Shown here one piece after another: positions 1 through 64,000 of a stretch of 64,000 nucleotides of DNA. The notes under the pieces are model-generated. The model searched no databases. It saw only the letters and a program-made list of their open reading frames with translations, and had not been told where the DNA came from. How positions within the stretch are numbered: the stretch's first letter is position 1; each line of letters opens with the position of its first letter. A program made the position numbers and the translations under genes. The stretch lies in the NCBI RefSeq assembly GCF_055900595.2, contig NZ_CM148325.1; one strand, given 5' to 3'.

Positions 1-183
1 CTCCATTCTCGAAAAATTCATACTCTCAGCGAAACCATCATCAATCACTCATCCAGGCGTTTATGGGAGCGTCGCCAATGGCTGCTAACAATGCCAGACT
101 TCCCCGTTGCCGAAATTCCACATACCACAAATGGTCACAGGGATTGGGTGTTGAAATGATCCGGATGAGCATGTATCTTTATA

Positions 184-201
184 GTTATGTTATAACATAA
201 C
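184..201. promoter_or_regulatory. Zur-box-like perfect palindrome GTTATGTTATAACATAAC upstream of ykgM
   Basis: 18-bp perfect inverted repeat 12 bp upstream of the ykgM start; ykgM-ykgO is a known Zur-repressed operon. Confidence 0.6.
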
Positions 202-212
202 AGGTAAAAATG

Positions 213-476
213 ATGAAACCCAATATCCATCCTGAGTATCGTACTGTGGTGTTCCATGACACCAGTGTTGATGAGTACTTTAAAATCGGCTCGACTATCA
301 AAACAGACCGTGAGATTGAGCTGGATGGCGTAACGTATCCGTACGTGACAATTGATGTCTCTTCGAAATCGCACCCGTTCTATACAGGGAAGCTGAGAAC
401 AGTGGCATCAGAAGGAAATGTTGCACGGTTCACCCAACGTTTTGGTCGTTTTGTTAGCACGAAAAAGGGGGCGTGA
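213..476 (+). CDS. ykgM: 50S ribosomal protein L31 type B (zinc-independent paralog)
   Basis: 87-aa translation [16 protein letters not shown]... matches YkgM/RpmE2; second in-frame ATG chosen. Confidence 0.9.
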
Positions 477-616
477 TGAAAGTCCTTAACTCTCTGCGTA
501 CCGCAAAAGAACGCCATCCAGACTGTCAGATTGTGAAGCGAAAAGGACGGCTGTATGTGATTTGTAAATCTAATCCACGTTTTAAGGCCGTTCAGGGGCG
601 TAAGAAAAAGCGTTGA
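476..616 (+). CDS. ykgO: 50S ribosomal protein L36 paralog
   Basis: 46-aa [34 protein letters not shown]..., ATGA overlap with ykgM stop. Confidence 0.85.
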
Positions 617-1134
617 TTCATAATTCGCCGGATTAACGATATTTGTCTGATTAATAATCAGACCGGATTAATGTTGGTGTGTTTATAACACCAACATTAA
701 TTTCCTGGGGATATATTCTTCCTGTTCATTTAAAGCCAACTGCCTGACGTTTCTCTCCGAATATTCCATTATATTAATGTTGATTTGTTGACCAGCTTCG
801 CCCCTGTATGCTGGTATCAACTCTCTTTTAGACTGAACAAGCCACTCCGCCCCCTCCCTTTGCGGAGCAGCCTGCATTTACACTCAAACTGTTAAGATGA
901 TAAATGTGGTAAATCTGTTGGTACTAACATAAAAACGTTTACGCCACAGGAACAGCCTGATCCACCAGTAACCCCATCGCCGACGTTCGAGTGCCAGTTA
1001 GAGTAACGCGCACAGATGACTGCACGCAGTGCCCTGTCAAAGAGGCCATCGTTCCTGTGACAGCTGGCAGCCTTCGTTTAACTTCACTTAATTTGGCTCT
1101 TGGGGGGCTTACCGAACAGGGTAATGACTCCAAC

Positions 1135-1638
1135 TTATTGATAGTGTTTTATGTTCAGATAATGCCCGATGACTTTGTCATGCAGCTCCACCGATTTTGA
1201 GAACGACAGCGACTTCCGTCCCAGCCGTGCCAGGTGCTGCCTCAGATTCAGGTTATGCCGCTCAATTCGCTGCGTATATCGCTTGCTGATTACGTGCAGC
1301 TTTCCCTTCAGGCGGGATTCATACAGCGGCCAGCCATCCGTCATCCATATCACCACGTCAAAGGGTGACAGCAGGCTCATAAGACGCCCCAGCGTCGCCA
1401 TAGTGCGTTCACCGAATACGTGCGCAACAACCGTCTTCCGGAGCCTGTCATACGCGTAAAACAGCCAGCGCTGGCGCGATTTAGCCCCGACATAGCCCCA
1501 CTGTTCGTCCATTTCCGCGCAGACGATGACGTCACTGCCCGGCTGTATGCGCGAGGTTACCGACTGCGGCCTGAGTTTTTTAAGTGACGTAAAATCGTGT
1601 TGAGGCCAACGCCCATAATGCGGGCAGTTGCCCGGCAT
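1135..1638 (-). CDS. insB: IS1 InsB frame (transposase made as InsAB' by frameshifting)
   Basis: 167-aa ORF overlapping insA 3' end in -1 frame, typical IS1 organisation. Confidence 0.85.
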
Positions 1639-1832
1639 CCAACGCCATTCATGGCCATATCAATGATTTTCTGGTGCGTACCGGGTTGAGAAGCGGTGTA
1701 AGTGAACTGCAGTTGCCATGTTTTACGGCAGTGAGAGCAGAGATAGCGCTGATGTCCGGCGGTGCTTTTGCCGTTACGCACCACCCCGTCAGTAGCTGAA
1801 CAGGAGGGACAGCTGATAGAAACAGAAGCCAC
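1557..1832 (-). CDS. insA: IS1 protein InsA
   Basis: 91-aa translation [37 protein letters not shown]... Confidence 0.9.
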
Positions 1833-1949
1833 TGGAGCACCTCAAAAACACCATCATACACTAAATCAGTAAGTTGGCAGCATCACCAAAACCTGCAAAA
1901 ACTCTTAGATCTTTTACAGAGCGAAGATGGATTCAGTAGCAATAAGAAG

Positions 1950-4949
1950 TTGATTGGCAAATTTCGTTTGTTACCGAAAAAATTAACCACAAAGAAAAAA
2001 CATGAATCCCAAAATGGACACGTCCACTTTTCTAATCCTAAACGAGCAGCCGACCATTTATTTAATAATTTTGATCTGATACCAGAGTTTCGTATTATTG
2101 GTGACTTCCCGGTTGATAGTCACATTATCTCTGCACTATGGATTAACATGGTCGGGCATAAATTTGATGCCAGCTTAGATAACTGTTGCTATGGCGCGCG
2201 GCTAAAGCGTATTCGTAATGATGAATTATTTAGCAATGAGCAGGATAATCCATTCCATATCAGTGCAGTGGGTTCTTTTAGCCCCTACTTCCAGCCCTAC
2301 CAAAAATGGCGTGGTGATGGCTTAAAAGCTATACGTGACGAGTTGGAAAAAGATCGTGACATTATCGCCGCCTCACTGGATTTAAAAAGTTACTATCATT
2401 TTATTGATCCACTGGCTATAACCTCTGATGATCTCTATAACACACTAAACATAAAACTGACTGAGGATGAAAAAGCGTTTACTGCACAGTTAGCAGTATT
2501 CTTAAAGCACTGGTCTGACGGCGCAGCGGCATTTGGAAAGAAAATAGCGTACAAAACACCTGTTATTAATGGTGGTCTGGTCATTGGATTAACAGCCAGT
2601 CGGATCATTTCAAATATATTGCTACACCATTGGGATAAATTAGTCATTGAAAAACTATCACCAATTCACTACGGTCGTTATGTCGATGATATGTTCCTTG
2701 TAATACGCGATACAGGGAAAATTACTAATAATCACGAATTTATGTTATTGCTGCAAGATAGGCTTGGCAATGATTGCGTTTATTTGAAAAACGAGCAAAA
2801 ACAAATATGGCAAATACAGCAGGGCGAGCATTTCCAGGGTAAGACCACCATCCAGTTACAATCCGATAAGCAAAAACTTTTCGTGCTTCAAGGGAGGGCT
2901 GGAATAGACCTGCTCGACAGTATCGAAAAGGAGATCTACGAGCTTTCTAGTGAACACCGCTTGATGCCTTCACCGGATCAACTGGAACACTCAACCGCAG
3001 CTAAAGTCCTTTCCGCTGCCGGTAGTGTAGGTGAAAATGCCGATACTCTGCGCCGTGCAGATGGATTAACCATTCGTCGTTTGGGCTGGTCACTGCAATT
3101 ACGCTACGTTGAAACACTGGCACGAGATCTGCCTCCAAGTGAATGGAAAGAACAGCGGGAAGAGTTTTATCAGTTTGCCTACAACCATATTCTTAGGGCT
3201 GATAATCTATTTGCACATTTTAGTTATCTGCCAAGGCTGCTTGGCTTTGCTATCAGTATGAATGAATGGCAGCACGCGGAAACAATTGTACTTAAAGCTT
3301 ACGAATCCATCAACCTGTTGGCATCGGTGATTACTTCAGGTAAGGAAGTGAATATAAATGGTTGCAAAACTCGAGCAGTAAATGATCTTTGGCGCTGTAT
3401 AAAAGGCACATTAAGCTGGCTATTTGTTGATGCAGCGACACGATATTACAGTCCTGACAGATTATTTCTTGATAAACGTTCAAAGAAAGAAGAGTGCCTT
3501 GCGGATACATTTTTTAATCATATTTCACAAAGTCTGACGAATCTAAAGGATTTACTGGATCTTCGCTTTGATTCAGCAGATTTTTATTTAAAAGCGCCAT
3601 TGGTAGCTCGAGCTGATTTAGCAAAGGAACCTTATAAACAGATCGTAAAGAGTCAGTCGGCAGAAAAACTTGTTAATCAGCGTGATAGTAAAAAAGAAGT
3701 TAAAATACTGAAATTAATGAGCGACTCATCGCTTATTGATATTGACGTTATTAAGCTATTTTTGAAATCAACCAAGAATACCCGACTGGAAAAAGTGGCT
3801 AAAGGAAATCGTAAGAACGAAAGTTACCTACCTTACATTTTCCCTACACGTCCTTTAACACCCGCTGAAATATCAGAACTGGCCCCCGAATGTGTTGGAT
3901 TACCCTCCACATCCGACAAAAAACCAGATGAGAGACCGTCCACCATTTGGGCAAAATATACTCAAGCATTACGCGGAGTATGGATCAAACCGACGTTGCT
4001 AGCATCGGAGCAGGACTCAGATGAAGCGACAAAAAAAGCTCGGCCTAAGAAATTCATTCATATTGGCACAGACAGGAAACATAAAGTTGTCGTTGCGCTA
4101 ACCAGCATTAAAACAGAGGAGGACGACTGGGCTAAAATGGCCTGCAATAAATCTAACTTGTCCCGTTCAAGGTACCAGCGGATTTCTGAACTGGTTAATG
4201 CAACATTGAAACTATCTCCTAAACCTGATTATGTTTTATTCCCTGAGCTTTCAATCCCGTTACGCTGGGTTAACAGTATTGCTGATCGTTTGAGTTCGGC
4301 GGGTATCAGTCTAATTGCGGGAACAGAATACCGCCACTTAGACGATAATCAACTGAAGAGTGAGGCCGTACTTGTCCTTTCAGATAACAGACTCGGCTAT
4401 CCAGCGAGTGTCAAAATATGGCAACCCAAGCTGGAACCCGCCGTAGGTGAAGATGAGGCATTATTTTCAACTTATGGTAAGTCTTGGGACTCGACACTTA
4501 ATGTTAAACAACGTAAGCCGGTATATATTCATCATGGCGTCAATTTTGGCGTTATGATTTGCTCTGAACTCCAGAATAGTAAAGCGAGGATCCGTTTTCA
4601 GGGCGCACTCGATGCATTAATGGTATTGAGCTGGAATAAAGATCTAGATACGTTTGCATCGTTGATTGAATCAGCAGCGCTGGATATTCATGCCTATACT
4701 ATTTTAGTGAATAACCGAAAATACGGCGATAGTCGCGTACGTTCCCCGGCAAAAGAACCCTTTATGCGTGATATTGCTCGTGTGAAGGGCGGTGATAATG
4801 ACTTTGTGGTCGCTGCAACGCTGGATATCGACTCGTTAAGGGCATTTCAGAGCAGGGCAAAACGCTGGCCTAAAGGCGGCGATAAATTCAAACCGTTACC
4901 TGAAGGATTCCAGTTGGCAAAGAACCGCAAAAAGCTACCGCCAAAATAA
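1950..4949 (+). CDS. Reverse transcriptase fused to C-terminal nitrilase/C-N hydrolase domain (DRT type 1 / UG1-like); 5' end probably truncated by IS1
   Basis: RT motif A ASLDLKSYYHFID and motif C RYVDDMFLV; C-terminal FPELS...GVMICSELQ (Glu and Cys of nitrilase triad); first start is TTG and frame stays open back to IS1 edge. Confidence 0.7.
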   Translation: MIGKFRLLPKKLTTKKKHESQNGHVHFSNPKRAADHLFNNFDLIPEFRIIGDFPVDSHIISALWINMVGHKFDASLDNCCYGARLKRIRNDELFSNEQDNPFHISAVGSFSPYFQPYQKWRGDGLKAIRDELEKDRDIIAASLDLKSYYHFIDPLAITSDDLYNTLNIKLTEDEKAFTAQLAVFLKHWSDGAAAFGKKIAYKTPVINGGLVIGLTASRIISNILLHHWDKLVIEKLSPIHYGRYVDDMFLVIRDTGKITNNHEFMLLLQDRLGNDCVYLKNEQKQIWQIQQGEHFQGKTTIQLQSDKQKLFVLQGRAGIDLLDSIEKEIYELSSEHRLMPSPDQLEHSTAAKVLSAAGSVGENADTLRRADGLTIRRLGWSLQLRYVETLARDLPPSEWKEQREEFYQFAYNHILRADNLFAHFSYLPRLLGFAISMNEWQHAETIVLKAYESINLLASVITSGKEVNINGCKTRAVNDLWRCIKGTLSWLFVDAATRYYSPDRLFLDKRSKKEECLADTFFNHISQSLTNLKDLLDLRFDSADFYLKAPLVARADLAKEPYKQIVKSQSAEKLVNQRDSKKEVKILKLMSDSSLIDIDVIKLFLKSTKNTRLEKVAKGNRKNESYLPYIFPTRPLTPAEISELAPECVGLPSTSDKKPDERPSTIWAKYTQALRGVWIKPTLLASEQDSDEATKKARPKKFIHIGTDRKHKVVVALTSIKTEEDDWAKMACNKSNLSRSRYQRISELVNATLKLSPKPDYVLFPELSIPLRWVNSIADRLSSAGISLIAGTEYRHLDDNQLKSEAVLVLSDNRLGYPASVKIWQPKLEPAVGEDEALFSTYGKSWDSTLNVKQRKPVYIHHGVNFGVMICSELQNSKARIRFQGALDALMVLSWNKDLDTFASLIESAALDIHAYTILVNNRKYGDSRVRSPAKEPFMRDIARVKGGDNDFVVAATLDIDSLRAFQSRAKRWPKGGDKFKPLPEGFQLAKNRKKLPPK

Positions 4950-5201
4950 GAAACTGATTTTCGCTATTAATAATCAGGGTATTTTTGCGTGAGATGTCGG
5001 TAAACATGATGTAGCTCTTGCCACTCATGACCAATCGCAGTATCTTTCTCCCGCGTCTGCAAAATCAGGCGTCGGGATTAGCCTCCTGAAGAAATCTTAT
5101 CGGCGACACATGACGCGCCAGCGTCTTTTTTTGTGTTGTTCGCACGGTTACACCTCAATGGTGGGCCGGGCGGGGGCGTCGCAAGACGCGCCAGTGTCCG
5201 A

Positions 5202-5295
5202 TAAGGCTGGTAAGGCTAACCCTGCCCGGTTCCACCACCCGCGAGATTAGCCTCTCCGGTGGTGGCTTGAACACCCACTTATCGGAGGTTGCCCT
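5202..5295 (+). promoter_or_regulatory. Conserved leader upstream of paralogous gene (second copy 51929-52022) with two mutually exclusive hairpins
   Basis: About 80 percent identity between the two leaders; stems GGCTAA/TTAGCC and CCACCACC/GGTGGTGG; one compensatory A-T to G-C change in copy 2. Confidence 0.35.
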
Positions 5296-5766
5296 ATGGC
5301 TACAATCCTCACCACTGACAGCGATTTACTCGATCTATTGACCGTCCCCTTCAATGCCACCACGGATTTCACTGTCCTTGCTGACTACTGCGCCCGCTTT
5401 GCCGAAACCCTGATTGAAACCGACGATCCCGCGCTACGACTGGCGCTCTGCGGGCGGCTTCACGCGGCTCTTGCGCTATTGCAACCCACACTACACGACC
5501 CCATCCCACCGCATCTTACCGAAAGCCTGACCGTGGATACCCTTCCCGCCACACCAGAGCACTTTATTTCCGAACCTGATTCCTTGTGCGAATACTGCCT
5601 CGCACTACTCCAGCTTCTGCTGGAACGTCCGGCGGAACCAAAAATGGAGCAAACCCTGACCGGGCTGCTGTGTGAGCTGGTCTGGTATTTCACGGAAGGA
5701 CTCAAAGCCCCGCGCTGGATGCGTACCGCCGACGGCGTAAAATTTATCAGCGAGGTGGCCGCATGA
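5296..5766 (+). CDS. Hypothetical acidic protein (paralog at 52023-52487)
   Basis: 156-aa ORF with GGAGG RBS 7 nt upstream; second diverged copy in window. Confidence 0.6.
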   Translation: MATILTTDSDLLDLLTVPFNATTDFTVLADYCARFAETLIETDDPALRLALCGRLHAALALLQPTLHDPIPPHLTESLTVDTLPATPEHFISEPDSLCEYCLALLQLLLERPAEPKMEQTLTGLLCELVWYFTEGLKAPRWMRTADGVKFISEVAA

Positions 5767-5903
5767 TGCAACAGGACTGGCATTCCGCCGACATTATTGC
5801 GGTGCTGAAAAAGCGGGGAACGCCTCTGGCGGCACAGAGAAAAACTCATTGCGGAAGCGCTGTAAATATCGCCAGAAATCATCTGGTCCTCAAGGTACTT
5901 TGA
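5763..5903 (+). pseudogene. Ner/Nlp-like DNA-binding protein, N-terminal remnant
   Basis: MMQQDWHSADIIAVLKKRGTPLAA resembles the Ner/Nlp N-terminus, then frame degenerates; overlaps integrase fragment. Confidence 0.35.
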
Positions 5904-6103
5904 TAGCAAAGGCAAGCTGGCTGGTTCAGTCCGGAGTCTCTCTTCTTGCACTTAAAGAGATGGGAGGATGGGAAACTCTCAAAAAGGTTCAGAGATACGC
6001 TCACCTTTCAGCCGGGCATCTCACCGAGCACGCAAGCAAAATCGGCACGATCATAAGTCGCAATGGCACAAATACGGCACAGGAGGAAGCGTGGTGTATT
6101 TAA
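5849..6103 (+). pseudogene. Tyrosine integrase C-terminal fragment
   Basis: LLALKEMGGWETLKKVQRYAHLS is a typical recombinase C-terminus with catalytic Tyr region; no N-terminal domains upstream. Confidence 0.6.
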
Positions 6104-6126
6104 ATATGGGGTAACTACTTGATTTA

Positions 6127-6145
6127 AATGGTGCGATAATAGGAA
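6127..6145. repeat. att core repeat: partial direct copy of thrW 3' end (matches 26845-26864)
   Basis: AATGGTGCGATAATAGGA vs AATGGTGCCGATAATAGGA at the tRNA 3' end, 18 of 19 identical. Confidence 0.6.
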
Positions 6146-6206
6146 CAATACACATAGGCGATAAGCTTTGTTTTTGTTGCCTTTTTTATTGTTCATTTTT
6201 TATAGA

Positions 6207-6227
6207 TACCCCCAAAAGTACCCCCAT
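6207..6227 (+). repeat. TACCCCCAAAAGTACCCCCAT motif near attR (copy also at 26714-26734 near attL/int promoter)
   Basis: 21-bp motif present once near each end of the element in the same orientation; possible integrase arm-type site. Confidence 0.4.
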
Positions 6228-6345
6228 ATCTTTTTCCGCCCCTGAAATTTGGTTGTTATTCATACAGCATATCAGGCGGTAACGCTCTCCCTTTAACCCA
6301 CTTATTGTATGATAGTGCTATCCCACAATAAGGAATCAGCCAGCC

Positions 6346-6705
6346 ATGAGAATGACCAGCCGTAAAAAAGAGATACTCAGTTATTTTGAGCCGGATAACC
6401 TAGAATGGGTGACAGGTGAGATTGGTGCGCCGCCGTTCGATGTGTCGGGCGTGGCCTACCTGCTTCATGGCATGGTGTCGTTCGATAAGCGCCACCAGCT
6501 CGAATCAACCCGGCGCACACTGGAAAGCATGGTTGCTGGTGGACTGCTTGAGCGGGTGACAGTGTATGAATCGCGTCAGGTACGGCGCGGCGGTGAGACT
6601 AACGCAACGGTCGTGCGCTACGGTTTACCCGGTCACTGCGCTGTTATGCGCGATACTGGCGGCGCTGATAACGCAATATCAGGCGAATACATGCGGGTCA
6701 GTTAA
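6346..6705 (+). CDS. Hypothetical protein
   Basis: 119-aa ORF, AAGGAA RBS 8 nt upstream; inverted repeat TTATTGT(N16)ACAATAA in promoter region. Confidence 0.5.
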   Translation: MRMTSRKKEILSYFEPDNLEWVTGEIGAPPFDVSGVAYLLHGMVSFDKRHQLESTRRTLESMVAGGLLERVTVYESRQVRRGGETNATVVRYGLPGHCAVMRDTGGADNAISGEYMRVS

Positions 6706-7240
6706 GAGCCTGCAATCTGTCGTTAATGTTGTTCAGGTCGTAAACCCGGCGTTCAATATCCAGCATCAGGAAATCGTGGATCTCGGCCTGTTCAGGATTA
6801 TCAGACTCTCTGGCCTGTAAGAGCAATTCATTGTAACCATGCAAACCACCCGAATTTTCCGCCGGGGTAGTGCCCTTCCCGCGCAAACAGCTAACAGGCT
6901 GGATACTGGTATCATGTGTTTGCTTCTCCAGCACAACAAGGCAATCCCACCAGTCGCCAAAGTCATACGTGTAAACCAGCTTGTCACCCTCATTCTGGAG
7001 CGCCGCCCATAGTGGCGTGATTGCCGCGTTACCCATGCTTTCATCCTCACCCCATACGCGATACTCGCTACCTGGATCACCTTTACGCCCTTTCTCGAAC
7101 ATATACAGGTGTTCGTCATTCCAGCCAAAAGCTAACTGGATCACGGCATGAAGTTTACTAAAGGGGATTTGCTCTGGAACCAGCACACGCCGCCATATTG
7201 GTGGTTTGCTGTCTCGGATGGTTATCTTTATCTGGTACAT
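6698..7240 (-). CDS. pRiA4b ORF-3-like family protein
   Basis: N-terminus MYQIKITIRDSKPPIWRRVLVPEQIPFSKLHAVIQLAFGWNDEHLYMF matches the characteristic start of this family. Confidence 0.6.
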   Translation of the reverse strand: MYQIKITIRDSKPPIWRRVLVPEQIPFSKLHAVIQLAFGWNDEHLYMFEKGRKGDPGSEYRVWGEDESMGNAAITPLWAALQNEGDKLVYTYDFGDWWDCLVVLEKQTHDTSIQPVSCLRGKGTTPAENSGGLHGYNELLLQARESDNPEQAEIHDFLMLDIERRVYDLNNINDRLQALN

Positions 7241-7283
7241 GCGTCGTGAACCAATAGTGTACGTTTAGGTGGGTATTTTTCTG

Positions 7284-7718
7284 CTACTGACCAGGATAGA
7301 GCTGATGTGCCGGGTCAAGCCAGACAATATGGAATACATTACCGATGAAAAATCCATGTATGCGACCATATTCATTGCGCGATATGGCAAATTGATAAGG
7401 TGTATAACTCTGAAACTGTTCATTCAAATGCTGAAATCCCTTAGGTTCAGATGTAGTTTGCCAATCAATCGGATGTGACTTCAACGAACCACCGCGATCG
7501 GTGGTGAACTCTCGTTCAGTCATAGTGGAAAGGTCTTTGAGGCGGTCTAACACCTTGCAAAAATAAACAGGATTCTGAGCGCTGAAAGTAAATTTCTCAT
7601 GCGCCGCATCGATATACCGAAAAGAAAAGTTGATGGTCGTTATGCCTGAACCTGTTCCCCCAGGCACTATTTTTGTTTGCGAGGGTGCAATCTTCGACGC
7701 CCTGATTCTTTTCGCCAT
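7284..7718 (-). CDS. Hypothetical 144-aa protein, candidate toxin/effector partner of Panacea-domain protein
   Basis: ORF starts 2 nt after the stop of the upstream Panacea gene; no recognisable motif. Confidence 0.5.
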   Translation of the reverse strand: MAKRIRASKIAPSQTKIVPGGTGSGITTINFSFRYIDAAHEKFTFSAQNPVYFCKVLDRLKDLSTMTEREFTTDRGGSLKSHPIDWQTTSEPKGFQHLNEQFQSYTPYQFAISRNEYGRIHGFFIGNVFHIVWLDPAHQLYPGQ

Positions 7719-7720
7719 AT

Positions 7721-8176
7721 TTAGGAAGCCATCGAACGATAAAACTCAGCCGTTACACTTTTATCAATAACATTCTTGCACGGCGCATCTGATGGAACCC
7801 CTTCACGGGCCTCCAGCCACGGCTTTTCTTGGTGCGTCATCTGCTCCAGCTCATAAGCTGTATAACCGCCAAATACCTCATAGATTTCCTTTAGATGCTT
7901 TGACACATTCGCAGGTAACTCAGGGCAGGCAATCTCTTCGTCTATTGAGCGCCATTTGTAATCTGCAAATCTGGTATACAAATCTCTGGCTACAGGGCCA
8001 TGTACCCATGCTTCAAACTTGTCAGCAACCAGTTCTTCGCCATCATTCAGCGCCATGAACCAAGCATCAGCATAGAACACCATTTTTTGCAGTTTCAGCG
8101 GCGTCATAACATCCCCATGCTCTTGAGCAAAGCAAAGCAGGTAATCCGCTACGCTGTTAAGGGTTGTAACTGCCAT
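7721..8176 (-). CDS. Panacea-domain protein (DUF4065, GepA/SocA-like antitoxin family)
   Basis: MTPLKLQKMVFYADAWFMAL...EAWVHGPV...YELEQMTHQEKPWLEAREG pattern; start moved to internal ATG at 8176 with AGGAG RBS. Confidence 0.75.
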   Translation of the reverse strand: MAVTTLNSVADYLLCFAQEHGDVMTPLKLQKMVFYADAWFMALNDGEELVADKFEAWVHGPVARDLYTRFADYKWRSIDEEIACPELPANVSKHLKEIYEVFGGYTAYELEQMTHQEKPWLEAREGVPSDAPCKNVIDKSVTAEFYRSMAS

Positions 8177-8497
8177 TATCCAATCTCCTGCCGTATGTTT
8201 TCGTCTATAACTGTCCACTACCGTTAATAATCGCATATAACCACGGGTATTGCCCATCGTAAAATGCCATTTAAAGATTCTGCGTGATGGCTCACCATCC
8301 ACCGCGCAAGATACCCGGTGCGTTTGGCTGATAATCCGCAATTTGGTTGAAACCGTCCTGGAAACCTCAAGTTTGGAAACCAGCGACTTGCATCGTAGCT
8401 TTGCCATTCGGCGGTCATAGTTACTGCTATATCCCTTTATTGGCGAGACCTGCGAGAGGTTTTGTTGTTCGAATATATAAAGGTGAATAAAGGTAAT

Positions 8498-8683
8498 CTA
8501 CCTGCGCGGCGCAGGCTTCTTCCACTGGTAGGCGGGTGATCGCATCATTTCGCGAAATTTGTCACGCCGGGCTATATTGGCATTAACTGAGCGTTCTATC
8601 TCCCGTTGATCTGCCGGGGTTAGCTGGTGGCCTTCGTGCTCCAGTTTGGCGGTGGTCAATAAAGCTATTTCGCGTGGTGTCAT
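8498..8683 (-). CDS. Small hypothetical protein
   Basis: 61-aa ORF, charged and helical-looking, no family recognised. Confidence 0.3.
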   Translation of the reverse strand: MTPREIALLTTAKLEHEGHQLTPADQREIERSVNANIARRDKFREMMRSPAYQWKKPAPRR

Positions 8684-8911
8684 ACGTCATACCCTCTGGA
8701 AGGATGAAACACGCCCGGATTAAATTTCATTTTTCGCGGGTATAAAAAAACGATGGGGCGGGCAGTCCCGGATAGTCAGGGCTGTAGAGATTTGACTACC
8801 CCCTCCCCACTGGATTCAGGTTACTGCTATTCCGTTAAGCGCTGCTTACGGGGATAGCTGCGTTGTGATTTTGACCATTCAGGTCGCCGCTATTTCCTCA
8901 CCGATTGGGTG

Positions 8912-8938
8912 CTACGCGCGCGCGTACTTGTCCCGAAA
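8912..8938 (+). repeat. CG-palindrome motif copy 1: TACGCGCGCGCGTA + CTTGTCCCGAAAT
   Basis: One of three direct copies (8912, 10305, 10591) of the same roughly 25-bp motif. Confidence 0.6.
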
Positions 8939-8980
8939 TACCAGAAACCGCCAGCCAGAGGATGATTTCCCTCTGGTGGT

Positions 8981-9262
8981 CTACCTTTGCCTCTTGCCGC
9001 CATTTAACCGGAAGGCGTTACCGTTCGGTTGCGCTATCCCCATGCGGTGTTGCGTTTCGGTAACAGCTTTATGCAGGTCGCCAAATTCCTCAACCTTCAC
9101 GGGCGGGCGCTTCACGTTCTCCAGACACGTTTCACGGCGGCGCTTTATCCATTCCCGATCATCGTCCTCGCTGCATAACAGCATGACTTCCATCCATCGT
9201 GCGGCAGCTCTCCGGTATAGCCCTTTTGACACCAGCTCTTCAGCTTTCCTGTCCCTTATCAT
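8981..9262 (-). CDS. PerC-like small transcriptional activator
   Basis: 93-aa ORF; AEELVSKGLYRRAAARWMEVM resembles the PerC family N-terminus as I recall it. Confidence 0.45.
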   Translation of the reverse strand: MIRDRKAEELVSKGLYRRAAARWMEVMLLCSEDDDREWIKRRRETCLENVKRPPVKVEEFGDLHKAVTETQHRMGIAQPNGNAFRLNGGKRQR

Positions 9263-9298
9263 TTCTGCCTCTCAGATTATATAGATAAGCAAAAAGGT

Positions 9299-9419
9299 GT
9301 TGGTTCAGTTGGTTCAGTTGGTTCAATTTGTAAAGATCGTTGTTTTTATTATGTTTTTTCTAAAATATTGAACCAACATCAACTCATTTTGAACCAACAC
9401 AGCCCAGCTCTGAACCAAC
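9299..9419. repeat. Iteron cluster A: 3 tandem GTTGGTTCA then 3 spaced TGAACCAAC (crr/ori-like)
   Basis: Exact 9-mers at 9299, 9308, 9317 and inverted copies at 9369, 9390, 9411. Confidence 0.8.
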
Positions 9420-9521
9420 AACACAGCGATAGCTTTGTGATTGGCCCGTTATTTTCTGGCTGATATTTGAGCGTATAACAGTGTTATACAGTGATATACT
9501 GTATGGATATTACTCACTGAT

Positions 9522-9977
9522 ATGGTCTTTGCAATGAGCAAATCTAATCTGGTCGCGTTCCGCATCCCATCTGAATTGCAGGATGAGTTTAATCGGTCTG
9601 TTCTCGCTTCTGGAGGGGATAAAACCTCCTGGCTTGTTGATGCGATTCGCATGAAGCTGGGACAGCCGGAAAAGTCTATTGATTCACGAATGTTTGGGCT
9701 GGTGGAGCGCATGGAAAAAGCTGCTGCGTCGCTTATTGCCGGAAAGCCGAACATCCCACCAAAGCCATATAACGAAACGGCAGTTATAAAGATCATTGCC
9801 GATACCATCCGACAGGGATTTGATAATGGGCGTGTGATAGCTGAACGGATCAATGAAGCAGGCTATCAAACAAAAGCTGGTAAAGCGTGGGATAAAGATA
9901 TTTACAGCGCGTGGAAGCGTCAGGGAAGCAATGCTGAAAAGTTAAAAGCGGTGATTGATTGTAAGGTCAGCGTATAA
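9522..9977 (+). CDS. Putative DNA-binding protein (ribbon-helix-helix-like N-terminus)
   Basis: 151-aa ORF; N-terminal VAFRIPSELQDEFNRS...WLVDAIRMKLG resembles RHH regulators. Confidence 0.5.
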   Translation: MVFAMSKSNLVAFRIPSELQDEFNRSVLASGGDKTSWLVDAIRMKLGQPEKSIDSRMFGLVERMEKAAASLIAGKPNIPPKPYNETAVIKIIADTIRQGFDNGRVIAERINEAGYQTKAGKAWDKDIYSAWKRQGSNAEKLKAVIDCKVSV

Positions 9978-10056
9978 ACATGAGTGCCCATTGGAAAGCT
10001 GCTTGGGCCAATACCTTTATACACCAGCAGGTGGTGACGATAGGTGAGGATCAGGA

Positions 10057-10278
10057 ATGAAAGGCAGAACGCCACACATTGAACATCAAGCCAACCACTT
10101 CTCGGATGTTCGCAATGAGATGATTGCCATTCGCGGTGATATGCACGGCTTGGAGCGTCGAATTATTGATAAGATTGATGAAAATAGAGATAAGGCCAGT
10201 GAAAATCAAAAGTGGATCATCGGCCTGTTGATTTTATCAATTCTTATCCCGCTACTTATCGCATTGGTCACAAAATGA
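10057..10278 (+). CDS. Small membrane protein, XhlA-like (C-terminal transmembrane helix)
   Basis: 73-aa ORF with charged N-terminal region and C-terminal WIIGLLILSILIPLLIALV helix. Confidence 0.4.
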   Translation: MKGRTPHIEHQANHFSDVRNEMIAIRGDMHGLERRIIDKIDENRDKASENQKWIIGLLILSILIPLLIALVTK

Positions 10279-10304
10279 ATATCCAATGTGTATGCTGTCG
10301 ATGC

Positions 10305-10329
10305 TACGCGCGCGTACTTGTCGCAAAAT
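10305..10329 (+). repeat. CG-palindrome motif copy 2: TACGCGCGCGTA + CTTGTCGCAAAAT
   Basis: Direct repeat of motif at 8912 and 10591. Confidence 0.6.
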
Positions 10330-10590
10330 ATCAGGCAAAGGCCAGATTCAGAACGTCGTGATAACCACCAGCACAACATGAGATGTCATGTAACGCGATT
10401 TATCACGTCAGATACATGTGATTGGTGTACCCGCATAAAACATTGTCATAGCGCGTCCTGTGCGCATATACGCCGATAATCAACACATCACCACCACTCT
10501 GTCTCATGTAGAGAACACTTTTATGGTATCCCCCGCCATCGTGTGCGTACTGGTCGGACGCAGTTGCAAAAAATTTTGCAACTGATACCC

Positions 10591-10615
10591 CTCGCGCGCG
10601 TACTTGTCTCGAAAT
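10591..10615 (+). repeat. CG-palindrome motif copy 3: CTCGCGCGCGTA + CTTGTCTCGAAAT, preceded by perfect hairpin 10561-10583
   Basis: Direct repeat; adjacent 11-bp-stem hairpin CAGTTGCAAAA/TTTTGCAACTG. Confidence 0.6.
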
Positions 10616-10822
10616 TGGTGTTTTGCTGTGGCAGTGATATCAGAAAAATCTTCCTGTTTCACATAAAGCGGATATGCGCGTACTGTAACGGCCCCATCAA
10701 CTGGGAGCGGATTTGAGCCCCGAATGTGTAGGCAATGTCACTTAACGTTTGTCGCATACCTTCCAGAAAAAGCGATTCATGAATAATAGGGGCATGAATG
10801 CCCGGCGTACCGGGCTTATTAG

Positions 10823-11521
10823 TTAATTTGGTGCTTTAGGGTCAACATTAAAAGTTATATCACCTTCTGTATTTTTCCCGGCATAGCTAGCGGCTATTCT
10901 CGCCAACCCTTTGTAATCAGCAATTCCATCAGACTGTTGCGAGACGACTGAGCTACCAACTTTCCATAACATATTAATCTGCCGATTATTGAGATAAGCC
11001 TTGGCATCAAACGACTGGAGTATCACCCCTGCGCCGTAGAACGTGTCCGTCACAGTTGTGTTATACGCGCCAGTAATTCCATAAGTAGGCGTATAAACTG
11101 TTGTTGCCGTTCCAGTGGTATTAGCTGTACCGTAGCCACCACCATAACTATTGAACGTGGTGTTCGAGTTTCCGTACGTTGTTGCTGAGCTCACACCAGT
11201 TTGCCCGTATATTGGGATGGTTACATTACGAGTATTTGAAATGGCCCCGCTTCTCAAAAAGTTCAAGAGAATTACCTGGTCAGCCAATTTTTCATCTTTA
11301 ACTTGTGTATATCCTTGGCTTGATAAACTGGCGGCTACTACCGTAGCTATTTGAGTGTATTCAATCTGTTTGGTGTTCCAAAGTTCTTGGCTTGCGGGGA
11401 TGATCAAGAACTTCTTACCGACAGATTGCCCGGAAGATAAAGCATTGACCGTTACTAACGGTTTTTGTACGCATCCAGCCAATAATGACAGGGATAATAT
11501 TAAAAGAAGATTTTTAATCAT
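10823..11521 (-). CDS. Lipoprotein (signal peptide with lipobox LLAGC)
   Basis: MIKNLLLILSLSLLAGCVQ... lipobox; Gly/Thr/Tyr-rich mature region. Confidence 0.7.
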   Translation of the reverse strand: MIKNLLLILSLSLLAGCVQKPLVTVNALSSGQSVGKKFLIIPASQELWNTKQIEYTQIATVVAASLSSQGYTQVKDEKLADQVILLNFLRSGAISNTRNVTIPIYGQTGVSSATTYGNSNTTFNSYGGGYGTANTTGTATTVYTPTYGITGAYNTTVTDTFYGAGVILQSFDAKAYLNNRQINMLWKVGSSVVSQQSDGIADYKGLARIAASYAGKNTEGDITFNVDPKAPN

Positions 11522-11671
11522 GATAATCTCACCTAAGAATTGCGTGGTTATAAATTATCATCACTGTAAGCGAATGTAAGCCACAGACTCGTAATGTGAT
11601 ATGGAATTTTGATAGTTGGCTCAATATCAGTATGCCGTCCTTGGCTATTATGGTTTTGTTAGTTAGAGCGT

Positions 11672-14398
11672 CTATTCCCATTCGCTAACATCTTTCATGC
11701 CACTGAGGGTAGCTACAATCCCGGCCCTTGTCAGTTTCACGAATTCTTCAGCCCCAACGGCATCACGAATTGCTTTCATGGCAATTTTATTGGCCGAAAA
11801 TCGTTTCTCTGCTGCGGCGATCGCTGCTGGTGATGCCCCTGCGCGCACTGCTTTTGTAGCTTCCTGAACGGCTTTCTCTATCGCATATCGACCACTTCTT
11901 GTCGCCCCAATCTTAGCCACAGCATTTCTTAGCGCGCCACCAGCAACCAAACCACTAATCGAACCAATTACACCACCGCCAAAGCCTCCAGCGATCGCAC
12001 CTGACTGTTGAACACCGTTCATAATCACGCCGACGATCTTTGGAAGGCCTGAATCGAGCGTTTTGAGAGCCTCAGTTGTTCTTCCCGTGCGCTCTACGTA
12101 TCGCTGCGGTCTGGTACTGGCTTTAGCGAGTACACCGAACTCTTTCATCATTCTACCGAGATCTGGCGCATGACGACTGATGGCGTTTACATTCTGCTGG
12201 GTCATGAGCTTGGCAAAATACTGGATACCTGACTCTTCACCGATTCCTCCCTTCTCTCCCTGCGCCACAGCATGCTGAAGAATAGATGCTATTGCAGGTT
12301 GGCGTTCTGCTTCCGGCAGCGCGGAGATAAGACGGTGAAAAGCTCCCGTTCCAGTGTTTGCGGATGCCTTAAGCGTATCGGCACCTTTTCTTACCATAGC
12401 GTCTGATGCGAGATCTCGACCAAAAACAGATTCGGCATTTTGTTTGGCGATAATGTAACTTTTAGAGAGATCGTTAGCTTTCTGCCATTCTGTGAGGAAG
12501 TTTCCTTTTTCAGCCATGATGCGCATGTCATCAGTGATAGCTCTGCGCATTTCTCCGGCAATCCGGGCGGCATTGGCCTTACCTGCCCGGGTGTTTGCTT
12601 GTTCAGCATCAGCAAACTTAGCACGCCATGCCTTCATCCCGTCGAAGGTTATGCCGCCACCTTGGTTGTTGGCAGCCTGAAACTGTTTCATCTCCGGGCT
12701 GAGTGGAACATTGGCTGCTTTTTCTGCTTGGACGACAGCCATTCCATTACTCATTTTCATCCTTTCGCGTGGCATCGTGCTTCGCAGTTCTGCCCATGCC
12801 ATATTCTCTGCTGTTTTCATATCACTGAGGCTCGCGATGATGCGCTCTTTAATTGCTGCGCTTTTTTCTGATGCGCTTCCAGACTCAGCACCGAAATCAG
12901 ACAACTGCTTATTCAACTTTGAGGATATTTCATTGAAGGCCGTAAGGTGAGCATCCTGAACATTCCCAGGAGTTGATGCCAGAACACCTTCTGCTTGGGC
13001 AATTCCACGACTACCTGAGCGCATTCCAGGCGTCAGGGTGTTGATATTAATACCAGTGATTTTCGCCGCCTTAGCGACATCATCTCTGACGTTTGATGCC
13101 TGCGATGCGATATGCTCTCGGCCTACGGCAGAACGCGCTGCTTTCGATACATCATTGGCGGTTTCCAGAGTATTTGCTGCCCCTAACACATGGCCTGATT
13201 GATTTGTATTACTCCGCAATACATCTCGCATTACGTCACTGGCTGTCTGTCCGCTCTTTATTAAAGCGCGTGCTCCTAGCGATCCTGCTAGGCCAATACC
13301 TGTCTCTTTTGCTAGGTCTTCTGGGCTGATCTGCCCGTTCTTTTGGGCGTTCACCAATGTACCTGGCAGGTTTTCTGCCAACATACTAGCCACCTTTGTG
13401 GCCGCACGTTCAGCACGTGGAGCGTTGGCAACTGAAGAAGCTGCGGTAGCTGCCTTTCCTGCACCTAATCCTGTAATAAGGTAAGGTGCTAGCTGCTCAC
13501 CAGCCTGCGCGTATGGATCTGTAGGTTGGTCTACTGGGCGAAAGACAGGTGATATGGGCGTGTATGTGCCATCACCCACACCAAGCTTCTGAGCTGCCCA
13601 TGCTCCGGCTGATTGCGCCGCATTGACTACCCCCACGCCTGCGTCCATTACATCAAACGGTATATTAGCAATCCCTCTGGCCATCTGCTCTGGCGCAGCT
13701 TTCAGTCCTGGCGAAAGATATTCCATCTCAGGATTAAGGTTAGACTTGGCTACTTGCTGCTGCGGTTCCCCGGCATTTTCATCGGCGAGAAACTGAGCTC
13801 TTTTCTGCTCCCATGAACTGGCTGTTGGTAGTCCTGCTTCTATGTTCTTAAATTGCTGACGTTTTGCTTCCCATGCAGAAATATCTCCCACCTGAGAGAT
13901 TTCTTTATCAAGCTCTGAGTAGTCAGGCTGCTGAAGATTGCGATGTTGACTGGTTTGTGCAAACTGCAAGATTTCACTGTCATCAGGGATTATTCCGGCA
14001 TCTGCAAATTTACTTACGTAATTAGCCGTTTCATCTGGCAGTGTAGATTTACCGTTTCTGACGGCATTAATACGAGCATAGCCAGAATTATACCCAGCCA
14101 ATGCCATACCTATATCACCAAATCGCTTCATTCCTTTATTGAGATGGTTTGCTGCGATATCCATTTGCTTTTCAAATGGCAGTGAGCGCGGATCTGTTCC
14201 ACGATAACCAGCATCACTCATTACTGAGGGCATCAGTTGAGCAAATCCTCTAGCTCCTTTCGGTGACTCGGCACTTCCGTTACCACTAGATTCATTGCCA
14301 ACTAATGTTTCCATCGTCCCTGATGGGAAACCATATTTTTCATCGAGATGACGGGAATAGGCTTTCTGTTTTTCTGTCAGTTGTGCCATCATTGCCAT
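11672..14398 (-). CDS. Phage internal virion/ejection protein with N-terminal lytic transglycosylase (SLT) domain
   Basis: 908 aa; SLT motifs ES(catalytic)...GARGFAQLMP...AGYNSGYAR near the N-terminus. Confidence 0.8.
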   Translation of the reverse strand: MAMMAQLTEKQKAYSRHLDEKYGFPSGTMETLVGNESSGNGSAESPKGARGFAQLMPSVMSDAGYRGTDPRSLPFEKQMDIAANHLNKGMKRFGDIGMALAGYNSGYARINAVRNGKSTLPDETANYVSKFADAGIIPDDSEILQFAQTSQHRNLQQPDYSELDKEISQVGDISAWEAKRQQFKNIEAGLPTASSWEQKRAQFLADENAGEPQQQVAKSNLNPEMEYLSPGLKAAPEQMARGIANIPFDVMDAGVGVVNAAQSAGAWAAQKLGVGDGTYTPISPVFRPVDQPTDPYAQAGEQLAPYLITGLGAGKAATAASSVANAPRAERAATKVASMLAENLPGTLVNAQKNGQISPEDLAKETGIGLAGSLGARALIKSGQTASDVMRDVLRSNTNQSGHVLGAANTLETANDVSKAARSAVGREHIASQASNVRDDVAKAAKITGININTLTPGMRSGSRGIAQAEGVLASTPGNVQDAHLTAFNEISSKLNKQLSDFGAESGSASEKSAAIKERIIASLSDMKTAENMAWAELRSTMPRERMKMSNGMAVVQAEKAANVPLSPEMKQFQAANNQGGGITFDGMKAWRAKFADAEQANTRAGKANAARIAGEMRRAITDDMRIMAEKGNFLTEWQKANDLSKSYIIAKQNAESVFGRDLASDAMVRKGADTLKASANTGTGAFHRLISALPEAERQPAIASILQHAVAQGEKGGIGEESGIQYFAKLMTQQNVNAISRHAPDLGRMMKEFGVLAKASTRPQRYVERTGRTTEALKTLDSGLPKIVGVIMNGVQQSGAIAGGFGGGVIGSISGLVAGGALRNAVAKIGATRSGRYAIEKAVQEATKAVRAGASPAAIAAAEKRFSANKIAMKAIRDAVGAEEFVKLTRAGIVATLSGMKDVSEWE

Positions 14399-15708
14399 CC
14401 CTTAAGTTTTGCCTGATAGTAACTTTCCGGCAGATAGCCATGTGCGGTCACATAATCCTTAACCAGTGAAGGATCCTGCAACAGCATTTTGGTATCAGTT
14501 TCTTCGTCCTTAGATTTGGTTACAGGAATACCGAGCCCGGCAATCTGTCGTTTCTGCATTCGAATAATTACGTCCTGCGCTTTATTCAACTCTCGCAAAA
14601 ATGCCTCATTGCTGGTTGCTGACTTAATGCCATTTTGAGATTGCATAAGGGCAGCCCTTTCCCCTTCGGTTGGGTTAGAGCCAAAAGTCCCTTTGAGGCT
14701 AGGCAGAATAACCTTTAGGTTGTATTCATCAGCTTTGGCGCGTAGGCTTCGTGTGTCTTCTGCTACATCAGGAAGGAATCCAAACCCCAGCGTCAGGGGG
14801 TTATAGTTCTGCGAGCGGGTAACGGCCGAAGGATGTTTCCCTACAATTCCCGCCAGTTCATGACCCACTTCAAGCGCAGAGTTCAAGGAGTCGATGTTAC
14901 CTGCAACAGTATTAATTTTATCGTTCATCTTCTCCACTTTCGCCTGCTGTATCTTGCTCAGTTCAGCATTGAGCTTGTCTCTCTCGATGTCATTTTGAGC
15001 ACGTCCAAGTCGTGCTTTCAGAACCATTTCTCTCGTGCGTAGTTGGTTATCGGATAGGACTTTGAACTGCTCCATATCGAGACGTCGATTACCCTGTTCC
15101 GCATTAACCTGAGCATTATATGCGGATGTATCTGCGTTCTGCTGTGCAATGCTCTGCCCTTGCTGCTTCTCTTGAACACTAAAGTAACTATTTGGATCAG
15201 CATGGAGGTGGATGAGGTCAGTGATTCTGTTGAATTCCTGTGGGTCATTCTGCCAAGACTGATAAACCTCTTCAGCAGGAAGACCAAATCGCTGTAATAC
15301 TGGATTTGCCTGCTGAATGGCCTTCTGCATGGTCAGTGGATCTCCAGTTTGTGACGCAAGACGCAGATTCATGGCAGCGTCAGCGGTCTGTCGATTTTGC
15401 TCAGCATCAATGAATCCCATCTGTTTTTGAGAATCAGCCATAAACTGGGGATACTGGGCCATTAACTTCTGCACGCCAACACGATCATTATTAGCTACCG
15501 CACTACCCAACCGTGCCTGATATTCTTTTAACTGCTGGGAAATTTGCGCCTGCTGATTAATCTCAGCAACGCCTCTTAGCCCCTGTAGCGCCATTAAACC
15601 TACGTTTGGCTGCTGCTGATACTGCACAGGCTGAGGAACGGAAGAACGAGGAGCATTATCATTTTGCGGTGCCATGCTAGGCAGCCCGCCAAGTTGCCAT
15701 GTCGCCAT
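14389..15708 (-). CDS. Phage internal virion/ejection protein (Gln-rich, coiled-coil)
   Basis: 439-aa ORF with start/stop overlap to neighbours in the same operon. Confidence 0.6.
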   Translation of the reverse strand: MATWQLGGLPSMAPQNDNAPRSSVPQPVQYQQQPNVGLMALQGLRGVAEINQQAQISQQLKEYQARLGSAVANNDRVGVQKLMAQYPQFMADSQKQMGFIDAEQNRQTADAAMNLRLASQTGDPLTMQKAIQQANPVLQRFGLPAEEVYQSWQNDPQEFNRITDLIHLHADPNSYFSVQEKQQGQSIAQQNADTSAYNAQVNAEQGNRRLDMEQFKVLSDNQLRTREMVLKARLGRAQNDIERDKLNAELSKIQQAKVEKMNDKINTVAGNIDSLNSALEVGHELAGIVGKHPSAVTRSQNYNPLTLGFGFLPDVAEDTRSLRAKADEYNLKVILPSLKGTFGSNPTEGERAALMQSQNGIKSATSNEAFLRELNKAQDVIIRMQKRQIAGLGIPVTKSKDEETDTKMLLQDPSLVKDYVTAHGYLPESYYQAKLKGWQ

Positions 15709-16385
15709 TAGAATCCAAGCCCCCCAACAAGACCAATAAGCCCACCACCAATAGCGCCGGCCGCAGTTCCTATTCCAGGAACAACGGAACCAAGTTGCGC
15801 ACCCGCTAAAGCGCCTGATGCTGCCCCACCAATACCACGCGCAAGACTGGATGGCTGCTGCGCCTGACCTGCACGAATAGCGCCAAGCCCCTGCAAGAGT
15901 TGTCCGGTATTATTGGCGTAGTTTTGCCCTGCCGTTGCCTGCCCTGATGCCGCATTCATCCCGACATTTAGCAGGTTTCCATAATTTTGCATTTGCCCAC
16001 TGAGCCAATTGTTATAAAGCATGGGCGCAATGGAAGATAACTGGTTACTGGTAGCTGTTGAGCCAAGCCCCCCGGTAGCTTCTGCTGAGACAAGGTTCTG
16101 ATAACGGGCCTGATCTGCCTGTGTTTTATATAAACCAGAACCAAAGAAATCATTCGCGGCTTTATTCTGCCCTTCCAGAGTCATCAGTCCTTGTAGTTGT
16201 TGTAAAGCAGGCAATCCGACTTCTGCATACGGCTTGAGATTATTCATCACCGTATTCCACTGCTCGCGCTGCAAATCAATTGCCTGCTGCTGGGCCTTCG
16301 CCTGAGCTTTAGAGGCACCACCATCACCGCCTTTTTCGTATACGGCACGATTGAGATGTTTATGAGCTATGTGGGTAATTAACAT
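15708..16385 (-). CDS. Phage internal virion/ejection protein with Gly-rich hydrophobic C-terminus
   Basis: 225-aa ORF, overlaps neighbours by 1 and 7 nt. Confidence 0.6.
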   Translation of the reverse strand: MLITHIAHKHLNRAVYEKGGDGGASKAQAKAQQQAIDLQREQWNTVMNNLKPYAEVGLPALQQLQGLMTLEGQNKAANDFFGSGLYKTQADQARYQNLVSAEATGGLGSTATSNQLSSIAPMLYNNWLSGQMQNYGNLLNVGMNAASGQATAGQNYANNTGQLLQGLGAIRAGQAQQPSSLARGIGGAASGALAGAQLGSVVPGIGTAAGAIGGGLIGLVGGLGF

Positions 16386-16840
16386 TCGCTGAATTCCTTA
16401 TATTGTTGCCGAGTTAACTGATAAAGCGTTACGCCGACGGGTTTACCACATCTGATATAAGCATCATCAAGGTGACCAACACGGGTAGCGCCAAGCAAAC
16501 GGATAATTGCCCGTCCGTATTTGGTGGTGTCAGGAACCATGGTAATGCTGTTAAGGAATGGTGAGTTTTCGAGAAGCCATTTGCAGAATAATCGATGCCC
16601 TTGCAGTGCATATTCACCACGGAATCCGGGGTCGTACACCGCATGGCATTCAACAACGCTATGCCAGAAGTTACGCACTTCATGAACGCCAGCCAGCACT
16701 AATCCTTCGTAGATGCCGAGATATACCGCATCAGGCTTGATGTAGTACGTGTGCCCCGGCTCAACAATATTTTCGGTATTGCCTGGCTCGTTAAGAAAGG
16801 CCTGTAATCGCACAGGGTTATCAATAAATTTTAGTTCCAT
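16379..16840 (-). CDS. Hypothetical phage protein, first gene of ejection-protein operon
   Basis: 153-aa ORF. Confidence 0.55.
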   Translation of the reverse strand: MELKFIDNPVRLQAFLNEPGNTENIVEPGHTYYIKPDAVYLGIYEGLVLAGVHEVRNFWHSVVECHAVYDPGFRGEYALQGHRLFCKWLLENSPFLNSITMVPDTTKYGRAIIRLLGATRVGHLDDAYIRCGKPVGVTLYQLTRQQYKEFSEC

Positions 16841-16856
16841 GCGATGCCATCCATTT

Positions 16857-17018
16857 TCACATACAGCCTGCCAGCGCCTTATCTATTAACCCTCGTGCAA
16901 TTTCATGCAGAGTTGGCGCTACTCCAATTCCTGATTTTTTACGCTGCTCTTCCTGAATTTTCTTTATCGCTTCCATTTGCTTCTCACTTATCAATACCGG
17001 CTTTACTGAAATAGCCAT
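16857..17018 (-). CDS. Small hypothetical protein (53 aa)
   Basis: Hand-translated ORF below the track length cutoff, AT-rich promoter upstream. Confidence 0.3.
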   Translation of the reverse strand: MAISVKPVLISEKQMEAIKKIQEEQRKKSGIGVAPTLHEIARGLIDKALAGCM

Positions 17019-17466
17019 AACGCCCCCTTAGAACTGTATAAAACAACAGTTATTATAGTTTCACAAATCGCAATATTCATCATCGTAATTGCAAAATATG
17101 AAACAAATAGCACAAAAAAATGCCACCGCTCAGTAGCTGGTGGCATCGTTCTGTGTGTCAGGTTTTGACAGGTTTTTTATGGACTCTAAAAACTATATTT
17201 ATGGTGTCGCATTACTCTTCACGGCAGGCGCTTTTCAGTTCTGCCCTTGCTTCTGGCTCCATTGGTAATTTGATTCGCGATCAGCTATGCGGATGGTTTG
17301 CTGAACAGGCATAACAACTTCTCAGAGGCTGTTTTTTGAACTACGAAAATTTCGTAGTGCTCACTTTCAAAAACGTCACGCCCTTGTACACAGGATTTTA
17401 CGAAAGTCTCGTAAAACACTCTCTGATGCCAGCCAGGTGTTGTGCGCATCAATTCAGTCACATTGT

Positions 17467-17577
17467 GTTGGTTCAAAATACCGTGTTGTTGGTTCAGTGT
17501 TGGTTCAATAAAAAGAATAAAATCCTTATAAAACAATACTCTTTACAAATTGAACCAACTGAACCAACTGAACCAAC
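17467..17577. repeat. Iteron cluster B: 3 spaced GTTGGTTCA then 3 tandem TGAACCAAC; inverted image of cluster A
   Basis: Reverse complement shares a 45-nt near-identical block with 9295-9340; lies just downstream of the primase gene. Confidence 0.8.
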
Positions 17578-17602
17578 ACCTTTTCTACGCACATGAAGAA
17601 GC

Positions 17603-20362
17603 TCATTCTTCAGATGAGTTATAATCTCCTGGCTGGTAATTGAGTACATAAACGTTTATTTGTCGTCCCTGAATACGTGGTGATTTTCTTTGGTATCCAC
17701 GACCGCTGTTTGGTGGGGTTAGCATCCCGGCTTTTTTCAACACTTCAGCAAACTGTTTTGCGTTGAAACCACATGCGATCTCCTTTTCAAATGTGGCCGG
17801 GAATGTGTAGAAAATCATTGGGCTTTCGTCATGTTCTCCACGCTGACGGTATCCGGCTAAATCTTTGATGGGCAAATCTGCCGGGCTGTATGGAAATGGT
17901 GCAAAACGGCTAAGCCCATAGGCATTAAGAAATGCCTCCGTTTGTTCAATAATCTGCTGATGTTCTTTGTTACCTGTGCCGAACTCGCGCAACCATGCGT
18001 TATAGCTGTGCTGTATCGCATCACGGCATGTCTGAGCATCCCAGCCTGTTACAACCTCGCCTAACAGCAATGCGGCCTCCAGAATGGCAAATCGCGCGGC
18101 TACACGGTGAACCTGCTCACCATAATCGGATGGGATCAGGCTTCTCCATCTGCTTTCGCAATCACGAACGGTTTTAATAGCCTGTTGCTGGTGGTCTGCC
18201 AGCCATTTAATCCACTCACGCCCGGACGCGCCGTGGTGATGCTGGTAAGCGTCTTTCAGTGCGTCTGCGTGCTGTTTTCCGTTCTGGTAATCGTGAAAGC
18301 GTACTGCTTTACTCAACGGAATATTCAGCAGTCGCACCAGTTGCCCGGCTTTGGTTTTTCGCCCGGAAGTAGCGATAAATGTTTCTAAATCCATTTCTCC
18401 GGTGCTGATTGCCACTGTACGCCAACGTTTTAGATCCCGGTTTCCACCATCTTTAGCGCCTTGCAGTTTCCCTACACCGTTAAATAACGCATAGGCAGAC
18501 TGTGAAACGCTGACAGGATCAGCGCCCTGACCAACTTCATCAAGCGGCATTAGTCCGTCATTGTGGGCGGCGGCCTCATTTGCCAGCCCCAGCGCGGTTC
18601 CGTACCACGTCAGCCGCAGTAAATCAGGGTTGCCGTATAAGCTGCTCGCCACGTTTGCCGTGGTGGTCTTACCTGCGCTCGACTGCTCATAGAAATGAAT
18701 GCCGAACCCGTCAGCGCCCACCAGCCCAATCAATGGCGCTGCCAGTGCTGCGCCGATCCCGGTCATCATTGAATAGTTACCAAAGGCCAGACGCGCCACG
18801 TTATCACGCCAGCTTTTCGCGCTCCCTGAGACGGTATATCCGGCTGCGGCTGAGCTTCTCCCGCTGAACAGCACAGGATTTTCAGGTGTTCCGATGATTT
18901 CCCCATCAGGCATGATGTACGCTCCGCATTGCCAGCCAGTGGCATGAGCAACACGCCACAATTCACGAGAGCCACTGCGTTGTAGCCAGTCTGCCAGTAT
19001 TGCTCTGAGGCTGCTTTTGGTCGTGACATTTACCCCACCAGCTTTAAGTGTGCGCCATCCTTCACGTTCACCAATATCAGCCAGTGGAATGGCAGCGGTT
19101 GTCGGCGTTTCAGAACCAAACGACAGCCAGCGAAGAATGAGATACTGGTCTTTATCGTCTCTGCCAGTACCGATAACGCTTAACGGAGAACATAACCAGC
19201 TTTCGTTATTGATGATTTCTCCACTCTGGCTGTCAGCTCTCGGAGATACCCAATAAATACCATCCTCGCGGCTTTCTATTCTTGGTTTCAGTGGGTCGGT
19301 ATCCATAACCTTAAAATCGCTTCCCTCAATGGTCTGTGGCTCCTGTTTCACGCCATTACCCTGTGGTTGGTACATTGACTTATTGAACGCTTCTGTGGCG
19401 CATTTAATGCCGTGTTTTTGGTGGTAATCATTCCAGTCTGCTTTGTGATCTGTCGGGGGTAATGCCACCCATCCAGAAACAGATAAAGCTGCTTTTTCTG
19501 CTGCTATTCTCCCCGTGTTTTGTCTTCCTTCGCTGTGGTCGTTATCCGCAGCAATGATGATTTGTGCTGAAGGATATTTATCCCGCAGTACCTGGGCGAC
19601 ATATAACAGGTTCCCGGCATCAATCGCCGCCACTGTCAGCGCCTCTGGACGAATTAAATGGGCAGATAATGCCGTTGCCAGCCCTTCTGCGATTAAGATG
19701 CTCTGTGTTGTTTCTGGTGCGTTTATGGCGTGATATGCCCCCCGCTTTGCTGAACCTGTCAGGAGTCTTTTTTCACCATGTGAGGTAATAGTCTGTGCTG
19801 CTGTGACTGCGCCGGATTTATCCACCAGCGCCAGCAACAGAGATCCATCGGGCAACACGGGGAATGTAAAATCACCTACCCCTTTCGCAACCAGATAATC
19901 AGATTTGCCGTTTACAGCCTTTCTGCGCATGTCATCAAACTGACGGGAAAACGTATCCCGTCTTTGTTGTTCGTCCTTCTCTGCCCTTTTCAGGCGCTCC
20001 TGTTCGCGTCGCTGGCGCTCGGTTTCCAGTTGTTCCCGTTTCTGGCTGGTGGCTTCTGGTGTTTCCGTTGTCCGGTAATCAATACCCAGAACATCAGCGG
20101 CAAGAAGCGCCGCCTCTGTTGTGTCGCAGTTATTTACGCGTTTAATTAAATCCAGCCCATCACCAGCGCCGCACTGATTACAGATGAAGCTACCGCGCCC
20201 GTTGTCATCGAACCGGAATCGATCTTTGCCCCCACATGCAGGGCAGGGAGCATGACGGCGCGGAGAGTCAGGGACATTTATGTTCAGGCAGCCCAGCACA
20301 TGAGGCCAGTTGTTTTCAGACGCACTGATAACCTGACGGATAAGATCAATGTTTCGCATCAC
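17603..20362 (-). CDS. P4 alpha-like DNA primase-helicase
   Basis: 919 aa; zinc-finger CPACGG...CNQCG, TOPRIM-like acidic core IIIAADNDH, Walker A SSAGKTT. Confidence 0.85.
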   Translation of the reverse strand: MMRNIDLIRQVISASENNWPHVLGCLNINVPDSPRRHAPCPACGGKDRFRFDDNGRGSFICNQCGAGDGLDLIKRVNNCDTTEAALLAADVLGIDYRTTETPEATSQKREQLETERQRREQERLKRAEKDEQQRRDTFSRQFDDMRRKAVNGKSDYLVAKGVGDFTFPVLPDGSLLLALVDKSGAVTAAQTITSHGEKRLLTGSAKRGAYHAINAPETTQSILIAEGLATALSAHLIRPEALTVAAIDAGNLLYVAQVLRDKYPSAQIIIAADNDHSEGRQNTGRIAAEKAALSVSGWVALPPTDHKADWNDYHQKHGIKCATEAFNKSMYQPQGNGVKQEPQTIEGSDFKVMDTDPLKPRIESREDGIYWVSPRADSQSGEIINNESWLCSPLSVIGTGRDDKDQYLILRWLSFGSETPTTAAIPLADIGEREGWRTLKAGGVNVTTKSSLRAILADWLQRSGSRELWRVAHATGWQCGAYIMPDGEIIGTPENPVLFSGRSSAAAGYTVSGSAKSWRDNVARLAFGNYSMMTGIGAALAAPLIGLVGADGFGIHFYEQSSAGKTTTANVASSLYGNPDLLRLTWYGTALGLANEAAAHNDGLMPLDEVGQGADPVSVSQSAYALFNGVGKLQGAKDGGNRDLKRWRTVAISTGEMDLETFIATSGRKTKAGQLVRLLNIPLSKAVRFHDYQNGKQHADALKDAYQHHHGASGREWIKWLADHQQQAIKTVRDCESRWRSLIPSDYGEQVHRVAARFAILEAALLLGEVVTGWDAQTCRDAIQHSYNAWLREFGTGNKEHQQIIEQTEAFLNAYGLSRFAPFPYSPADLPIKDLAGYRQRGEHDESPMIFYTFPATFEKEIACGFNAKQFAEVLKKAGMLTPPNSGRGYQRKSPRIQGRQINVYVLNYQPGDYNSSEE

Positions 20363-20717
20363 CGTACCCCACGTGGTCTATAGCGTTTGCGATATGGCTA
20401 ACCAGCATCTGCCACTTGGTTATTCCGTAATCAGTCAGCATGCCATCATTGTTTAGCCACATATCAAATTCAGCGGTTGTCGCAAGTTTCCACTTATCGC
20501 CGTGGGCAGTCCTCATTGCTGGGTACATGAATGCGCAAATCAGATCACAAACATCTGACGGCTTCAGAGATGTAGTAATGATGCGTCCCTCTGGCGTCTG
20601 AATTGCCATTTTCTCTTCACCAGTAGAATGAAGGTTATGAATCCACACAGCACCAGCAATCTTTGCCACCTGCTCTCCGATTGCGGAGCTAAGCGCCATT
20701 TCTGCATTTTCACGCAT
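20346..20717 (-). CDS. Hypothetical protein
   Basis: 123-aa ORF in operon with primase. Confidence 0.45.
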   Translation of the reverse strand: MRENAEMALSSAIGEQVAKIAGAVWIHNLHSTGEEKMAIQTPEGRIITTSLKPSDVCDLICAFMYPAMRTAHGDKWKLATTAEFDMWLNNDGMLTDYGITKWQMLVSHIANAIDHVGYGDAKH

Positions 20718-21051
20718 GAGAACCTCCCGCTACAGTTGCGCCCATGTCATTAACCATGCTTTGCCATATCTCACGCCCGACGTCAGTCAATCCGTCCTTA
20801 GTGACGCAACGATCAAGAAGCTCGATCCCCACGGTTTCCCACTGCGGGTAGAACACTTTCATGGCTGCCAGTGTGTAGCTATCGATCAGGCTGCGAACGC
20901 CTTTTACTCCATTGACGATTTCCACACGGACGGCCTCGCCGTCCGCATCAACCATGAAATAGTCCCCGCCGCTGGTGGAGGTAATGTGGTTATACAGTGC
21001 CGACGCATACTTATTTGCCAGCGCATTCAGTCGGAAATTTTTAGTAATCAT
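20710..21051 (-). CDS. Hypothetical protein
   Basis: 113-aa ORF, 8-nt overlap with downstream gene. Confidence 0.45.
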   Translation of the reverse strand: MITKNFRLNALANKYASALYNHITSTSGGDYFMVDADGEAVRVEIVNGVKGVRSLIDSYTLAAMKVFYPQWETVGIELLDRCVTKDGLTDVGREIWQSMVNDMGATVAGGSHA

Positions 21052-21061
21052 GGTTCCATCC

Positions 21062-21664
21062 TCAGTGCGTCACTGGTTCCGCTGGCATGCCGTTTTCATT
21101 CAGTTCAGCTATAAAGCTGTTGTGAAGTTCAGCAAGCGTTTCACGACCAAATGGAGTCAGTGCTCCTTGTTCCACATCCATCATGGCTCTGTAGAAAATG
21201 ATGGCGCGTTCTGTGCCAGACTCGATGCCAAAACGTTCTATCATCGCGCCCTCAATGTTGTTTGCCATAGCGAGGCGCTCTGCTACTGGATACAGCGGCA
21301 TGGCGACGATGCCGTTGGAATAAACAGCCACTTCGGAAGGGTTGCCAGTATCATCAATGATGCTGACAGTGCCGTTTTCCTCTCTCATTTCCAGCATGAA
21401 TACTGTTGCGATCAGCCATCTCCACATAATGACGTTATGCTGTGATGTGTAATCGAAATATCCCTGGTTGCCGCCATCGGCTATAGCGAGATGTATTGAC
21501 ATACCTTCATCTGGTTTATCGTCATAATCCCCGGCATCCAGACGATTTACGGCATCAATATATGAGACGGCCTCAACGCGTTCTGTCATGCCATCGTTGC
21601 TGCGGTACATGATGTTTACGCCGTCAGGCGTTGCTTCTGCATGGAAAGTTAAGAAATTATTCAT
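21062..21664 (-). CDS. Hypothetical protein
   Basis: Start moved to internal ATG (MNNFLTF...) giving ATG/TGA overlap with upstream ORF. Confidence 0.5.
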   Translation of the reverse strand: MNNFLTFHAEATPDGVNIMYRSNDGMTERVEAVSYIDAVNRLDAGDYDDKPDEGMSIHLAIADGGNQGYFDYTSQHNVIMWRWLIATVFMLEMREENGTVSIIDDTGNPSEVAVYSNGIVAMPLYPVAERLAMANNIEGAMIERFGIESGTERAIIFYRAMMDVEQGALTPFGRETLAELHNSFIAELNENGMPAEPVTH

Positions 21665-21878
21665 GTTTCGCCTCGCCTGAATGATTCTGTAACTCATATT
21701 TGCCCAACAATTCGTCTGCTTCCTGAATAGCTTCTGGTACGCCATTGAGCAGTGACATAACCGCGCCAATCATTAACTTGTCTCTGTTGCTGGGGCTGGC
21801 CCCTTCAAGCCAGAACCCTAAAACAGTCTGAACCTGTTCGATGCGACATTGTGCTTCAATGAGCTGGATGTTGGTCAT
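21657..21878 (-). CDS. Hypothetical protein
   Basis: 73-aa ORF, overlapping start/stop chain. Confidence 0.4.
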   Translation of the reverse strand: MTNIQLIEAQCRIEQVQTVLGFWLEGASPSNRDKLMIGAVMSLLNGVPEAIQEADELLGKYELQNHSGEAKHE

Positions 21879-22138
21879 TTCGCACTCTCCGCATCGATTA
21901 AACTGATATCTATCAGAGAGGTAACTTTTTGTAGCCAGCTAGTGATTACTGTCGCCTGTTCCCCTCCCACCGATGGAAGAATCTCATTCATCACATGAAG
22001 CAGACCTGTGCGCGCCCTGGTAAGCCGTTCAGTCGTGCGATCTGCAAGAGTGAATGTGTCTGGATATGGCTCTTCACGGCTCAGCAATGATTCAATTTCC
22101 AGCTCACACGGATGACGATAAATTAAGTTGATATTCAT
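21875..22138 (-). CDS. Hypothetical protein
   Basis: 87-aa ORF, overlapping start/stop chain. Confidence 0.4.
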   Translation of the reverse strand: MNINLIYRHPCELEIESLLSREEPYPDTFTLADRTTERLTRARTGLLHVMNEILPSVGGEQATVITSWLQKVTSLIDISLIDAESAK

Positions 22139-22386
22139 TTTTCACCACCAAGAATTACCAGCTCTGCACGAGCATCGTTAACCAAAGATGAGCACGCTTT
22201 AATCGCATCCACGACATCAGCAGCGTCCATTTCTTCAGCCGAAAGACTGACAGCAACCAGGACAGCCGCTGCTTGCTCGATTAATTGAAGTGCGGACGTA
22301 AGTCGAGGGGCATTAATTGAGTTATTCATTGGTTGCCCCCGTTTTTCCTGGCATTTCGCCACCTTCCAGCAGGAAATGAACGTCAC
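22135..22386 (-). CDS. Hypothetical protein
   Basis: 83-aa ORF; true start may be internal. Confidence 0.35.
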   Translation of the reverse strand: MTFISCWKVAKCQEKRGQPMNNSINAPRLTSALQLIEQAAAVLVAVSLSAEEMDAADVVDAIKACSSLVNDARAELVILGGEK

Positions 22387-22540
22387 GAACGGCGAGATCC
22401 AATATCGCGAGTAACGCCTTCAGTCTTTCGTCTCGTGAGGGAGAGTTGCTCACCAGAATGTCGTTAATCACTTCTGTCAGTGTGATGATCTGGCTTGTGC
22501 GTTCGAGGGGATCCATATGCACATCGTAGGTTTTAATCAT
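22322..22540 (-). CDS. Hypothetical small protein
   Basis: C-terminal 72 aa of the long 355-aa track ORF; GGAGGTG RBS before ATG at 22540. Confidence 0.35.
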   Translation of the reverse strand: MIKTYDVHMDPLERTSQIITLTEVINDILVSNSPSRDERLKALLAILDLAVRDVHFLLEGGEMPGKTGATNE

Positions 22541-22874
22541 GTGCCACCTCCATGCGGATACGACCAGCAAAAAAGCAGACGTGATCGCGCACCAGAGAAC
22601 GGCGAGCATCGCGTTCAGACTCGGCAGCAATATGATGAATTTTGGCGGTAATTGTCGGGCAATCGCGGCGAACTGCGGCGATAATCCAGATAAATTGCGG
22701 TTTTTGGGTAGGGGTAGTAGCCAGCATGTGGCAGCCTCCTTGTACTGGGAATTCTTCCCACCACCGGAGCTGCGAAACTCGCTGGTGGTGGACTGAACAG
22801 AGTTCGCAGTACCGGCGTACAAGGAAACCGGCCAGCCTTTCGGCTGCCCTGTCCAGCCCACCATAATTTTGCAA
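22533..22874 (-). CDS. Hypothetical protein
   Basis: 113-aa ORF with ATG/TGA overlap at 22533-22540. Confidence 0.35.
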   Translation of the reverse strand: MQNYGGLDRAAERLAGFLVRRYCELCSVHHQRVSQLRWWEEFPVQGGCHMLATTPTQKPQFIWIIAAVRRDCPTITAKIHHIAAESERDARRSLVRDHVCFFAGRIRMEVAHD

Positions 22875-23385
22875 GCGACGCGGATTATAACCACATCACT
22901 GAAAAAAGTGTGAGTCTGGCTAACGGCACAAAAAAAGACGCTCGGCGCGTCATGTGTCGCCTCGTACATTTCCGGGCTGCGAAACCCGGCACCCGTTTTA
23001 TGAGGTGCCTTATAACCATAAACCGTGTTGCCGCATAACGGCAAGCTCTTTTTTATGGACTCCGAAAACTCACTATTGGAAGAACCAGAAGCACAGTACA
23101 TCGCGCTCATTTCGTTAACGTCACGCGCGTGGACGAATGTTTTTGTGGAGTCACTACACGAGCGGAAGACATCATCTACGACCAGAAATTTTCTGGCGCA
23201 GCCGCTGACCTTCTCAAGGCTAATATCATCGCCCGAGATTTCTGGTATGGTTAAGGCATCCGTTCCGGCCACCAGCAAATGATAAACTTTGCTTGTATCT
23301 GCTGTATTAATGCCTGACTTTGCCGTCATATTTCTGGATTTTGGCGACATACCAGCCAGTGAAAATGTCTTCTTCTGGATGGGTA

Positions 23386-23565
23386 TCATTGGTTAACCTC
23401 CGCGAACTCCTTCATGAAACGCGCCAGCGGTTGTACGCATGGCGATTGATACCCGTCGCGATAAAACGTCACTCGGTTGTGAGACACGCTTTCGACAGTA
23501 ACGAGTGCTCCGTGGGCATCTTTGTAGCGTTTTTGAGGTTGTGGTGTTCCTGTCGGCTTAAACAT
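23386..23565 (-). CDS. Small hypothetical protein
   Basis: 59-aa ORF from internal ATG overlapping antirepressor stop. Confidence 0.35.
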   Translation of the reverse strand: MFKPTGTPQPQKRYKDAHGALVTVESVSHNRVTFYRDGYQSPCVQPLARFMKEFAEVNQ

Positions 23566-24391
23566 GGACCGCCTCCAGACGCTTGGCGAGCCAGCGTTGC
23601 GACAGGCGGGTGAGTTCTCCTTTACGCTGCTCATATTCCATGCCCATATCAATTAACGTGATATTGGTGCTTTCGAGATATGAGAGGTGCTCAAGCTGTT
23701 CTGCGTTCATATGGTCGCGAGGTTCGCCAGAATAGCCATTTATCCGCGCCCACTGTTTAGCAGTTAGCCCACCAAGAACGATACGAGAAATCATATTGCT
23801 CTCGTTTGTGTAGTGGTGTTGCTGCGTCGTTTTACCCATCTCGGCACGGGCCATATTCAGCGCATCGCACATTGGCTTAAAGTTGTTTGCGGCACTGATA
23901 CGGGCTTTTAGCTGGCGACGATAGCGGGCGGCGATTTCAGGCACGCTACGCTGTAATTCTTCCTCGCACTGGATGAAATAACGGCGGATAGCGCGCCCCT
24001 GATCATTGCGTTCGATCATTGCCAGTTCTTTCGCCATTCCGACACTTAACAGATAGTCTTTGCCGGGTCTGCCAGACTGCTTAATCTTGCTGTAAGCCGC
24101 GTCATTCGGGCTTTTCCCCAAATTTGGGGAAATTGTTTTATGGACTGAGTAATCGTGCCCAATGGTGAAGTCATATTCAGAGATGCGATCAGTGATCCAT
24201 GTAGAGAAGTCTTTTCCCACGCCCAACGCTTTGTGTAACGCTTTTGCGCTAACAATATTGGTTTCACGCCCACCGATATGACCAGGAATAACCGGGACAA
24301 TTGCGGCAAATTCATTACCGTTAATTGTGCCCAGAGAGGCGTTCAGATGAGGGGCAGCCTCAGAAATTAATCTGCTTTTTTCGATGTTCAT
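23558..24391 (-). CDS. Phage antirepressor-like protein
   Basis: 277 aa; KALHKALGVGKDFSTWITDRI...LLSVGMAKELAMIERNDQGRAIRRYFIQCEE resembles AntA/KilAC-type antirepressors. Confidence 0.5.
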   Translation of the reverse strand: MNIEKSRLISEAAPHLNASLGTINGNEFAAIVPVIPGHIGGRETNIVSAKALHKALGVGKDFSTWITDRISEYDFTIGHDYSVHKTISPNLGKSPNDAAYSKIKQSGRPGKDYLLSVGMAKELAMIERNDQGRAIRRYFIQCEEELQRSVPEIAARYRRQLKARISAANNFKPMCDALNMARAEMGKTTQQHHYTNESNMISRIVLGGLTAKQWARINGYSGEPRDHMNAEQLEHLSYLESTNITLIDMGMEYEQRKGELTRLSQRWLAKRLEAVHV

Positions 24392-24403
24392 TTTCAGTCT
24401 CCG

Positions 24404-24835
24404 TTAGGCGGCGTTAAACGCGTCCGGGTAGAGTTTCAGAATGTCGGCAATTTCCTGCTGAGAAAGTCCGTTGTGATCATTTATGTTCGCAAGATGGTTA
24501 ACATGAGTGATCACTTTCAGAACATCACCACGGCAGGAGAAACGGTAGCGAAGGTGTGTTCCGATACCATCAGGATTCTTTTCGTCGATACGCTCCAGAG
24601 TGATTCCAAGCTGGCGTTCTAACTCTGTTGCATAGTTACGACCAGAAGACAGACGGCAGTAGCGAAGAATGTCATTTTCTGTCCATCCCTCTATACCAGT
24701 ACGCAGCATATAGACTCTGGCACGATGCTTTTTCGGTGTGCGCTTTGGTGCTTGAAGGGATTTTGTAAGGGGCGTAACATCAGATACACGAATATCTGAA
24801 TTAGCCGCCTGTAATGGGCGGTTTTTCTTTTCCAT
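24404..24835 (-). CDS. Hypothetical protein
   Basis: 143-aa ORF between antirepressor and alpA. Confidence 0.45.
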   Translation of the reverse strand: MEKKNRPLQAANSDIRVSDVTPLTKSLQAPKRTPKKHRARVYMLRTGIEGWTENDILRYCRLSSGRNYATELERQLGITLERIDEKNPDGIGTHLRYRFSCRGDVLKVITHVNHLANINDHNGLSQQEIADILKLYPDAFNAA

Positions 24836-25038
24836 CAGGCCACCTCGTCTCTAGATTCTAATATACACTTCTCAATCCATTCATCTATTTCAGACTCAAC
24901 AAAAGCAATTGCCCGACTTCCAATTTTTACCTGTTTAGGGAACCTCCCCTGACTAATAAGACGATAAATCCATGCTTTGCTATAACCAGTTCGCCTTTGA
25001 ACTTCAGAGAGACGAATTAATGAATTGTAATTAGCCAT
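24835..25038 (-). CDS. alpA: AlpA-family transcriptional regulator / excisionase-like
   Basis: 67 aa; LIRLSEVQRRTGYSKAWIYRLISQGRFPKQVKIGSRAIAFVESEIDEWI is the AlpA HTH pattern. Confidence 0.8.
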   Translation of the reverse strand: MANYNSLIRLSEVQRRTGYSKAWIYRLISQGRFPKQVKIGSRAIAFVESEIDEWIEKCILESRDEVA

Positions 25039-25466
25039 TTATTAATATCCTGTACTAATGACGCAATAACCCCCTCCTGCAACGAATGGCGAGAGTTTTA
25101 TTTGCGTCAAATGTCGAATACGCCAAAGACCACAATATGAAAAACATATTGCGGTCTTTTATAAAAGATAGTCAGATTGTTTTGGTTTGTTTGCTCCACA
25201 AGGGTAGAGCTACCCTGCATTTCGGCAGGATCACGCTATTAGGCGTGACATCCAGTAGTTTTAAAGAACAATTGCGCTTTGTCAGCGCCAAAGCCTGTTA
25301 AAGAACATTCCGCTTTGTCAGCGACGTAGAAGGCTCAATACACCTTCGTTTATAAAAGAGCGATTGCCCTTCTCCAGGGCTAACTGTTAAATAGCAATCC
25401 TCTGTGAGTTTTTATCAATCTACTCCCCTATACTTTAGTAAACCTCTGTATACTTGTCCAGTTGTT

Positions 25467-26681
25467 TCATGCGTGTTTTTCAAACACCATATGCACCACA
25501 TTTCCGCCATGCTCGAGAGAATCCATATAGTCGGCATACCATTGAAGCATCTCCCGCCTTCCATCCAGATATTGCGCATGGTTGTATGTGCCACGAATTG
25601 AGTTCTTATCAACGTGAGCGAGCTGCGTTTCTATCCACGCGGTGTTATAGCCCTGCTCATGCAAAATCGTACTCATAGTGTGCCGGAACCCATGACCAGT
25701 TACACGTCCAGCGTAGCCAATGCGCTTAAACACTTGGTTTATGCTGGCCTCGCTCATTGTTTTCCTTGGATCATTGCGCCCGGGAAACATAAGAGGGTAA
25801 TTGCCTGTTATTTCTCTAATCTTCCCAATAAGCGAAAGAGCCTGCTCAGACAATGGCACAATATGAGGCCGCCGCATTTTCATACGTGAAGCGGGTATCT
25901 CCCAGATAGCCTTGTTGAAATCAATTTCATCCCATAATGCGCCACGTAGTTCGCCAGTCCGCAAGCCGGTGATAATCAGTAGACGAGCCGCCATAACAAC
26001 CAATGCGCTTCCTGAGTAACTGGACAATGCCTTGAAAAAATCAGGTAATTCTTTGGCTGTAAGGAAAGGGTAATGATTAGATTCATGGCCTTGCATCGCG
26101 CTAGTAAGGTCTGGTGCAGGGTTATACTCTGCGCGACCAGTGACTATTGCATAGCGGAAAACTTCCCCGCACCGTTGCCTCACTTTTTTGGCTTTTTCTG
26201 TAGCACCGCGCCCCTCGATGCGACGCAGCACATTCAGAAGTTCAAGTGGTTTGATTTCGGCGATGGGTTTTTTGCCAATGTAAGGGAACACATCTTTGTT
26301 GAAGGCTTCGAGGATGTCTGAAGCATAACCAGCAGACCATTTTTTTAATTTGCTGCTGTGCCACTCAAGGGCAATATCTTTGAAGGTGTTGTTTAACTGC
26401 GTTTCCCGGGCAATCTTTTCCTCTCGTTTCGCTTCCATCGGATCGATACCACCAGCGATACCTCTTTTCGCATCTTCACGTTTTGCCCGAGCATCGGCTA
26501 GAGTAACCTCAGGATAAACACCTAGTGCCAATAGCTTCTCTTTACCAGCTACACGATATTTAAGTCGCCAGTATTTACCTCCATTAGGTTTTACCAAGAG
26601 ATACAAACCGCCACCATCGGCCAGCTTGTAAGCCTTCTCTTTTGGCTTGGCTGTGTCTATTTGACGGGCATTGAGTTTCAC
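25467..26681 (-). CDS. P4-type tyrosine integrase
   Basis: 404 aa; MKLNARQIDTAKPKEK... N-terminus, C-terminal HGFRHT...H..Y catalytic region; adjacent to tRNA. Confidence 0.9.
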   Translation of the reverse strand: MKLNARQIDTAKPKEKAYKLADGGGLYLLVKPNGGKYWRLKYRVAGKEKLLALGVYPEVTLADARAKREDAKRGIAGGIDPMEAKREEKIARETQLNNTFKDIALEWHSSKLKKWSAGYASDILEAFNKDVFPYIGKKPIAEIKPLELLNVLRRIEGRGATEKAKKVRQRCGEVFRYAIVTGRAEYNPAPDLTSAMQGHESNHYPFLTAKELPDFFKALSSYSGSALVVMAARLLIITGLRTGELRGALWDEIDFNKAIWEIPASRMKMRRPHIVPLSEQALSLIGKIREITGNYPLMFPGRNDPRKTMSEASINQVFKRIGYAGRVTGHGFRHTMSTILHEQGYNTAWIETQLAHVDKNSIRGTYNHAQYLDGRREMLQWYADYMDSLEHGGNVVHMVFEKHA

Positions 26682-26713
26682 TTGGGGGTACCTCCACTAA
26701 ACCGAACAGCAAA

Positions 26714-26734
26714 TACCCCCATAAGTACCCCCAT
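26714..26734 (+). repeat. TACCCCCATAAGTACCCCCAT motif in int promoter/attL region
   Basis: Second copy of motif at 6207-6227. Confidence 0.4.
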
Positions 26735-26846
26735 CTGACCGTAGATTTTGAGGGACTTTAGTAGACGTCAAAAGACGAACGGGGCTTTAATACGCGGATT
26801 ATAAGGGGTTTTGAAAGACTTTAGTAGACTTGGGGAGATGTTTGAA

Positions 26847-26922
26847 TGGTGCCGATAATAGGAGTCGAACCTACGACCTTCGCATTACGAATGCGCTGCT
26901 CTACCAACTGAGCTATATCGGC
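26847..26922 (-). tRNA. thrW: tRNA-Thr (anticodon CGU)
   Basis: Reverse complement GCCGATATAGCTCAGTTGGTAGAGCAGCGCATTCGTAATGCG...TATCGGCACCA; anticodon loop TTCGTAA. Confidence 0.9.
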
Positions 26923-27036
26923 CCTGAAAGGACATGTTCACGAACGTGAATCACGGTGGACAAGGTTAAAACTAACCGGGCGATGCGTCAATGGCCTTGT
27001 GAATCAAATGGCTACTTTTGCATCACCCGGTTTTAT

Positions 27037-28290
27037 TTATGCACGAATGGTGTAATCACCAATGCCGATCCACTTGTAGGTGGTCAGAGCTTCCAGCCCC
27101 ATTGGGCCGCGCGCGTGGAGTTTTTGTGTGCTTACCGCAACTTCCGCCCCCAGACCAAACTGGCCGCCGTCGGTAAAACGCGTAGAGGCGTTAACGTAAA
27201 CAGCGGAGGAATCCACTTCGTTAACAAAACGCTGGGCGTTGCGCATATCGCGGGTCAGGATCGCATCGGAATGTTGCGTGCCGTGTTCACGAATATGGGC
27301 GATGGCATCGTCAAGATCGCTGACGATTTTAACGTTCAAGTCTAATGACAGGAACTCATCGTCATACTCTTCGGCTTTAACAGCCACCACCTTCGCTGGG
27401 CCTGCCTGCAACTGCGCCAGCGCAGTTGCGTCAGCGTGTAATGTCACGCCGCTTTCCGCCATTTGCTTGCTTAATGCGGGCAGGAAGCTATCTGCGATGT
27501 TTTTATTTACCAGCAACGTTTCTACCGTATTACACGTGCTCGGGCGCTGAGTTTTCGCGTTGACAATCACTTTCAATGCTTCAGCGATCTCTGCACTTTC
27601 ATCAACGTAAATATGGCATACGCCTATACCACCTGTGATTACCGGAATCGTCGACTGCTCGCGGCACAGTTTATGCAACCCAGCCCCGCCGCGTGGGATC
27701 AGCATGTCGATGTATTTATCCATACGCAGCATTTCACTGACCAGCGCACGGTCAGGATTATCAATCGCCTGCACGGCACCCGCCGGTAAGCCACAGGATT
27801 TCAGGGCGTCCTGAATCACCGCCACCGTTGCCGCGTTAGTGCGACACGTTTCTTTGCCGCCGCGCAGGATCACCGCGTTACCTGTTTTCAGGCACAGCGA
27901 AGCAACATCTACCGTCACGTTCGGGCGCGCTTCATAAATCACGCCAATCACCCCCAGCGGCACGCGACGGCGTTCCAGACGCAGGCCGCTGTCCAGCACC
28001 CCGCCATCAATTACCTGCCCCACTGGATCGGCGAGGTTACACACCTGGCGCACATCATCGGCAATGCTTTTCAGCCGTGCGGGCGTCAGTGCCAGGCGGT
28101 CAAGCATCGCTTCGCTAAGGCCATTGGCACGCGCGTCAGCAACATCCTGGGCGTTAGCATTGAGGATGCTTTCGCTTTGTGCTTCCAGTTCATCGGCGAT
28201 TTTTTCCAGCACGCGATTTTTTTCGCGGCTGGAGAGTTGCGCTAATTTATACGAGGCTTGCTTCGCGGCAATGCCCATTTGTTCCAGCAT
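27037..28290 (-). CDS. proA: Gamma-glutamyl phosphate reductase
   Basis: 417-aa translation matches ProA. Confidence 0.95.
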
Positions 28291-28301
28291 CGGCCTGCTC
28301 C

Positions 28302-29405
28302 TTAACGGGTAATCATATCATCACGGTGAACGGCAACCGGGCCGTATTCATATCCCAGTATTGCATCAATTTCTTGCGAGTGGTGTCCGGCAATACGGCG
28401 TAATGCATCGCTGTTGTAACGACTAACGCCGTGGGCGATATCGCGACCTTCGAGGTTGCAAATGCGGATGACTTCACCACGCGAGAAATTGCCAGTCACG
28501 CTTTTAATGCCTTTCGGCAACAGGGAGCTGCCGCGTTCAAGAATGGCGGCGGTTGCCCCTTCATCTACCGTGATTTCACCCGCAGGCGGCGCACCGAAAA
28601 TCCAACGTTTGCGGTTTTCAAGCGGAGTCGCCTGGGCATGGAACAGCGTACCGACGGAAATACCTTCCATCACATCACCAATGACACCCGGCTTACTGCC
28701 CGCGGCAATAATGGTGTCGATACCCGCACGGCAAGCCACGTCCGCGGCCTGCAATTTAGTGCTCATGCCGCCGGTTCCAAGACCTGAAACGCTGTCACCA
28801 GCAATCGCGCGCAGAGCGTCATCAATGCCGTACACATCTTTAATCAGTTCTGCCTGCGGATTGCTACGCGGATCAGCGGTATACAAACCTTTTTGATCGG
28901 TCAGCAACAACAGTTTATCGGCACCCGCCAGAATCGCCGCCAGCGCCGAAAGGTTATCGTTATCGCCGACTTTAATCTCTGCAGTAGCGACAGCATCGTT
29001 CTCATTGATTACCGGAACGATGTTGTTATCGAGCAGCGCACGCAAGGTGTCGCGGGCGTTCAGGAAGCGTTCACGGTCTTCCATATCAGCACGAGTTAGC
29101 AGCATCTGCCCGACGTGAATGCCATAAATCGAAAACAGCTGTTCCCACAGTTGAATCAGTCGACTCTGCCCTACCGCCGCCAGAAGTTGTTTCGAGGCAA
29201 TAGTCGCTGGCAGTTCCGGGTAACCCAGGTGCTCACGTCCGGCGGCAATCGCCCCCGACGTCACAATTACAATCCGATGCCCGGCGGCATGTAGCTGCGC
29301 GCACTGGCGAACAAGTTCAACGATATGGGCACGGTTCAGGCGGCGCGATCCGCCTGTTAGCACACTGGTGCCGAGTTTTACCACCAGCGTCTGGCTGTCA
29401 CTCAT
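28302..29405 (-). CDS. proB: Glutamate 5-kinase
   Basis: Start moved to [16 protein letters not shown] (367 aa). Confidence 0.95.
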
Positions 29406-29692
29406 GATTCTCTGCCATTCAATTTTAGGGAAAATGATATCAAACGAACGTTTTAGCAGGACTGTCGCCGGTTGCCAACCATCTGCAAGCAAAGCATGGC
29501 GTTTTGTTGCGCGGGATCAGCAAGCGTAGCGGCAGTTGTTTACGCTTTTATTACAGATTTAATAAATTACCACATTTTAAGAATATCATTAATCTGTAAT
29601 ATATCTTTAACAATCTCAGGTTAAAAACTTTCCTGTTTTCAACGGGACACTCCCGCTGAATATTCGCGCGTTAATTAAAATCAGGAATGAAA

Positions 29693-30748
29693 ATGAAAAA
29701 GAGCACTCTGGCATTAGTGGTGATGGGCATTGTGGCATCGGCATCCGTACAGGCCGCAGAAATATATAACAAAGACGGTAATAAACTGGATATCTATGGC
29801 AAAGTTAAAGCCATGCATTATATGAGCGATAATGACAGTAAAGATGGCGACCAAAGTTATATCCGTTTTGGTTTTAAAGGCGAAACACAAATTAACGATC
29901 AACTGACCGGTTATGGTCGCTGGGAAGCAGAGTTTGCCGGAAATAAAGCAGAGAGTGATACTGCTCAGCAAAAAACGCGTCTTGCCTTTGCCGGGTTGAA
30001 ATATAAAGATTTGGGTTCTTTCGACTATGGTCGTAACCTGGGGGCGCTGTATGACGTGGAAGCCTGGACCGATATGTTCCCGGAATTCGGCGGCGATTCC
30101 TCCGCGCAGACCGACAACTTTATGACCAAACGCGCCAGCGGACTGGCAACGTATCGGAACACCGACTTCTTCGGCGTTATCGATGGTCTGAACTTAACCC
30201 TGCAATATCAAGGAAAAAACGAAAACCGCGACGTTAAAAAGCAAAACGGTGATGGCTTCGGCACGTCATTGACATATGACTTTGGCGGCAGCGATTTTGC
30301 CATTAGTGGGGCCTATACCAACTCCGATCGCACCAACGAGCAGAACCTGCAAAGCCGTGGCACGGGCAAGCGTGCAGAAGCATGGGCAACAGGCCTGAAA
30401 TACGATGCCAATAATATTTACCTGGCAACTTTCTATTCTGAAACGCGTAAAATGACGCCAATCTCTGGCGGCTTTGCCAATAAGACGCAGAACTTTGAAG
30501 CAGTCGCTCAATACCAATTCGACTTTGGCCTGCGTCCATCGCTGGGTTATGTCTTATCGAAAGGGAAAGATATTGAGGGCATCGGTGATGAGGATCTGGT
30601 CAATTATATTGATGTCGGTGCTACATATTATTTCAACAAAAATATGTCAGCGTTTGTTGATTATAAAATCAACCAACTGGACAGCGATAACAAATTAAAT
30701 ATTAATAATGATGATATTGTCGCGGTTGGGATAACCTATCAGTTTTAA
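29693..30748 (+). CDS. phoE: Outer membrane phosphoporin PhoE
   Basis: [31 protein letters not shown]...; second in-frame ATG chosen. Confidence 0.95.
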
Positions 30749-30786
30749 TGGAGATTGCCGGATGCGGCGCATCCGGCACTTTTCAC

Positions 30787-31245
<459 letters not shown>

Positions 31246-32490
31246 TTAACACAATCGTTTTTCGATCCAGCTCGTGATTTCCTGAAGACCTTTGTCAAAA
31301 TTCCGATACACCGGATTAAACGGAATCTCTAACAATTTACCATCAGCAGATGATGAGGTGATTAAGCGTGAGTCCTCTTCCGGGCTGAACGGATCGTTCT
31401 TCCAGTAGCCTGATAACATTGGCGTTGGGCAGCGACGGCCCAGCAATCCTTGCACTTTTAATGAATAACGATTCAGTTCCACACGCAACGCTTCATCGGA
31501 AGCATCATGCATCCCCAAACGACTCGCCAGAACGTCAAGATACATTTCCGGCACCTGTTGCTGGCACTTAAAATCACTCAACAGGGTATGAACTACCGGA
31601 CCAAGACAGGCAACCGCTTTCAGACGCGGCGATTCAAGATATGCCAGACGCACAGCAACGTTAGAGCCAAAACGGAAACCAAAGGCCGCGACACGGGTGT
31701 GATCCACCCACGGGACGTTAGGCAGCGCCTTTAAGACGTGCTGATGCAACAGGCTGGAGTCCTGGGTGAGCTTCCATTTTGAAGAAAAGCCCACCGACGG
31801 CATATCAATAGTCAGCATCGCAATGCCGCGCGGGGCAAAATAACGTTCATACAGACTGTAATAATCCGTCTGCATCGCATCCAGACCACCACACATTAAT
31901 ACCGTCGGGAACGGGCCATCGCCTTTCGGCATATGCAAAAAGCCGGTGATGGGCGCACCGCCTGGTACGGTAAACTCCATCTGCCGCATCGTGCCCGGCA
32001 GACGTTGGGCGGCCTCTTCATAGGCACGGTTTGACAAAGCCTGCGCTTGCTCGGCCAGGTCATCCCCTTTCAGATGAGGATAGGCGGCAATGTTGTACAA
32101 CGTGGCCGCATGCAGCCAGTGACGACCACTGAGTTGTGGATCTTCTTCCGCACAAGCTTTTTGTTGCCACACCATCGCCTGGGTGGCCCATTCATAAATC
32201 CAGTTGCCGCCGCGGTAGCCAATCACCGTATCGTATAAATCATCGTCGGTACGTTCAGCATCGCTCATCACAATACGCGCCTGAACGTCGAGGATTTCAC
32301 GTGGGTCAATGCCGCGCCAGATCCACATCAGACGGTTTATCATGCGATACCAGTGGGGGATGGTTTTACCATCAAGGGCCGACTGCACAGGCGGTTGTGC
32401 GCCGTGATTAAAGCGGCGGACTAGCGTCGAGGTTTCAGGATGTTTAAAGCGGGGTTTGAACAGGGTTTCGCTCAGGTTTGCCTGTGTCAT
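31246..32490 (-). CDS. frsA: Esterase FrsA (fermentation/respiration switch protein)
   Basis: 414-aa translation [27 protein letters not shown]... Confidence 0.95.
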
Positions 32491-32581
32491 GGATGCAGCC
32501 TCCAGAATACTTACTGGAAACTATTGTAACCTGCCTGAAGTTAAAAAGAACAACGCCCGGCAGTGCCAGGCGTTGAAAAGA

Positions 32582-33040
32582 TTAGCGCCCGGAGATTGGC
32601 GGGACGAATACGACGCCCATATCCCACGGTTGTTCAATCCAGGTATCTTGTGGGATATCAACAACATAATCATCAACCAGCGGACGACCTGCCGGTTTAG
32701 CGAAGATGGTGACAAAGTGCGCTTTTGGATACATTTCACGAATCGCAACCGCAGTACCGCCGGTATCCACCAGATCATCAATAACGATGAAGCCTTCGCC
32801 ATCGCCTTCTGCGCGTTTCAGCACTTTAAGCTCGCGCTGGTTGTCGTGATCGTAGCTGGAAATACAAACGGTATCGACATGACGAATACCCAGTTCACGC
32901 GCCAGTAACGCACCCGGTACCAGACCGCCACGGCTTACGGCAATAATGCCTTTCCATTGTTCAGAAGGCATCAGTCGGCTTGCGAGTTTACGTGCATGGA
33001 TCTGCAACATGTCCCAGGTGACGATGTATTTTTCGCTCAT
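32582..33040 (-). CDS. gpt: Xanthine-guanine phosphoribosyltransferase
   Basis: 152-aa translation [23 protein letters not shown]... Confidence 0.95.
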
Positions 33041-33300
33041 GTGAAGTGTCCCAGCCTGTTTATCTACGGCTTAAAAAGTGTTCGAGGGGAAAATAGGTTG
33101 CGCGAGATTATAGAGATCTGACGCACTAAAAACCAGTATTTCACATGAGTCCGCGTCTTTTTACGCACAGCCTCTCCCTGACGCGGGATAAAGTGGTATT
33201 CTCAAACATATCTCGCAAGCCTGTCTTGTGTTGACAACATTTTCTGCTAACCCTGTGACCTGCAATACTGTTTTGCGGGTGATCGACAAGGAGACTTAAC

Positions 33301-34758
33301 GTGTCTGAACTGTCTCAATTATCTCCACAGCCGCTGTGGGATATTTTTGCCAAAATCTGTTCTATTCCTCACCCGTCCTATCATGAAGAGCAACTCGCTG
33401 AATACATTGTTGGTTGGGCAAAAGAGAAAGGTTTCCATGTCGAACGCGATCAGGTGGGTAATATCCTGATTCGTAAACCTGCTACCGCAGGTATGGAAAA
33501 TCGTAAACCAGTCGTCTTGCAGGCCCACCTCGATATGGTGCCGCAGAAAAATAACGATACCGTGCACGATTTCACTAAAGATCCTATCCAGCCTTATATT
33601 GATGGCGAATGGGTTAAAGCGCGCGGTACCACGCTGGGTGCGGATAACGGCATTGGTATGGCCTCTGCACTGGCGGTTCTGGCTGACGAAAACGTGGTTC
33701 ACGGCCCGCTGGAAGTGCTGCTAACCATGACCGAAGAAGCCGGTATGGACGGGGCGTTCGGCTTACAGAGCAACTGGTTGCAGGCTGACATTCTGATTAA
33801 CACCGACTCCGAAGAAGAAGGTGAAATCTACATGGGTTGTGCTGGGGGTATCGACTTCACCTCCAACCTGCATTTAGATCGTGAAGCGGTTCCAGCTGGT
33901 TTTGAAACCTTCAAGTTAACCTTAAAAGGTCTGAAAGGCGGTCACTCCGGCGGTGAAATCCACGTTGGCCTGGGTAATGCCAACAAACTGCTGGTGCGCT
34001 TCCTGGCGGGTCATGCGGAAGAGCTGGACCTGCGCCTTATCGATTTCAACGGTGGCACACTGCGTAACGCCATCCCGCGTGAAGCCTTTGCGACCATCGC
34101 TGTCGCAGCTGATAAAGTCGACGCCCTGAAAACGCTGGTGAATACCTATCAGGAGATCCTGAAAAACGAGCTGGCAGAGAAAGAGAAAAATCTGGCATTG
34201 CTGCTGGACTCTGTTGCGAACGATAAAGCTGCCCTGATTGCGAAATCTCGCGATACCTTTATTCGTCTGCTGAACGCCACCCCGAACGGTGTGATCCGCA
34301 ACTCCGACGTGGCAAAAGGCGTGGTTGAAACCTCACTGAACGTCGGTGTCGTGACCATGACCGACAACAACGTAGAAATTCACTGCCTGATCCGTTCTCT
34401 GATCGACAGCGGTAAAGACTACGTGGTGAGCATGCTGGATTCGCTGGGTAAACTGGCAGGCGCGAAAACCGAAGCGAAAGGCGCATATCCTGGCTGGCAG
34501 CCGGACGCTAACTCTCCGGTGATGCATCTGGTACGTGAAACCTATCAGCGTCTGTTCAACAAGACGCCGAACATCCAGATTATTCACGCGGGTCTGGAAT
34601 GTGGCCTGTTTAAAAAGCCGTATCCGGAAATGGACATGGTTTCTATCGGGCCAACCATCACCGGTCCACACTCTCCGGATGAGCAAGTTCACATCGAAAG
34701 CGTAGGCCATTACTGGACACTGCTGACAGAACTGCTGAAAGAAATTCCGGCGAAGTAA
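33301..34758 (+). CDS. pepD: Cytosol non-specific dipeptidase (aminoacyl-histidine dipeptidase)
   Basis: 485 aa, GTG start, MSELSQLSPQPLWDIFAKICSIPHPSYHEE... Confidence 0.95.
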   Translation: MSELSQLSPQPLWDIFAKICSIPHPSYHEEQLAEYIVGWAKEKGFHVERDQVGNILIRKPATAGMENRKPVVLQAHLDMVPQKNNDTVHDFTKDPIQPYIDGEWVKARGTTLGADNGIGMASALAVLADENVVHGPLEVLLTMTEEAGMDGAFGLQSNWLQADILINTDSEEEGEIYMGCAGGIDFTSNLHLDREAVPAGFETFKLTLKGLKGGHSGGEIHVGLGNANKLLVRFLAGHAEELDLRLIDFNGGTLRNAIPREAFATIAVAADKVDALKTLVNTYQEILKNELAEKEKNLALLLDSVANDKAALIAKSRDTFIRLLNATPNGVIRNSDVAKGVVETSLNVGVVTMTDNNVEIHCLIRSLIDSGKDYVVSMLDSLGKLAGAKTEAKGAYPGWQPDANSPVMHLVRETYQRLFNKTPNIQIIHAGLECGLFKKPYPEMDMVSIGPTITGPHSPDEQVHIESVGHYWTLLTELLKEIPAK

Positions 34759-34814
34759 TTTTTTGATTTGCTGCCGGATGGCGTTTGATCGCCTTCCGGC
34801 AGTTTCATCCTTTC

Positions 34815-35429
34815 TTATCCTTCGATAAAAGCCATCCCTGTAAACGTCCGTCGCGGGTTGCCACGTTCAATCTGGTGATGGAACATTCGCCGCTGCGATT
34901 TCAGCGCCGCGCTATTTTCCTGTTGCTGTTGCTCCAGCTTCCAGGCAATCAGCAATCGCGCCAGCCGTTTGTTGGCATGTTGGCTGCGCTCTGACTGAAC
35001 CTTCACGCTAATCCCGGATGCCAGATGCGTGGCGCGTACCGCCGAGTCGGTTTTATTGACATGTTGACCGCCCGGCCCCGACGAACGCAGCGTCTCATAA
35101 TGGATCGCATCGGATTGCTCCTGCTCATCTGCAGTAAAACGCCCAATGCCCAGAAACCAGTTTTTGCGCCCATGATGAGGGCGATACGGACTCGGACAAA
35201 TCCACTGGATAGTGCCACACCAGCTTTCGCTTAGTGCCCATGCGTTGTCGCCATCAAGTGAAACCAGCGCCGAACGCAGTGTGTCAGAGTAGCGACCCGT
35301 TTCTGTTTCCAGCACCGTTACCGCGACGTCTTGTCGGGCAGCTTCTTTAATCAGCCTGTCCAGTGCCTTTTTCACTGCGAGACAACATTCTTCCGGCCCC
35401 TGAGCTGAGGAGAGTTGTAGCAAGATCAT
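34815..35429 (-). CDS. prfH: Peptide chain release factor homolog PrfH (apparently intact)
   Basis: GGQ motif [10 protein letters not shown]; start MILLQL... overlaps upstream RtcB stop (ATGA). Confidence 0.85.
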
Positions 35430-36565
35430 CCTTTTTTCCCTCCACTGTTTTTGAGCGTCAGCACCGGACGCAGTCGCGCGACAGGAATAATTAAACCGGC
35501 CTGCACCAGACATTGCACCACACTTTCAGCCGATTTATAGGCTTGTGGCGCTTCTTCAAAGATGAGTTGTTTATCGCGACAAATTACCCGACTGCCAAGT
35601 TCAGTACGTGAGAGTTGCGTCGCCGTGTATTTCGCTGCCAGACGCCCTTTACACTCGGTGCGCCCCCATTTACGCCCTGCCCCATGCGCCAGTGAGTGAA
35701 GCGTTTTTTCGTTCGCAACAGGTTTAACCAGCCAGGAGTAATCACCGCGTGAACCGGGAATAATCACCAGACCGTTGTCATCCGGCGTAGCCCCTTTACG
35801 GTGTAACCATCCTTGTTGATCGCCGATTCGACATGCGCTAACAAAGTTATGCGCCACATCCAGAACCGAATTTCCGTTGGCCTTAACTTGTTGCATTATG
35901 CGCAAAGCGATCAGCTGGCGATTAATACGCGCAAACGCCAGCGCATCATCATGTTCCGCAATATAACTTAGCGCGTCGTCACTGCCTTCCGGCAAACCAT
36001 GATGCGAAAACGAGGCAATATGCCGCTGTAAAATAGACTGCCCTAAACCACGCGAGCCGCTATGGACCAGCAGTTGCAGATGCTGCGCATCCAGACCTGA
36101 CAGTGCAAACAGTTCCGCGTCGATGATTTGATCAATCTGTTGCAGTTCTGCAAAGTGGTTACCGCCACCGATAGAGCCAAGCGCGCAGCGCCACGGATGC
36201 TGTGCAAACGCTGACGGCAGGTTTTCCTCCAGCCAGCTTTCTTCAGCAACGTCATCCAGCGCAGATAATCGCTTTTCAAACTTATCGGCGTTGTATTTAC
36301 GCGCGAGAATATCTGTTTGCCATAGCGCCATACCGCAGCCGATATCATTGCCGACCAGTGCCGGGTAAAAACGGCCTACGGAGAAGAACGCTGCGCCAAT
36401 CGGATAGCCGCGTCCGGGGTGCAAATCTGGCATCCCCACTACGCGCTGCATGTTGGGTAAATTTGCCGTGGTGTGTAATTGTTGGATCGCTGAACTCTCG
36501 ATCCACAGGTCATCAGATGCGATGGTAAATACCGCATCGGATAAGGGACGAATATATTTGCCCAT
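35426..36565 (-). CDS. RtcB-family RNA ligase homolog (prfH partner)
   Basis: 379 aa; position immediately upstream of prfH; RtcB-like GGNHFAE region. Confidence 0.75.
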
Positions 36566-36810
36566 GTATCATTCCATTTATACTCGTCATACTTCAAGTT
36601 GCATGTACTGCGACTCGAATTATTTAGAGTATATAAATATAAAAATCAGGAAATGGCAGACGAATCCAGGGCAAGAAAAAAAGAATTAATCCTGGAAAGG
36701 TCTGCAAAGAGTCATTGATAAAGGATTTTTCATGATTTACCTCCTTGCAGTTTGTGGAATAAGAAAACGCGCACATATTAGGCGGGCGTTATTTTCATTG
36801 CAAGCTGGAT

Positions 36811-37263
36811 TTAATGTTGCGGTTTATATCGCATATGAAAATTAGTAAACCACGCTCCCCGGCATTCAACGCGTTGCTGCTTAACTGTCTGAAAACCATA
36901 ACGTTCAAAAAAGGGTTTTGCGGTTATGCTGGCGTCCACCGTAAGTTCGGATTCAGACTTAATCAAAGGTTTTAACAAAGCGCTGGCAACCCCACGGCGA
37001 GTATATTCAGGGTCAACAAATAACATATCGATATAATGTTCAATGCGGGAAATAAAACCAACCGGTTGTGCATTAATCACAGCAACTCGCACTTGTGATT
37101 TCGCGAGTTGCTCTTTCCAGCGAGATTCGTCAATCTGCGCCCAGGCGGCAATTTGTTGTGGTGAATAATGCTGACTGGCGGTCATCGTAACCGCTCTAAT
37201 GAAAATAGCGCATAGTTGCTGAAAATCGCAAGGCTGATAGTTTCTTATTTGTATGTTATTCAT
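36811..37263 (-). CDS. yafP: GNAT-family acetyltransferase YafP
   Basis: 150 aa, overlaps dinB stop; yafN-yafO not present between dinB and yafP. Confidence 0.85.
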
Positions 37264-38315
37264 AATCCCAGCACCAGTTGTCTTTCCATTTGCGGATCCA
37301 GCAACGTCACATGCAGCCCCACCAGCCGCACACCGCGCCCGCCACGGCGTTCATCCCAGGTTTTACGCGCAGTGGCGATCAAGTCAGCTTTATTCAGCCG
37401 CGGCCAGACGTGTTCCTGGGTGGTTTGCTGAAAATCGTCGAACTTTAATTTCACCCCCTGGCGGGCAATCAGTAAATCAGGTTTTACCTTTGCCAGACGA
37501 CGTTCAAGTTCCGGGTACAACCGCTCGATGATCGCTTCACATTCAGACCAGTGATGAATATCTTCCGCCATGGTGCGTTCTACACCGACGGATTTTCGCA
37601 ACCTTTCGCTGTTAACGTCGCGCTCGTCAATGCCCTGGCTACGCTCCCACAAAATGCGGCCAAATTTGCCAAAGCGTTTAAGCAACGTCACCAGATCACA
37701 CTTTTGTACATCGCCACAGGTTCGTAGCCCCATCGCTTCCAGTTTTGCCGCCGAGACTTTGCCGACACCGGGAATTTTTGCCAGCGGTAAGGTTTGCAGA
37801 AATGCCGGAACTTCTGCCGGCGTAATCACAAACTGACCGTTGGGTTTATTCATGTCTGAGGCGATTTTGGCGAGAAACTTGACCGGCGCAACGCCCGCAG
37901 ACGCCGTCAGTTGCAGCTCGTTGAAGATCGTCTGGCGGATTTCCTGAGCGATAAGGGTCGCAGAGCCGTGGCAATGGACACTATCGGTGACGTCGAGATA
38001 GGCTTCATCCAGTGACAGCGGCTCAATACGCGATGTGTAGCGAGAGAAGATTTCGCGGATATGATTTGACGCTTCTTTGTAGGCGTCAAAGCGCCCTGGA
38101 AGCAAGGTGAGATGCGGACACAGTTTGAGCGCCATGCCGGTTGGCATTGCGCTACGCACGCCAAATTTACGCGCGGGATAATTGGCGGTGCTGATCACCC
38201 CCCGGCGTTCGCGGCTGCCGCCAATAGCAATAGGGATATCGCGCAGGGCGGGATTGTCGCGCATCTCCACCGCGGCGAAAAAGCAGTCCATATCCACATG
38301 AATGATTTTACGCAT
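37260..38315 (-). CDS. dinB: DNA polymerase IV
   Basis: 351 aa [33 protein letters not shown]... Confidence 0.95.
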
Positions 38316-38385
38316 TGCTCACCTCTCAATACTGGTAAAGTATACAGTGATTTCAGAGTTTGAGAAAAGCGTAAAGATTCAGCAT

Positions 38386-39170
38386 TTAACGCGTTCGCTG
38401 CGAAAGCACCTGCTGCTTATCCAGCTTTTTCACCAGCGGCTGCACCACCTTATCCCCATGCTGACCAAAATATTGATACAACGTATCGGACGCGCTTTTG
38501 GTGAGCACCATAATCTCAATGCGCCGGTTACCCGCGCTTTGTGGGTTTTTGGCATCCAGCAGCATCTGGTCCGCCATCGCGCTTACCTGCATCACTTTAT
38601 CTTCCGGCATCCCGGCGTCTTCCAGCACCCGACGGGCCGAGAGCGCGCGGTCACCCGAAAGGTTCCAGTTGTTGTAGATATTGCTTTTATAGGCCATCGC
38701 ATCGGTATGCCCGGTAATAATAATTTTGTTGTCGAGCGAGTCGAATACCGGCGCGAGTTCCACCAGCAGCGTTTTAAAGAACGGCATAATCTTCGCGCTG
38801 CCGCGTTCAAACATATTGCGGTTCTGGTCATCTTTAATCAGCACGCGTAATCCCTGCGGGACAATCTCCATCTCCAGATTGGCTTCCATATGCGCATCGC
38901 GGGCGATGGTGTTGATACTGGTCGCCAGCTCGCCAAGCTCAGTGGCAGACTTCTTCTTCACTAGCGCCGTTTTCTCGTTGACGTCGCGGGCTTTTTTCTC
39001 CGTCTCTTCCGGCACCGCCACGGTGGCAGGTTTCGGCGGATGCGTCGGGCTGATTTTATTTAACGGCGACAGCCCGCCGCCATTGAAAATCGACTGCCCG
39101 TGCAGCGCGGCGATAATGCTTTCACGCTCAGATTTACTAACACTGTTGACAATCAACTTTATTGTCGTCA
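38386..39170 (-). pseudogene. lafU: Flag-2 MotB-like protein LafU, 5'-truncated remnant (approximate boundary)
   Basis: OmpA/MotB C-terminal domain ITGHTDAMAYKSNIYNNWNLSGDRALSARRVL...; N-terminal region overlaps lfhA fragment. Confidence 0.65.
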
Positions 39171-40855
39171 CCAAAGGGGCCGAGCGTATTTCCGAGGTTT
39201 CTGCCCGTTTTACCCTGGACGCGATGCCCGGCAAGCAGATGGCGATTGACGCCGATCTTAACGCCGGGTTGATCAACCAGGCGCAGGCGCAGACCCGCCG
39301 CAAAGATGTTGCCAGCGAGGCCGATTTCTACGGCGCGATGGACGGGGCATCGAAGTTTGTGCGCGGGGATGCCATCGCCGGGATGATGATTCTGGCGATC
39401 AACCTGATTGGCGGCGTTTGTATCGGGATCTTCAAATACAACCTGAGCGCCGATGCCGCCTTCCAGCAGTATGTGCTGATGACCATCGGTGACGGCCTGG
39501 TGGCGCAGATCCCTTCCCTGCTGCTCTCCACCGCGGCGGCGATTATCGTCACCCGCGTCAGCGACAACGGCGATATCGCCCATGATGTGCGCCACCAGCT
39601 GCTGGCAAGCCCGTCGGTGCTCTACACCGCCACCGGGATTATGTTCGTGCTGGCGGTGGTGCCGGGAATGCCGCACTTCCCGTTCCTGATGTTCAGCGCC
39701 TTGCTTGGCTTTACCGGCTGGCGAATGAGCAAACGCCCGCAGGCGGCGGAGGCGGAAGAGAAAAGCCTCGAAACGCTGACCCGCACAATCACTGAAACCA
39801 GCGAGCAACAGGTCAGTTGGGAAACCATTCCGCTGATCGAGCCCATCAGTTTAAGCCTCGGTTACAAACTGGTGGCGCTGGTGGATAAAGCGCAGGGCAA
39901 CCCGCTCACCCAGCGTATTCGCGGCGTGCGGCAGGTGATTTCCGACGGCAACGGCGTGCTGCTGCCGGAGATCCGCATTCGCGAAAACTTCCGCCTCAAG
40001 CCCAGTCAGTACGCCATTTTCATCAACGGCATTAAGGCCGATGAAGCGGATATTCCGGCGGATAAGCTGATGGCTCTGCCCTCCAGTGAAACCTACGGTG
40101 AGATTGACGGCGTGCTGGGGAACGACCCGGCGTACGGGATGCCGGTGACCTGGATCCAGCCTGCGCAGAAAGCGAAGGCGCTGAATATGGGGTATCAGGT
40201 GATCGACAGCGCCAGCGTAATTGCCACGCATGTGAATAAGATTGTGCGCAGCTATATTCCTGATTTGTTTAACTATGACGATATTACTCAGCTGCATAAC
40301 CGTTTGTCGTCGATGGCACCGCGCCTGGCGGAGGATTTGAGTGCGGCGCTGAATTACAGCCAGTTGCTGAAAGTGTACCGGGCACTGCTGACCGAAGGCG
40401 TTTCCCTGCGCGATATCGTCACCATCGCCACCGTGCTGGTCGCCAGTAGCACCGTCACCAAAGATCATATTCTGCTGGCGGCCGATGTGCGCCTGGCACT
40501 GCGGCGCAGCATTACCCATCCGTTCGTTCGCAAGCAGGAGCTGGCGGTGTATACGCTGAATAATGAACTGGAAAATCTGCTGACCAACGTGGTGAATCAG
40601 GCGCAACAGGGCGGCAAAGTGATGCTTGATAGCGTGCCAGTGGACCCGAATATGCTCAACCAGTTCCAGAGTACGATGCCGCAGGTAAAAGAGCAGATGA
40701 AAGCGGCGGGGAAAGACCCGGTGCTGCTGGTGCCGCCGCAGCTGCGCCCGTTGCTGGCGCGTTATGCGAAGTTGTTTGCGCCGGGGTTGCATGTGCTGTC
40801 GTATAACGAAGTGCCGGATGAGCTGGAGTTGAAGATAATGGGGGCGTTGATGTAG
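39171..40855 (+). pseudogene. lfhA: Flag-2 FlhA-like export protein LfhA, 5'-truncated remnant (approximate boundary)
   Basis: FlhA motif GAERISEVSARFTLDAMPGKQMAIDADL begins mid-ORF; no membrane N-terminus. Confidence 0.65.
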
Positions 40856-40857
40856 GT

Positions 40858-40990
<133 letters not shown>

Positions 40991-41000
40991 AACCTGCGCG

Positions 41001-42981
<1,981 letters not shown>

Positions 42982-43106
42982 AAATCGCGGAAGGGATGAA
43001 ACAACAGCGCCTGACGGCGCTGTGTCTGGCATGCCTGCAATCCGGGAGACTGGACCAGGAAAAAACTTGCAGGCCGTAACAGTATCTACTGTTAAAGCAC
43101 AGATTT

Positions 43107-43247
<141 letters not shown>

Positions 43248-43250
<3 letters not shown>

Positions 43251-43745
43251 TAAAATGATACGCTCTCCGGCACTAAAATCCGTTACGTCCCCCGCCCAAT
43301 CGATGGGATATAACCCTTTCGCGACATCACGATGGAACGTTGAGAATGGCCAATCACTTACCTGCTTTACCCAGCCATGTTTTACTGGATTTATATAAAT
43401 ATAATCAACATGATGGCGATAATCTTTGGTGTTGCGGATGGCATGCTCCCAAAAACGCGGTTGCCAGATATTTTTCAATCCGCAAACATGGGTGAATTGC
43501 TTTTTAATCTCCCGCCAGCGCGAGGAAAAATCATCATCGCTTTCGGGTAATGTCCAGATACAGTGCATATGCTCCGGCAAAACGACCCAGGCGTTAATTT
43601 CAAAAGGCCTGTCTCGCTTAACGTTAATAATGGCGTTACGGAGCATCTGTAACTGAGCGGTCAAAAGTTGGCTTCGACGATTCCGTAAATTTACCGTGAA
43701 AAACCATGTTCCCCCCTTTATATAAAAACGACGATATTCAGACAT
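43248..43745 (-). CDS. rayT: REP-associated tyrosine transposase
   Basis: 165 aa MSEYRRFYIKGGTWFFTVNLRNRRSQLL...; flanked by REP clusters. Confidence 0.9.
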
Positions 43746-43834
43746 AGCGACTCCTTTTTCTCAACGGTAAGAAGAAAAGGAAAAGTCGACAATGCGGGTG
43801 TGTTATATCGGGAAAGCGGCTCGCAAAATATTCG

Positions 43835-43926
43835 CAGACTCGTAGGCATGATAAGACGCGCCAGCGTCGCATCAGGCATCGGCGCATAACCGCCGGATGC
43901 GGCGTACACGCCTTATCCGCCCTACA
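43835..43926. repeat. REP cluster flanking rayT
   Basis: GTAGGCATGATAAGACGCGCCAGCGTCGCATCAGGC and CCGGATGCGGCGTACACGCCTTATCC units. Confidence 0.8.
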
Positions 43927-44680
43927 AAATCGTCTCTTCTGTCAAAATCCTGCGCGCGCCCAAAAAGTGATCCTGCCAGAAAGGTTCAGCTAACCGACTT
44001 ACCCGAATGGTTTCCCCGGTGCGCGGCGACTCGATAAACTGACCGTCTCCCAGATACACGCCCATATGGTCGGCAATCTCGCGGCTGTGAATATGGAAAA
44101 ACAGCAAATCTCCCCGGCGCAGGTCGTTATTTGCCACAATGGTTGCCCGACGGTAGTGATACATCTCATTGGCCGTGCGCGGGAGTTTCGCCTCGAGGAT
44201 CTTGTTGTAGGCATAAAAAACCAACCCGCTACAGTCGAAGCCTTGATCGGGTCGCGTGCCACCCCAGACGTATGGCTTGCCAAGCTGCTGCTCCAGACGG
44301 TGAATCGCCACTTCGGTGATATTATGCAGGTGGTTACTGCTGAGGAAATGATTGTTTTCCGCCAGCGCCTGCCAGCGTCTGTCACTCGCCTTGAGCGGCG
44401 CAGGAAACCATTCTGGATGCTGTTTTATCTGTTCGCGGTTGTGTTGCCGCAGTGCCCTTCTGCTTTCAGCATTGCCTTCCACAATATAGCTGGCCTGCTT
44501 TTTCAGATGAATTTGGTACTGTTTTAATAAACGCGCACGGTTTTGCATCCGCTGGCGGGCGGCGTAGCTGAAAGAGATATGTGATGTGGTGGCGCTGGCG
44601 AGTAAAGGGAGCAAAACGCATAACGAAAACACGCCTGGATGCAGAAATCTGCCGAGCAAGAACGAAGACATGAAGGACAT
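43922..44680 (-). CDS. yafL: NlpC/P60-family peptidase YafL
   Basis: Signal peptide plus Cys-containing DCSGLVFYAYNKIL motif. Confidence 0.85.
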   Translation of the reverse strand: MSFMSSFLLGRFLHPGVFSLCVLLPLLASATTSHISFSYAARQRMQNRARLLKQYQIHLKKQASYIVEGNAESRRALRQHNREQIKQHPEWFPAPLKASDRRWQALAENNHFLSSNHLHNITEVAIHRLEQQLGKPYVWGGTRPDQGFDCSGLVFYAYNKILEAKLPRTANEMYHYRRATIVANNDLRRGDLLFFHIHSREIADHMGVYLGDGQFIESPRTGETIRVSRLAEPFWQDHFLGARRILTEETIL

Positions 44681-44971
44681 AAACCGGCTGAATGAAGGTG
44701 AGAATTTTAAAAGACCGGAGGAGTAAACGGGATTATTAATTGCTTATTTGCATATTACTATTGAGGTTTCATAATCTTAGGAAATAAATGATACATGCGC
44801 TTTTCGGACTAATGAAAACTGCCCTTGTGCTAAATTTGTAAACCCTGCGCCGACAGGCTTGCGTAAAACTCTTTTGGTGATAATGTGAGCCTTCCAAATC
44901 CAGACTATTCCGATTTGGGATCCATTTTGCCGTCCTGGCGTGTGTAACCGTTTTATCAAGGAATAAGCAGT

Positions 44972-45712
44972 ATGCGTAAAATCGCATTAATTCTTGCGAT
45001 GTTGTTGATCCCGTGCGTTTCGTTTGCCGGTTTGCTGGGCAGCAGTAGCTCGACCACGCCAGTGAGCAAAGAGTATAAGCAGCAGTTGATGGGATCCCCT
45101 GTCTACATCCAGATCTTCAAGGAAGAACGTACGCTCGATCTCTACGTCAAAATGGGCGAGCAATATCAACTGCTCGACAGCTATAAAATCTGTAAATATT
45201 CCGGCGGCTTAGGGCCAAAACAGCGTCAGGGCGATTTCAAAAGCCCGGAAGGGTTTTATAGCGTCCAGCGTAATCAGTTAAAACCAGACAGCCGTTACTA
45301 CAAAGCGATTAATATTGGATTCCCCAATGCCTATGACCGTGCGCATGGTTATGAAGGGAAATACCTGATGATCCACGGCGATTGTGTTTCCATCGGCTGC
45401 TACGCGATGACCAATCAAGGTATTGATGAGATCTTCCAGTTCGTTACCGGCGCGCTGGTGTTTGGTCAGCCGAGTGTGCAGGTAAGTATTTATCCGTTCC
45501 GCATGACCGACGCCAACATGCAGCGCCATAAATATTCCAACTTTAAGGACTTCTGGGAGCAACTGAAGCCGGGCTACGACTACTTTGAACAGACCCGTAA
45601 GCCACCGACCGTTTCTGTGGTCAATGGCCGTTACGTCGTCAGCAAACCGTTGAGCCATGAAGTGGTGCAGCCACAGCTGGCATCAAACTACACGCTCCCC
45701 GAGGCAAAATAA
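44972..45712 (+). CDS. yafK: L,D-transpeptidase-family protein YafK
   Basis: 246 aa [20 protein letters not shown]...; [14 protein letters not shown] catalytic region. Confidence 0.9.
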
Positions 45713-46450
45713 GCGCCATTCGCCTGGCATAATCTTTTGCCAGGTTTCATTGCCCGTCAGCGGCTGTGTCGCAATCACCGTGACCACATCATTCGGTGTG
45801 GTCTGCGAGCTGAAGTCGATTTCCACATCCTGATCCAGCAACGTTGCCACGCCAAACGGCGCGCGGCGGGTGATCCAGTGCAGATTGGTCGAGCAATACG
45901 CCATTACATAGCGTCCGTCCGAAAGTAGCATGTTGAAAACGCCCTTCTGCCGCAGTTCATCCGCCAGTGAGGCGATATATTTAAACACTGCCGCCATGTT
46001 GCCCGGTGTGCGCGGGTAACGCTGCGTTAATTTATTCAGGAGCCAGCAGAAGGCTTTTTCGCTGTCGGTTTCGCCTACCGGGCGGAAGTTGCCAGTTTCC
46101 AGTGATTTGTAGCCCGTCAGTTGTCCGTTATGGGCATAAGTCCAGTTACGCCCCCATAACTCGCGGGTAAACGGATGAGTATTTTCCAGTGCCACCTCGC
46201 CCCGATTCGCCTGGCGAATATGAGCAATTACCGAGCAGGATTTGATTGGATAGTCCTGGACCAGTTTGGCGATAGGGGAATTAAAGCTGGGTTGCGGATC
46301 TTTAAATGTGCGACAGCCTTTACCTTCGTAAAAGGTAATGCCCCAGCCATCTTTATGTGGCCCGGTTCCACCACCACGCTGCACCAGACCGGTGAAACTA
46401 AAGCAGATATCGGTAGGGACGTTAGCGCTCATCCCGAGCAATTCGCACAT
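45683..46450 (-). CDS. yafJ: Class II glutamine amidotransferase YafJ
   Basis: Start set at MCELLGM (N-terminal Cys nucleophile), GGAGG RBS. Confidence 0.9.
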
Positions 46451-46510
46451 GGGTAACCTCCACAACAGCGAGGGCGCATGGCCCCCGGCGAAGATTGATT
46501 TAAGAATTTT

Positions 46511-46655
46511 CAGGTCGGATGCGGCGTGAACGCATTATTCGGCCTACGGTTCGGGTACAGATTTGTAGGCATGATAAGACGCATCAGCGTCGCATCAGGC
46601 ATCAGCGCACAAGTGCCGGATGCGGCGTAAACGCCTTATCCAGCCTACGCCAGAC
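46511..46655. repeat. REP cluster
   Basis: GGATGCGGCGTGAACGC and GCCGGATGCGGCGTAAACGCCTTATCC units. Confidence 0.8.
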
Positions 46656-47234
46656 TTACTTAACCATCTCTTTTTCAATTAACTGGATCAGGATATGGAT
46701 CACTTTAATGTGAATCTCCTGAATGCGGTCGGCATAACCAAAGTGTGGAACGCGAATTTCGATATCCGCCGTGCCAGCCATTTTGCCGCCGTCTTTACCG
46801 GTCAGGGTGATCACTTTCATCCCCTTCTCACGCGCCGCTGCGATCGCTTTGATCACGTTCGCAGAGTTACCGGAAGTGGAGATCCCCAGCAGTACATCGC
46901 CTTCGCGACCTACCGCTTCAACGTAACGGGAGAAAATATCGTTGAAACCAAAATCGTTACCGACGCAGGAAATATGACTAACGTCAGAAATGGCAATCGC
47001 CGGATAGCCCGGACGGTTTTCACGGTAGCGCCCCGTCAACTCTTCGGCAAAGTGCATGGCGTCGCAATGGGAACCGCCGTTGCCGCAGGAAAGCACTTTG
47101 CCACCGGCTTTAAAGCTGTCTGCTAACAGGACCGCCGCGCGCTGAATGGCGTGAATATTGGCGTCATCTTTTAAAAAGTTAGCCAGCGTTTCCGCCGCTT
47201 CGTTCAGTTCGTTACGAATAAGATCCTGGTACAT
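46656..47234 (-). CDS. gmhA: Phosphoheptose isomerase
   Basis: Start set at [21 protein letters not shown] (192 aa), GAAGGA RBS. Confidence 0.95.
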
Positions 47235-47473
47235 GAGGATATCCTTCAGCATAAATGTAATAGACAAAATGCAGTGTACCGGATACCGCCAAAAGCGAGA
47301 AGTACGGGCAGGTGCGATGACCAGGACTTTTTGACCTGAAGTGCGGATAAAAACAGCAACAATGTGAGCTTTGTTGTAATTATATTGTAAACACATTGCT
47401 AAATATTTTTACATCCACTACAACCATATCATCACAAGTGGTCAGACCTCCTACAAGTAAGGGGCTTTTCGTT

Positions 47474-49918
47474 ATGATGATTTTGAGTATTCTCGCTACG
47501 GTTGTCCTGCTCGGCGCGTTGTTCTATCACCGCGTGAGCTTATTTATCAGCAGTCTGATTTTGCTCGCCTGGACAGCCGCCCTCGGCGTCGCTGGTCTGT
47601 GGTCGGCGTGGGTACTGGTGCCTCTGGCCATTATCCTCGTACCGTTTAACTTTGCGCCTATGCGTAAGTCGATGATTTCTGCGCCGGTATTTCGTGGATT
47701 CCGTAAGGTGATGCCACCGATGTCACGCACTGAAAAAGAAGCGATTGATGCAGGCACTACCTGGTGGGAAGGCGACTTGTTCCAGGGTAAGCCGGACTGG
47801 AAAAAGCTGCATAACTATCCGCAGCCGCGCCTGACCGCAGAAGAGCAAGCGTTTCTCGACGGCCCGGTAGAAGAAGCCTGCCGGATGGCGAATGATTTCC
47901 AGATTACTCATGAGCTGGCGGATCTGCCGCCGGAGTTGTGGGCGTACCTTAAAGAGCATCGTTTCTTCGCGATGATTATCAAAAAAGAGTACGGCGGGCT
48001 GGAGTTCTCGGCTTATGCCCAGTCTCGTGTGCTGCAAAAACTCTCCGGCGTGAGCGGGATCCTGGCGATTACCGTCGGCGTGCCGAACTCATTAGGCCCG
48101 GGCGAGCTGCTGCAACATTACGGCACTGATGAGCAGAAAGATCACTATCTGCCGCGTCTGGCGCGTGGTCAGGAAATCCCTTGCTTTGCACTGACCAGCC
48201 CGGAAGCGGGTTCCGATGCGGGCGCTATCCCGGATACCGGGATTGTCTGCATGGGCGAGTGGCAGGGCCAGCAGGTGCTGGGGATGCGACTGACCTGGAA
48301 CAAACGCTACATTACGCTCGCGCCAATTGCGACCGTGCTTGGGCTGGCGTTTAAACTTTCCGACCCGGAAAAACTGCTGGGTGGCGCAGAAGATTTAGGC
48401 ATTACCTGTGCACTTATCCCGACCACCACGCCAGGCGTGGAAATTGGTCGTCGCCACTTCCCGCTGAACGTACCGTTCCAGAACGGACCGACGCGAGGTA
48501 AAGATGTCTTCGTACCGATCGACTACATTATCGGCGGACCAAAAATGGCCGGGCAAGGCTGGCGGATGCTGGTGGAGTGTCTCTCCGTGGGCCGCGGCAT
48601 CACCCTACCTTCCAACTCAACCGGCGGCGTGAAATCGGTAGCACTGGCAACGGGCGCGTATGCGCACATTCGCCGTCAGTTCAAAATCTCTATCGGTAAG
48701 ATGGAAGGGATTGAAGAGCCGCTGGCGCGTATTGCCGGTAATGCCTACGTGATGGATGCTGCGGCATCGCTGATTACCTACGGAATTATGCTCGGTGAAA
48801 AACCTGCCGTGCTGTCGGCTATCGTTAAGTATCATTGTACCCACCGTGGGCAGCAGTCGATTATTGATGCGATGGATATCACCGGGGGTAAAGGCATTAT
48901 GCTCGGTCAGAGCAACTTCCTGGCACGAGCTTACCAGGGCGCACCGATTGCCATCACCGTTGAAGGGGCCAACATTCTGACCCGCAGCATGATGATCTTC
49001 GGTCAGGGAGCGATTCGTTGCCATCCGTACGTGCTGGAAGAGATGGAAGCGGCGAAGAACAATGACGTTAACGCGTTCGATAAACTGCTGTTCAAACATA
49101 TTGGCCACGTCGGCAGTAACAAAGTTCGCAGCTTCTGGCTGGGCCTGACGCGCGGTTTAACCAGCAGCACACCAACCGGCGATGCCACTAAACGTTATTA
49201 TCAGCACCTGAACCGCCTGAGTGCCAACCTCGCCCTGCTTTCTGATGTCTCGATGGCTGTGCTGGGCGGCAGCCTGAAACGTCGTGAGCGTATCTCGGCA
49301 CGTCTGGGGGATATTTTAAGCCAGCTTTACCTCGCCTCTGCCGTTCTGAAGCGTTATGACGACGAAGGCCGTAATGAAGCCGATCTGCCGCTGGTGCACT
49401 GGGGCGTACAGGATGCGCTGTATCAGGCTGAACAGGCGATGGATGATTTACTGCAAAACTTCCCGAACCGCGTGGTTGCCGGGCTGCTGAATGTGGTGAT
49501 CTTCCCGACCGGACGTCATTATCTGGCACCGTCTGACAAGCTGGATCATAAGGTGGCGAAGATTTTACAAGTGCCGAACGCCACCCGTTCACGTATTGGT
49601 CGCGGTCAGTACCTGACCCCGAGCGAGCATAACCCGGTTGGTTTACTGGAAGAGGCGCTGGTGGATGTGATTGCCGCCGACCCAATTCATCAGCGGATCT
49701 GTAAAGAGCTGGGTAAAAACCTGCCGTTTACCCGTCTGGATGAACTGGCGCATAACGCGCTGGCGAAGGGGCTGATTGATAAAGATGAAGCCGCTATTCT
49801 TGTGAAAGCTGAAGAGAGTCGTCTGCGCAGTATTAACGTTGATGACTTTGATCCGGAAGAGCTGGCGACGAAGCCGGTAAAGTTGCCGGAGAAAGTGCGG
49901 AAAGTTGAAGCCGCATAA
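47474..49918 (+). CDS. fadE: Acyl-CoA dehydrogenase FadE
   Basis: Start set at [21 protein letters not shown] (814 aa). Confidence 0.95.
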
Positions 49919-49960
49919 TTGAATAACGGAGCCGAAAGGCTCCGTTTCTTTATCCGCTAA

Positions 49961-50434
49961 TTATTTAAAATTAAAGCCATCCGGATGATTTTCCAGGCTG
50001 CCGGTCAACGCCGCGAATAGCACCGTTTTACCATCAATCGAAAGCGCATCATTCACATTCAACCAGGTGAGTTTCTCTTGCGAGGTTTTCTCATCAATGG
50101 TCGAGAACAGCCCCGTCATCTGATTAGATTTCTCGGACCACATCACAGCGATACGTTGCGAGCCACAGTCATGCGGTTTGCACGCGCTCATCACCTGATA
50201 CGTCTCATCTCCCAATGTCACGGTTTGTGCGGGGGTATAAGTACCGCCTTTCATCACCCAGGCAGGCAGCTTATGCCCTTGCACCATCTGACTAAACGCA
50301 GCTTTGGTGGTTTCGCCCTTTGCAAGGCTGCTAATGGTTAAATCATCCTGCGCCATTGCACTGGTGGCGATGACCAGTGCGGCGACTGTCGTTATTGCCT
50401 TAAACATCATTCCTCCCGAGCTTATCCTGCCCAT
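49961..50434 (-). CDS. ivy: Inhibitor of vertebrate lysozyme
   Basis: 157 aa with signal peptide and CKPHDCG motif. Confidence 0.9.
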   Translation of the reverse strand: MGRISSGGMMFKAITTVAALVIATSAMAQDDLTISSLAKGETTKAAFSQMVQGHKLPAWVMKGGTYTPAQTVTLGDETYQVMSACKPHDCGSQRIAVMWSEKSNQMTGLFSTIDEKTSQEKLTWLNVNDALSIDGKTVLFAALTGSLENHPDGFNFK

Positions 50435-50587
50435 GTTATTAACCTCCTAAAGCCTGGCGATAACACGATAATTTGCAAATCAGATATTTCCAATATCAGC
50501 ATTTGTTATCAATTTATTCTGCGCTAAGGCAACTGCCTGATAAGGTGTTAGAGTTATAAAACCCTTCGCATAAAGGAGTTGTACACC

Positions 50588-51343
50588 GTGCCTGGTTTGA
50601 AGATTACGCTTTTACAGCAACCACTGGTGTGGATGGATGGTCCTGCCAACCTGCGTCATTTTGATCGTCAACTGGAAGGTATTACCGGGCGCGATGTGAT
50701 CGTTCTACCGGAGATGTTTACCAGCGGCTTTGCCATGGAAGCGGCAGCTTCGTCGCTAGCACAAGATGACGTAGTGAACTGGATGACAGCTAAAGCGCAG
50801 CAGTGCAATGCGCTGATTGCAGGCAGTGTTGCATTACAAACGGAGTCTGGTTCGGTTAACCGCTTTTTGCTGGTTGAGCCGGGCGGCACGGTACATTTTT
50901 ATGATAAGCGTCATCTGTTCCGAATGGCAGATGAGCATCTGCATTATAAAGCGGGCAATGCGCGAGTGATTGTGGAATGGCGCGGCTGGCGTATTTTGCC
51001 GCTGGTGTGCTACGACTTACGTTTTCCGGTGTGGTCGCGCAATCTCAACGATTATGACCTCGCCCTGTACGTTGCCAACTGGCCTGCTCCGCGCTCTCTG
51101 CACTGGCAGGCATTGCTGACAGCCCGCGCGATTGAGAATCAGGCGTATGTAGCGGGATGTAATCGCGTCGGCAGCGATGGCAACGGCTGCCATTATCGCG
51201 GTGACAGCCGGGTGATTAATCCACAGGGCGAGATTATCGCTACTGCCGACGCGCATCAGGCAACGCGCATTGATGCGGAGCTGTCGATGGCGGTGTTACG
51301 GGAATATAGAGAAAAGTTTCCGGCATGGCAGGATGCGGATTAG
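50588..51343 (+). CDS. yafV: Omega-amidase/C-N hydrolase YafV
   Basis: GTG start 9 nt after AAGGAG; LPEMF (Glu) and [11 protein letters not shown] (Cys) nitrilase-superfamily motifs. Confidence 0.9.
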
Positions 51344-51389
51344 TTTAGGTTGTGGTGAGTGGGGGTTGTGTTTAGGGCCGGGGAGAGTT

Positions 51390-51784
51390 GGGGTATGACT
51401 ACGAAAGCCCGCTCTCCTGCGACCACTTTTATCATAGGAGTGTGGAAGTGCTTTTCCATCAATCGCGATGACGTCTTTGTCATCTGAAGAATGACATTCA
51501 CGCATCCGGTTAATAAAGCATTCGTGAAATTTTGCAGGACTGATACATGATACAACTCTGGCAATAGTATCGTGAACAGGAATACCATTTTCAAAATCAC
51601 CATATTGCTTCAAAAAATCGAGATGAGTTTCCCCGAAATCCTCTATATATTCCCAACCTTCTGCTCCAGAAATAACGGCACAAATAGTCAACAGTAGAAT
51701 ATCCGATAATTTATGTTCCACTTTCCAGGCTTGTCTGTAATCGGGGATAATAGAAATATGTTCCATCAATTTTTTAAGTTCCAT
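51390..51784 (-). pseudogene. H-repeat-associated (ISAs1-family) transposase, N-terminal fragment (yafF-like)
   Basis: [45 protein letters not shown]... then frame degenerates after about 130 aa. Confidence 0.7.
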
Positions 51785-52022
51785 TTTGTTCTCCTTAATT
51801 ATGTAAGGAGTATTTGATCATGTATAAGCAATAAAAAACAGCTTCAGGTAATGAGGAATATCTCAATTTTTAAACATAAAATGCGAATTGTTTAGTACAA
51901 AAAAGCAGCGTTACGTGATCTTTCCCTGCTAAGGCCGGTAAGGCTAACCTCGTCTGGTTCCGCCACCCGTGAGATTAGCCTCTCCGTTGGCGGTATTAAA
52001 ATCACTTAGTGGAGGTTGCCTT

Positions 52023-52487
52023 ATGGCTACAATCCTCCCCCCTGATTATGATTTACTGTCCATTCCTTTCAGTTCTGCCACCGATTTAACTGACCTGGCC
52101 GATCACTGCGATCGTTTCGCTGAAACTCTTATAGAGTGTCACGATCCGGCGCTGAAAATGGCGCTATATGGGCGTCTTCGCGCCTGTCTCGCCATTCTGC
52201 ATCCCACGCTGAACGAGCCGATTCCGTCCCATCTGGTGGACAGCCTGACGCTTGATGATTTGCCGACGTCGTTTCCGCGCTTTGAACCAGATGCAGAACA
52301 GTTGTGTCAGTATTGCCTGACGTTGCTCCAGCTTCTGACGGAACGGGCGCAGGGATCGGAAACACAACAATCCCTTACTGGATTACTGTGCGAACTGGTC
52401 TGGTTCTTTGCAGCAAAACTGAAAGCACCACGCTGGCTGCATACTGCTGATGGCGTGGTCTTTATCGAAGATCTGATCGAACCATAA
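52023..52487 (+). CDS. Hypothetical acidic protein (paralog of 5296-5766)
   Basis: MATILPPDYDLLSIPFSSATDLTDLADHCDRFAETLIE... with GGAGG RBS and conserved leader. Confidence 0.6.
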   Translation: MATILPPDYDLLSIPFSSATDLTDLADHCDRFAETLIECHDPALKMALYGRLRACLAILHPTLNEPIPSHLVDSLTLDDLPTSFPRFEPDAEQLCQYCLTLLQLLTERAQGSETQQSLTGLLCELVWFFAAKLKAPRWLHTADGVVFIEDLIEP

Positions 52488-52653
52488 GATGGATATCCCC
52501 GGATTCTCGCCTGTAAGTGCAGGCAGAGATCCGGGAGAATACCCGCATACATTCAGCGCAAACATTCCTGCCAGACCATCCGCGCGCGGTTCCTCTGTCA
52601 GTCACAGTCCGCATCGTAGATAAACTGATGTTCCGTAGCTGATGTAATTAAAC

Positions 52654-53268
52654 TCATATATCCGTAAGTGATTTAAAATCAGCAACACGGGCAAATTCCT
52701 TTTTCGGTAGTACCAAAGACTCTAGTCGTGCTGATAGCAGTTCAACCATAAACTCTGCCCACCCTAAGTCAAATTCATCACAAAGAGGTCCACGACTTTC
52801 ATTTATAACTATTTTCCAATTACAATTTTTTTCTAATTTCCAGAATAAAACCTCTCCACTATCAGTTATACCAAACGGGAGAACACCATCTTCCGATGGA
52901 AAAAAATTGTATGGGAATTTTTCGCCATGAAGTTTGACCTCAGCAAGAGCCGAATTTATTTCCTTTGCTTGCTCGATTAAATTAATATATGGATTATCAA
53001 CAAACGGGCTAAAGATCCAAAGGAACCCATTTATTCGTCCTATCCCATATTCATCAATAAAGGATTTATAATCTTCTGGCAACAAAATACCTAGCCTAGA
53101 CTCTGCTTTCCGCCAGTCATTGACGCCATTATAATCGTCAATAAGGTTTTTATAATCATTAGACAATTGAATACCGAGTTCAGATTCTAACCGTCCCCAA
53201 TAAGTAGTTATTTTCTCATTAATAACTGCTGGTGGCGGAATTATTTTCTTTATCATATCAATAGACAT
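52654..53268 (-). CDS. SMI1/KNR4 (SUKH-1)-like orphan immunity protein
   Basis: Two LxxDYKxxIDxYxG-type repeats (LSNDYKNLIDDYNG, LPEDYKSFIDEYGIG); downstream of Rhs gene. Confidence 0.6.
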   Translation of the reverse strand: MSIDMIKKIIPPPAVINEKITTYWGRLESELGIQLSNDYKNLIDDYNGVNDWRKAESRLGILLPEDYKSFIDEYGIGRINGFLWIFSPFVDNPYINLIEQAKEINSALAEVKLHGEKFPYNFFPSEDGVLPFGITDSGEVLFWKLEKNCNWKIVINESRGPLCDEFDLGWAEFMVELLSARLESLVLPKKEFARVADFKSLTDI

Positions 53269-53313
53269 TGTCAGTTCCCTATTGGATTCAGTATAGAATC
53301 ATTAAGCACAGTT

Positions 53314-53511
53314 TCAATTTTCATAATCCAGAATTGGCTCATCTAATGCTTCTGAATAACGAAGAAGATTCTCTCGCAAATCTTCAAGGGATTCACCTCG
53401 CGGAGACACTGGTTTTTCACTATATCCACAAACCTTACCTGCTTCATTATAATATACCTCATAGATAGCAAGCTCCCCTTTAAATTGCATAACTCTATAA
53501 TTCCAAGTCAT
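53314..53511 (-). CDS. Small protein immediately downstream of Rhs C-terminal toxin domain, candidate cognate immunity
   Basis: 65-aa ORF starting 8 nt after the Rhs stop. Confidence 0.45.
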   Translation of the reverse strand: MTWNYRVMQFKGELAIYEVYYNEAGKVCGYSEKPVSPRGESLEDLRENLLRYSEALDEPILDYEN

Positions 53512-53519
53512 ATCTCCTC

Positions 53520-54383
53520 CTATTTTTTATGATAATCAACAATATCATGAATAATTATTTCATTTTCTGTTTCAGAATATAAAACTCTATCTCCCCCTCT
53601 TCCTTTACCACTTCCTGGTAAGTCGGCTGCTGATTTCCCTTTTAAATCACCATGTAAAGAATGCTGGTTTTTTCCTGACTCACCACGAGAAAGCATAATT
53701 TTAATAGCATCATAGGCTTCAGCTTGTTTTCCTTTGAGCGCATCCCCCTTCTTCGCCGCCAAATCCTCCTCTATGATGGTTTTCATTTGGGTAGGACATT
53801 TTTCACCTGCCAGCCCCCACGGGTCGCACCAACCCACCGGATTATGCACATAAGACTGCGTATCCAGCCCGCCGCTCAGTTTCAGCGGATCCTGGCTTAA
53901 ATACTGCCCCGTCCCGGCGTCGTAGTAGCGGTGTAAATTATACCACAGCCCGCTCTCCTCATCCTGCCACTGGCCCATGAAGCCCGCATCGCAGCTTTCA
54001 CGCTCACTGTCCGGCGAGTCGTTTGCAGCCAGCCCCCACAGGCTGCGGTGTTTCGTCCACACCTTCCGCCCGTTCGCGCAGTACATCTCCTGCGGCGCGC
54101 CGTCCGGGCCGGTCACTACCGGGTAAAAATAACTTCTGTCATCATTCGCCGCCCGGCTTTCCTTCGCCAGCAGTTCAAATCTGCCCCCGGTAGTGCCACT
54201 GCTCCCGTAGCGCCGGGCTGCCGTCTGCATAGCGTTTCTCACTTGTGGAAAGCGCCATCCCAAGCCACTGGTAGCGTACTTCGCTGATGGCGTGCGGGCT
54301 TCGTTTCCACGCTGCCCGGATAACGCAGCGTTTTGCCGTTCGTCTGCCAAAGGCGTCGTAGCTGTACTGCCACACTTCACCAT
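53520..54383 (-). CDS. Rhs C-terminal segment: end of core (PxxxxDPxGL) plus about 100-aa variable toxin domain; separated from core ORF by frameshift
   Basis: GLWYNLHRYYDAGTGQYLSQDPLKLSGGLDTQSYVHNPVGWCDPWGL then divergent C-terminus ending RVLYSETENEIIIHDIVDYHKK. Confidence 0.75.
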   Translation of the reverse strand: MVKCGSTATTPLADERQNAALSGQRGNEARTPSAKYATSGLGWRFPQVRNAMQTAARRYGSSGTTGGRFELLAKESRAANDDRSYFYPVVTGPDGAPQEMYCANGRKVWTKHRSLWGLAANDSPDSERESCDAGFMGQWQDEESGLWYNLHRYYDAGTGQYLSQDPLKLSGGLDTQSYVHNPVGWCDPWGLAGEKCPTQMKTIIEEDLAAKKGDALKGKQAEAYDAIKIMLSRGESGKNQHSLHGDLKGKSAADLPGSGKGRGGDRVLYSETENEIIIHDIVDYHKK

Positions 54384-57300
54384 CTGGTGTCTTTATCTCG
54401 CGCAGACGGTCGAAGTCATCCCAGCGGTAGCGCCACTCCTGCGGGCGAAAGCCGAGTTTTTGGTCGGTGCGCTTTGTCACCCTGCCGCAGGCGTCGTATC
54501 CGTAGCGGCTGTCACCGGCCTGGTTCACACATTCATTATTGTACTGGTGCTGCGACAGAATACCGTTTATCCGGCTTTCCGCTATCTGCTCATTGACCGT
54601 ATAGCGGTAGCGCTCTTCCTGTGCCGGACCACTGGCGTCCAGCCGCAGTACGCTGGTTATCTGGTCGCGGGCATCGTACTGGTAGCGCGTTTCCCGCTCC
54701 GTACGCGTTTTCGACCACACTTCATGCCCGGTCAGGCGGCCCGATTTATCCCACGCGTAACGGTGTTCGCCCAGCGGTCGCCACGATGCCACGCTCTGGT
54801 GGCTGCCTGCCAGCCGCTCTGCGCCCTGTTTTTGCCATGCCGTACGTCCGCAGGTGTCGTATCCCTGCTCCTGCATATAGACCGCATGGTTCAGCGGCGT
54901 CTGCGCCAGCCAGCTTTCCTCATCCTCCGGGCGGTAACGCCGATTTTTTTCAAGGCCCGCGGGGGAATGACTGAAGTCCATCCGGTGACCGTTGCTGCGG
55001 TAGCCCGTCAGAATGCCCGAAGCGTCGTATTCTCTCTGTGTTTCCCCGTCCGGCGTTGTGGTGCCAGTCAGCCTTCCGGCTTCGTCGTAACGGTACTCCG
55101 TGCGCTGGCCGTCCTGCTCTTCCGCCACCAGACGATGGCGTTCGTCCCACTCCAGTTTTACCTCACTGGTGAGCGTATAGCCTGCTTCACTGCCGTCGCT
55201 GCGCTCATACACCTGCGCACTCACCATCCGGTCATGGCGGTCGTACTGATAGCTGAGTTTCTGATGCTCGCCGCTGATGGTCGCCACCCGGCCATATTCA
55301 TCCCTCGCATAGCGCCATACGCTGCCGTCCGGGCGGTGTTTTTCTGCCAGCCGGCCCTGTTCATCACGGATATAGACGGTTCTGCGTCCCGACCAGTCCT
55401 CCTCCCCGGCCATCTGGCCCGCCGCATCGTAGTACAGCCGCCACTGCTGGTTGCCGCTGCGCGTAAGCTGCGTGAGCCTTGCGGCACCATCGTAGTCGCA
55501 AAGTATCCGCTGCCCGCCCGCGTCCTCCACTTCCCGCAGCAGGTCAAATGCCCCGTGGCGGTAGCGCGTGGTCTGGCCCATGGCCCCGGTGTGGAGAGTG
55601 ATTTTGCCTTCACCATCATAGCGGAAGGTTTCAGCGCCACCGTCGGCCCGGATTACTGCGCTCAGTTTCTCATGCGGGTTATCGGCACCGGGGCGGTACT
55701 GCCAGTTCACGCTGCGCCCTTCAGCATCCACCAGCCCCGTCAGCCGCAGCCAGCGGTCTTCCGTGTAATGGGTTGTGCGGCCTTCACCATCGGTATGGGA
55801 AAGCAGGCCACCGTGAGCGCTGTAGCTCCACTGTTCGTGGCTGCCGTCCGGGTACTGTATCTCCTTGAGCAGACCGTCTTCGGTATGACGGTACTGCCAG
55901 TTCTGCCCGTTCACCTCCCGGCGGATAAGATTCCCTTCGGCGTTATAATGGTACGCCGCCGTGGTGCGGTGGTCCTGGTATGCCGTAACCTGACCAAATT
56001 CATCCCACTGCCATTCACGTTTACGCCCGTTCTCGTCCGTTTCGCTCAGGATACGCCCGGCATAATCGCGTTTTATCTGAGTAATGCGCCCACCCGGCTG
56101 GCGAATACACAGCGGCTGGTCGTATTCGTTACGCTCCCATTCAGTGATACGCCCCAGCGGGTCACGCTGTTTTTTCAGCAGCCAGGACTCATCGAACCAC
56201 AGCGTGGTGGTGGCTCCGGTGGCATCGGTGTAATCGGTTCTGCGCTCCTCCGGGAAGTAGCGGAAGGTGTCGTTATACAGGCCTTCCTGTGTGCCTGTGG
56301 CAGTCACCCGGCCTTCATCGTCATAGCGCAGGTGGAAGTGCGTCGGGCCGTTGTCGCGCCAGGAACTCAGCCAGCCCTGTTCGGTATAGGTATAATGCAA
56401 CGCGCCATTAAAGCGGGTCTGCACATCGCTCAGTCGCTGTTCATCGCCGTGACTGATATAGTCATAGCGCACCAGCTCGCTGCCGTCTGACTCGTCGATC
56501 ACACGGAATATCTGCCCCTGCGGGCCACACATCACCCGCAGATTCAGGCCGCTGCTGTGGGTTACGTTTGTCAGTTGGCCGATGACGTTATAGGTGAAGC
56601 GAATTTCGTTGCGGTTGCGGTCTTTTATTGCCGTTAGCCGCAGGCGGCGTGCGCCGGGGGAGATGGGCGTAAAGATATAACCCAATTGTGAGTATTCGTC
56701 GAAGATAATAGCCCGCTCACGGTTTCCCAGGAGGCGATAGTGCGGGACAAGCAGGTTACGGCTACTGTATGGTGCCTGCTCCGTGGAGTAGGCCAGACAT
56801 AGCCCCTCAGCATCAAAGTAGGTGACGTTTTTCCCGTTGCAATCGAACTCCAGAAACTGCGACCAGTTACACAACCAGCGACTGCCCAGCAAACCACTAA
56901 CCGGATGTCGGCCTGTATAAGCACGTTTCAGCGTCAGCGGTAAAATATGCGGATAGTTGAAATCAGTTCGGTAATCCAGATATTCACCCGTTCCGGTATC
57001 CACCGGATCGCTGAACCCCTGACTGATACGCTCATTTGCGGCTCTGTTTAACTGCTTTGCTCCCCATAGAGCTGTTAACACTTCCAGACTTGATACAACA
57101 GATTGCTCCAGCACCGTCATATCGGCATTAATCGGCCCATACTGTCCGGTCGTCTTATCAGCCGTAATGGTTTTACATCCTTCCTGAATAACTGCCGAGC
57201 AGGTAATTTTATGGCCCTTACGCGCCAGCGGCAGGCTGTTGACGGAAATAATTTTGCTCCCTTCCACTATCTGTGGAGGAGGACTGCCCGGATCCTTACT

Positions 57301-57942
57301 ACATTCAACCGGATCAGTGACGCGAGCTACCGCTTTTCCTTCAAAAAAAACATTAGGAGAGCCTTCTACAATCTGTCCGGTTTCAGATGCCCAGCGGGAA
57401 CCAATTACCATCGCTGCGCCACCGACAAATCCACCAGCTAATCCCCCGGCCCCGGCAGCAACGGTGGCAGCCAGCACACCCAATGCCGCGCCCCCTGTAG
57501 CGACAACCAGAGCTCCCACTGCAATCCCTACAATAAGTCCACCGATTAACCCACCAATAGCACCCAGAAAGGAATTGTTATGAACAATGTGATGACCCAC
57601 ACACGCAGGTATATCTGTTGGGCCGGAAACTGCGTGATCTTTACCCCAGGTATCCATGAACCAGTCACCTGCTTTGGTGCCCAGCCATCCCCCCAGCATC
57701 CCGCCAACCAGTCCGGCAATCAAAGGGCCTCCAAATCCTGCAACAGCTTTGGCTATTCCGGCTGCACAGGTGTTTGCTGCTGCGGCTGCCAGTCCTACCT
57801 TTGCCGTTGCTCCCACCATACTGACAGCCATTATTCCAGTACTGGCAATATGTCCTGTGGTAGCAATACTCTCCACTGTTTCGGCATTACTGTCCCGTTG
57901 ATCCAGCTCCGCTAACTTCTCCTGCGCGCTTTTTTCCGTCAT
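54175..57942 (-). CDS. PAAR-Rhs protein, N-terminal and YD-repeat core (frameshifted relative to C-terminal segment)
   Basis: Gly-rich hydrophobic N-terminus, PAAR-like GSPNVFFEGKAVARVTDPVEC, many YD repeats (RYDDEGR, RYDGEGK, YRYDEAGRL). Confidence 0.85.
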   Translation of the reverse strand: MTEKSAQEKLAELDQRDSNAETVESIATTGHIASTGIMAVSMVGATAKVGLAAAAANTCAAGIAKAVAGFGGPLIAGLVGGMLGGWLGTKAGDWFMDTWGKDHAVSGPTDIPACVGHHIVHNNSFLGAIGGLIGGLIVGIAVGALVVATGGAALGVLAATVAAGAGGLAGGFVGGAAMVIGSRWASETGQIVEGSPNVFFEGKAVARVTDPVECSKDPGSPPPQIVEGSKIISVNSLPLARKGHKITCSAVIQEGCKTITADKTTGQYGPINADMTVLEQSVVSSLEVLTALWGAKQLNRAANERISQGFSDPVDTGTGEYLDYRTDFNYPHILPLTLKRAYTGRHPVSGLLGSRWLCNWSQFLEFDCNGKNVTYFDAEGLCLAYSTEQAPYSSRNLLVPHYRLLGNRERAIIFDEYSQLGYIFTPISPGARRLRLTAIKDRNRNEIRFTYNVIGQLTNVTHSSGLNLRVMCGPQGQIFRVIDESDGSELVRYDYISHGDEQRLSDVQTRFNGALHYTYTEQGWLSSWRDNGPTHFHLRYDDEGRVTATGTQEGLYNDTFRYFPEERRTDYTDATGATTTLWFDESWLLKKQRDPLGRITEWERNEYDQPLCIRQPGGRITQIKRDYAGRILSETDENGRKREWQWDEFGQVTAYQDHRTTAAYHYNAEGNLIRREVNGQNWQYRHTEDGLLKEIQYPDGSHEQWSYSAHGGLLSHTDGEGRTTHYTEDRWLRLTGLVDAEGRSVNWQYRPGADNPHEKLSAVIRADGGAETFRYDGEGKITLHTGAMGQTTRYRHGAFDLLREVEDAGGQRILCDYDGAARLTQLTRSGNQQWRLYYDAAGQMAGEEDWSGRRTVYIRDEQGRLAEKHRPDGSVWRYARDEYGRVATISGEHQKLSYQYDRHDRMVSAQVYERSDGSEAGYTLTSEVKLEWDERHRLVAEEQDGQRTEYRYDEAGRLTGTTTPDGETQREYDASGILTGYRSNGHRMDFSHSPAGLEKNRRYRPEDEESWLAQTPLNHAVYMQEQGYDTCGRTAWQKQGAERLAGSHQSVASWRPLGEHRYAWDKSGRLTGHEVWSKTRTERETRYQYDARDQITSVLRLDASGPAQEERYRYTVNEQIAESRINGILSQHQYNNECVNQAGDSRYGYDACGRVTKRTDQKLGFRPQEWRYRWDDFDRLREIKTPDGEVWQYSYDAFGRRTAKRCVIRAAWKRSPHAISEVRYQWLGMALSTSEKRYADGSPALREQWHYRGQI

Positions 57943-57972
57943 CTGTTCGTCCTTCCCGCTGAACTGGCTGGG

Positions 57973-58404
57973 TTATTTATCCTGTGGCATTCCAAAACAA
58001 AAATTCAATAATGCTCCCCGCATCGCTTTACGATCCTCCTCTGCCAGCGCCTGCGTTGAGGAATAGGTCAGCGTCAGTACTTGTCGCTCGTTCAGGATTA
58101 CCAGCAGCAACTGCTGTATCATCACCCCCTTGTTATCCCAGCTAAATTCCCAGTATTCCGCCGGGCGCTCCTGCACATGACAGCGTTCTTCTACGGTGAA
58201 CACCATTTTCGACAGTTCGGTACGGAATTTCTTTTTCTGCACCGCCAGATAGTCATCAAACTGCGCGCCTTCCGGCAATATTTCACGAGTGACAACTACA
58301 TTTGCTCCGGCAACCGCACTTAGTACTGGCGTCAGAATATTCATACTGCTGTCCTGCCAGTTTCCCGGCAGAGTGAAATGCCCTTCATTAATGAGATATT
58401 GCAT
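57973..58404 (-). CDS. DUF1795-like (Eag-family) T6SS effector chaperone
   Basis: 143-aa ORF in the canonical position between vgrG and the PAAR-Rhs gene. Confidence 0.6.
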   Translation of the reverse strand: MQYLINEGHFTLPGNWQDSSMNILTPVLSAVAGANVVVTREILPEGAQFDDYLAVQKKKFRTELSKMVFTVEERCHVQERPAEYWEFSWDNKGVMIQQLLLVILNERQVLTLTYSSTQALAEEDRKAMRGALLNFCFGMPQDK

Positions 58405-58436
58405 TGTTATTTTTCCCTGAAAATTAATGAAATGGA

Positions 58437-60656
58437 TTACTGTGGATTTAGCGCCAGATGGGTGGGTCCATCGAGGGTGATAGTGCCGTCTGAATTCATA
58501 ACAAGAGTGCTTTTTCCGACAGTCAACTTTATCTGCGTTGCTGCGGTAAGGTGTATCGCCCCGGTTTTTGACGTGATGGTGATATTCCCTTCTACCGTCT
58601 CCGTGCAGGTTCCCGTTTCTACCGTCACCTCGCGTTTACCCGTTTTCACCGTCAGAGACTGGTCGCCTTCCGTTACGGTAATATTCCGGTTGCCTTTGAT
58701 GGTTTCGGTATGCTTACCATCAACAAATTCCGTGCGGTCGATTTTTACCGTGGATGTTTCGTTATGAATGATGGTTTTCGTCCGATCTGCCTTTACCGTG
58801 TGTGTTTCGTTATTTTTCACGACGGTATTCAGATCTTTCTCCGCAAGAAACCTCACTTCTTCCGCCCCCGTTTTATCGTCAAAGCGCAGCATGTTTCCGT
58901 TGGTCGCCCCCCCCTGTAACGAGTGGCTGAATATCCCGCTCTGCGACGCCATGCCCGGTAGCCCCCACGGCGGCATGGTGTCCTGGTTGTAGGTGCGCCC
59001 CACGATAATCGGTAGATCCGGGTCGCCATTTTTGAAATCCACCAGCACTTCCTGGCCGATGCGCGGGATCTGGATCATGCCGAATCCTTTACCCGCCCAC
59101 GGATAGCTGACGCGGATCCAGCAGGAGCTGTTTTCGTCATTATTACCGTAACGATCCCAGCCAAACTGCACCTTCACCCGGCCATATTTATCCGTCCAGA
59201 TTTCCTGCCCTACCGGGCCGGTGACGATGGCGCTCTGCGGGCCTTTGGTGTGGGGTTTGCTCAGGGTTCGTTGTGGGCGGTAAACTTCGCGGGTGGGATG
59301 CAGTTCAAACGTGGTGACATAGGTAAAATGCTGATCCTGGCCGCTGTGCTGCGCGTTGTCCCGTAAAAACAGCGTGGTTTGTACCAACAGATATTCCTGA
59401 TTAATTTCTGCCGTCGGGTGATTCATCAACGTAAAGGTGTACCCGGTCATGAGGGTACGGATATGACCGGCCCCATGTGCCCGGCTGCCGGGGCTGCGCT
59501 GCGCTTCCATACGAATGCGCGTCAGCATCTCACCTTCGCCCGTAGTGAAGTAATCACCAGGCCATTCATAATGCTCATATTCAGCATGACCGGTATTACG
59601 CGGACTAGCCACGGTACTTTTAAGCAGCGAACGAGGCTTCATAAAATCAAAATCGTCCATCACCCACTTTCCAGTACGCAGTCTCTCACTGGCCGTAATG
59701 GTGTGGATAAATTCTTTGTCCAGTTTCAGCCCTTCCTGGTGCCACTCCACCAGTGGCGAGTCAGGGCACGCTTTATGACCATTGATGGCATCCGTCAGCA
59801 CCAGCGTATGGCAGTTCTCGCTGTGCTCAAACCACCAGTAGATTCCCCACTCCTGCATCAGGCGCTGGATGAAATCGAAGTCGGTTTCACCATACTGCAC
59901 CTGCCAGACGCGGGGTGGATAATTTTCCACCAGCCGCTTTTCCACCGGAAAGGAATATTCATCCAGTACTTCATCGAGAATATCCACCACGGTTTTGTTC
60001 TGGAACGCTTTGTAGTCGCTGGTATGGGTCAGCAGCTTCAGCCATGGCTCAATGCGTAATTCATACGTTACCGAACGGCCCTCATGGCCGACCACCCTCG
60101 CCGCCGTCACCAGCCCGCTGATATACCGTTTTCCGCCACCGTCCAGTTCGATACTGACGCACAGGTCTTTGCCTACCATGGGCTGAAGCGGCAGGTTGGC
60201 CGCGGGGGAAACGTATCCCAGGTTCAGGGCGTCCGGCGTTTTAAGCTGTACTGTGTAGGAAAACAGATTCCCAAGCCCTTCCGAACCATTCATGCCTGCG
60301 AACAGCAGCATCTGCGGCGGCACCGAACCACCACTTACTGTGACGTTATGCGCCCCCGGACCACCGGCTGCAAGCGACGCCGCCGCATCCTGAACTGCAC
60401 CAGCCATATCCGATATCCCTGCTGCTGCGGCGGCGGCTTGCGCAGCGGCTACTGCGGCTTTAACCAGACCTGACGGTTCCGGCAACGCACCAAACAGGTC
60501 CGCCACTGCCTGTTCTGCCATCTGCTCGGCGGCATCAGCTACATCGGTTGCGGCTGAACCTGTGCTCATACTGCCACTTTCGCCAGCTATTGGTGGTGTG
60601 GTGATGACGGGTCCACCGTTTCCAACTGGTTTATTACCCGTAGATACAAAACTCAT
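58437..60656 (-). CDS. vgrG: T6SS spike protein VgrG with about 110-aa Ala/Gly-rich N-terminal extension in frame
   Basis: gp27/gp5-like regions: [22 protein letters not shown]..., [46 protein letters not shown]. Confidence 0.9.
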
Positions 60657-60680
60657 GATATTTGCTCCTTTAATACCGGA

Positions 60681-61067
60681 TTAAAATCTAGCCCCTGGTG
60701 GCCAAAAAATATAAGTAATCACTCTCCATTGCCCGTCTTTATAATGAAACCAACATGTCAGATTCAAATCCCCCTGCAAATTCCAGAACATTTCCTTAAT
60801 AGGAACATTTTGAAATTCAGGATCTGTTATGCGATAAGTTTGATTCAAGCCGATATAATACTCACCAACAAATTTATATCGTGGCCTCACGAACTCATGA
60901 GCAGGCGGCCCATATTTCTTCATAAAAAAGATGTCATTACTTCCATCATGTATATCATTTTCTTCATAATATTTGGTGGATTGAGCAACTGCAGAAGGCG
61001 AGAAAACATTCACTGTAGTTATGTAAGTTATTGAAAGGAAAATCACTATAATACAGAAAAATTTCAT
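60681..61067 (-). CDS. Secreted protein (signal peptide), candidate immunity for metallopeptidase effector
   Basis: 128 aa MKFFCIIVIFLSITYITTVNVFSPSAVA...; conserved C-terminal half shared with 62776-63147. Confidence 0.55.
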   Translation of the reverse strand: MKFFCIIVIFLSITYITTVNVFSPSAVAQSTKYYEENDIHDGSNDIFFMKKYGPPAHEFVRPRYKFVGEYYIGLNQTYRITDPEFQNVPIKEMFWNLQGDLNLTCWFHYKDGQWRVITYIFWPPGARF

Positions 61068-61765
61068 TTGGTTACATTCAATAAAGTAAATTTAGTTTCA
61101 GGCATTATGACATTCAACGTTATAGTTGCGTTTTTAAGGTATCGTTCCCGAAGCTCCATTCCCACATTCATCAACCCACTAATATCTCCAACATACGGAG
61201 ACGAAGAATCATAATCATCATCTAAGTAACCAAGTACATGTCCGGCTTCATGAGGTATATTTACTTGCAACGTATTATTACAGTTAATACATTTCGCTAC
61301 TTTTTCCAGGTCCGCTGAATCAACATGAACCGTACTGTTTTTAAAATCAACATATGTTCTTAAATCAGCACCAGGCAAAACCTTTGTTGCAATAACCAAC
61401 CAGTCTTCATTCTGAGATGCAGAAATTATTCTTACATCAAAAGGCAAAGCTTTACCCTGAAATTTTTTAGCGAACTCAGATTCACCGGAAACAGAATAAG
61501 TTATTTTCCCATTCCATGCCTGCTGAACAGATAAATATATCGCTCGCATAAAAATAGCTTTTTCCCATATAATCCAGTCATCTGTAACGGTATTATCTTT
61601 ATACCACTCATACTTCCATCTTATCACAGCCGTAATCGAACCAGTATTTTGATTTAATAAATACGTCCTCCTACCATCCTTATGTATAATGATATCGCCA
61701 TCAATATTTGTTTTTTCATAGTATTCGGCCAGCAAACTATTCTCATCATATTTAAGCTTGGTCAT
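61064..61765 (-). CDS. Putative zinc metallopeptidase (HExxHxxGxxD), candidate T6SS cargo effector
   Basis: 233 aa with HEAGHVLGYLD motif; overlaps downstream gene by 4 nt; directly upstream of vgrG. Confidence 0.6.
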   Translation of the reverse strand: MTKLKYDENSLLAEYYEKTNIDGDIIIHKDGRRTYLLNQNTGSITAVIRWKYEWYKDNTVTDDWIIWEKAIFMRAIYLSVQQAWNGKITYSVSGESEFAKKFQGKALPFDVRIISASQNEDWLVIATKVLPGADLRTYVDFKNSTVHVDSADLEKVAKCINCNNTLQVNIPHEAGHVLGYLDDDYDSSSPYVGDISGLMNVGMELRERYLKNATITLNVIMPETKFTLLNVTK

Positions 61766-61831
61766 TTTACTCTCATTAAATACTAATTGTTTGTATCGAA
61801 AATATTATCTGGAAAAATATTATTTTATATA

Positions 61832-61977
61832 TTACGAGTATTGCCCCTTCAGCCGCAGCGCATCCACATACCGTCCTTCACTGCAGGGCAAGATTACGAA
61901 AGCCCGCCCCGCAAGGACTGACGCGAGGTAGTTTCTGTCCATGGCTGCTTTTATCATCTTACGTCTTAACCCTGCCT
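61832..61977 (-). pseudogene. H-repeat-associated (ISAs1-family) transposase 3' remnant fused in frame to truncated vgrG
   Basis: [24 protein letters not shown] matches the H-rpt protein C-terminus. Confidence 0.6.
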
Positions 61978-62419
61978 TGGTTTCGCCGTACTGCACCTGC
62001 CAGGCGCGGGGTGGATAATTTTCCACCAGCCGCTTTTCCACCGGAAAGGAATATTCATCCAGTACTTCATCGAGAATATCCACCACGGTTTTGTTCTGGA
62101 ACGCTTTGTAGTCGCTGGTATGGGTCAGCAGCTTCAGCCATGGCTCAATGCGTAATTCATACGTTACCGAACGGCCCTCATGGCCGACCACCCTCGCCGC
62201 CGTCACCAGCCCGCTGATATACCGTTTTCCGCCACCGTCCAGTTCGATACTGACGCACAGGTCTTTGCCTACCATGGGCTGAAGCGGCAGGTTGGCGGCG
62301 AGGGAGACATATCCGAGGTTCAGGGTGTCCGGGGTTTTAAGCTGTACTATGTAGGAAAACAGGTTTCCAAGCCCTTCCGAACCATTCATGCCTGCAAACA
62401 AAAGCAGCTGCGGCGGCAC
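61978..62419 (-). pseudogene. Truncated second copy of vgrG (first about 147 aa only)
   Basis: Near-identical to the N-terminal gp27-like region of the vgrG at 58437-60656 up to QVQYGET. Confidence 0.8.
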
Positions 62420-62430
62420 CGCACTACCAC

Positions 62431-62751
62431 TTACTGTGACGTTATGCCCCCCGGACCACCGGCAGCAAGCGACGCCGCCGCATCCTGAACTGCACCAGCC
62501 ATATCCGAGATCCCTGCTGCGGCGGCTGCGGCTTGCGCAGCAGCTACTGCGGCTTTAACCAGACCTGACGGTTCCGGCAACGCACCAAACAGGTCCGCCG
62601 CGGCCTGTTCTGCCATCTGCTCGGCTGCATCAGCTACATCGGTTGCGGCTGAACTGGCGCTTACAGCACTACTTTCTCCGGCTATCGGTGGCGTGGAGAT
62701 AGCTGGCCCACCGTTACTGCCAGATTTATTACCCGTAGATACAAAACTCAT
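62431..62751 (-). CDS. Ala/Gly-rich 106-aa ORF equivalent to the N-terminal extension of the intact vgrG, here separate because of a 1-nt indel
   Basis: [27 protein letters not shown]... about 85 percent identical to vgrG residues 1-105. Confidence 0.45.
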
Positions 62752-62775
62752 GATATTTATTCCTTTAATATCGGA

Positions 62776-63147
62776 TTAAAATTTTGCGCCCGGCGGCCAG
62801 AAAAAATAAGAAATAACCCGCCACTGTCCATCTTTATAATGAAAAAAACATGTCAGATTTAAATCCCCCCGCAAATGCCAAAACATTTCTTTGATGGGGA
62901 TATTTCTGAATTCAGGATTCGTTGAGCGATAGACATTTTCAATCTCTATATAATACTCACCGACTAATTTATAACGAGGCTTTATAAATTCATACGCTGG
63001 CTGACCATAGTTATTTAATAGAACATTCTCTTCAACTCCATTATACACACCACTCGCATTCAGATAAGCATACCCAGGAATATCAGACATGCTATTTTTC
63101 GCCCCACCCACTATCAAAAAAATAATCACAGCGTATATTAGTTTCAT
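62776..63147 (-). CDS. Secreted protein (signal peptide), paralog of candidate immunity at 60681-61067
   Basis: Conserved C-terminal half KPRYKLVGEYYI...PIKEMFWHLRGDLNLTCFFHYKDGQWRVISYFFWPPGAKF. Confidence 0.5.
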   Translation of the reverse strand: MKLIYAVIIFLIVGGAKNSMSDIPGYAYLNASGVYNGVEENVLLNNYGQPAYEFIKPRYKLVGEYYIEIENVYRSTNPEFRNIPIKEMFWHLRGDLNLTCFFHYKDGQWRVISYFFWPPGAKF

Positions 63148-63160
63148 TTTTTTACGCTTT

Positions 63161-63882
63161 TCACAAAAAATTAGAACCCGGAACCATTCTATTTAACCGC
63201 TCAATGACATTTCCCATATAACGAGAGCGCAGTTCCATACCAATATTCATTAACGCACTGGCATCCCCGGAGAATGGTGTAGTTGCTTTATCTGCATCAT
63301 CACTATAGTATTCATCGGTAAGATATCCAATAATATGCCCAAGCTCATGAGACAGCCCCATTTGCTTAGAGCAAACTTTTGATGAACCAAGACATTTAGC
63401 TGCTGCAACTATATCTTTAGAGTCAAGTTCAACGTATCGACTATTCCAGACAATGGAACTCTGACGAAAACTATTTGGATCATCATTATCAATTTTAAAC
63501 ACCACCACATCCCAATACCCATGACGATCAGTCTGAATTATTTCTATTGTGAAAGATAAATCCTTACCATTAAACTTACTGACAAACTCAGACTTCCCAG
63601 AAACGGATAAAAAAACCTTATTATTCCATGTTTGATTAATGACAAAAATAACTTTTCCATGAAAGGCTTTTTTTCCATATCTGTCCAATCAGTTTTTGCA
63701 TCCCATCTTTTTATCCAATTATATTTCCATCTCAGCAACAATGAGATTGCACCATTTTCACGGTCAATTCTTAAATCTCCCCAGGCATCATTGTCCCTGA
63801 TATATCGTTTATCCAGCATTAAGTCGTCATAAGCATCGTATGCCTGCTGAATAGCCTCATCATGAGAGTCACCCATGTTCAC
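63161..63882 (-). pseudogene. Paralog of metallopeptidase effector (HELGHIIGYLTDEY), split by a frameshift at a T7 run near 63668-63674
   Basis: Two overlapping ORFs (63544-63882 and 63161-63688) jointly align to 61064-61765. Confidence 0.6.
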
Positions 63883-64000
63883 CTCCTTATATTGCTATAT
63901 ATCCAATAAACCTGAAGATGCTTGCTTACCCACCAACGCAGACGGGACCAAGGGTAGCCTGAAGTCAACAGATAGCAATCAACTTGAAGTTCATGGGGAT

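Follow-up and report, generated by a model that had tools for sequence, protein, structure and literature searches.

In phages P1 and P7, the immI region carries a C4-family RNA followed by the icd gene, the ribosome-binding site of which is the antisense target, and in P1 the ant gene lies downstream of icd within the controlled operon. The nomenclature of satellite P4 designates the upstream target as seqA, the downstream target as seqC and the CI-internal sequence as seqB, and the annotation of a P4 ‘cI protein’ is recognised as a historical error for an RNA (PMC4825925); CI is itself encoded inside the open reading frame (ORF) eta (PMC10111431). In the part of that article concerned with eta, which summarises Forti et al. 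1999, eta is described as translated only from the late upstream promoter and as coupled to an alpA homologue, its translation preventing termination (PMC10111431). The IsrK RNA is a structural homologue of the P4 seqA RNA (PMC4825925), and profiles for C4 and isrK detect CI and seqA relatives in Gram-negative phage-inducible chromosomal islands (PICIs) (PMC10111431).

Among islands of the type considered here, mobilisation by a helper phage has been demonstrated for EcCIMP1 only, a PICI that excises on induction of the P22-like phage Kapi1, with transfer at a very low rate (PMC11773190). The EcCIMP1 alpA gene is induced by the helper and needed for excision, and the island is reported to aid, not harm, Kapi1; its 2025 description left the packaging mechanism and the natural helper open, and mentions neither the RNAs nor the small terminase gene (terS) fragment described below (PMC11773190).

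The window, by which we mean the whole stretch of 64,000 nucleotides that was analysed, holds at 10298-28183 a minus-strand island adjoining tRNA-Thr. Across 17.9 kb this island shares 98.6% identity with EcCIMP1 of E. coli MP1, with which it has in common the tRNA-Thr/proA site, the gene order, the immunity type and an ORF of 355 codons. Features of Gram-negative PICIs are present throughout (int, alpA, an antirepressor or ‘Bro’ zone, a primase and integration at a tRNA), and, judged by sequence and gene order, the host element is an EcCIMP1-type PICI. Homologues of P22 genes 14, 7, 20 and 16 sit downstream of the primase gene, and its helpers are therefore expected to be P22-like, in contrast to P4, a P2-dependent satellite; neither sid, psu or delta nor a P2-type cos site appears in the annotation of the near-identical EcCIMP1, a part of the island ORFs having been scanned. 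The features of the island and of its control region are as follows, in the direction of transcription.

26847-26922: tRNA-Thr, the integration-site tRNA of the island
25467-26681, minus strand: int
24835-25038, minus strand: alpA
between alpA and the antirepressor in the gene order, minus strand: gene for a protein of 143 aa
23558-24391, minus strand: AntA/AntB antirepressor gene
23386-23565, minus strand: DUF4222 gene (Pfam PF13973, E 5.7e-25; also called by PGAP), the upstream neighbour of the long ORF
22322-23389, minus strand: eta-like ORF of 355 codons, from the ORF list (PGAP ‘ash family protein’, WP_021527546.1)
23015-23044, minus strand: putative promoter equivalent to P4 PLE (-35 TTGCCG at 23044-23039, 18-nt spacer, -10 TATGGT at 23020-23015)
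22931-23008, minus strand: isrK-family leader RNA (Rfam RF01394, 69 bits against a gathering score of 50)
22967-22960, minus strand: seqA, the upstream target, GUACGAGG, in the leader
22953-22951, minus strand: conserved AUG in the leader, from the alignment to P4
22951-22937, minus strand: stem of the predicted intrinsic terminator of the leader, followed by U7 (terminator scan)
22781-22868, minus strand: C4/CI-family immunity RNA (Rfam RF01695, 81.1 bits against a gathering score of 45, full-length)
22824-22817, minus strand: loop of the second CI hairpin, CCUUGUAC (seqB in P4 nomenclature), the specificity determinant
22745-22738, minus strand: seqC, the downstream target, GUACAAGG, overlapping the GGAGG Shine-Dalgarno sequence of icd (22739-22735)
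22533-22727, minus strand: icd-like (P4 kil-like) cell-division-inhibitor gene (NCBIfam NF033153, E 3.7e-20; also called by PGAP)
22322-22540, minus strand: gene for a protein of 72 aa (a PGAP CDS in L001), lying in frame within the last part of the long ORF
17603-20362, minus strand: primase gene, following the icd-like gene and small genes

The stretch 22875-23385 is very probably the immunity and control region of this EcCIMP1-type island, read on the minus strand and built like the PLE-seqA-CI-seqC-kil/eta region of P4, and its features are not the product of chance. Rfam searches at curated thresholds placed both RNA families above their gathering scores (E-values of the two matches 1e-12 and 2.5e-14), and P4 returned the same pair in the same order and strand arrangement, with isrK at the PLE leader (8615-8692) and C4 at the CI RNA (8420-8507); both families also exceed their gathering scores in four IMG/VR relatives. 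An RNA-based regulator as in P4, raised as a possibility in the initial annotation together with a covariance-model search for the P4 CI RNA and its target motifs, is supported by that search, through RF01394 and RF01695, and by the three-way covariation set out below. Its placement requires adjustment: the isrK leader is inside the stretch, the CI/C4 RNA lies 7 nt outside it, to the left of the interval, and about two thirds of the interval (23045-23389) is occupied not by regulator RNA but by the 5′ part of the eta-like ORF with the terS fragment.

The putative promoter aligns with CTTGCC...TATAGT of P4, the -10 element reading TATGGT in the window against TATAGT in P4; it matches the consensus at 8 of 12 positions, and for this reason was not called by a generic promoter scan. 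Transcription is predicted to start near 23008, the position at which the isrK model begins. In a three-way alignment with P4 the order of promoter, leader, terminator, CI and Shine-Dalgarno/ATG is conserved, the leader terminator, the CI fold and the target overlapping the Shine-Dalgarno sequence all finding their counterparts, and the leader and terminator contain an invariant pattern, GGCGACAYAUGACGCGCC...GCGUCU7. Taken alone, the isrK leader folds no better than shuffled sequences (z = -0.9); the CI RNA folds far better than its shuffles (z-score -4.9), with compensatory changes in 11/28 pairs across six types.

The CI loop CCUUGUAC is complementary both to GUACGAGG in the leader and to GUACAAGG over the icd Shine-Dalgarno sequence. 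These specificity sequences differ from those of P4 (GUACGAGG / CCUUGUAC / GUACAAGG here, UUCACAGG / CCUGUGAA in P4), and seqA, the CI loop and seqC change together through six specificities, namely those of this locus, of a second copy in the window, of P4 and of three IMG/VR types. The cognate duplex was the best in every row of both pairing matrices, with cognate means of -14.2 and -14.6 kcal/mol against non-cognate means of -7.1 and -6.1 kcal/mol; for the duplex of CI loop and seqC at this locus the cognate value is -14.9 kcal/mol, and the non-cognate mean -6.1 kcal/mol. The second copy of the switch, at 5053-5242 on the plus strand, is heteroimmune to the first.

The succession of a C4-family RNA and an icd gene with a targeted ribosome-binding site is also that of P1/P7 immI; P1, however, has ant downstream of icd, whereas here the AntA/AntB antirepressor lies upstream and the controlled genes are replication genes. 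The Gifsy-1 IsrK / orf45-anrP / STnc1160 system of Salmonella resembles the leader described here in belonging to the isrK family, in its Rho-independent terminator and in its conserved internal AUG, and resembles the locus as a whole in a downstream stable RNA that would likewise arise here from read-through (PMC4825925); its downstream cargo is anrP, in place of which this locus has icd and the replication genes, with the antirepressor upstream, and IsrK in that system has a trans-activating role.

A single ORF, the 355-codon frame, covers the entire stretch 22875-23385. The earlier view that no convincing protein gene is present there holds in so far as no conventional gene can be assigned, but the description of the stretch as occupied only by overlapping low-plausibility ORFs missed this frame, which is preceded by a GGAGG Shine-Dalgarno sequence, overlaps the TGA stop of the DUF4222 gene with its ATG (as ATGA) and is conserved as an open frame. 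Nor does the stretch lie between two operons, as had been supposed: antA, the DUF4222 gene, the long ORF, the small genes and the primase gene form one co-directional, translationally coupled string. Beginning 5′ of the internal PLE-like promoter, the long ORF extends across both the leader and CI RNAs and over the ribosome-binding site of icd, passes the 64 codons of icd out of frame without meeting a stop, and ends in frame with the 72-aa gene, the ATG of which overlaps the icd stop and the stop of which overlaps the next start. The window type has two extra nucleotides before the icd ATG, which accounts for the out-of-frame passage; in the IMG/VR relative L013, the long ORF is in frame with icd, as in P4.

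The eta ORF of P4 (214 aa; 8168-8812 of L003) has the same anatomy, starting 5′ of PLE, overlapping the end of vis and covering leader and CI, so that in both elements the RNAs are crossed in the same frame (compared by eye, EATHDAPSVFFC here and QATYDAPRVFFC in P4) by a long ORF with its start 5′ of the internal promoter and with coupling to the gene before it, and in both an icd/kil-like gene is the first under control. The two differ in the partner of the coupling (the DUF4222 gene here, vis/alpA in P4), in the part 5′ of the promoter (115 codons with the terS fragment here, about 40 codons in P4) and at the 3′ end, where P4 eta holds the icd-like kil ORF in frame, whereas the long ORF of the window shares its frame not with icd but with the nested gene that follows.

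The frame is open at full length in 11/14 IMG/VR relatives and in EcCIMP1, across three divergent types of RNA module; a second IMG/VR scan with DUF4222 yielded the same 14 contigs and no added diversity. A further relative, L012, keeps the frame despite having lost 1 and 38 nt (39 nt altogether). Full-length translation is not universal, since some variants in the databases change frame at the A6 run 23049-23054 or stop inside the RNA region; in a 98.9%-identical genome, PGAP annotates three separate items here, namely an ash pseudogene, a gene named Icd-like and a hypothetical gene.

Conservation of the frame, the naming of the product as a protein by PGAP, and strong family matches would also be expected if the ORF encoded a functional Ash/Eta regulatory protein as its main product, the RNA-family matches being secondary. 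We regard this as improbable. Pfam Phage_ASH (PF10554) matches with 99.7 bits against a gathering score of 26 (E 1.6e-28), but does so at residues 124-232 only, which is the segment 22694-23020, exactly where the two RNAs (isrK and C4) and the beginning of icd lie; the PHROG families named ‘transcriptional repressor’ match within residues 106-233. Every family match therefore falls on the RNA genes, where substitutions are compensatory for the stems and for the three-way pairing, and family membership says little about any protein function, the ‘cI protein’ of P4 being a historical misannotation of just such an RNA (PMC4825925). The first 115 codons (23045-23389, minus strand) have no match in Pfam, PHROGs or NCBIfam. 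Some third-position bias is seen in their 5′-most and 3′-most segments (6, 4, 13 and 3, 2, 5 by position), a point in favour of a protein, set against a pN/pS of 0.5-0.9 that indicates weak constraint, both measures resting on small numbers that give mixed signals on peptide constraint; many variants, moreover, are truncated or frame-shifted. A conserved ORF with homologues had been named in advance as evidence against an RNA regulator, and in form the ‘ash family’ ORF is one; the RNA interpretation nevertheless stands, because the Phage_ASH match sits exactly on the RNA genes, as in P4.

From P4 and IsrK we infer how such a region would operate, including its transcript start, RNA processing, termination and anti-termination by translation. 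While the island is quiescent, a short leader would be made from a constitutive promoter located within the long ORF (about 23044-23015), most transcripts ending at the terminator (22951-22931), and read-through would be processed into the stable CI/C4 RNA (22781-22868). Pairing of the CI loop with its two targets, seqA in the leader and seqC at the ribosome-binding site of the icd-like gene, would then cause early termination and a block of translation, and would so keep icd and the downstream replication genes, including primase, switched off. On induction of the island by a helper phage through an AlpA-dependent upstream promoter, a longer transcript would arrive from upstream and the 355-codon eta-like ORF would be translated through its coupling to DUF4222; ribosomes crossing the leader, CI and seqC would override RNA-mediated termination and join the upstream operon to the replication operon, of which the icd-like gene would be the first under RNA control. 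The long ORF would accordingly form a translational bridge by which the replication operon is reached from the antirepressor operon.

The part of the long ORF that lies 5′ of the promoter contains, on the opposite strand, a piece of phage packaging gene.

23135-23241, plus strand: 107-bp fragment of a P22-type small terminase gene (gene 3, terS), corresponding to nt 268-374, sense copy
23135-23156, plus strand: equivalent of the 22-bp P22 pac site, GAATGTTTTTGTGGAGTCACTA against GAAGATTTATCTGAAGTCGTTA in P22

The tract is 91.6% identical to terS of E. coli Lederbergvirus phages (E 4e-35), 89.7% to that of an E. coli W prophage and 86% to that of P22, and its phage homology starts at base 1 of the 22-bp pac site (P22 pac being taken as misc_feature 4-25 of AF527608). 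On these alignments, it descends from the pac region of a gp3-type terS gene. Its translation, a fragment of 41 aa, matches the small terminase family phrog_606 at positions 93-127 (E 6e-9), and its orientation is antisense to the transcription of the island itself.

A plus-strand gene in the stretch, in the form of the 85-aa ORF at 23025-23282 or of the 41-aa ORF at 23129-23254, is very improbable. Both ORFs exist and the 41-aa frame is the terS frame, but that frame is the fossil frame of a captured fragment, its GTG at 23129 has no Shine-Dalgarno sequence 5′ of it, and both ORFs are on the strand that carries none of the island genes. No family matched the 85-aa ORF, and with phrog_606 on the 41-aa terS fragment as the sole match for either, both candidates were rejected as genes.

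The tract varies with the local phages. Between 22300 and 23420, 36/39 differences between the window and EcCIMP1 cluster in 23083-23391, so that the tract and the 5′ segment of the long ORF represent a different allele from that of EcCIMP1, in which the sequence is GAAGG and the patch following the pac core differs. Immediately 3′ of the 22-mer, the window has an E. coli-phage allele of the E. coli W type (CACGAGCGGAAGACATCATCTAC), the Salmonella locus L047 and the IMG/VR relative L013 carry the exact P22 allele (CGCGAGCAGAACAGGTCATCTAC), and three other Salmonella loci have the P22 allele with two differences; the tract alleles thus track local phage terS alleles, E. coli versus Salmonella. 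For the third, EcCIMP1-type allele, no clearly matching phage allele was found among the matches listed in a search against phages. The 22-mer core TTTTTGTGGAGTCACTA, by contrast, is specific to the islands, among which it does not vary, and it resembles phage less than any other part of the tract, with 5-6/22 mismatches to phage against 2-5/85 in the remainder.

These patterns admit the reading that the tract serves no dedicated purpose and is a scar left by recombination: a piece of terS would have been captured, perhaps from an end that terminase had cut at pac, would have been kept phage-like by homologous exchange with co-resident P22-like phages, and would survive because it lies inside a translated bridging ORF; we hold this to be possible and put it forward tentatively, well short of probable. 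Most variable sites are at third positions of terS codons (11, 4 and 5 by position), the pattern expected of variation filtered in phages; beside the core, the window has an allele of the E. coli W type, and L013 and L047 have one of the P22 type, each identical to that of local phages; 23083-23391 is a mosaic hot spot; and, from the alignment, the E. coli phage allele would introduce into the minus-strand frame a TGA that is absent from the island allele. Neutrality does not predict a boundary exactly at pac, the same boundaries in all variants or an invariant, island-specific core, although a terminase-cut end together with an edge effect of gene conversion could explain both boundary and core.

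Satellites that carry the packaging site of their helper are exemplified by P4, the cos of which is that of P2, and by the cos PICIs 11capE and EcCICFT073; the cos-type PICIs share about 258 bp at 90% identity with the helper’s cos region (PMC10111431). The island resembles them in having a stretch of roughly 100-260 bp that is about 90% identical to the region of a helper packaging site (PMC10111431), and differs in that the site is of the pac type and lies in the immunity zone instead of at the distal end. With this precedent, the tract may be the packaging signal of the island, a pac-like 22-mer at which the gp3-type TerS of a P22-like helper would start headful packaging of concatemers, a reading that we consider somewhat unlikely.

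The start of phage homology at the first base of the annotated pac and the homologues of P22 genes 14, 7, 20 and 16, which point to P22-like helpers, speak for such a signal, as does the small amount of sequence context that P22 pac needs (PMC11260489). The published regular expression for P22 pseudo-pac sites (PMC11226127) finds the tract with 2 mismatches, but 64 kb should contain about 50 sites of this kind; since this made it uninformative alone, a weight matrix was instead built from ten functional P22 pac or pac-like 17-mers (PMC11260489, Table 1). On this matrix the functional sites score 18.1-24.8 bits; the alleles of other islands (EcCIMP1, Salmonella), with 18.3-18.9 bits, come near the bottom of that range, whereas the window allele reaches only 11.9 bits, within the range of chance. 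Relative to P22 pac, the recognition core of the island tract is altered, with G at position 10 in every island allele where all 10 functional sites have C or T, and with T at position 3 in the window, and it is in this core that the tract is least like phage.

A better pac-like site also exists elsewhere: the best P22-type site of the whole window, AAGATTTTTCTGATATC at 10652 on the minus strand, scores 20.3 bits, above the maximum of 30 shuffles, and lies near the distal end of the island, a place comparable to that at which the cos site of other PICIs has been mapped (PMC10111431). Its motif is identical in 4/4 relatives checked, and the 417 bp of non-coding sequence around it form a block that is conserved in about 545 E. 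coli genomes. A search of phages with the conserved distal non-coding block (10300-10830) gave no match. Repeats are present within 10300-10830.

Kapi1, the tested helper of EcCIMP1, also speaks for such a signal in the tract, its TerS being unrelated to gp3 and its transfer of EcCIMP1 very poor (PMC11773190). Similarity between Kapi1 DNA and the island is confined to the gene 14/7 homologues, and in E. coli genomes no Kapi1-type terS fragment in an island context was found among the matches listed, the partial matches listed all having as neighbour either the gene for the terminase large subunit or some other structural gene of a phage. Louie, by comparison, is a phage similar to the tract (90.7%) and also to the gene-14 homologue (81.8%).

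The orientation of the tract suggests a further function, that of an antisense RNA: the copy is sense on the plus strand and all island genes are on the minus strand, so that island transcripts carry its antisense, and a minus-strand transcript induced by the helper would contain 107 nt complementary to helper terS mRNA and could lower terminase expression. By alignment counts, complementarity reaches about 94% in the window and about 98% in L013 outside the pac core, where it is highest, and the tract follows local phage alleles as such a function would require. Gene conversion explains this tracking equally well, however, the segment lies within a translated ORF, and EcCIMP1 is reported to aid Kapi1, though Kapi1 lacks this type of terS (PMC11773190); an antisense role is accordingly quite unlikely. 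That the tract has some helper-directed function and is not a scar, either as a recognition site for gp3-type small terminases (alone or with the site at 10652 on the minus strand) or as antisense to helper terS, falls only a little short of an even prospect.

The stretch is best described as a P4-type immunity leader under an eta-like bridging ORF that holds a captured terS/pac fragment. Its RNA switch confirms the published pattern of P4-type CI/seqA modules in Gram-negative PICIs, and for annotation it means that an ‘ash family protein’ here marks an RNA-based immunity region, two heteroimmune copies of which are present in one window. What is added is the link to EcCIMP1, its packaging route and its natural helper: the terS fragment starting at pac is a new, testable lead, and the fragment and the distal pac-like site provide concrete test sequences. 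Should the tract have a helper-directed function, gp3-type Lederbergviruses (such as IME10, E212 or Louie; P22 in Salmonella) would be the natural helpers of these islands instead of Kapi1, which would explain the very poor transfer of EcCIMP1 by Kapi1.

A candidate packaging site lies near the distal end of the island, in an unannotated, non-coding block of 417 bp (10300-10716) that is 95-99% conserved across ~545 E. coli genomes. The motif within this block scored 20.3 bits, where the best of 30 shuffles reached 18.9, and is unchanged in EcCIMP1, the near-identical PICI, and in three other islands; its orientation is opposite to that of the terS tract (23135-23241, plus strand), a piece of a P22-type small-terminase gene. 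Judged from its sequence, it is a candidate pac site of the island, which also carries P22-type ejection-protein homologues, with the gene-14 homologue sharing ~82% DNA identity with its counterparts in Louie and in Kapi1, the P22-like phage tested as EcCIMP1 helper.

Candidate packaging site and ejection-protein homologues of the island
10636-10652, minus strand: P22 pac-like motif AAGATTTTTCTGATATC; no other sequence in the 64-kb window resembles the functional P22 pac-like sites as closely
11672-16840, minus strand: homologues of the P22 ejection-protein module (phrog matches), comprising
gene 14 homologue, phrog_651
gene 7 homologue, phrog_598
gene 20 homologue, phrog_917/2534
gene 16 homologue fused with a lytic transglycosylase, phrog_770

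A second RNA immunity module, in a neighbouring island remnant, is separated by ~18 kb from the first, and the two are heteroimmune: the specificity of the second isrK/C4 pair is CUUAUCGG / CCGAUAAG, unlike that of the first. No eta-like ORF covers the second pair (5053-5242, plus strand), and immediately 5' of it is an ORF that looks like defence cargo of a P4-like hotspot. Rfam matches elsewhere in the window, to isrC and to naRNA4/REP-type elements, are unrelated to the immunity-region finding; int-alpA RNA (RF02996), found between int and alpA in two relatives (L011 1197-1264; L013 1327-1393), stayed below the gathering threshold in the window.

Second immunity module, its neighbour and other RNA families
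1950-4949, plus strand: 999-aa ORF, a defence protein of the reverse transcriptase-nitrilase type (E 8e-288 to PADLOC RT_UG5-nitrilase)
5053-5131 and 5154-5242, plus strand: second isrK and C4
42387-42509, minus strand: isrC (Rfam, 145 bits)
43110-43181, 43845-43922 and 46568-46645, minus strand: three naRNA4/REP-type elements (Rfam)

Around the PLE-like promoter of the first module, a predicted plus-strand terminator-like hairpin (23028-23054; TTGCCGCATAACGGCAA then GCTCTTTTTT) overlaps the -35 element and is not kept as a terminator in P4. Just 5' of the promoter, a minus-strand A6 run (23049-23054) is the point at which several database variants of the long ORF, the eta-like 355-codon frame, shift frame (…SIKKSLPL… to …SIKRACRY…), which could reflect sequencing error or slippage.

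The long ORF traverses the icd-like gene (22533-22727, 64 codons) in a different frame without meeting a stop, and downstream of it is in frame with the next gene. In P4 and the relative L013 the corresponding ORF is in frame with icd, whereas in the window it is out of frame; this out-of-frame passage may be selected, for example by masking icd translation on the induced transcript.

Follow-up and report, generated by a model that had tools for sequence, protein, structure and literature searches.

The stretch analysed here (the window, 64,000 nucleotides of contig NZ_CM148325.1) is 100% identical to the chromosome of E. coli Z0117EC0005 (NZ_CP098223.1). The part discussed below carries dinB, yafP, rtcB2 and prfH, minus strand throughout, with the following features:

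34815 to 35429, minus strand: prfH, peptide chain release factor H (204 amino acids, GGQ at residues 120–122, without RF domain 1)
35339 to 36358, minus strand: segment of 1,020 bp that K-12, O157:H7 and roughly half of E. coli have lost by deletion, placed by alignment to K-12
35426 to 35429, minus strand: ATGA overlap of the rtcB2 stop codon (TGA) and the prfH start codon (ATG), read from the sequence and pointing to translational coupling
35426 to 36565, minus strand: rtcB2, RtcB-family RNA ligase of the PrfH-linked subfamily (379 amino acids)
36811 to 37263, minus strand: yafP, GNAT N-acetyltransferase (150 amino acids; 321.9 bits against NF007338, cutoff 146; Pfam Acetyltransf_10)
37260 to 37263, minus strand: ATGA in which the dinB stop codon overlaps the yafP start codon; K-12 carries its yafN-yafO cassette at this site
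37260 to 38315, minus strand: dinB, DNA polymerase IV (351 amino acids; 547 bits against NF002677, cutoff 256)
38332 to 38347, minus strand: LexA-box-like sequence CTGTATACTTTACCAG upstream of dinB

The product of prfH scores 327.9 bits against TIGR03072, far above the curated equivalog cutoff of 166.65, with residues 2–201 of the 204 covered, so that the first-pass annotation was right to call the gene full length with a GGQ motif. The protein aligns with EcPrfH of PDB 7SA4 over 204/204 residues with four substitutions (200/204 identical), the GGQ peptidyl-tRNA hydrolysis motif region being identical in the two, and its residues 6–189 align with residues 115–308 of RF2, the first ~115 residues of which have no counterpart. 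A longer reading frame of 232 amino acids, starting at 35513, was rejected as an in-frame upstream extension into rtcB, since both the profile and PDB 7SA4 fit the 204-amino-acid start at 35429. The ATGA overlap at 35426–35429, a feature already noted for the rtcB-prfH operon family (PMC1586002), agrees with the earlier claim that prfH is coupled to an RtcB homolog.

RtcB2 scores 642.1 bits against NF007153 (cutoff 407) and 622.9 bits against TIGR03073 (cutoff 271.8). Its motifs NDIGC (D74, C77), GGGNHF (H137), VHSGSRG (H168), AHNF (H239) and AHGAGR (H294) are intact, and align with GYDINCG, GSGNHF, VHTGSRG, VAHN and CHGAGR of the RtcB structures from P. horikoshii and T. thermophilus. Following established structural knowledge of RtcB, we take D74, C77, H137, H168, H239 and H294 to be the metal-binding and guanylylation residues. 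The rtcB2-prfH allele in the window is a rare one, which shares 93–95% DNA identity with almost every other copy in E. coli, and its RtcB2 differs from the characterised B2-type allele at 10–13 of the 379 residues and from the B1/A alleles at 19–21. Compared with other E. coli alleles, dN/dS is 0.08–0.14 for rtcB2 and, against four such alleles, 0.02–0.05 for prfH.

Alignment shows that K-12 is arranged differently and that its two genes are not intact: a deletion of 1,020 bp fuses rtcB' to 'prfH, and the missing segment comprises the C-terminal 310 codons of rtcB and the first 30 codons of prfH. The prfH pseudogene that the first-pass annotation ascribed to K-12 is thus real, and consists of an N-terminally truncated prfH (b0236) beside a truncated rtcB (ykfJ, b0235), both annotated as pseudogenes; the deletion was described by Baranov et al. 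2006 (PMC1586002). The junction lies at an imperfect microhomology (CCCGGCA/CCCGACA) and is identical in 3/3 deletion alleles examined. The ykfJ/prfH locus of K-12 resembles the window in having yafP upstream, pepD downstream and a leader element (described below) upstream, but differs from it by a 72-bp ERIC-like insertion in the spacer between the leader and rtcB. The order dinB-(yafP)-rtcB-prfH-pepD-gpt-frsA is found in nine other enteric loci, from two species of Klebsiella, two of Citrobacter, and from Salmonella, Kosakonia, Cronobacter, Enterobacter and Superficieibacter. This conservation of gene order identifies K-12 as the degenerate state: rtcB-prfH is ancestral backbone, and K-12 is derived and damaged. 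A scan of genome contigs for PrfH gave, among the matches listed, two close enteric loci only and no other Escherichia species; most of the matches listed were 29–55% identical and are presumably ordinary release factors found through the GGQ-region pattern.

At the other junction, yafP begins at the dinB stop (ATGA, 37260–37263), as the first-pass annotation had stated, and K-12 has both yafN and yafO between the two genes. In the alignment the K-12 insert is a stretch of 752 bp without counterpart in the window, lying between ATTATGA repeats, and a BLAST search with these 752 bp found no match anywhere in the 64-kb window. DinB of the window differs from that of K-12 by one amino acid despite 6% nucleotide divergence. 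The box upstream of dinB resembles CTG-N10-CAG, the LexA consensus, and dinB belongs to the SOS genes. A two-gene dinB-yafP operon was described in CFT073 and in roughly half the ECOR strains by Gutierrez et al. 2011 (PMC3105422), who also reported the dinB operon to be SOS-controlled. The window shares with that operon the ATGA overlap, the lack of yafN-yafO and the LexA box upstream of dinB, and departs from the B2 allele by ~6% sequence divergence with no structural difference; what the window carries is the SOS-controlled dinB operon in its two-gene form.

Among 5,426 complete E. coli genomes, the rtcB/prfH segment is kept in 2,674 (49%), yafNO is present in 2,831, and dinB joins yafP directly in 2,569 (47%). 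These counts bring the 2006 and 2011 frequency figures up to date, and they bear out the earlier strain-level picture of module presence and absence, each state occurring in about half of the genomes. Combinations of the modules were counted in a systematic sample of 59 genomes, in which the state of the window, intact rtcB/prfH without yafNO, is the commonest (~25/59, ~43%). The K-12-type deletion together with yafNO was found in 22 genomes and intact rtcB/prfH together with yafNO in four, while an additional 166-bp deletion in prfH was found in seven, on both yafNO backgrounds. The rtcB/prfH deletion occurs with and without the yafNO cassette. Gene integrity, family membership, retention of the catalytic motifs, purifying selection, indel boundaries, frequencies and synteny are established for the locus, and the stretch is almost certainly ordinary E. 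coli chromosomal backbone with common alleles of two well-known presence/absence polymorphisms. Both differences from K-12 are already published, the deletion in 2006 and the dinB-yafP fusion in 2011, as is the repair function (2022).

The finding that complete rtcB-prfH genes are present in only about half of E. coli genomes, together with the sporadic distribution of the operon across bacteria (PMC1586002) and the unusual divergence of its alleles (93–95% between lineages), could suggest a horizontally acquired accessory island that was gained by Z0117EC0005 rather than lost from K-12. However, the rtcB2-prfH alleles are no more divergent than the flanking core genes (dinB 94% identity; B1 vs. 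B2 ~96%), the same dinB-to-pepD position and gene order are kept in the nine other enteric loci, and K-12 retains both gene ends around a clean internal deletion junction. Given the common deletion junction, the K-12 remnants and the kept synteny, we reject acquisition of an island, to which we attach practically no probability, and retain loss from K-12. It might also be argued that the reading frames in the window are open but already decaying and non-functional, as half of the species is without the operon, the rtcB initiation region has undergone a G to A change in this lineage (GGAATGA instead of GGAATGG), and an IS1 sits in rtcB of a sister strain of the same lineage. The IS1 indicates that the operon is dispensable and repeatedly lost. 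Nevertheless, the low dN/dS of both genes, the intact GGQ and catalytic motifs, the HMM scores far over the equivalog cutoffs and the intact leader upstream make such decay in the window lineage very improbable, and favour a functional operon.

The absence of yafN-yafO could be a secondary deletion, by recombination between the ATTATGA repeats, rather than an ancestral empty site, and to this we would give an even chance. A four-gene operon in E. fergusonii and the inference of at least three losses (PMC3105422) speak for deletion, and the 7-bp direct repeat around the K-12 cassette would permit its precise excision; on the other hand, yafNO is absent from 9/9 non-Escherichia enteric loci, dinB is followed directly by yafP in Klebsiella and C. 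farmeri, and the identical junction in every two-gene strain, the divergent lineage of the window among them, fits equally well a never-occupied site that was spread or retained by recombination.

For the biochemistry of the operon, the closest known system is that of strain ATCC 25922. EcPrfH acts on 70S ribosomes in which colicin E3 or CdiA-CT toxins have cleaved the 16S rRNA between A1493 and G1494. With its GGQ motif it frees the nascent peptide, which allows the ribosome to be dismantled, and the ATCC 25922 protein releases peptide only on ribosomes cut at this site (PMC9304027); EcRtcB2 religates the cut 16S rRNA in 30S subunits, and not tRNA (PMC9304027, PMC13166195). The EcRtcB2-EcPrfH system of ATCC 25922 (PDB 7SA4; PMC9304027, PMC9223846, PMC13166195) and the window have the same genes, site, ATGA coupling and motifs, and the PrfH proteins are 98% identical, whereas RtcB2 of the window is the product of a different, rare allele with 10–21 substitutions. 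From the literature on the ATCC 25922 proteins we infer a similar ribosome repair in Z0117EC0005, in which the GGQ of PrfH would free the nascent peptide from the cut ribosome, the ribosome would be dismantled, and its 30S subunit would then have the 16S rRNA religated by RtcB2. One deletion of 1,020 bp, between short near-repeats, cost K-12 this function. As a reference for the rtcB-prfH locus K-12 is poor, and by the same analogy Z0117EC0005 is probably more resistant than K-12 to colicin E3 and ribotoxins of the CdiA type. As findings of gene content, the intact operon and the absent yafNO are correct but ordinary, and of little consequence.

A separate observation concerns the spacer between yafP and rtcB, which carries a very strongly conserved 15-codon uORF and alternative RNA helices. 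Its features are:

36563 to 36575, minus strand: rtcB2 translation-initiation region GGAATGATACATG; in the RNAalifold consensus its proposed partner is CCATTTCC with segment 3 (36649–36661)
36650 to 36800, minus strand: conserved leader element, with promoter-like TTGCAA (36798–36803) and TAATAT (36775–36780), the uORF and the helix segments
36656 to 36705, minus strand: hairpin H2/H3, GCAGAC (36700–36705) with GTCTGC (36656–36661) and CCAGG (36691–36695) with CCTGG (36666–36670)
36686 to 36733, minus strand: unannotated 15-codon uORF MKNPLSMTLCRPFQD, with the SD AAGGAGG at 36740–36746; it begins MT in other E. coli
36702 to 36750, minus strand: alternative helix H1, in which the SD region CTGCAAGGAG (36741–36750) pairs with CTCTTTGCAG (36702–36711) in the RNAalifold consensus

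The leader element is 97.4–100% identical in 5,387 of the 5,426 genomes, compared with 93–96% for the flanking coding sequence. The MG1655 annotation has no feature at the element, Rfam has no match to it, and an Rfam scan of 34700–38500 returned one sub-threshold snoRNA match only, which we take as chance; a literature search for a leader of E. coli rtcB2-prfH found none, and the E. coli RtcB2-PrfH work that it did find makes no mention of one. Every gammaproteobacterial rtcB2-prfH locus that was inspected has a uORF at the equivalent position, as do two betaproteobacterial loci, and the E. coli uORF persists in K-12 (NC_000913.3, 253239–253286). The synonymous positions of its conserved codons are frozen, while its N-terminal codons vary freely. 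A 50-amino-acid ORF across the spacer (36624–36776) was rejected, as a one-base change in a T-run puts it out of frame in B2 strains, and in B1 it has a different 3' end. In a consensus scan for promoters and terminators, sites were no commoner than in shuffles, and none on the gene strand lay between yafP and rtcB; nor was a terminator-like site found on the minus strand at 36566–36810. A U-rich tract begins 8–12 nt past the H2 stem.

The last codons of the uORF form the 5' arm of H2/H3, with the stop codon in the loop. The H2/H3 duplex has an energy of −21.5 kcal/mol (z = −4.4 to −6.1 vs. shuffles in enterics) and its positions are 98.5% paired in a set of 12 enteric sequences; Pragia shows one compensatory change (GCAGGC/GCCTGC), and Pseudoalteromonas has a counterpart (GCAGGTC/GACCTGC). 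The H1 duplex (z = −2.4 to −3.5 vs. shuffles) shares bases with H2, and both are conserved; most of H2 can form alongside a shifted H1 in E. coli. Covariation in the leader helices is not significant, shuffles having matched the observed value in 161/500 and 79/500 cases, because the helices hardly vary among enterics. When folding was constrained so as to imitate a ribosome sitting on the start or the stop of the uORF, H1 switched to H2, as expected; in the same folding the rtcB start was not clearly opened, because other weak partners arose. Between segment 3 and the rtcB start region, the modelled pairing is no better than in shuffles (z = −0.4 to −1.1) and is a weakly supported hypothesis.

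Judged from sequence, the E. coli uORF is homologous to the PA5471.1 leader peptide of P. aeruginosa. Both the E. coli peptide, M(K/T)NPLSMTLCRPFQD, and the P. aeruginosa peptide, MIQFSTLCRLRLA, contain (S/T)LCR, and the P. aeruginosa copy has the Q3 and F4 published for PA5471.1. The two leaders share the RNA motif CCUUUGCAG(G/A)C with its downstream partner G(U/C)CUGCC, as well as the surrounding GCAAAGGAGG...CCUUUGCAGG...GUCUGCC motifs; each is a short uORF with a strong SD upstream of an RtcB-like gene, the PA5471.1 and enteric loci have almost the same rtcB start context, AUGGAUUGG..AUGGGC, and intermediates between the two occur in Pragia and Pseudomonas sp. PDM18. They differ in the length of the uORF (15 codons in enterics, 13 in PA5471.1) and of the spacer to rtcB (60–120 nt vs. 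~212 nt), and the enteric spacer has no evident intrinsic terminator, unlike the PA5471.1 attenuator, whose terminator hairpin (segments 3:4) ends transcription once the uORF has been translated in full; the output may therefore be translational rather than transcriptional. This lack of a terminator weakens the case for an identical mechanism, though not the case for homology. We know of no MexZ-like repressor bound by E. coli RtcB2. According to Morita et al. 2009, as reviewed in PMC3516279, PMC12057347 and PMC13041342, PA5471.1 leads the armZ (PA5471)-PA5470 operon, and experiments have shown that it controls this orthologous operon in P. aeruginosa. A report cited in PMC3516279 has K-12 ykfJ induced by 4-azaleucine.

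The 150-bp element may instead have no regulatory role for rtcB2-prfH, being a small-protein gene in its own right, the 3' UTR or terminator of yafP/dinB, or a small RNA. Its identity of 97–100% even where rtcB-prfH is deleted would fit such a role, as would the non-significant covariation and the chance-level pairing with the rtcB start. Yet the element travels with rtcB rather than yafP: genera that have no yafP carry it immediately upstream of rtcB, and so do Pragia, Pseudomonas and Pseudoalteromonas, where the neighbour is neither dinB nor yafP. Along with its homology to an experimentally proven regulator and the frozen synonymous positions in the conserved uORF codons, this leads us to regard a role unconnected with rtcB2-prfH as rather unlikely. 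We lean, by a little over an even chance, towards 36650–36800 being the enterobacterial ortholog of the PA5471.1 leader that induces rtcB2-prfH on ribosome damage.

By analogy with PA5471.1, the probable role of the leader uORF is to sense ribosome stalling and to control the operon. In vitro toeprinting has found ribosomes cut by colicin E3 to accumulate at start codons (PMC13166195). In the mechanism that we propose, the uORF would be constitutively transcribed, its last codons providing one arm of a strong hairpin, and ribosomes able to initiate but unable to elongate would occupy the uORF start. This occupancy would free segment 2 from the helix that pairs with the SD, the RNA would re-pair, and rtcB2-prfH would be switched on, so that the repair operon would be induced by the very damage that it repairs. 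The leader left in K-12 would then be a surviving orphan sensor.

If true, the side observation on the leader would matter more than the finding on gene content. Control of rtcB2-prfH by the uORF would explain how ribosome repair is switched on upon ribosome damage, and would tie the work on E. coli RtcB2-PrfH to the separate literature on ArmZ/MexXY induction in P. aeruginosa. It would also mean that nearly every E. coli strain carries a natural reporter of ribosome stalling.

The chromosome of E. coli Z0117EC0005 (NZ_CP098223.1; dog, South Korea) matches the window at 100% identity, and its RefSeq annotation is consistent with our independent gene reading.

Arrangement of the dinB-prfH region (window positions)
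38332-38347, upstream of dinB: LexA-box-like CTGTATACTTTACCAG
37260-38315, minus strand: dinB
37260-37263, minus strand: ATGA shared by the dinB stop and yafP start
36811-37263, minus strand: yafP
245 bp between yafP and rtcB: spacer
36686-36733, minus strand: 15-codon upstream ORF (uORF), MKNPLSMTLCRPFQD, with strong Shine-Dalgarno AAGGAGG in front
35426-36565, minus strand: rtcB
35426-35429, minus strand: ATGA shared by the rtcB stop and prfH start
34815-35429, minus strand: prfH
next after prfH, plus strand, convergent: pepD

The products of dinB, yafP, rtcB (rtcB2, the PrfH-linked RNA ligase gene) and prfH (peptide chain release factor H) all score above curated NCBIfam equivalog cutoffs (4/4). 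In agreement with the first-pass annotation, prfH is full length (204 residues, GGQ at 120-122) and coupled to an RtcB homolog through the ATGA at 35426-35429, and yafP begins at the dinB stop without yafN-yafO (yafNO, a toxin-antitoxin cassette). A 232-aa prfH ORF was rejected as merely an in-frame extension upstream of the 204-residue protein. PrfH has only four differences (K20R, A31T, V65I, H110R) from the protein in PDB 7SA4, the structure of PrfH from ATCC 25922 on a damaged ribosome. RtcB2 keeps all motifs that align to residues involved in metal binding and guanylylation in solved RtcB structures. Nucleotide identity to phylogroup A, B1 and B2 alleles is only 94-96%, while dN/dS against them is 0.02-0.05 for prfH, 0.08-0.14 for rtcB and about 0.01 for dinB, indicating purifying selection. 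Since B1 and B2 differ from each other about as much, the locus is generally diverse across E. coli. A PrfH scan of genome contigs gave no Escherichia locus among the matches listed, which were mostly distant and presumably ordinary release factors.

The function of rtcB2-prfH in this strain would be that published for other strains. Colicin E3 and CdiA-CT(ECL) cleave 16S rRNA between A1493 and G1494; PrfH releases peptide on such damaged 70S ribosomes only, after which RtcB2 rejoins the cut rRNA within the 30S subunit; it leaves tRNA unrepaired (PMC9304027). RtcB2 alone can perform the repair, which PrfH speeds (PMC13166195). Gene deletion in ATCC 25922 confers colicin E3 sensitivity, and K-12 BW25113 is sensitive already, because its operon is truncated (PMC9223846).

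K-12 has only a prfH pseudogene, as the first-pass annotation stated: in AG100 and MG1655, prfH (b0236) lacks its N-terminus, rtcB is reduced to a 5' fragment (ykfJ, b0235), and yafN and yafO separate dinB from yafP. The proposed alignment to K-12 gave a differing arrangement, with a 1,020-bp deletion in K-12 (window 35339-36358) bounded by the near-repeats CCCGGCA/CCCGACA, and a 752-bp yafNO cassette with a 7-bp direct repeat, ATTATGA, at both ends, of which the window retains a single copy. The K-12 yafP-rtcB spacer also carries a 72-bp insertion, between leader and rtcB, that matches 21/22 bases of each of the two standard ERIC primers. Searching the whole 64-kb window with K-12 yafNO, dinJ-yafQ and the 72-bp insert gave no match. 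The dinJ-yafQ toxin-antitoxin pair, between yafL and dpaA in K-12, is a second such module absent here, replaced by a spacer of ~230 bp (44672-44971).

Other differences lie elsewhere in the window. The stretch from the FlhA remnant of the lateral-flagella scar to rayT contains a cluster of insertion-sequence material (40911-43126) in place of the 45 bp of K-12: one IS3-family element is complete, and an IS110 element and a further transposase are present as fragments. A small island at about 20450-26830, after proA and adjoining tRNA-Thr, encodes a hypothetical protein of 1,069 aa and the toxin-antitoxin pair AbiEi/AbiEii, besides part of an integrase; in K-12 the CP4-6 prophage occupies this site. 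In the dnaQ-yafV interval (about 52860-53610), tRNA-Asp has as neighbours a fragment of ISAs1 and a type VI secretion gene of the ImpA family, which is truncated.

Both states are common in E. coli, and the strain-level picture of presence and absence held, each state occurring in roughly half of the 5,426 complete genomes.

Frequency of locus states (5,426 complete E. coli genomes; combinations in 59 informative genomes, taken at even intervals down the ranked matches of a 3.5-kb query)
K-12-deleted segment present (at least 80% coverage): 2,674/5,426 (49%)
yafNO present: 2,831/5,426 (52%)
uninterrupted dinB-yafP junction: 2,569/5,426 (47%)
intact rtcB-prfH, yafNO absent (the window's state; including ST131, O111): about 25/59
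intact rtcB-prfH with yafNO: 4/59
K-12-type deletion with yafNO (including O157:H7): 22/59
K-12-type deletion and second 166-bp prfH deletion, yafNO absent: 3/59
K-12-type deletion and second 166-bp prfH deletion, with yafNO: 4/59
sister strain, IS1 in rtcB: 1/59

The window's arrangement is the commonest single one in the species. Its sequence is rare: at least 99% identity was found in only 8 of the 5,426 genomes at either test region (33000-39000, this locus; 47474-49918, fadE), the next best match being 98.6% and most about 95-96.5%, so that Z0117EC0005 is a member of a rare lineage. The 1,020-bp junction is identical in the 3/3 deletion alleles aligned, which points to one ancestral deletion, later moved to different backgrounds by recombination. 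The second deletion in the prfH remnant (window 34980-35145; ~12% of sampled genomes, in addition to the K-12-type deletion) occurs with and without yafNO, indicating recombination between these closely linked markers. Sister strain 100117 (Gambia), of the same rare lineage, carries IS1A in rtcB (locus L008, the sister-strain locus, 2216-2985), with window 36422-36430 aligning to both flanks; the insertion is an independent inactivation of the operon.

The order dinB-(yafP)-rtcB-prfH-pepD-gpt-frsA is kept in the Klebsiella michiganensis group, K. aerogenes, Citrobacter farmeri, Citrobacter sp. FP75, Salmonella, Kosakonia, Cronobacter, Enterobacter and Superficieibacter, and rtcB-prfH is therefore old enteric backbone, of which the K-12 form is degenerate. 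Repeated yafNO loss was inferred from four genes in E. fergusonii (PMC3105422). yafNO occurs in 0/9 enteric loci inspected outside Escherichia, and yafP directly follows dinB in Klebsiella and C. farmeri; going by these nine outgroup loci, the empty dinB-yafP site may predate the presence of yafNO. The dinB-yafP pair is a two-gene, SOS-controlled form of the dinB operon, and its ATGA fusion was reported in 40-50% of strains (PMC3105422, Gutierrez et al., 2011); rtcB/prfH is uninterrupted in CFT073, 042 and UTI89, with a deletion of ~1,000 nt in MG1655, W3110 and O157:H7 (PMC1586002, Baranov et al., 2006). As both were already published, the difference from K-12 is correct, ordinary and already known.

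In 5,387 of the 5,426 genomes, rtcB-deleted ones included, the first ~150 bp past the yafP stop (36650-36800, the leader) show 97.4-100% identity, whereas the flanking genes diverge by 4-7%. Its uORF corresponds to MG1655 253239-253286, which has no annotated feature, and the leader has no Rfam match. A 13-15-codon ORF occupies the equivalent place in every gammaproteobacterial rtcB2-prfH locus inspected (three E. coli lineages, nine enteric loci, Pragia, two Pseudomonas and Pseudoalteromonas), and a 19-codon ORF in Massilia and Paucibacter; the leader goes with rtcB irrespective of the upstream gene. Enteric uORF peptides end in [LI]-C-R-x-x-Q-[DE], with a freely variable N-terminal half and conserved codons frozen even at synonymous positions. 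The leader-rtcB spacer (window 36566-36640; 8589-8654 in L002, the K-12 locus) measures 60-72 nt in B2 E. coli and in enterics other than E. coli; in the window and the majority of remaining E. coli it is longer by about 56 nt, which fold into a hairpin, and K-12 has its 72-bp insertion there as well.

The P. aeruginosa uORF is MIQFSTLCRLRLA, its Gln3 and Phe4 agreeing with the published description of the leader peptide PA5471.1. Three RNA motifs, GCAAAGGAGG, CCUUUGCAG(G/A)C and G(U/C)CUGCC, recur from Pseudomonas to E. coli, as does the rtcB start context AUGGAUUGG..AUGGGC. We therefore consider homology of the E. coli uORF to PA5471.1 well supported. The uORF runs into a strong predicted hairpin, H2/H3 (-21.5 kcal/mol; z = -4 to -6), its final codons making up the 5' arm, and in the alternative helix H1 the H2 bases pair with the uORF's own Shine-Dalgarno region (z about -3). 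Compensatory helix changes occur in Pragia and Pseudoalteromonas; covariation within enterics is not significant, because the helices hardly vary there. The RNAalifold consensus also pairs segment 3 (36649-36661) with the rtcB start region, at an energy not better than chance, and scanning the yafP-rtcB spacer revealed no evident terminator.

Three papers describe ribosome stalling as acting through PA5471.1 to turn on armZ (RtcB-like) and PA5470 (prfH) (PMC3516279, PMC12057347, PMC13041342), and one of them cites a single report of K-12 ykfJ induction by 4-azaleucine (PMC3516279). By homology, we infer that the leader would regulate rtcB2-prfH and respond to stalled ribosomes. Our search of the E. 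coli RtcB2-PrfH literature, including PMC13166195, found no description of a leader for these genes, and the leader is the sole part of the locus that a specialist might follow up.

Follow-up and report, generated by a model that had tools for sequence, protein, structure and literature searches.

A 36-kb Flag-2 deletion with an apparently shared nucleotide breakpoint in several genera, whose remnants seem to evolve like working genes

The divergent gene fragments lafU′ and lfhA′, found in the window analysed here (the whole 64,000-nt stretch of DNA), are confirmed by alignment to intact loci as a Flag-2 deletion scar, a finding that is correct and already known. Beyond this identification, our comparisons indicate that several genera share one nucleotide breakpoint for the 36-kb deletion and that the remnants evolve as working genes do; of all that is seen at the scar, only these two properties, the breakpoint shared between genera and the missing decay, merit follow-up. 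With roughly 40 genes, Flag-2 forms a second flagellar cluster; lafU and lfhA are its outermost genes and are transcribed outward. We hold it to be very probable that the pair represents a Flag-2 deletion scar, and we favour recombination with intact alleles as what has kept the fragments undecayed. For the window itself, the scar implies a strain without lateral flagella, because both fragments have lost their promoter, start codon and first transmembrane segments, and both lafU′ and lfhA′ are most likely functionless relics; the scar offers a handy marker locus and is otherwise minor.

The two fragments lie in divergent orientation with their missing 5′ ends facing each other. The left one comprises the 3′ 769 nt of lafU, a MotB-like lateral stator gene, and the right one the 3′ 1701 nt of the FlhA-like gene lfhA; in the open reading frame (ORF) listing and the sequence, their stop codons sit exactly at 38386 (lafU′, minus strand) and 40855 (lfhA′, plus strand), and the opposed ORFs meet near 39150–39300. 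The lafU′ product scores 468.8 bits against the NCBIfam LafU equivalog NF005273 (cutoff 383) over profile positions 43–297 of 297, and since the match begins at position 43 the N-terminus is absent. Pfam finds the OmpA/MotB C-terminal domain in this product and no PF13677 transmembrane helix/plug domain, which full-length relatives carry. The lfhA′ product matches Pfam FHIPEP at positions 99–656 of 657 and TIGR01398 (FlhA) at positions 119–677 of 678 with 589 bits, under the cutoff of 772 that the intact LfhA of E. coli MARGA_4 passes with 775 bits. Domain matches start internally in both products and both fragments are therefore 5′-truncated: lafU′ has lost its first 51–52 codons (cytoplasmic N-terminus, transmembrane helix and plug), and lfhA′ has lost codons 1–130/131 while keeping codons 132–697 and the stop. 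Neither product groups with the functional members of its family, which are full length, with an N-terminal transmembrane helix, plug and OmpA-like domain in LafU/MotB (profile positions 1–42 are absent from lafU′) and a score above the TIGR01398 cutoff in the FlhA/FHIPEP export gate (positions 1–118 are absent from lfhA′). A chance origin is ruled out because the fragments align to the intact genes at 93.5–95% identity over 958 nt and about 1770 nt. The stops and the NF005273, FHIPEP and TIGR01398 matches thus bear out the first-pass annotation, which had read the region as oppositely oriented, 5′-truncated fragments of a MotB-like and an FlhA-like gene.

Intact loci place these fragments at the two ends of Flag-2. 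In E. coli MARGA_4 (locus L003), lafU (10988–11911, minus strand) and lfhA (46946–49039, plus strand) enclose about 40 flagellar genes; the left side of the window alignment ends at 11756 and the right side resumes at 47339, and the deleted block measures 35,582 bp relative to this strain. The Flag-2 cluster of E. coli 042 (NC_017626.1, 284682–323159) likewise has lafU and lfhA outermost and transcribed outward; the left fragment ends at 322388 in the 3′ part of lafU and the right one starts at 286394 in lfhA. The window fragments are 93.5% identical to this locus, but the window lacks the 36,008 bp of structural, regulatory and export genes that lie between lafU codon 52 and lfhA codon 131 in 042. 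In this comparison the fragments correspond to the 3′ parts of the outermost genes, three other intact loci, MARGA_4 among them, give the same two-end mapping, and neither fragment aligns away from the two Flag-2 ends. The earlier claim of a Flag-2 cluster deletion is thus backed by four intact loci, by the junction match to K-12, by RefSeq annotation and by the literature. The 042 cluster also carries a frameshifted flgC, as described previously (Archer, 2011, PMC3032704).

The fragments had first been taken to overlap at about 39170, which holds for the ORFs and the annotation but not for homology: they lie back to back and abut at 39152–39154, a 3-nt ATC common to both parents. This ATC lies within a 9-of-12 imperfect repeat (CTGtTGAcaATC / CTGaTGAtcATC), and the breakpoint codons are W52/I53 in lafU and I131/N132 in lfhA. 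K-12 (L002) has exactly the junction sequence of the window, CTGTTGACAATCAACTTTATTGTCG, and so does Z0117EC0005 (L001), the closest relative of the window, on which RefSeq annotates lafU together with an FlhA pseudogene ‘missing N-terminus’. Microhomology was rejected as the reason for the choice of site, the junction having 3 nt versus many longer repeats between lafU and lfhA (64 exact direct repeats of at least 8 nt, one of them of 11 nt). Intact lfhA contains a near-repeat (L003 47294–47360) with copies AACTTTGTCGTC (N-F-V-V, codons 119–122) and AACTTTATTGTCGTC (N-F-I-V-V, codons 132–136), the second of which begins exactly at the deletion breakpoint.

Table 1. Coordinates in the window of the scar, its annotated reading frames and its neighbours.
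Feature	Position	Strand	Basis or remark
lafU′ remnant	38386..39154	-	stop codon 38386-38388; aligns to L003 10988-11756 and to 042
Deletion junction, ATC microhomology	39152..39154	.	three-way alignment of the window and both intact-locus ends
lfhA′ remnant	39155..40855	+	aligns to L003 47339-49039 and to 042
261-aa ‘LafU’ CDS, RefSeq style	38386..39171	-	annotation of the 99.7% identical locus L001
Mechanical 709-aa ORF	38726..40855	+	ORF listing
dinB	37260..38315	-	left neighbour, 70 nt downstream of the lafU′ stop
REP-like repeat	40858..40910	.	directly after the lfhA′ stop
IS110-family transposase gene, split	5′ piece 41102-41311; 3′ piece 42578-42981		
IS3-family element, orfA/orfB with programmed frameshift	41328-42541		interrupts the IS110-family gene
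rayT	43248-43745		on the lfhA′ side (rayT/yafL)

The LafU of RefSeq-style annotation has a GTG start at 39171, its first five to six codons (V-T-T-I-K-L) being antisense lfhA′, and matches a protein cluster of 6260 members (P0001); in the same annotation the FlhA pseudogene feature begins at 39137. The lfhA′ frame stays open for 143 further codons upstream of the junction, antisense through lafU′, and the 709-aa ORF that results from reading across the junction is probably meaningless. An Rfam scan of the scar found no RNA family.

The source for the Flag-2 scar is reportedly Ren et al. 2005 (J Bacteriol 187:1430), which all three of the papers that we draw upon cite. Excerpts of these papers describe the lfhA–lafU scar (Archer, 2011, PMC3032704; De Maayer, 2020, PMC6993521; Carter, 2024, PMC11420993), that of De Maayer reporting en bloc lfhA–lafU deletions across the Enterobacterales, with direct repeats cited at the deletion ends, and that of Carter the deletion in E. 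albertii. In the excerpts of the latter two papers the deletions leave the same truncated border genes, mostly in taxa where complete loci occur as well, and what is reported is presence and similarity; these excerpts contain no statement of a nucleotide-identical breakpoint between genera, nor of unrelaxed constraint in the remnants. Among 5426 complete E. coli genomes, 4071 (75%) contain the scar, counted as a match over at least 80% of a junction-spanning query, and 1318 (24%) contain deleted-side sequence. The deletion had initially been likened to that of K-12-like strains, and the junction is indeed the same as in K-12, but with three-quarters of complete genomes carrying it the scar is not K-12-specific. 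The K-12 scar, named fhiA–mbhA in the older nomenclature, has the same fragments, divergent orientation, neighbours (dinB; rayT/yafL) and junction, and its alignment to the window is ungapped over 2711 nt at 94.7% nucleotide identity.

The substitutions show that the scar is no simple pair of old pseudogenes in neutral decay. Both frames are free of stops and indels in 12 of 12 E. coli scar alleles, the window included, and pairwise dN/dS over the 2469 nt of the remnants is 0.014–0.05 (dS 0.04–0.31; dN 0.003–0.010). Third codon positions make up 315 of the 367 variable sites, those within 33 nt of the junction all fall at multiples of three, and the ratio of nonsynonymous to synonymous counts is 0.114 between scar alleles, 0.109 between scar and intact alleles and 0.103 between intact alleles. 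Over both remnants (2469 nt), the K-12 scar is 100% identical to the intact allele of MARGA_4 and the AVS0655 scar to that of strain 2/0, the two haplotypes so defined differing at 114 sites. Variants private to scar alleles comprise 64 synonymous and nine nonsynonymous changes (16 alleles; these variants are undatable and do not separate the models). One form of decay was observed in the E. albertii type strain NBRC 107761 (L004), whose lfhA′ has lost 22 bp and whose lafU′ is altered at the 3′ end, and another in an E. coli LafU′ protein (P0091) with an internal deletion of about 65 aa.

The remnants are also mosaic, with haplotype switches at or beside the junction. The window and Z0117EC0005 (99.7% identical) differ by 22 changes, all of them synonymous, in a 750-bp patch (39163–39916) that starts 9 nt to the right of the junction, and have almost no other differences in 10.6 kb. 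In the DETEC-S586 scar, lfhA′ is identical to that of 042 (0 of 1701 sites) whereas lafU′ differs at 35 of 768 (4.6%), with the first lafU′ difference 69 nt from the junction. The patch at 39163–39916 is a gene-conversion tract, its left end at the deletion junction or at most 200 bp from it. More broadly, the dinB–Flag-2 region (37260–40855) is hyperdiverse in E. coli: remnant dS is 0.15–0.31 between ordinary strains, dinB dS between the window and K-12 is 0.32, and intact Flag-2 clusters (MARGA_4 and loci L015, L016 and L028) differ by 4–6% throughout, compared with about 2–3% in the neighbouring proBA–pepD segment. Such diversity suggests old haplotypes or introgression. Among three intact loci there is no step in divergence at the deletion endpoints, a weak test in that the three haplotypes are roughly equidistant, and the Flag-2 interior as a separately mobile unit was set aside on this same, equally weak, absence of an endpoint discontinuity.

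The breakpoint recurs well beyond E. coli. A 22-mer across the junction matches the E. albertii type strain, and truncated LafU proteins that start with (M)(V)TTIKL/IVNSVSK or MKL/IVNSVSK (the slash marking the junction), i.e. antisense-lfhA codons fused to LafU I53, are carried by Citrobacter gillenii, Citrobacter amalonaticus, Citrobacter sp. R-1.5.2, Kluyvera ascorbata, Kluyvera sp., Atlantibacter hermannii and Enterobacteriaceae H11S18. At the DNA level, loci of K. ascorbata, C. amalonaticus and A. hermannii (L017, L019 and L020) share this architecture and, to the codon, this breakpoint, with genus-specific synonymous sites on either side of it, and the Kluyvera, Citrobacter and Atlantibacter scars have intact FHIPEP ORFs of 562–563 aa and OmpA ORFs of 277–286 aa. 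The K. ascorbata scar matches an intact locus of its own species at 98.6% identity from the junction outward. A protein search with the LfhA N-terminus returned mostly partial proteins and three usable intact endpoints from outside E. coli. In Kluyvera, Citrobacter and Atlantibacter, an exchange with Escherichia by homologous recombination is implausible.

As the cause of the absent decay we favour recombination. A deletion of about 36 kb removed everything between lafU codon 52 and lfhA codon 131 and joined two 3′ fragments 5′-end to 5′-end at the 3-nt microhomology. Scar (about 75%) and intact (about 24%) alleles coexist in the species, and on this reading the remnants would still recombine with full-length genes, on which purifying selection acts. 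The scar would thus move between haplotypes by homologous recombination rather than as an isolated pseudogene. Conversion tracts from intact donors would have to stop at the heterology, which would produce both the switches at the junction and the ‘native’ flanks right up to the junction, and remnant variants would be selected against on landing in intact alleles, leading to low dN/dS. Three facts sit uneasily with the overall account, namely that an old neutral scar should be decaying and these remnants show no decay, that two scar alleles fully match intact alleles of two different haplotypes, and that Kluyvera, Citrobacter and Atlantibacter have the same breakpoint in sequence native to them. 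All leave the identification as a Flag-2 scar untouched and bear on its origin, single or recurrent; refreshment by recombination still needs either an ancient cross-genus polymorphism or rare transfer of the scar between genera. If true, it would represent a clean natural example of functional alleles keeping ‘dead’ DNA from decaying.

The strongest competitor, possible in our judgement though not probable, is recurrent site-directed excision at lafU W52/I53 and lfhA I131/N132, with each scar having arisen recently from an intact local allele; stated for the group as a whole, and just as tentatively, Flag-2 may have been lost by precise, sequence-directed excision independently in Escherichia, Citrobacter, Kluyvera, Atlantibacter and relatives. 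Such a process would fit the same DNA-level breakpoint in E. coli, the window lineage, E. albertii, K. ascorbata, C. amalonaticus and A. hermannii, the genus-specific synonymous sites around that shared breakpoint, and the TTIKL/IVNS or KL/IVNS N-termini in C. gillenii, Citrobacter sp. R-1.5.2, Kluyvera sp. and H11S18, yet the synonymous sites at both endpoints vary between genera and no conserved DNA site is evident. It would also fit the close match of the K. ascorbata scar to its conspecific intact locus from the junction onward, the identity over the remnants of K-12 with MARGA_4 and of AVS0655 with strain 2/0, the coincidence of haplotype switches with the junction, and the undecayed state of the remnants; however, every within-species observation could equally be produced by recombination, with intact-donor tracts stopping at the heterology, and selection against remnant variants that recombine into intact alleles would likewise give a low dN/dS. 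The failure of microhomology to explain the site points towards excision as well, but the core cluster annotations of the four intact loci include no integrase, recombinase or transposase gene, similarity to dif does not rise above background, and the reciprocal (circle) junction CTGATGATCATCCACAGCGTCAT has no match in the 5426 E. coli genomes or in metagenome contigs, assemblies being poor at showing rare circles. A dif/Xer-like site was rejected as a candidate, the best match at the endpoints or in the scar being 14–15 of 28, within the background distribution. Terminal inverted repeats of the deleted block were likewise rejected, the only matches found by eye being of 6–7 nt (TGTTTAT, ATTGTC), at unequal offsets and unconvincing, and present because similar Leu/Val-Phe-Ile/Met and Ile-Val codons occur there.

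In its large block, reproducible junction and 2–3 nt of identity, the Flag-2 deletion bears a resemblance, and only that, to the sigK skin element, the heterocyst nifD/fdxN elements and Xer-excised islands. Unlike these, the Flag-2 block comes without an adjacent or internal recombinase, a dif-like site or a found reciprocal junction, and unlike the gene-interrupting elements (sigK skin, nifD/fdxN) its excision rebuilds no gene. We rate refreshment by recombination somewhat higher than recurrent directed excision; were the latter true, this would be an undescribed precise excision of a costly surface organelle, and the 36-kb flagellar cluster would be a reproducibly discardable module.

It is very unlikely that selection maintains the truncated genes for a function, for example with LfhA′ (TM5–8 and the cytoplasmic domain) or LafU′ (the peptidoglycan-binding domain) at work in another system. 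Frames that are open in every one of the 12 E. coli scars as well as in those of Kluyvera, Citrobacter and Atlantibacter, the low dN/dS (0.02–0.05) and the retention of lafU as a CDS by RefSeq are what such genes might display, but the two ORFs begin within a few nucleotides of each other, without intergenic space, and promoter-like matches reach only 9 of 12, with four in the region where shuffles give an expectation of 1.7; a promoter scan gave none for lafU′ and a single 9-of-12 plus-strand match upstream of lfhA′. LafU′ lacks its membrane anchor and any signal peptide and, by analogy with MotB topology, its periplasmic domain could not reach the periplasm. Moreover, the identity of scar and intact alleles means that conservation need not arise in the scar state, and decay is tolerated in E. 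albertii.

Least credible of all, and excluded as it stands by the dN/dS and identity data, is a single ancient deletion that was inherited vertically and left to neutral decay as a classical pseudogene scar, which would fit a junction sequence that is the same everywhere and the lesions of the E. albertii type strain and of the E. coli P0091 cluster, but under which dN should be near dS (0.2–0.3) rather than at 0.003–0.010, variable sites should not be concentrated at third positions and, close to the junction, at multiples of three, scar alleles should not be identical to intact ones, and both alleles would need to have survived the divergence of at least four genera; with recombination with intact alleles added, the ancient deletion becomes the best explanation, the one that we prefer above.

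The window itself, by its nucleotide identities, is not K-12-like, being about 94–96% identical to K-12 (94.3% over dinB–lafU′–lfhA′, about 96% over proA–pepD and about 92% over rayT–yafL). Its core genes, measured at window positions 27203–35338 and 45000–51900, are about 96% identical to those of mainstream E. coli (phylogroups A, B1, B2 and E), with 95.6–96.7% for dpaA–fadE–lpcA, and only 8 of 5426 complete genomes reach at least 99% identity; the window would appear to come from a rare, divergent lineage of E. coli, possibly a cryptic clade. Unlike K-12, it lacks the yafN–yafO toxin–antitoxin pair, with yafP directly following dinB at a 4-nt overlap (window 36811–38315), and it carries full-length rtcB (35426–36565) and prfH upstream, of which K-12 has only fragments; strain 2/0 is arranged in the same way. 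A further difference from K-12 is the nested pair of IS110- and IS3-family elements (41102–42981) between lfhA′ and rayT, with an Rfam isrC match at 42387–42509 (minus strand) within the 5′ end of the IS3-family element. Further copies of the REP-like repeat that follows lfhA′ occur in several Flag-2 intergenic regions of intact loci, and REP/BIME-type repeats at 43110–43181 and 43845–43922 (minus strand), seen as Rfam naRNA4 matches, flank rayT. At the right-hand end of the window, 45000–64000 is covered over at least 80% in only 11 genomes, so this segment is variable, and the annotation of the best-matching genome places VgrG (type VI secretion) and Rhs-repeat core-domain genes at approximately 52000–64000.

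Follow-up and report, generated by a model that had tools for sequence, protein, structure and literature searches.

In E. coli K-12 MG1655, the genes dpaA (b0224) and yafL (b0227) are separated by 906 bp and enclose yafQ (b0225) and dinJ (b0226), a type II toxin-antitoxin (TA) pair of the YafQ (RelE-like) and RelB/DinJ families. An initial annotation of the DNA studied here, made from its letters alone, had correctly placed the pair at this position in K-12 and had proposed that it is absent between the same two genes in the present strain. The question raised by this locus is whether dinJ-yafQ is indeed missing from it, and whether the pair was lost from the site or never acquired there. We have analyzed a 64-kb stretch of E. 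coli chromosome, hereafter called the window, whose orientation is opposite to that of K-12.

The yafL-dpaA locus and the search for dinJ-yafQ

The gene order in the window is rayT, yafL, dpaA and then yafJ, gmhA and fadE. The same genes surround dinJ-yafQ in K-12, with rayT and yafL on one side and dpaA, yafJ, gmhA and fadE on the other. The names rayT, yafL and dpaA follow the annotation of the near-identical record NZ_CP098223.1, in which PGAP places the yafL start nine bases later (44671), giving a gap of 300 bp. Both genes bordering the gap are full length and contain the expected domains (ORF list and Pfam, Table 1). DpaA, a peptidoglycan meso-diaminopimelic acid protein amidase, releases Lpp from the cell wall polymer. 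In tblastn comparisons, the identity between the window and K-12 DpaA was 100% after rounding, with at least one substitution (Q184K), and K-12 RayT matched the window with 95% identity over 164 aa.

REP/BIME clusters flank rayT (43094-43283 and 43835-43932), and another lies between yafJ and gmhA (46516-46655); all REP clusters are outside the yafL-dpaA gap, where none was found. An IS3-family element with two ORFs and a programmed frameshift (41328-42505) is inserted in an IS110-family remnant (41102-42981), this block being placed between an flhA-like pseudogene and rayT.

Table 1. Features of the yafL-dpaA locus, in window coordinates
Feature	Position	Strand	Description
rayT (yafM)	43248..43745	-	REP-associated tyrosine transposase; left neighbor of yafL, as in K-12
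yafL	43922..44680	-	NlpC/P60 (C40) peptidase, 252 aa; ORF list; Pfam NLPC_P60, E 2.4e-33
First 27 yafL codons (signal peptide)	44600..44680	-	Empty-form type MSFMSSFLLGRFLHPGVFSLCVLLPLLA vs. K-12 MSLPSIPSFVLSGLLLICLPFSSFA
Segment specific to the empty form	44600..44831		232 bp vs. 838 bp in K-12; junction mapping
yafL-dpaA intergenic region	44681..44971		291 bp, between divergent genes; very probably the unoccupied ancestral site
AT-rich block, nearly invariant across Escherichia	44730..44790		53/72 alignment columns invariant (74%)
Region adjoining dpaA	44832..44971	+	140 bp in both forms; 126/140 columns invariant across Escherichia (90%)
dpaA (yafK/ldtF)	44972..45712	+	YkuD-family, 246 aa; ORF list; Pfam YkuD, E 2.8e-8

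We have searched all 64 kb with K-12 DinJ and YafQ by tblastn, using a word size of 2 and accepting E values up to 100. The best matches of DinJ (RelB/DinJ-family antitoxin, ~86 aa) and of YafQ (YafQ/RelE-family toxin, ~92 aa) had E values of 0.11 and 0.29, respectively, and both fell outside the gap. Between 44681 and 44971, DinJ had no match at all and the sole tblastn match was one of 12 residues obtained with the YafQ query (E 29). A Pfam scan at E up to 10 yielded nothing meaningful for the five ORFs of at least 20 aa that touch the gap, the lone hit being at chance level (11 residues, E 0.15, 12 bits where the cut-off is 30). The initial annotation had described yafL and yafK (dpaA) as divergent, 291 bp apart and without any DinJ- or YafQ-like ORF between them. 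The ORF list agrees with this spacing and orientation, tblastn and the Pfam scan agree on the lack of such ORFs, and the sensitive homolog search that had been named beforehand as able to overturn the claim detected nothing in the interval.

The motif CTG-N10-CAG is absent from positions 44400-45100, and no LexA box was found, the best 20-mer scoring 11/20 against the consensus, vs. 15/20 for the box of the K-12 dinJ promoter. Antitoxin, toxin and LexA-box promoter, the three constituents of the module, are thus all missing. Compared with the K-12 locus, the window is devoid of dinJ, yafQ, the LexA-box promoter and the K-12-type yafL signal peptide. We refer below to the arrangement without the TA pair as the empty form.

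The gap contains two conserved blocks. In the stretches adjoining the AT-rich block, only 24-43% of the alignment columns were invariant. A promoter scan predicted within this block a plus-strand sigma-70-like site (TTTGCA-17-CATAAT, 44747-44775), and the block has a recognizable counterpart in Citrobacter. Next to it (~44790), the window lacks an 11-bp AAATAA-type repeat unit that is present in the other empty-type forms compared, except BS-01. The block could serve yafL, dpaA or both. The second block, which adjoins dpaA, is conserved into Citrobacter and Phytobacter, and the dinJ-yafQ segment of K-12 ends just upstream of it. Since both forms retain these 140 bp, they probably contain a promoter and leader that belong to dpaA itself. 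The predicted fold of the dpaA leader (44888-44975) was no better than that of shuffled sequence (z -0.21), and we claim no structured element.

It is very unlikely that the gap holds a different small element in place of dinJ-yafQ, for instance a small RNA, small protein or type I toxin. In favor of such an element, conservation across Escherichia is higher in the ~60-bp AT-rich block than in the yafL coding sequence beside it, and the plus-strand promoter-like site of the block lies ~200 bp upstream of dpaA. However, an Rfam search of positions 44300-45200 at E up to 10 returned nothing better than E 0.3, with chance-level miRNA and snoRNA matches only. The gap ORFs had no meaningful family match, as described above, those on the minus strand overlap the dpaA start, and the dpaA leader folds like shuffled sequence. 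Moreover, a counterpart of the AT-rich block precedes yafL in Citrobacter and in K-12, which fits a common regulatory region for yafL or dpaA. The gap has no TA gene, remnant or SOS box and very probably consists only of the upstream regions of two peptidoglycan-enzyme genes, in which the conserved blocks would act as promoters.

Extent of the replacement and the two states of the site

In the alignment to K-12, homology breaks at 44599/44600, in codon 27 of yafL, and resumes at 44832, 140 bp before the dpaA start. Between these junctions, the 232 bp of the window are replaced by 838 bp in K-12, which comprise another yafL 5' end, a 209-bp dinJ promoter region with the LexA box, dinJ, yafQ and 14 bp. 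The difference between the two forms is therefore a replacement that extends 81 bp into yafL, and not a clean insertion or deletion. Repeats were sought at the junctions as a possible mechanism, and none was found beyond the shared flanks.

The YafL N-terminus of the window type (MSSFLLGRFLHPGVFSLCVLLPLLA) is found also in B2, and O145:H28 and E. albertii have a diverged version of it. Among the N-termini compared, only K-12 and Escherichia sp. MOD1-EC7003 have the K-12 type (MSLPSIPSFVLSGLLLICLPFSSFA). In MOD1-EC7003 (~3094 of its locus), the K-12-type yafL start codon reads isoleucine (RISLPS...); the gene may be impaired, or translated from a different start. Downstream of the exchanged part, the yafL body (43922-44599) was 91.9% identical between the window and K-12 over 678 bp. 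The yafL body is unusually polymorphic within E. coli: the forms of the window, K-12 and B2 were 92-93% identical to one another, and identity to E. albertii was ~88%. The identity of dpaA between the same three forms was 96.5-98%.

The rayT side of yafL varies too. In O145:H28 RM13514, a hicA-hicB TA pair stands in place of rayT (439-1066 of the locus), and in ATCC 25922 rayT is simply missing beside yafL. With this side also variable, the yafL neighborhood appears to be a hotspot for small cassettes.

We have examined the distribution of the two forms in 5,426 complete E. coli genomes, 5,424 of which were matched by a 1-kb query spanning the gap. The query was contiguous in 2,082 genomes; in those of the other genomes that were sampled, annotated dinJ and yafQ interrupted it. 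DNA of dinJ-yafQ was detected in 3,340 of the 5,426 genomes and the window-specific 232 bp in 2,084, all of them without dinJ-yafQ by count. These numbers bear out the variable presence of the module that the initial annotation had anticipated. Because they sum exactly to the 5,424 genomes having the locus (61.6% vs. 38.4%), the site has two states. All the dinJ-yafQ genomes in a sample spread over the set covered an identical 77% of the 1-kb query, from which it follows that their junctions are the same and that this form probably originated once.

The empty state could be subdivided according to identity to the window. Forty-seven genomes were window-like (99% or more), 776 were at 95-99%, 1,231 at 90-95% and 30 at 80-90%. 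The 90-95% group includes the B2 strain ATCC 25922, which has the empty form with 11 extra bases near 44790, and the 80-90% group includes O145:H28 RM13514 and BS-01. The gaps of O145:H28 and Escherichia sp. E1V33 are almost the same in sequence, suggesting import between lineages.

Origin of the two forms

The dpaA neighborhoods of single genomes, one per species and amounting to 80 loci, were searched for YafL, DinJ, YafQ and RayT. In E. albertii, Escherichia sp. E1V33 and SCPM-O-B-8794, yafL lies beside dpaA without the TA pair, and the same was observed in about ten Citrobacter and in Phytobacter massiliensis. The only outgroup genome with the K-12 arrangement was that of MOD1-EC7003. The gap of the window aligns end to end with those of E. 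albertii, E1V33 and SCPM-O-B-8794; it carries neither a cassette scar nor a remnant, and its flanking genes are intact. Since the outgroups are without the pair, the gap is colinear with theirs and its blocks are recognizable in Citrobacter, the absence is best read as "never acquired" and not as "lost", and on this comparative basis the window represents the original, never-occupied form of the site. Hence, the interval is very probably the intact ancestral divergent region between yafL and dpaA of Escherichia, with dinJ-yafQ acquired here later by other E. coli lineages.

The reverse history, in which the ancestors had dinJ-yafQ at this site and deleted it, is highly improbable. It would be comparable to the reduction of the TA repertoire in lineages like B2. 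Gene loss is how PMC10790755 explains the small toxin repertoire of B2 and its relatives, and most sequenced genomes do carry dinJ-yafQ. However, the 232-bp segment is not a deletion scar, since it is homologous to and colinear with the gap of E. albertii, of two further Escherichia lineages and, over part of its length, of Citrobacter. By deletion, neither the ancestral signal peptide of yafL nor the AT-rich block could have been restored, and no TA remnant was found by tblastn or Pfam. Likewise highly improbable is that the strain keeps dinJ-yafQ elsewhere, on the chromosome or a plasmid: 12 of the 3,350 dinJ-yafQ matches in the genome set were indeed on plasmids, but nothing was detected within the 64-kb window, and the exact sum of the two states means that empty-site genomes essentially never have a second-site copy at megablast-detectable DNA identity.

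If the pair was acquired, as we favor, the K-12-type form would have arisen once. The incoming 838 bp, with a diverged yafL 5' end, the dinJ promoter and its LexA box, dinJ and yafQ, would have displaced 232 ancestral bp and left untouched the 140 bp adjoining dpaA. Descent and recombination could then have spread this form to the ~62% of sequenced E. coli that now have it.

As to the source of the segment, the AT-rich block upstream of K-12 yafL matched Citrobacter amalonaticus S646 at 46 of 56 positions (z 12 against shuffles) and showed no significant match to the AT-rich block of the window. Residues of the Citrobacter type (GLL, FS) are retained in the signal peptide of K-12 YafL, and the other Escherichia N-termini in the comparison do not have them. 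Related TA pairs with ~68% DNA identity occur on ~40-kb plasmids of Klebsiella, Citrobacter and Enterobacter; the close matches in the plasmid collection came from large E. coli records on which yafL is present as well, several of them from K-12 laboratory strains. We have also considered, and rejected, a foreign origin of the K-12 yafL body, which is Escherichia-like in a gene that is simply very polymorphic. Only the first ~24-27 yafL codons and the upstream region look imported.

These features point to a donor outside the sampled Escherichia, from which a diverged allele of the yafL-dpaA gap, with dinJ-yafQ already inside, would have been brought in by recombination. The 80 loci examined included no non-Escherichia donor in which the genes run yafL-dinJ-yafQ-dpaA, so it is short similarities that argue for the import of this allele. 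Given how polymorphic yafL is, the diverged 5' end could also be an old within-species polymorphism and not foreign DNA. The rare BS-01 form complicates a simple history of two forms, since it mixes features of both: although it is without the TA pair, its yafL body resembles that of K-12 (97%), and it has a 14-bp motif in common with the K-12 signal-peptide region.

Published distribution, neighboring genes and other features of the window

Fiedoruk et al. 2015 and Ramisetty & Santhosh 2016 are reportedly sources for the phylogroup distribution of dinJ-yafQ, and may cover the junctions too. Both are cited in PMC7167474 and PMC5120126. In the published surveys, as far as their accounts of this pair go, dinJ-yafQ occurs in phylogroups A, B1, E and F, whereas D, G and B2 are without it (PMC6896753; PMC10790755). 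PMC6896753 describes yafQ-dinJ as gained in the E/B1/A lineage and also in phylogroup F; according to PMC10790755, YafQ is prevalent in A, B1 and F. Such a lineage-specific distribution agrees with the 61.6%/38.4% split observed here and with the empty site of ATCC 25922 (B2). The polymorphism is thus real and ordinary, dinJ-yafQ having already been published as an accessory module of E. coli that is missing in several phylogroups. The distribution given in these accounts concerns presence or absence, whereas the junctions, the swapped yafL 5' end and the outgroup colinearity come from the present analysis. The detail added is minor, namely an empty site that is very probably ancestral, the exact boundaries of the replacement and a TA pair that would have arrived together with a different yafL 5' end. 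With an ancestral empty site, "loss in B2", which is how PMC10790755 words it for toxin repertoires, would be the wrong description for dinJ-yafQ.

It is conceivable, if rather doubtful, that a swap of neighboring regulatory and coding sequence, with effects on YafL and DpaA, goes together with whether dinJ-yafQ is present. In this tentative reading, the TA form brings YafL another signal peptide, and the distal block upstream of dpaA, conserved in the genus and containing the predicted site at 44747-44775, would be exchanged for the SOS- and DinJ-controlled dinJ promoter. If this were true, the expression or export of YafL and DpaA, two peptidoglycan-remodeling enzymes, might differ between phylogroups A, B1, E and F on the one hand and D, G and B2 on the other, and the phenotypes of dinJ-yafQ deletions in K-12 could be due in part to altered dpaA expression. 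The latter concern is already raised in PMC5120126. The point is mainly one of caution when reading K-12 dinJ-yafQ deletion phenotypes or comparing strains.

The yafNO genes of the dinB operon are likewise a small TA cassette between conserved genes that is cleanly missing in some lineages. In the window, dinB (37263-38315, minus strand) abuts yafP (36814-37263, minus strand), with yafN-yafO lying in between in K-12; YafN and YafO had no match at E up to 1 anywhere in the 64 kb. Unlike the yafNO example, which was compared by presence or absence, the change at the dinJ-yafQ site rewrites the 5' end of a neighboring gene.

None of the 5,426 complete genomes matched the window from end to end, the best one covering 81% of positions 1-25000. 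The record NZ_CP098223.1 was 100% identical over the 1-kb query and ~99.9% identical where colinear, with large indels relative to the window. An island of ~20.7 kb (~6061-26841) adjoins a tRNA-Thr gene and is missing from the nearest complete genome (Z0117EC0005). It carries phage-like genes (a TOPRIM/DUF927 protein, a DNA ejection protein, ash and antA/antB), and the stretch of it that the 25-kb query included (6061-25000) shows 99.9% identity to sequence in APEC O78:H51 strains. Further differences from the nearest complete genome are found at 1119-1888, where ~770 bp of the window correspond to ~20 kb with abiEi/abiEii, the pao operon and the ecp fimbrial operon, and at 52868, where colinearity ends. 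Finally, prfH and an rtcB-family RNA ligase gene are intact at 34815-36565, according to annotation transferred from the near-identical record, while at this place K-12 has only the pseudogenes ykfJ and prfH.

Follow-up and report, generated by a model that had tools for sequence, protein, structure and literature searches.

A PAAR-Rhs effector gene split by an inherited one-base insertion: a probable young pseudogene in a sub-lineage of Escherichia coli

Introduction

The closest described counterparts of the locus analysed here are RhsA of Pseudomonas protegens (PMC8765631) and Rhs1 of Photorhabdus laumondii (PMC8636562). In both systems a vgrG gene is followed by the gene for a DcrB/DUF1795 chaperone, by the one for a large protein carrying PAAR, DUF6531 and YD-repeat regions, and by an immunity gene. 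The large protein ends with a C-terminal core, which contains two DPxxL motifs 17 residues apart and is followed by a small variable toxin. In P. protegens RhsA one end of the cocoon formed by the protein is closed by a C-terminal domain, the autoprotease, and killing needs cleavage (PMC8765631); in Photorhabdus Rhs1 the two motifs are of the DPLGL type, and the aspartate of the second one is catalytic (PMC8636562).

The window, i.e. the whole stretch of 64,000 nucleotides of DNA that was analysed, contains a locus with the same gene order, the same type of C-terminal core with its paired motifs and a small variable toxin at the end. It differs from the RhsA and Rhs1 systems in that the core and the toxin are found in the +1 frame, after a stop at residue 1255, and in that the toxin has no Pfam family. 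Currently, the two pieces are separate NCBI entries, named "PAAR domain-containing protein" and "RHS repeat-associated core domain-containing protein". The evidence presented below indicates that both belong to one gene, interrupted by a real mutation, which is highly probably an ordinary pseudogene fixed in one E. coli sub-lineage: a recent slippage insertion that left the effector toxin-dead while its immunity has been kept.

Organization of the rhs locus

The features that define the effector operon and the break are the following:

58437 to 60656, minus strand: intact VgrG spike gene, 739 aa (PF05954, E 2e-100), holding a G8 run at 58907-58914
57973 to 58404, minus strand: gene for a DcrB/DUF1795-type (Eag) chaperone, upstream of rhs (PF08786, E 2.2e-27)
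54175 to 57942, minus strand: truncated PAAR-Rhs ORF, 1255 aa (Pfam domains; found as the exact protein P0001 on 87 contigs)
54184 to 54188, minus strand: G5 homopolymer, site of the one-base insertion, with G4 as the ancestral state (alignment with intact orthologues and run lengths in 14 related loci)
54175 to 54177, minus strand: premature UGA stop, two codons past the insertion (CGG GGG CAG AUU UGA), the product ending in WHYRGQI (sequence and translation)

Pfam analysis of the 1255-aa ORF revealed a PAAR domain at residues 186-252 (PF05488, E 4.5e-16), a DUF6531 plug at residues 312-381 (PF20148, E 2.6e-15) and YD/Rhs repeats (PF05593, E 8.2e-65), while the translation shows a hydrophobic N-terminal region rich in glycine and alanine. 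The C-terminal seal/autoprotease and the toxin are absent from this product. In related loci TssM and TagF are found upstream, past the edge of the window; downstream of the rhs/immunity region there are an ISAs1 remnant, yafV, ivy and fadE. In E. coli a T6SS island is usual at this chromosomal position, beside yafV-ivy-fadE, and the rhs locus belongs to it.

The components expected of a T6SS PAAR-Rhs effector are therefore recognizable: the PAAR domain, the YD/Rhs shell with its DUF6531 plug, and the adjoining genes for VgrG and for the Eag/DUF1795 chaperone. The variable C-terminal toxin, followed by its cognate immunity gene, is also encoded, the toxin being out of frame in the window; the Rhs-associated core is present too, but in the +1 frame, beyond the premature stop.

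The frameshift site

On the minus strand, the 1255-aa ORF and a 287-aa ORF at 53520 to 54383 share positions 54175-54383, that is 209 nt, in different frames, in agreement with the overlap of about 200 nt from which a sequence-only reading of this DNA had proposed a split gene. BLASTP comparison with an intact E. coli orthologue of 1473 aa (P0014, WP_001542648.1) revealed that the 1255-aa frame matches residues 1-1253 with 97% identity and without gaps, while the frame of the 287-aa ORF matches residues 1255-1473, also with 97% identity (E 4e-152). Since the two frames align contiguously to the same protein, the switch is located at codon 1253/1254. This position corresponds to the C5 run of the plus strand at 54184-54188, read as G5 on the coding strand, near which the shift had already been placed. 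Indeed, in DNA alignments with intact E. coli orthologues from complete genomes, G4 versus the G5 of the window is the sole indel in 350 nt.

When one G is removed from the window, a single ORF of 1473 aa is obtained, as predicted by the earlier expectation of a continuous frame of about 1470 aa, and its product is the same at every residue as an intact allele, P0043. Both P0043 and the more distant P0014 carry G4 at the site where the window has G5. Judged from these alignments, the overlap is a homology-backed frame break and not a chance overlap of ORFs.

As to how the additional base was gained, templating by a quasi-palindrome was considered and rejected, since the 10-bp inverted repeat that flanks the site would template a T and not a G.

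The C-terminal core and the toxin domain

Two segments are found beyond the stop, in the other frame:

53811 to 54183, minus strand: out-of-frame remainder of the Rhs core, residues 1254-1377 of the repaired protein, with two DPxxL motifs (TIGR03696 Rhs_assc_core, E 7.5e-19)
53523 to 53810, minus strand: out-of-frame C-terminal toxin domain of 96 aa, residues 1378-1473 of the repaired protein, with a predicted RelE/YafQ/YoeB/HigB-type fold (AlphaFold2 and Foldseek)

The two motifs of the core are DPLKL and DPWGL, the latter encoded at 53811-53825; they are 17 residues apart.

The toxin domain, searched as a single sequence, gave no match in Pfam, NCBIfam or PDB, and a word-indexed homologue search returned as relatives two E. 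fergusonii fragments only. An exhaustive HMMER search, instead, found it in 68 representative clusters, nearly always at the C-terminus, in proteins ranging from 45 to 1907 aa. In the alignment of 33 members five residues are invariant, namely H52, D65, R73, R77 and H96. The profile built on the family has a weak match to HigB in PDB (E 0.03), in which H-x-L-K-G-D … R … DYH is aligned, and some members of the family match ParE_toxin (3e-4) or YafQ_toxin (3e-5). The AlphaFold2 model has a pLDDT of 84.6, and its best Foldseek match is YafQ (9lew_B; E 3.4e-5, TM 0.72/0.78, rmsd 1.9 A); the top 15 PDB matches with E <= 1e-3 are all YafQ, RelE, YoeB or H. pylori HP0894, HigB being found just under the cut-off. 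The model thus corresponds to the RelE-type fold, in which a helical hairpin packs against an antiparallel sheet.

Thus, the lost toxin is, according to the structural model, a RelE/YafQ-fold domain, and most likely it would act as a ribosome-dependent mRNase. It shares with the type II toxins of the RelE/ParE superfamily the predicted fold and, with HigB, the C-terminal DYH(K) motif of the profile alignment. However, the window's own sequence lies under the thresholds of these families, and the domain is carried as C-terminal cargo of an Rhs protein together with a 65-aa immunity protein, not with a DNA-binding antitoxin.

Immunity genes

Two small genes are located after the toxin-coding segment:

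53314 to 53511, minus strand: intact 65-aa ORF, cognate immunity gene of the RelE-like toxin (homologue beside a distant Rhs with the same toxin domain)
52654 to 53268, minus strand: intact 204-aa SMI1/KNR4 (SUKH) gene, another gene of immunity type, for which the window holds no matching toxin (PF14568, E 1.7e-18; PF09346, E 5.4e-12)

The assignment of the first one comes from an unrelated contig (locus L043), which encodes a distant Rhs protein of 1793 aa (P0069) with the same toxin domain: the 64-aa ORF directly after it is 46% identical to the 65-aa ORF of the window (E 1e-20). The presence of this homologue next to a distant Rhs with the same toxin identifies the 65-aa ORF as the cognate immunity gene. 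The exact 65-aa protein occurs on 404 contigs, and both the 65-aa and the SUKH genes are intact in all the related loci. Immunity would be expected to persist after loss of the toxin as long as sister strains fire it.

An inherited allele

The sequence-only reading had also considered that the extra base could be a homopolymer error of sequencing or assembly, in which case the true sequence would be G4 and the gene intact. The position of the shift inside a homopolymer and the existence of sister genomes with G4 are compatible with this idea; however, the exact truncated protein, P0001, was found on 87 contigs and in 184 index blocks of a collection of 15 billion proteins searched by exact match. 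These contigs come from independent projects and assemblers (NCBI drafts with contigs of ~52 kb, ENA, and Logan assemblies of sequencing runs), which argues against an error of sequencing. Moreover, G5 was read in every G5 locus that was fetched, from six different assemblies, and the G5 genomes share lineage SNPs and a sub-structure of their own; one locus shows no difference from the window over 9.8 kb, and L003 and L018 are identical to it or nearly so. Runs of 5 nt are not known to cause systematic errors in short-read data. An error is thus exceedingly improbable, and this part of the earlier reading has to be abandoned.

The intact allele is found in close relatives. The length of the run in 14 related loci is 5 in L018-L021 and 4 in L008-L017; the latter are the loci of the exact repaired protein P0043, which about 21 contigs from the same E. 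coli lineage encode. These contigs share their genomic context with those encoding P0001, as well as the break points of the draft contigs of ~52 kb. Across the gene, 4.4 kb long, one G is the sole difference between the window and the G4 genome L008, and the lack of any other difference indicates that the insertion is very recent.

The assignment of the window to a cryptic Escherichia clade, to which the best full-length matches among RefSeq complete genomes (~94-96.5%) could point, was rejected, since near-identical genomes exist (99.8-99.99%). The latter ranked low because they do not carry the 20.7-kb insertion of the window or have lost the T6SS island.

Lineage pattern and run length

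The distribution of the two alleles was analyzed by a SNP matrix covering positions 43000-64000 of the window, with seven G5 loci, ten G4 loci and two outgroups. All the G5 genomes, and with them four G4 genomes (L009 and L014-L016), have the derived G at 58907, while the ancestral C is found in the remaining G4 genomes and in the outgroups. Within the G5 group, positions 52622, 51341 and 63675 mark the subgroup of the window and position 53924 marks another one; the latter change, which converts Y to H in a conserved RYYD motif of the out-of-frame part, has arisen inside the G5 clade. Nesting of this kind is to be expected if the insertion arose once and then spread clonally.

One conflict was observed: the G4 genome L009 has a T at 44776, as do L019 and L021, which are G5, so that an insertion that took place once and never reverted requires one homoplasy. 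The conflict is explained equally parsimoniously, with the same number of steps, by homoplasy of the SNP, by a second insertion, or by reversion/recombination. The possibility that the G4 of L009 comes from an error-ridden long-read assembly was discarded: just 2 of 105 homopolymers of at least 5 nt differ from the window in this genome. No informative SNP was found in an extra 4 kb upstream of the window, and PepD and FadE, tried as lineage markers by exact look-up, proved too conserved (969 and 32,395 blocks, respectively).

Together with a pseudogene, the earlier reading had proposed a phase-variable gene; in that case the G-run would be a contingency tract toggling the toxin by slipped-strand mispairing. 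The finding of G4 and G5 on alleles that are otherwise the same at the protein level is in line with this proposal, and so is the conflict of L009, for which a second insertion, a reversion or recombination event and SNP homoplasy are equally good explanations. Homopolymer contingency tracts are typically of 7 nt or more. Here the tract is of 4-5 nt, and only two lengths are found, rather than a scatter of several lengths among close relatives; exact look-up in the collection of 15 billion proteins gave no G3, G6 or G7 product and no G4 revertant with the G5-clade marker Y1339H. Furthermore, apart from L009, the G5 genomes are nested in one sub-lineage, and no G5 was found among the orthologues listed from RefSeq complete genomes. 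The contingency loci of Neisseria, Haemophilus and Campylobacter are alike in having a coding poly-G tract whose length sets the frame, but differ from this site, where a run of 4-5 nt has two states and an essentially clonal distribution. With at most two events in roughly 130 genomes, this is in all likelihood not a contingency locus, although a low-frequency second G4/G5 event may have occurred; accordingly, phase variation is very unlikely and the proposal is not supported.

Expression of the out-of-frame part

A further question posed by an inherited G5 is whether the C-terminal part can still be translated. By chance, the insertion has generated a site that resembles the programmed +1 frameshift of prfB, which encodes RF2. 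The latter depends on a GGGGG acting as SD-like element at a distance of six nt from the stop, on the slippery CUUU, on the UGA codon and on the C after it (PMC12421855, PMC10798248). The mutant coding strand reads CGG GGG CAG AUU UGA A (site sequence CGGGGGCAGAUUUGAA, in the context …CACUACCGGGGGCAGAUUUGAACUG…), so that a leaky slip from AUU to UUU at the shifty stop, made by a small fraction of the ribosomes, would give a near-native, full-length Rhs protein, with …WHYRGQIELLAKE… replacing …WHYRGRFELLAKE… in the predicted product. The junction peptide of this predicted +1 product is …EQWHYRGQIELLAK.

The window site shares with the prfB one, AGGGGG-UAU-CUU-UGA-C, the GGGGG and its spacing, three nt from the P-site codon and six nt before the stop, the in-frame UGA, and the run of three U across the P-site codon and the stop; in both cases a +1 slip restores the productive frame. 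Here the slip at AUU-U would enter the toxin frame exactly, with only two residues altered. FSscan requires at least 4 anti-SD pairs within the six nt that precede the E site (PMC2790909); CGGGGG has this pairing, and the A-site score of "TGA A" is high, 1.8 (PMC2790909). However, the P-site codon is AUU and not CUU, which leaves tRNA-Ile on UUU with a U:U mismatch at the first position; P-site mispairing can lower shifting at the RF2 site up to 1000-fold, in the summary of Curran 1993 given in PMC2377451. The base after the stop is an A instead of the C of a weak stop, and of 100 shuffled versions of the window 13 contain at least one GGGGG-N4-TTTGA arrangement, so its presence is statistically unremarkable. 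In addition, while the SD-like spacing corresponds to that of prfB, CUU-U and UGA-C are not found and evolutionary conservation is missing: the site is a derived mutation of one clade, the ancestral allele and all the other orthologues being in frame. Rescue of the effector by +1 frameshifting is therefore considered unlikely. If it were true, the "pseudogene" would be a strongly down-tuned effector, cleavable and toxin-loaded, whose output is set by RF2 availability. The mutant site is also a test case, of natural origin, for asking which portion of the prfB signal suffices for +1 frameshifting.

A different possibility is a two-piece effector, in which a polypeptide made independently from the C-terminal ORF would complete the cocoon in trans. 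TcB and TcC of the Tc toxins act in this way, and the BC components build an Rhs cocoon from two polypeptides (PMC8765631). Gene callers indeed give C-terminal ORFs of 180, 188 or 236 aa; however, near the break the sequence shows no in-frame start that has a ribosome-binding site at the proper distance, and the AGGAG ahead of the Met in QEMYCANG abuts the ATG. Moreover, the gene is otherwise a single one, split by a derived insertion of one base within a repeat, and one sub-lineage already has the Y-to-H change in the conserved RYYD motif. A two-piece effector is, on these grounds, extremely improbable. As for transcriptional slippage, the runs known to make RNA polymerase slip are A/T runs of about 9 nt, a length that G5 is far from reaching.

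Discussion

The explanation that accounts best for these data, and that we hold with high confidence, is a recent frameshift pseudogene, the first of the possibilities put forward in the sequence-only reading. It agrees with an inherited G5, with an intact G4 allele in sister genomes and with a C-terminal core and a toxin that are out of frame. The change from G4 to G5 in rhs would have occurred most simply by replication slippage; translation would then end at the stop two codons past the insertion, producing a PAAR-Rhs protein of 1255 aa. In this protein the Rhs shell would lack its final ~125 residues, comprising the seal and the putative aspartyl autoprotease with the two DPxxL motifs, and the toxin of 96 aa would be missing as well. 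The absence of both the seal/autoprotease and the toxin would make the effector toxin-dead. By analogy with the described systems, the Rhs shell of the truncated protein is probably incomplete, and we infer that it would be able neither to encapsulate nor to release a toxin. The out-of-frame part is otherwise undamaged; this fits a recent origin, and alone is no proof of lost function.

At this locus the rhs gene is commonly found broken. An independent deletion from C5 to C4 in rhs, about 260 nt upstream of the site of the window, is present in A35-type genomes; other split rhs ORFs are found at the same locus in unrelated E. coli (L033, L034 and L038), and the orthologue is annotated as split in 5 of the 60 complete genomes listed. 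The explanation is an ordinary one: in an effector of a known class, a frameshift has lately produced a pseudogene that is fixed in the lineage.

The identification of the two annotated CDS as one gene broken by a real mutation has value for annotation and for strain typing, since the G5 allele is a marker of one sub-lineage within an E. coli clone, the sisters of which keep the intact effector. The lost toxin represents a small family without a Pfam entry, formed by polymorphic-toxin domains with a predicted RelE/YafQ fold and a conserved 65-aa immunity partner. As for the bacterium, the G5 sub-lineage has probably lost one interbacterial weapon while retaining the immunity to it, a common pattern of effector decay.

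Homopolymer tracts and frameshifts

The T6SS neighbourhood of the window contains, besides the G5 run that splits the PAAR-Rhs effector gene (rhs), a longer homopolymer in the sequence of vgrG:

58907-58914, minus strand: G8 homopolymer CAGGGGGGGGCGACC in vgrG (58437..60656)

Comparison of related loci revealed that the ancestral allele of this run is G7 followed by C; the run was lengthened by a synonymous C-to-G change at 58907, which is borne by a sub-lineage that includes all the genomes with the frameshifted, G5 rhs. Shorter runs that break vgrG are found in two related assemblies, both with intact (G4) rhs: in L009 the run is G6 and VgrG is split into products of 591 and 151 aa, while in L014 it is G7 and the gene is also broken. 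Slippage or assembly error is more plausible at this vgrG G8 tract than at the rhs G5.

The rhs frameshift site and the premature stop are enclosed by an inverted repeat:

54186-54195 and 54114-54123, minus strand: perfect 10-bp inverted repeat, CACTACCGGG / CCCGGTAGTG

Folding of the 126-nt RNA at this repeat gave -54.4 kcal/mol, with z = -3.1. The repeat was also considered as template of the extra rhs G and was rejected, since it would not template that G.

A frameshift independent of the one in the window is present in the same gene of other E. coli: L002 (NZ_CP028740.1) has a one-base deletion in the C5 run CCGCCCCCAGG, at nt 3498 of the rhs orthologue, and the same deletion is found in H105, H109, H134 and H136. 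The orthologue is thereby split into two CDS, one for a 'PAAR domain-containing protein' and the other an 'RHS repeat-associated core'. In L021 (GCA_027274655.1), a G5 genome, a 2-nt deletion (AA) distinguishes tssM from that of its relatives (locus positions ~626-627) and the TssM gene call is absent; either the T6SS has decayed further in this strain, or this is an assembly error.

Associated genes and variable segments

52654..53268: SUKH (SMI1/KNR4) gene of immunity type; the cognate 65-aa immunity gene lies upstream of it
61832..62419: N-terminal VgrG fragment, 195 aa (PF05954, E 4e-38), upstream of intact vgrG
6145-26840: ~20.7-kb segment adjoining proA, missing from near-identical genomes
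25467..26681: tyrosine recombinase ORF, inside the ~20.7-kb segment
44776: intergenic G/T polymorphism, upstream of a yafL-like NlpC/P60 gene (43922..44680)

No toxin matching the SUKH gene was found in the 64-kb window. Its protein contains an internal duplication (…DYKNLIDDYNG… / …DYKSFIDEYGIG…) and, by exact look-up, is encoded by 216 contigs, outnumbering those with the truncated Rhs; close variants are present in E. fergusonii.

Over about 1 kb (window 59883-60885 and 61979-62980), the two vgrG copies, intact and fragmentary, are 90% identical. The interval between them (~60886-61978), which includes a 233-aa ORF, is absent in L020, L005 and L006, an absence that looks like recombination between the repeats.

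A prophage or an integrative element is the probable identity of the segment adjoining proA. In L023, L026, L030 and L031, otherwise 99.8-99.99% identical, window 6144 is joined directly to 26841, and AP025754.1 carries a different insert at this position.

Finally, position 44776 is the only site that does not fit an rhs insertion arising just once: T is carried by L019 and L021, both G5, and by L009, a G4 genome. The substitution converts TAAGAT to TAATAT, closer to a -10 promoter element, and may represent a recurrent adaptive promoter change.
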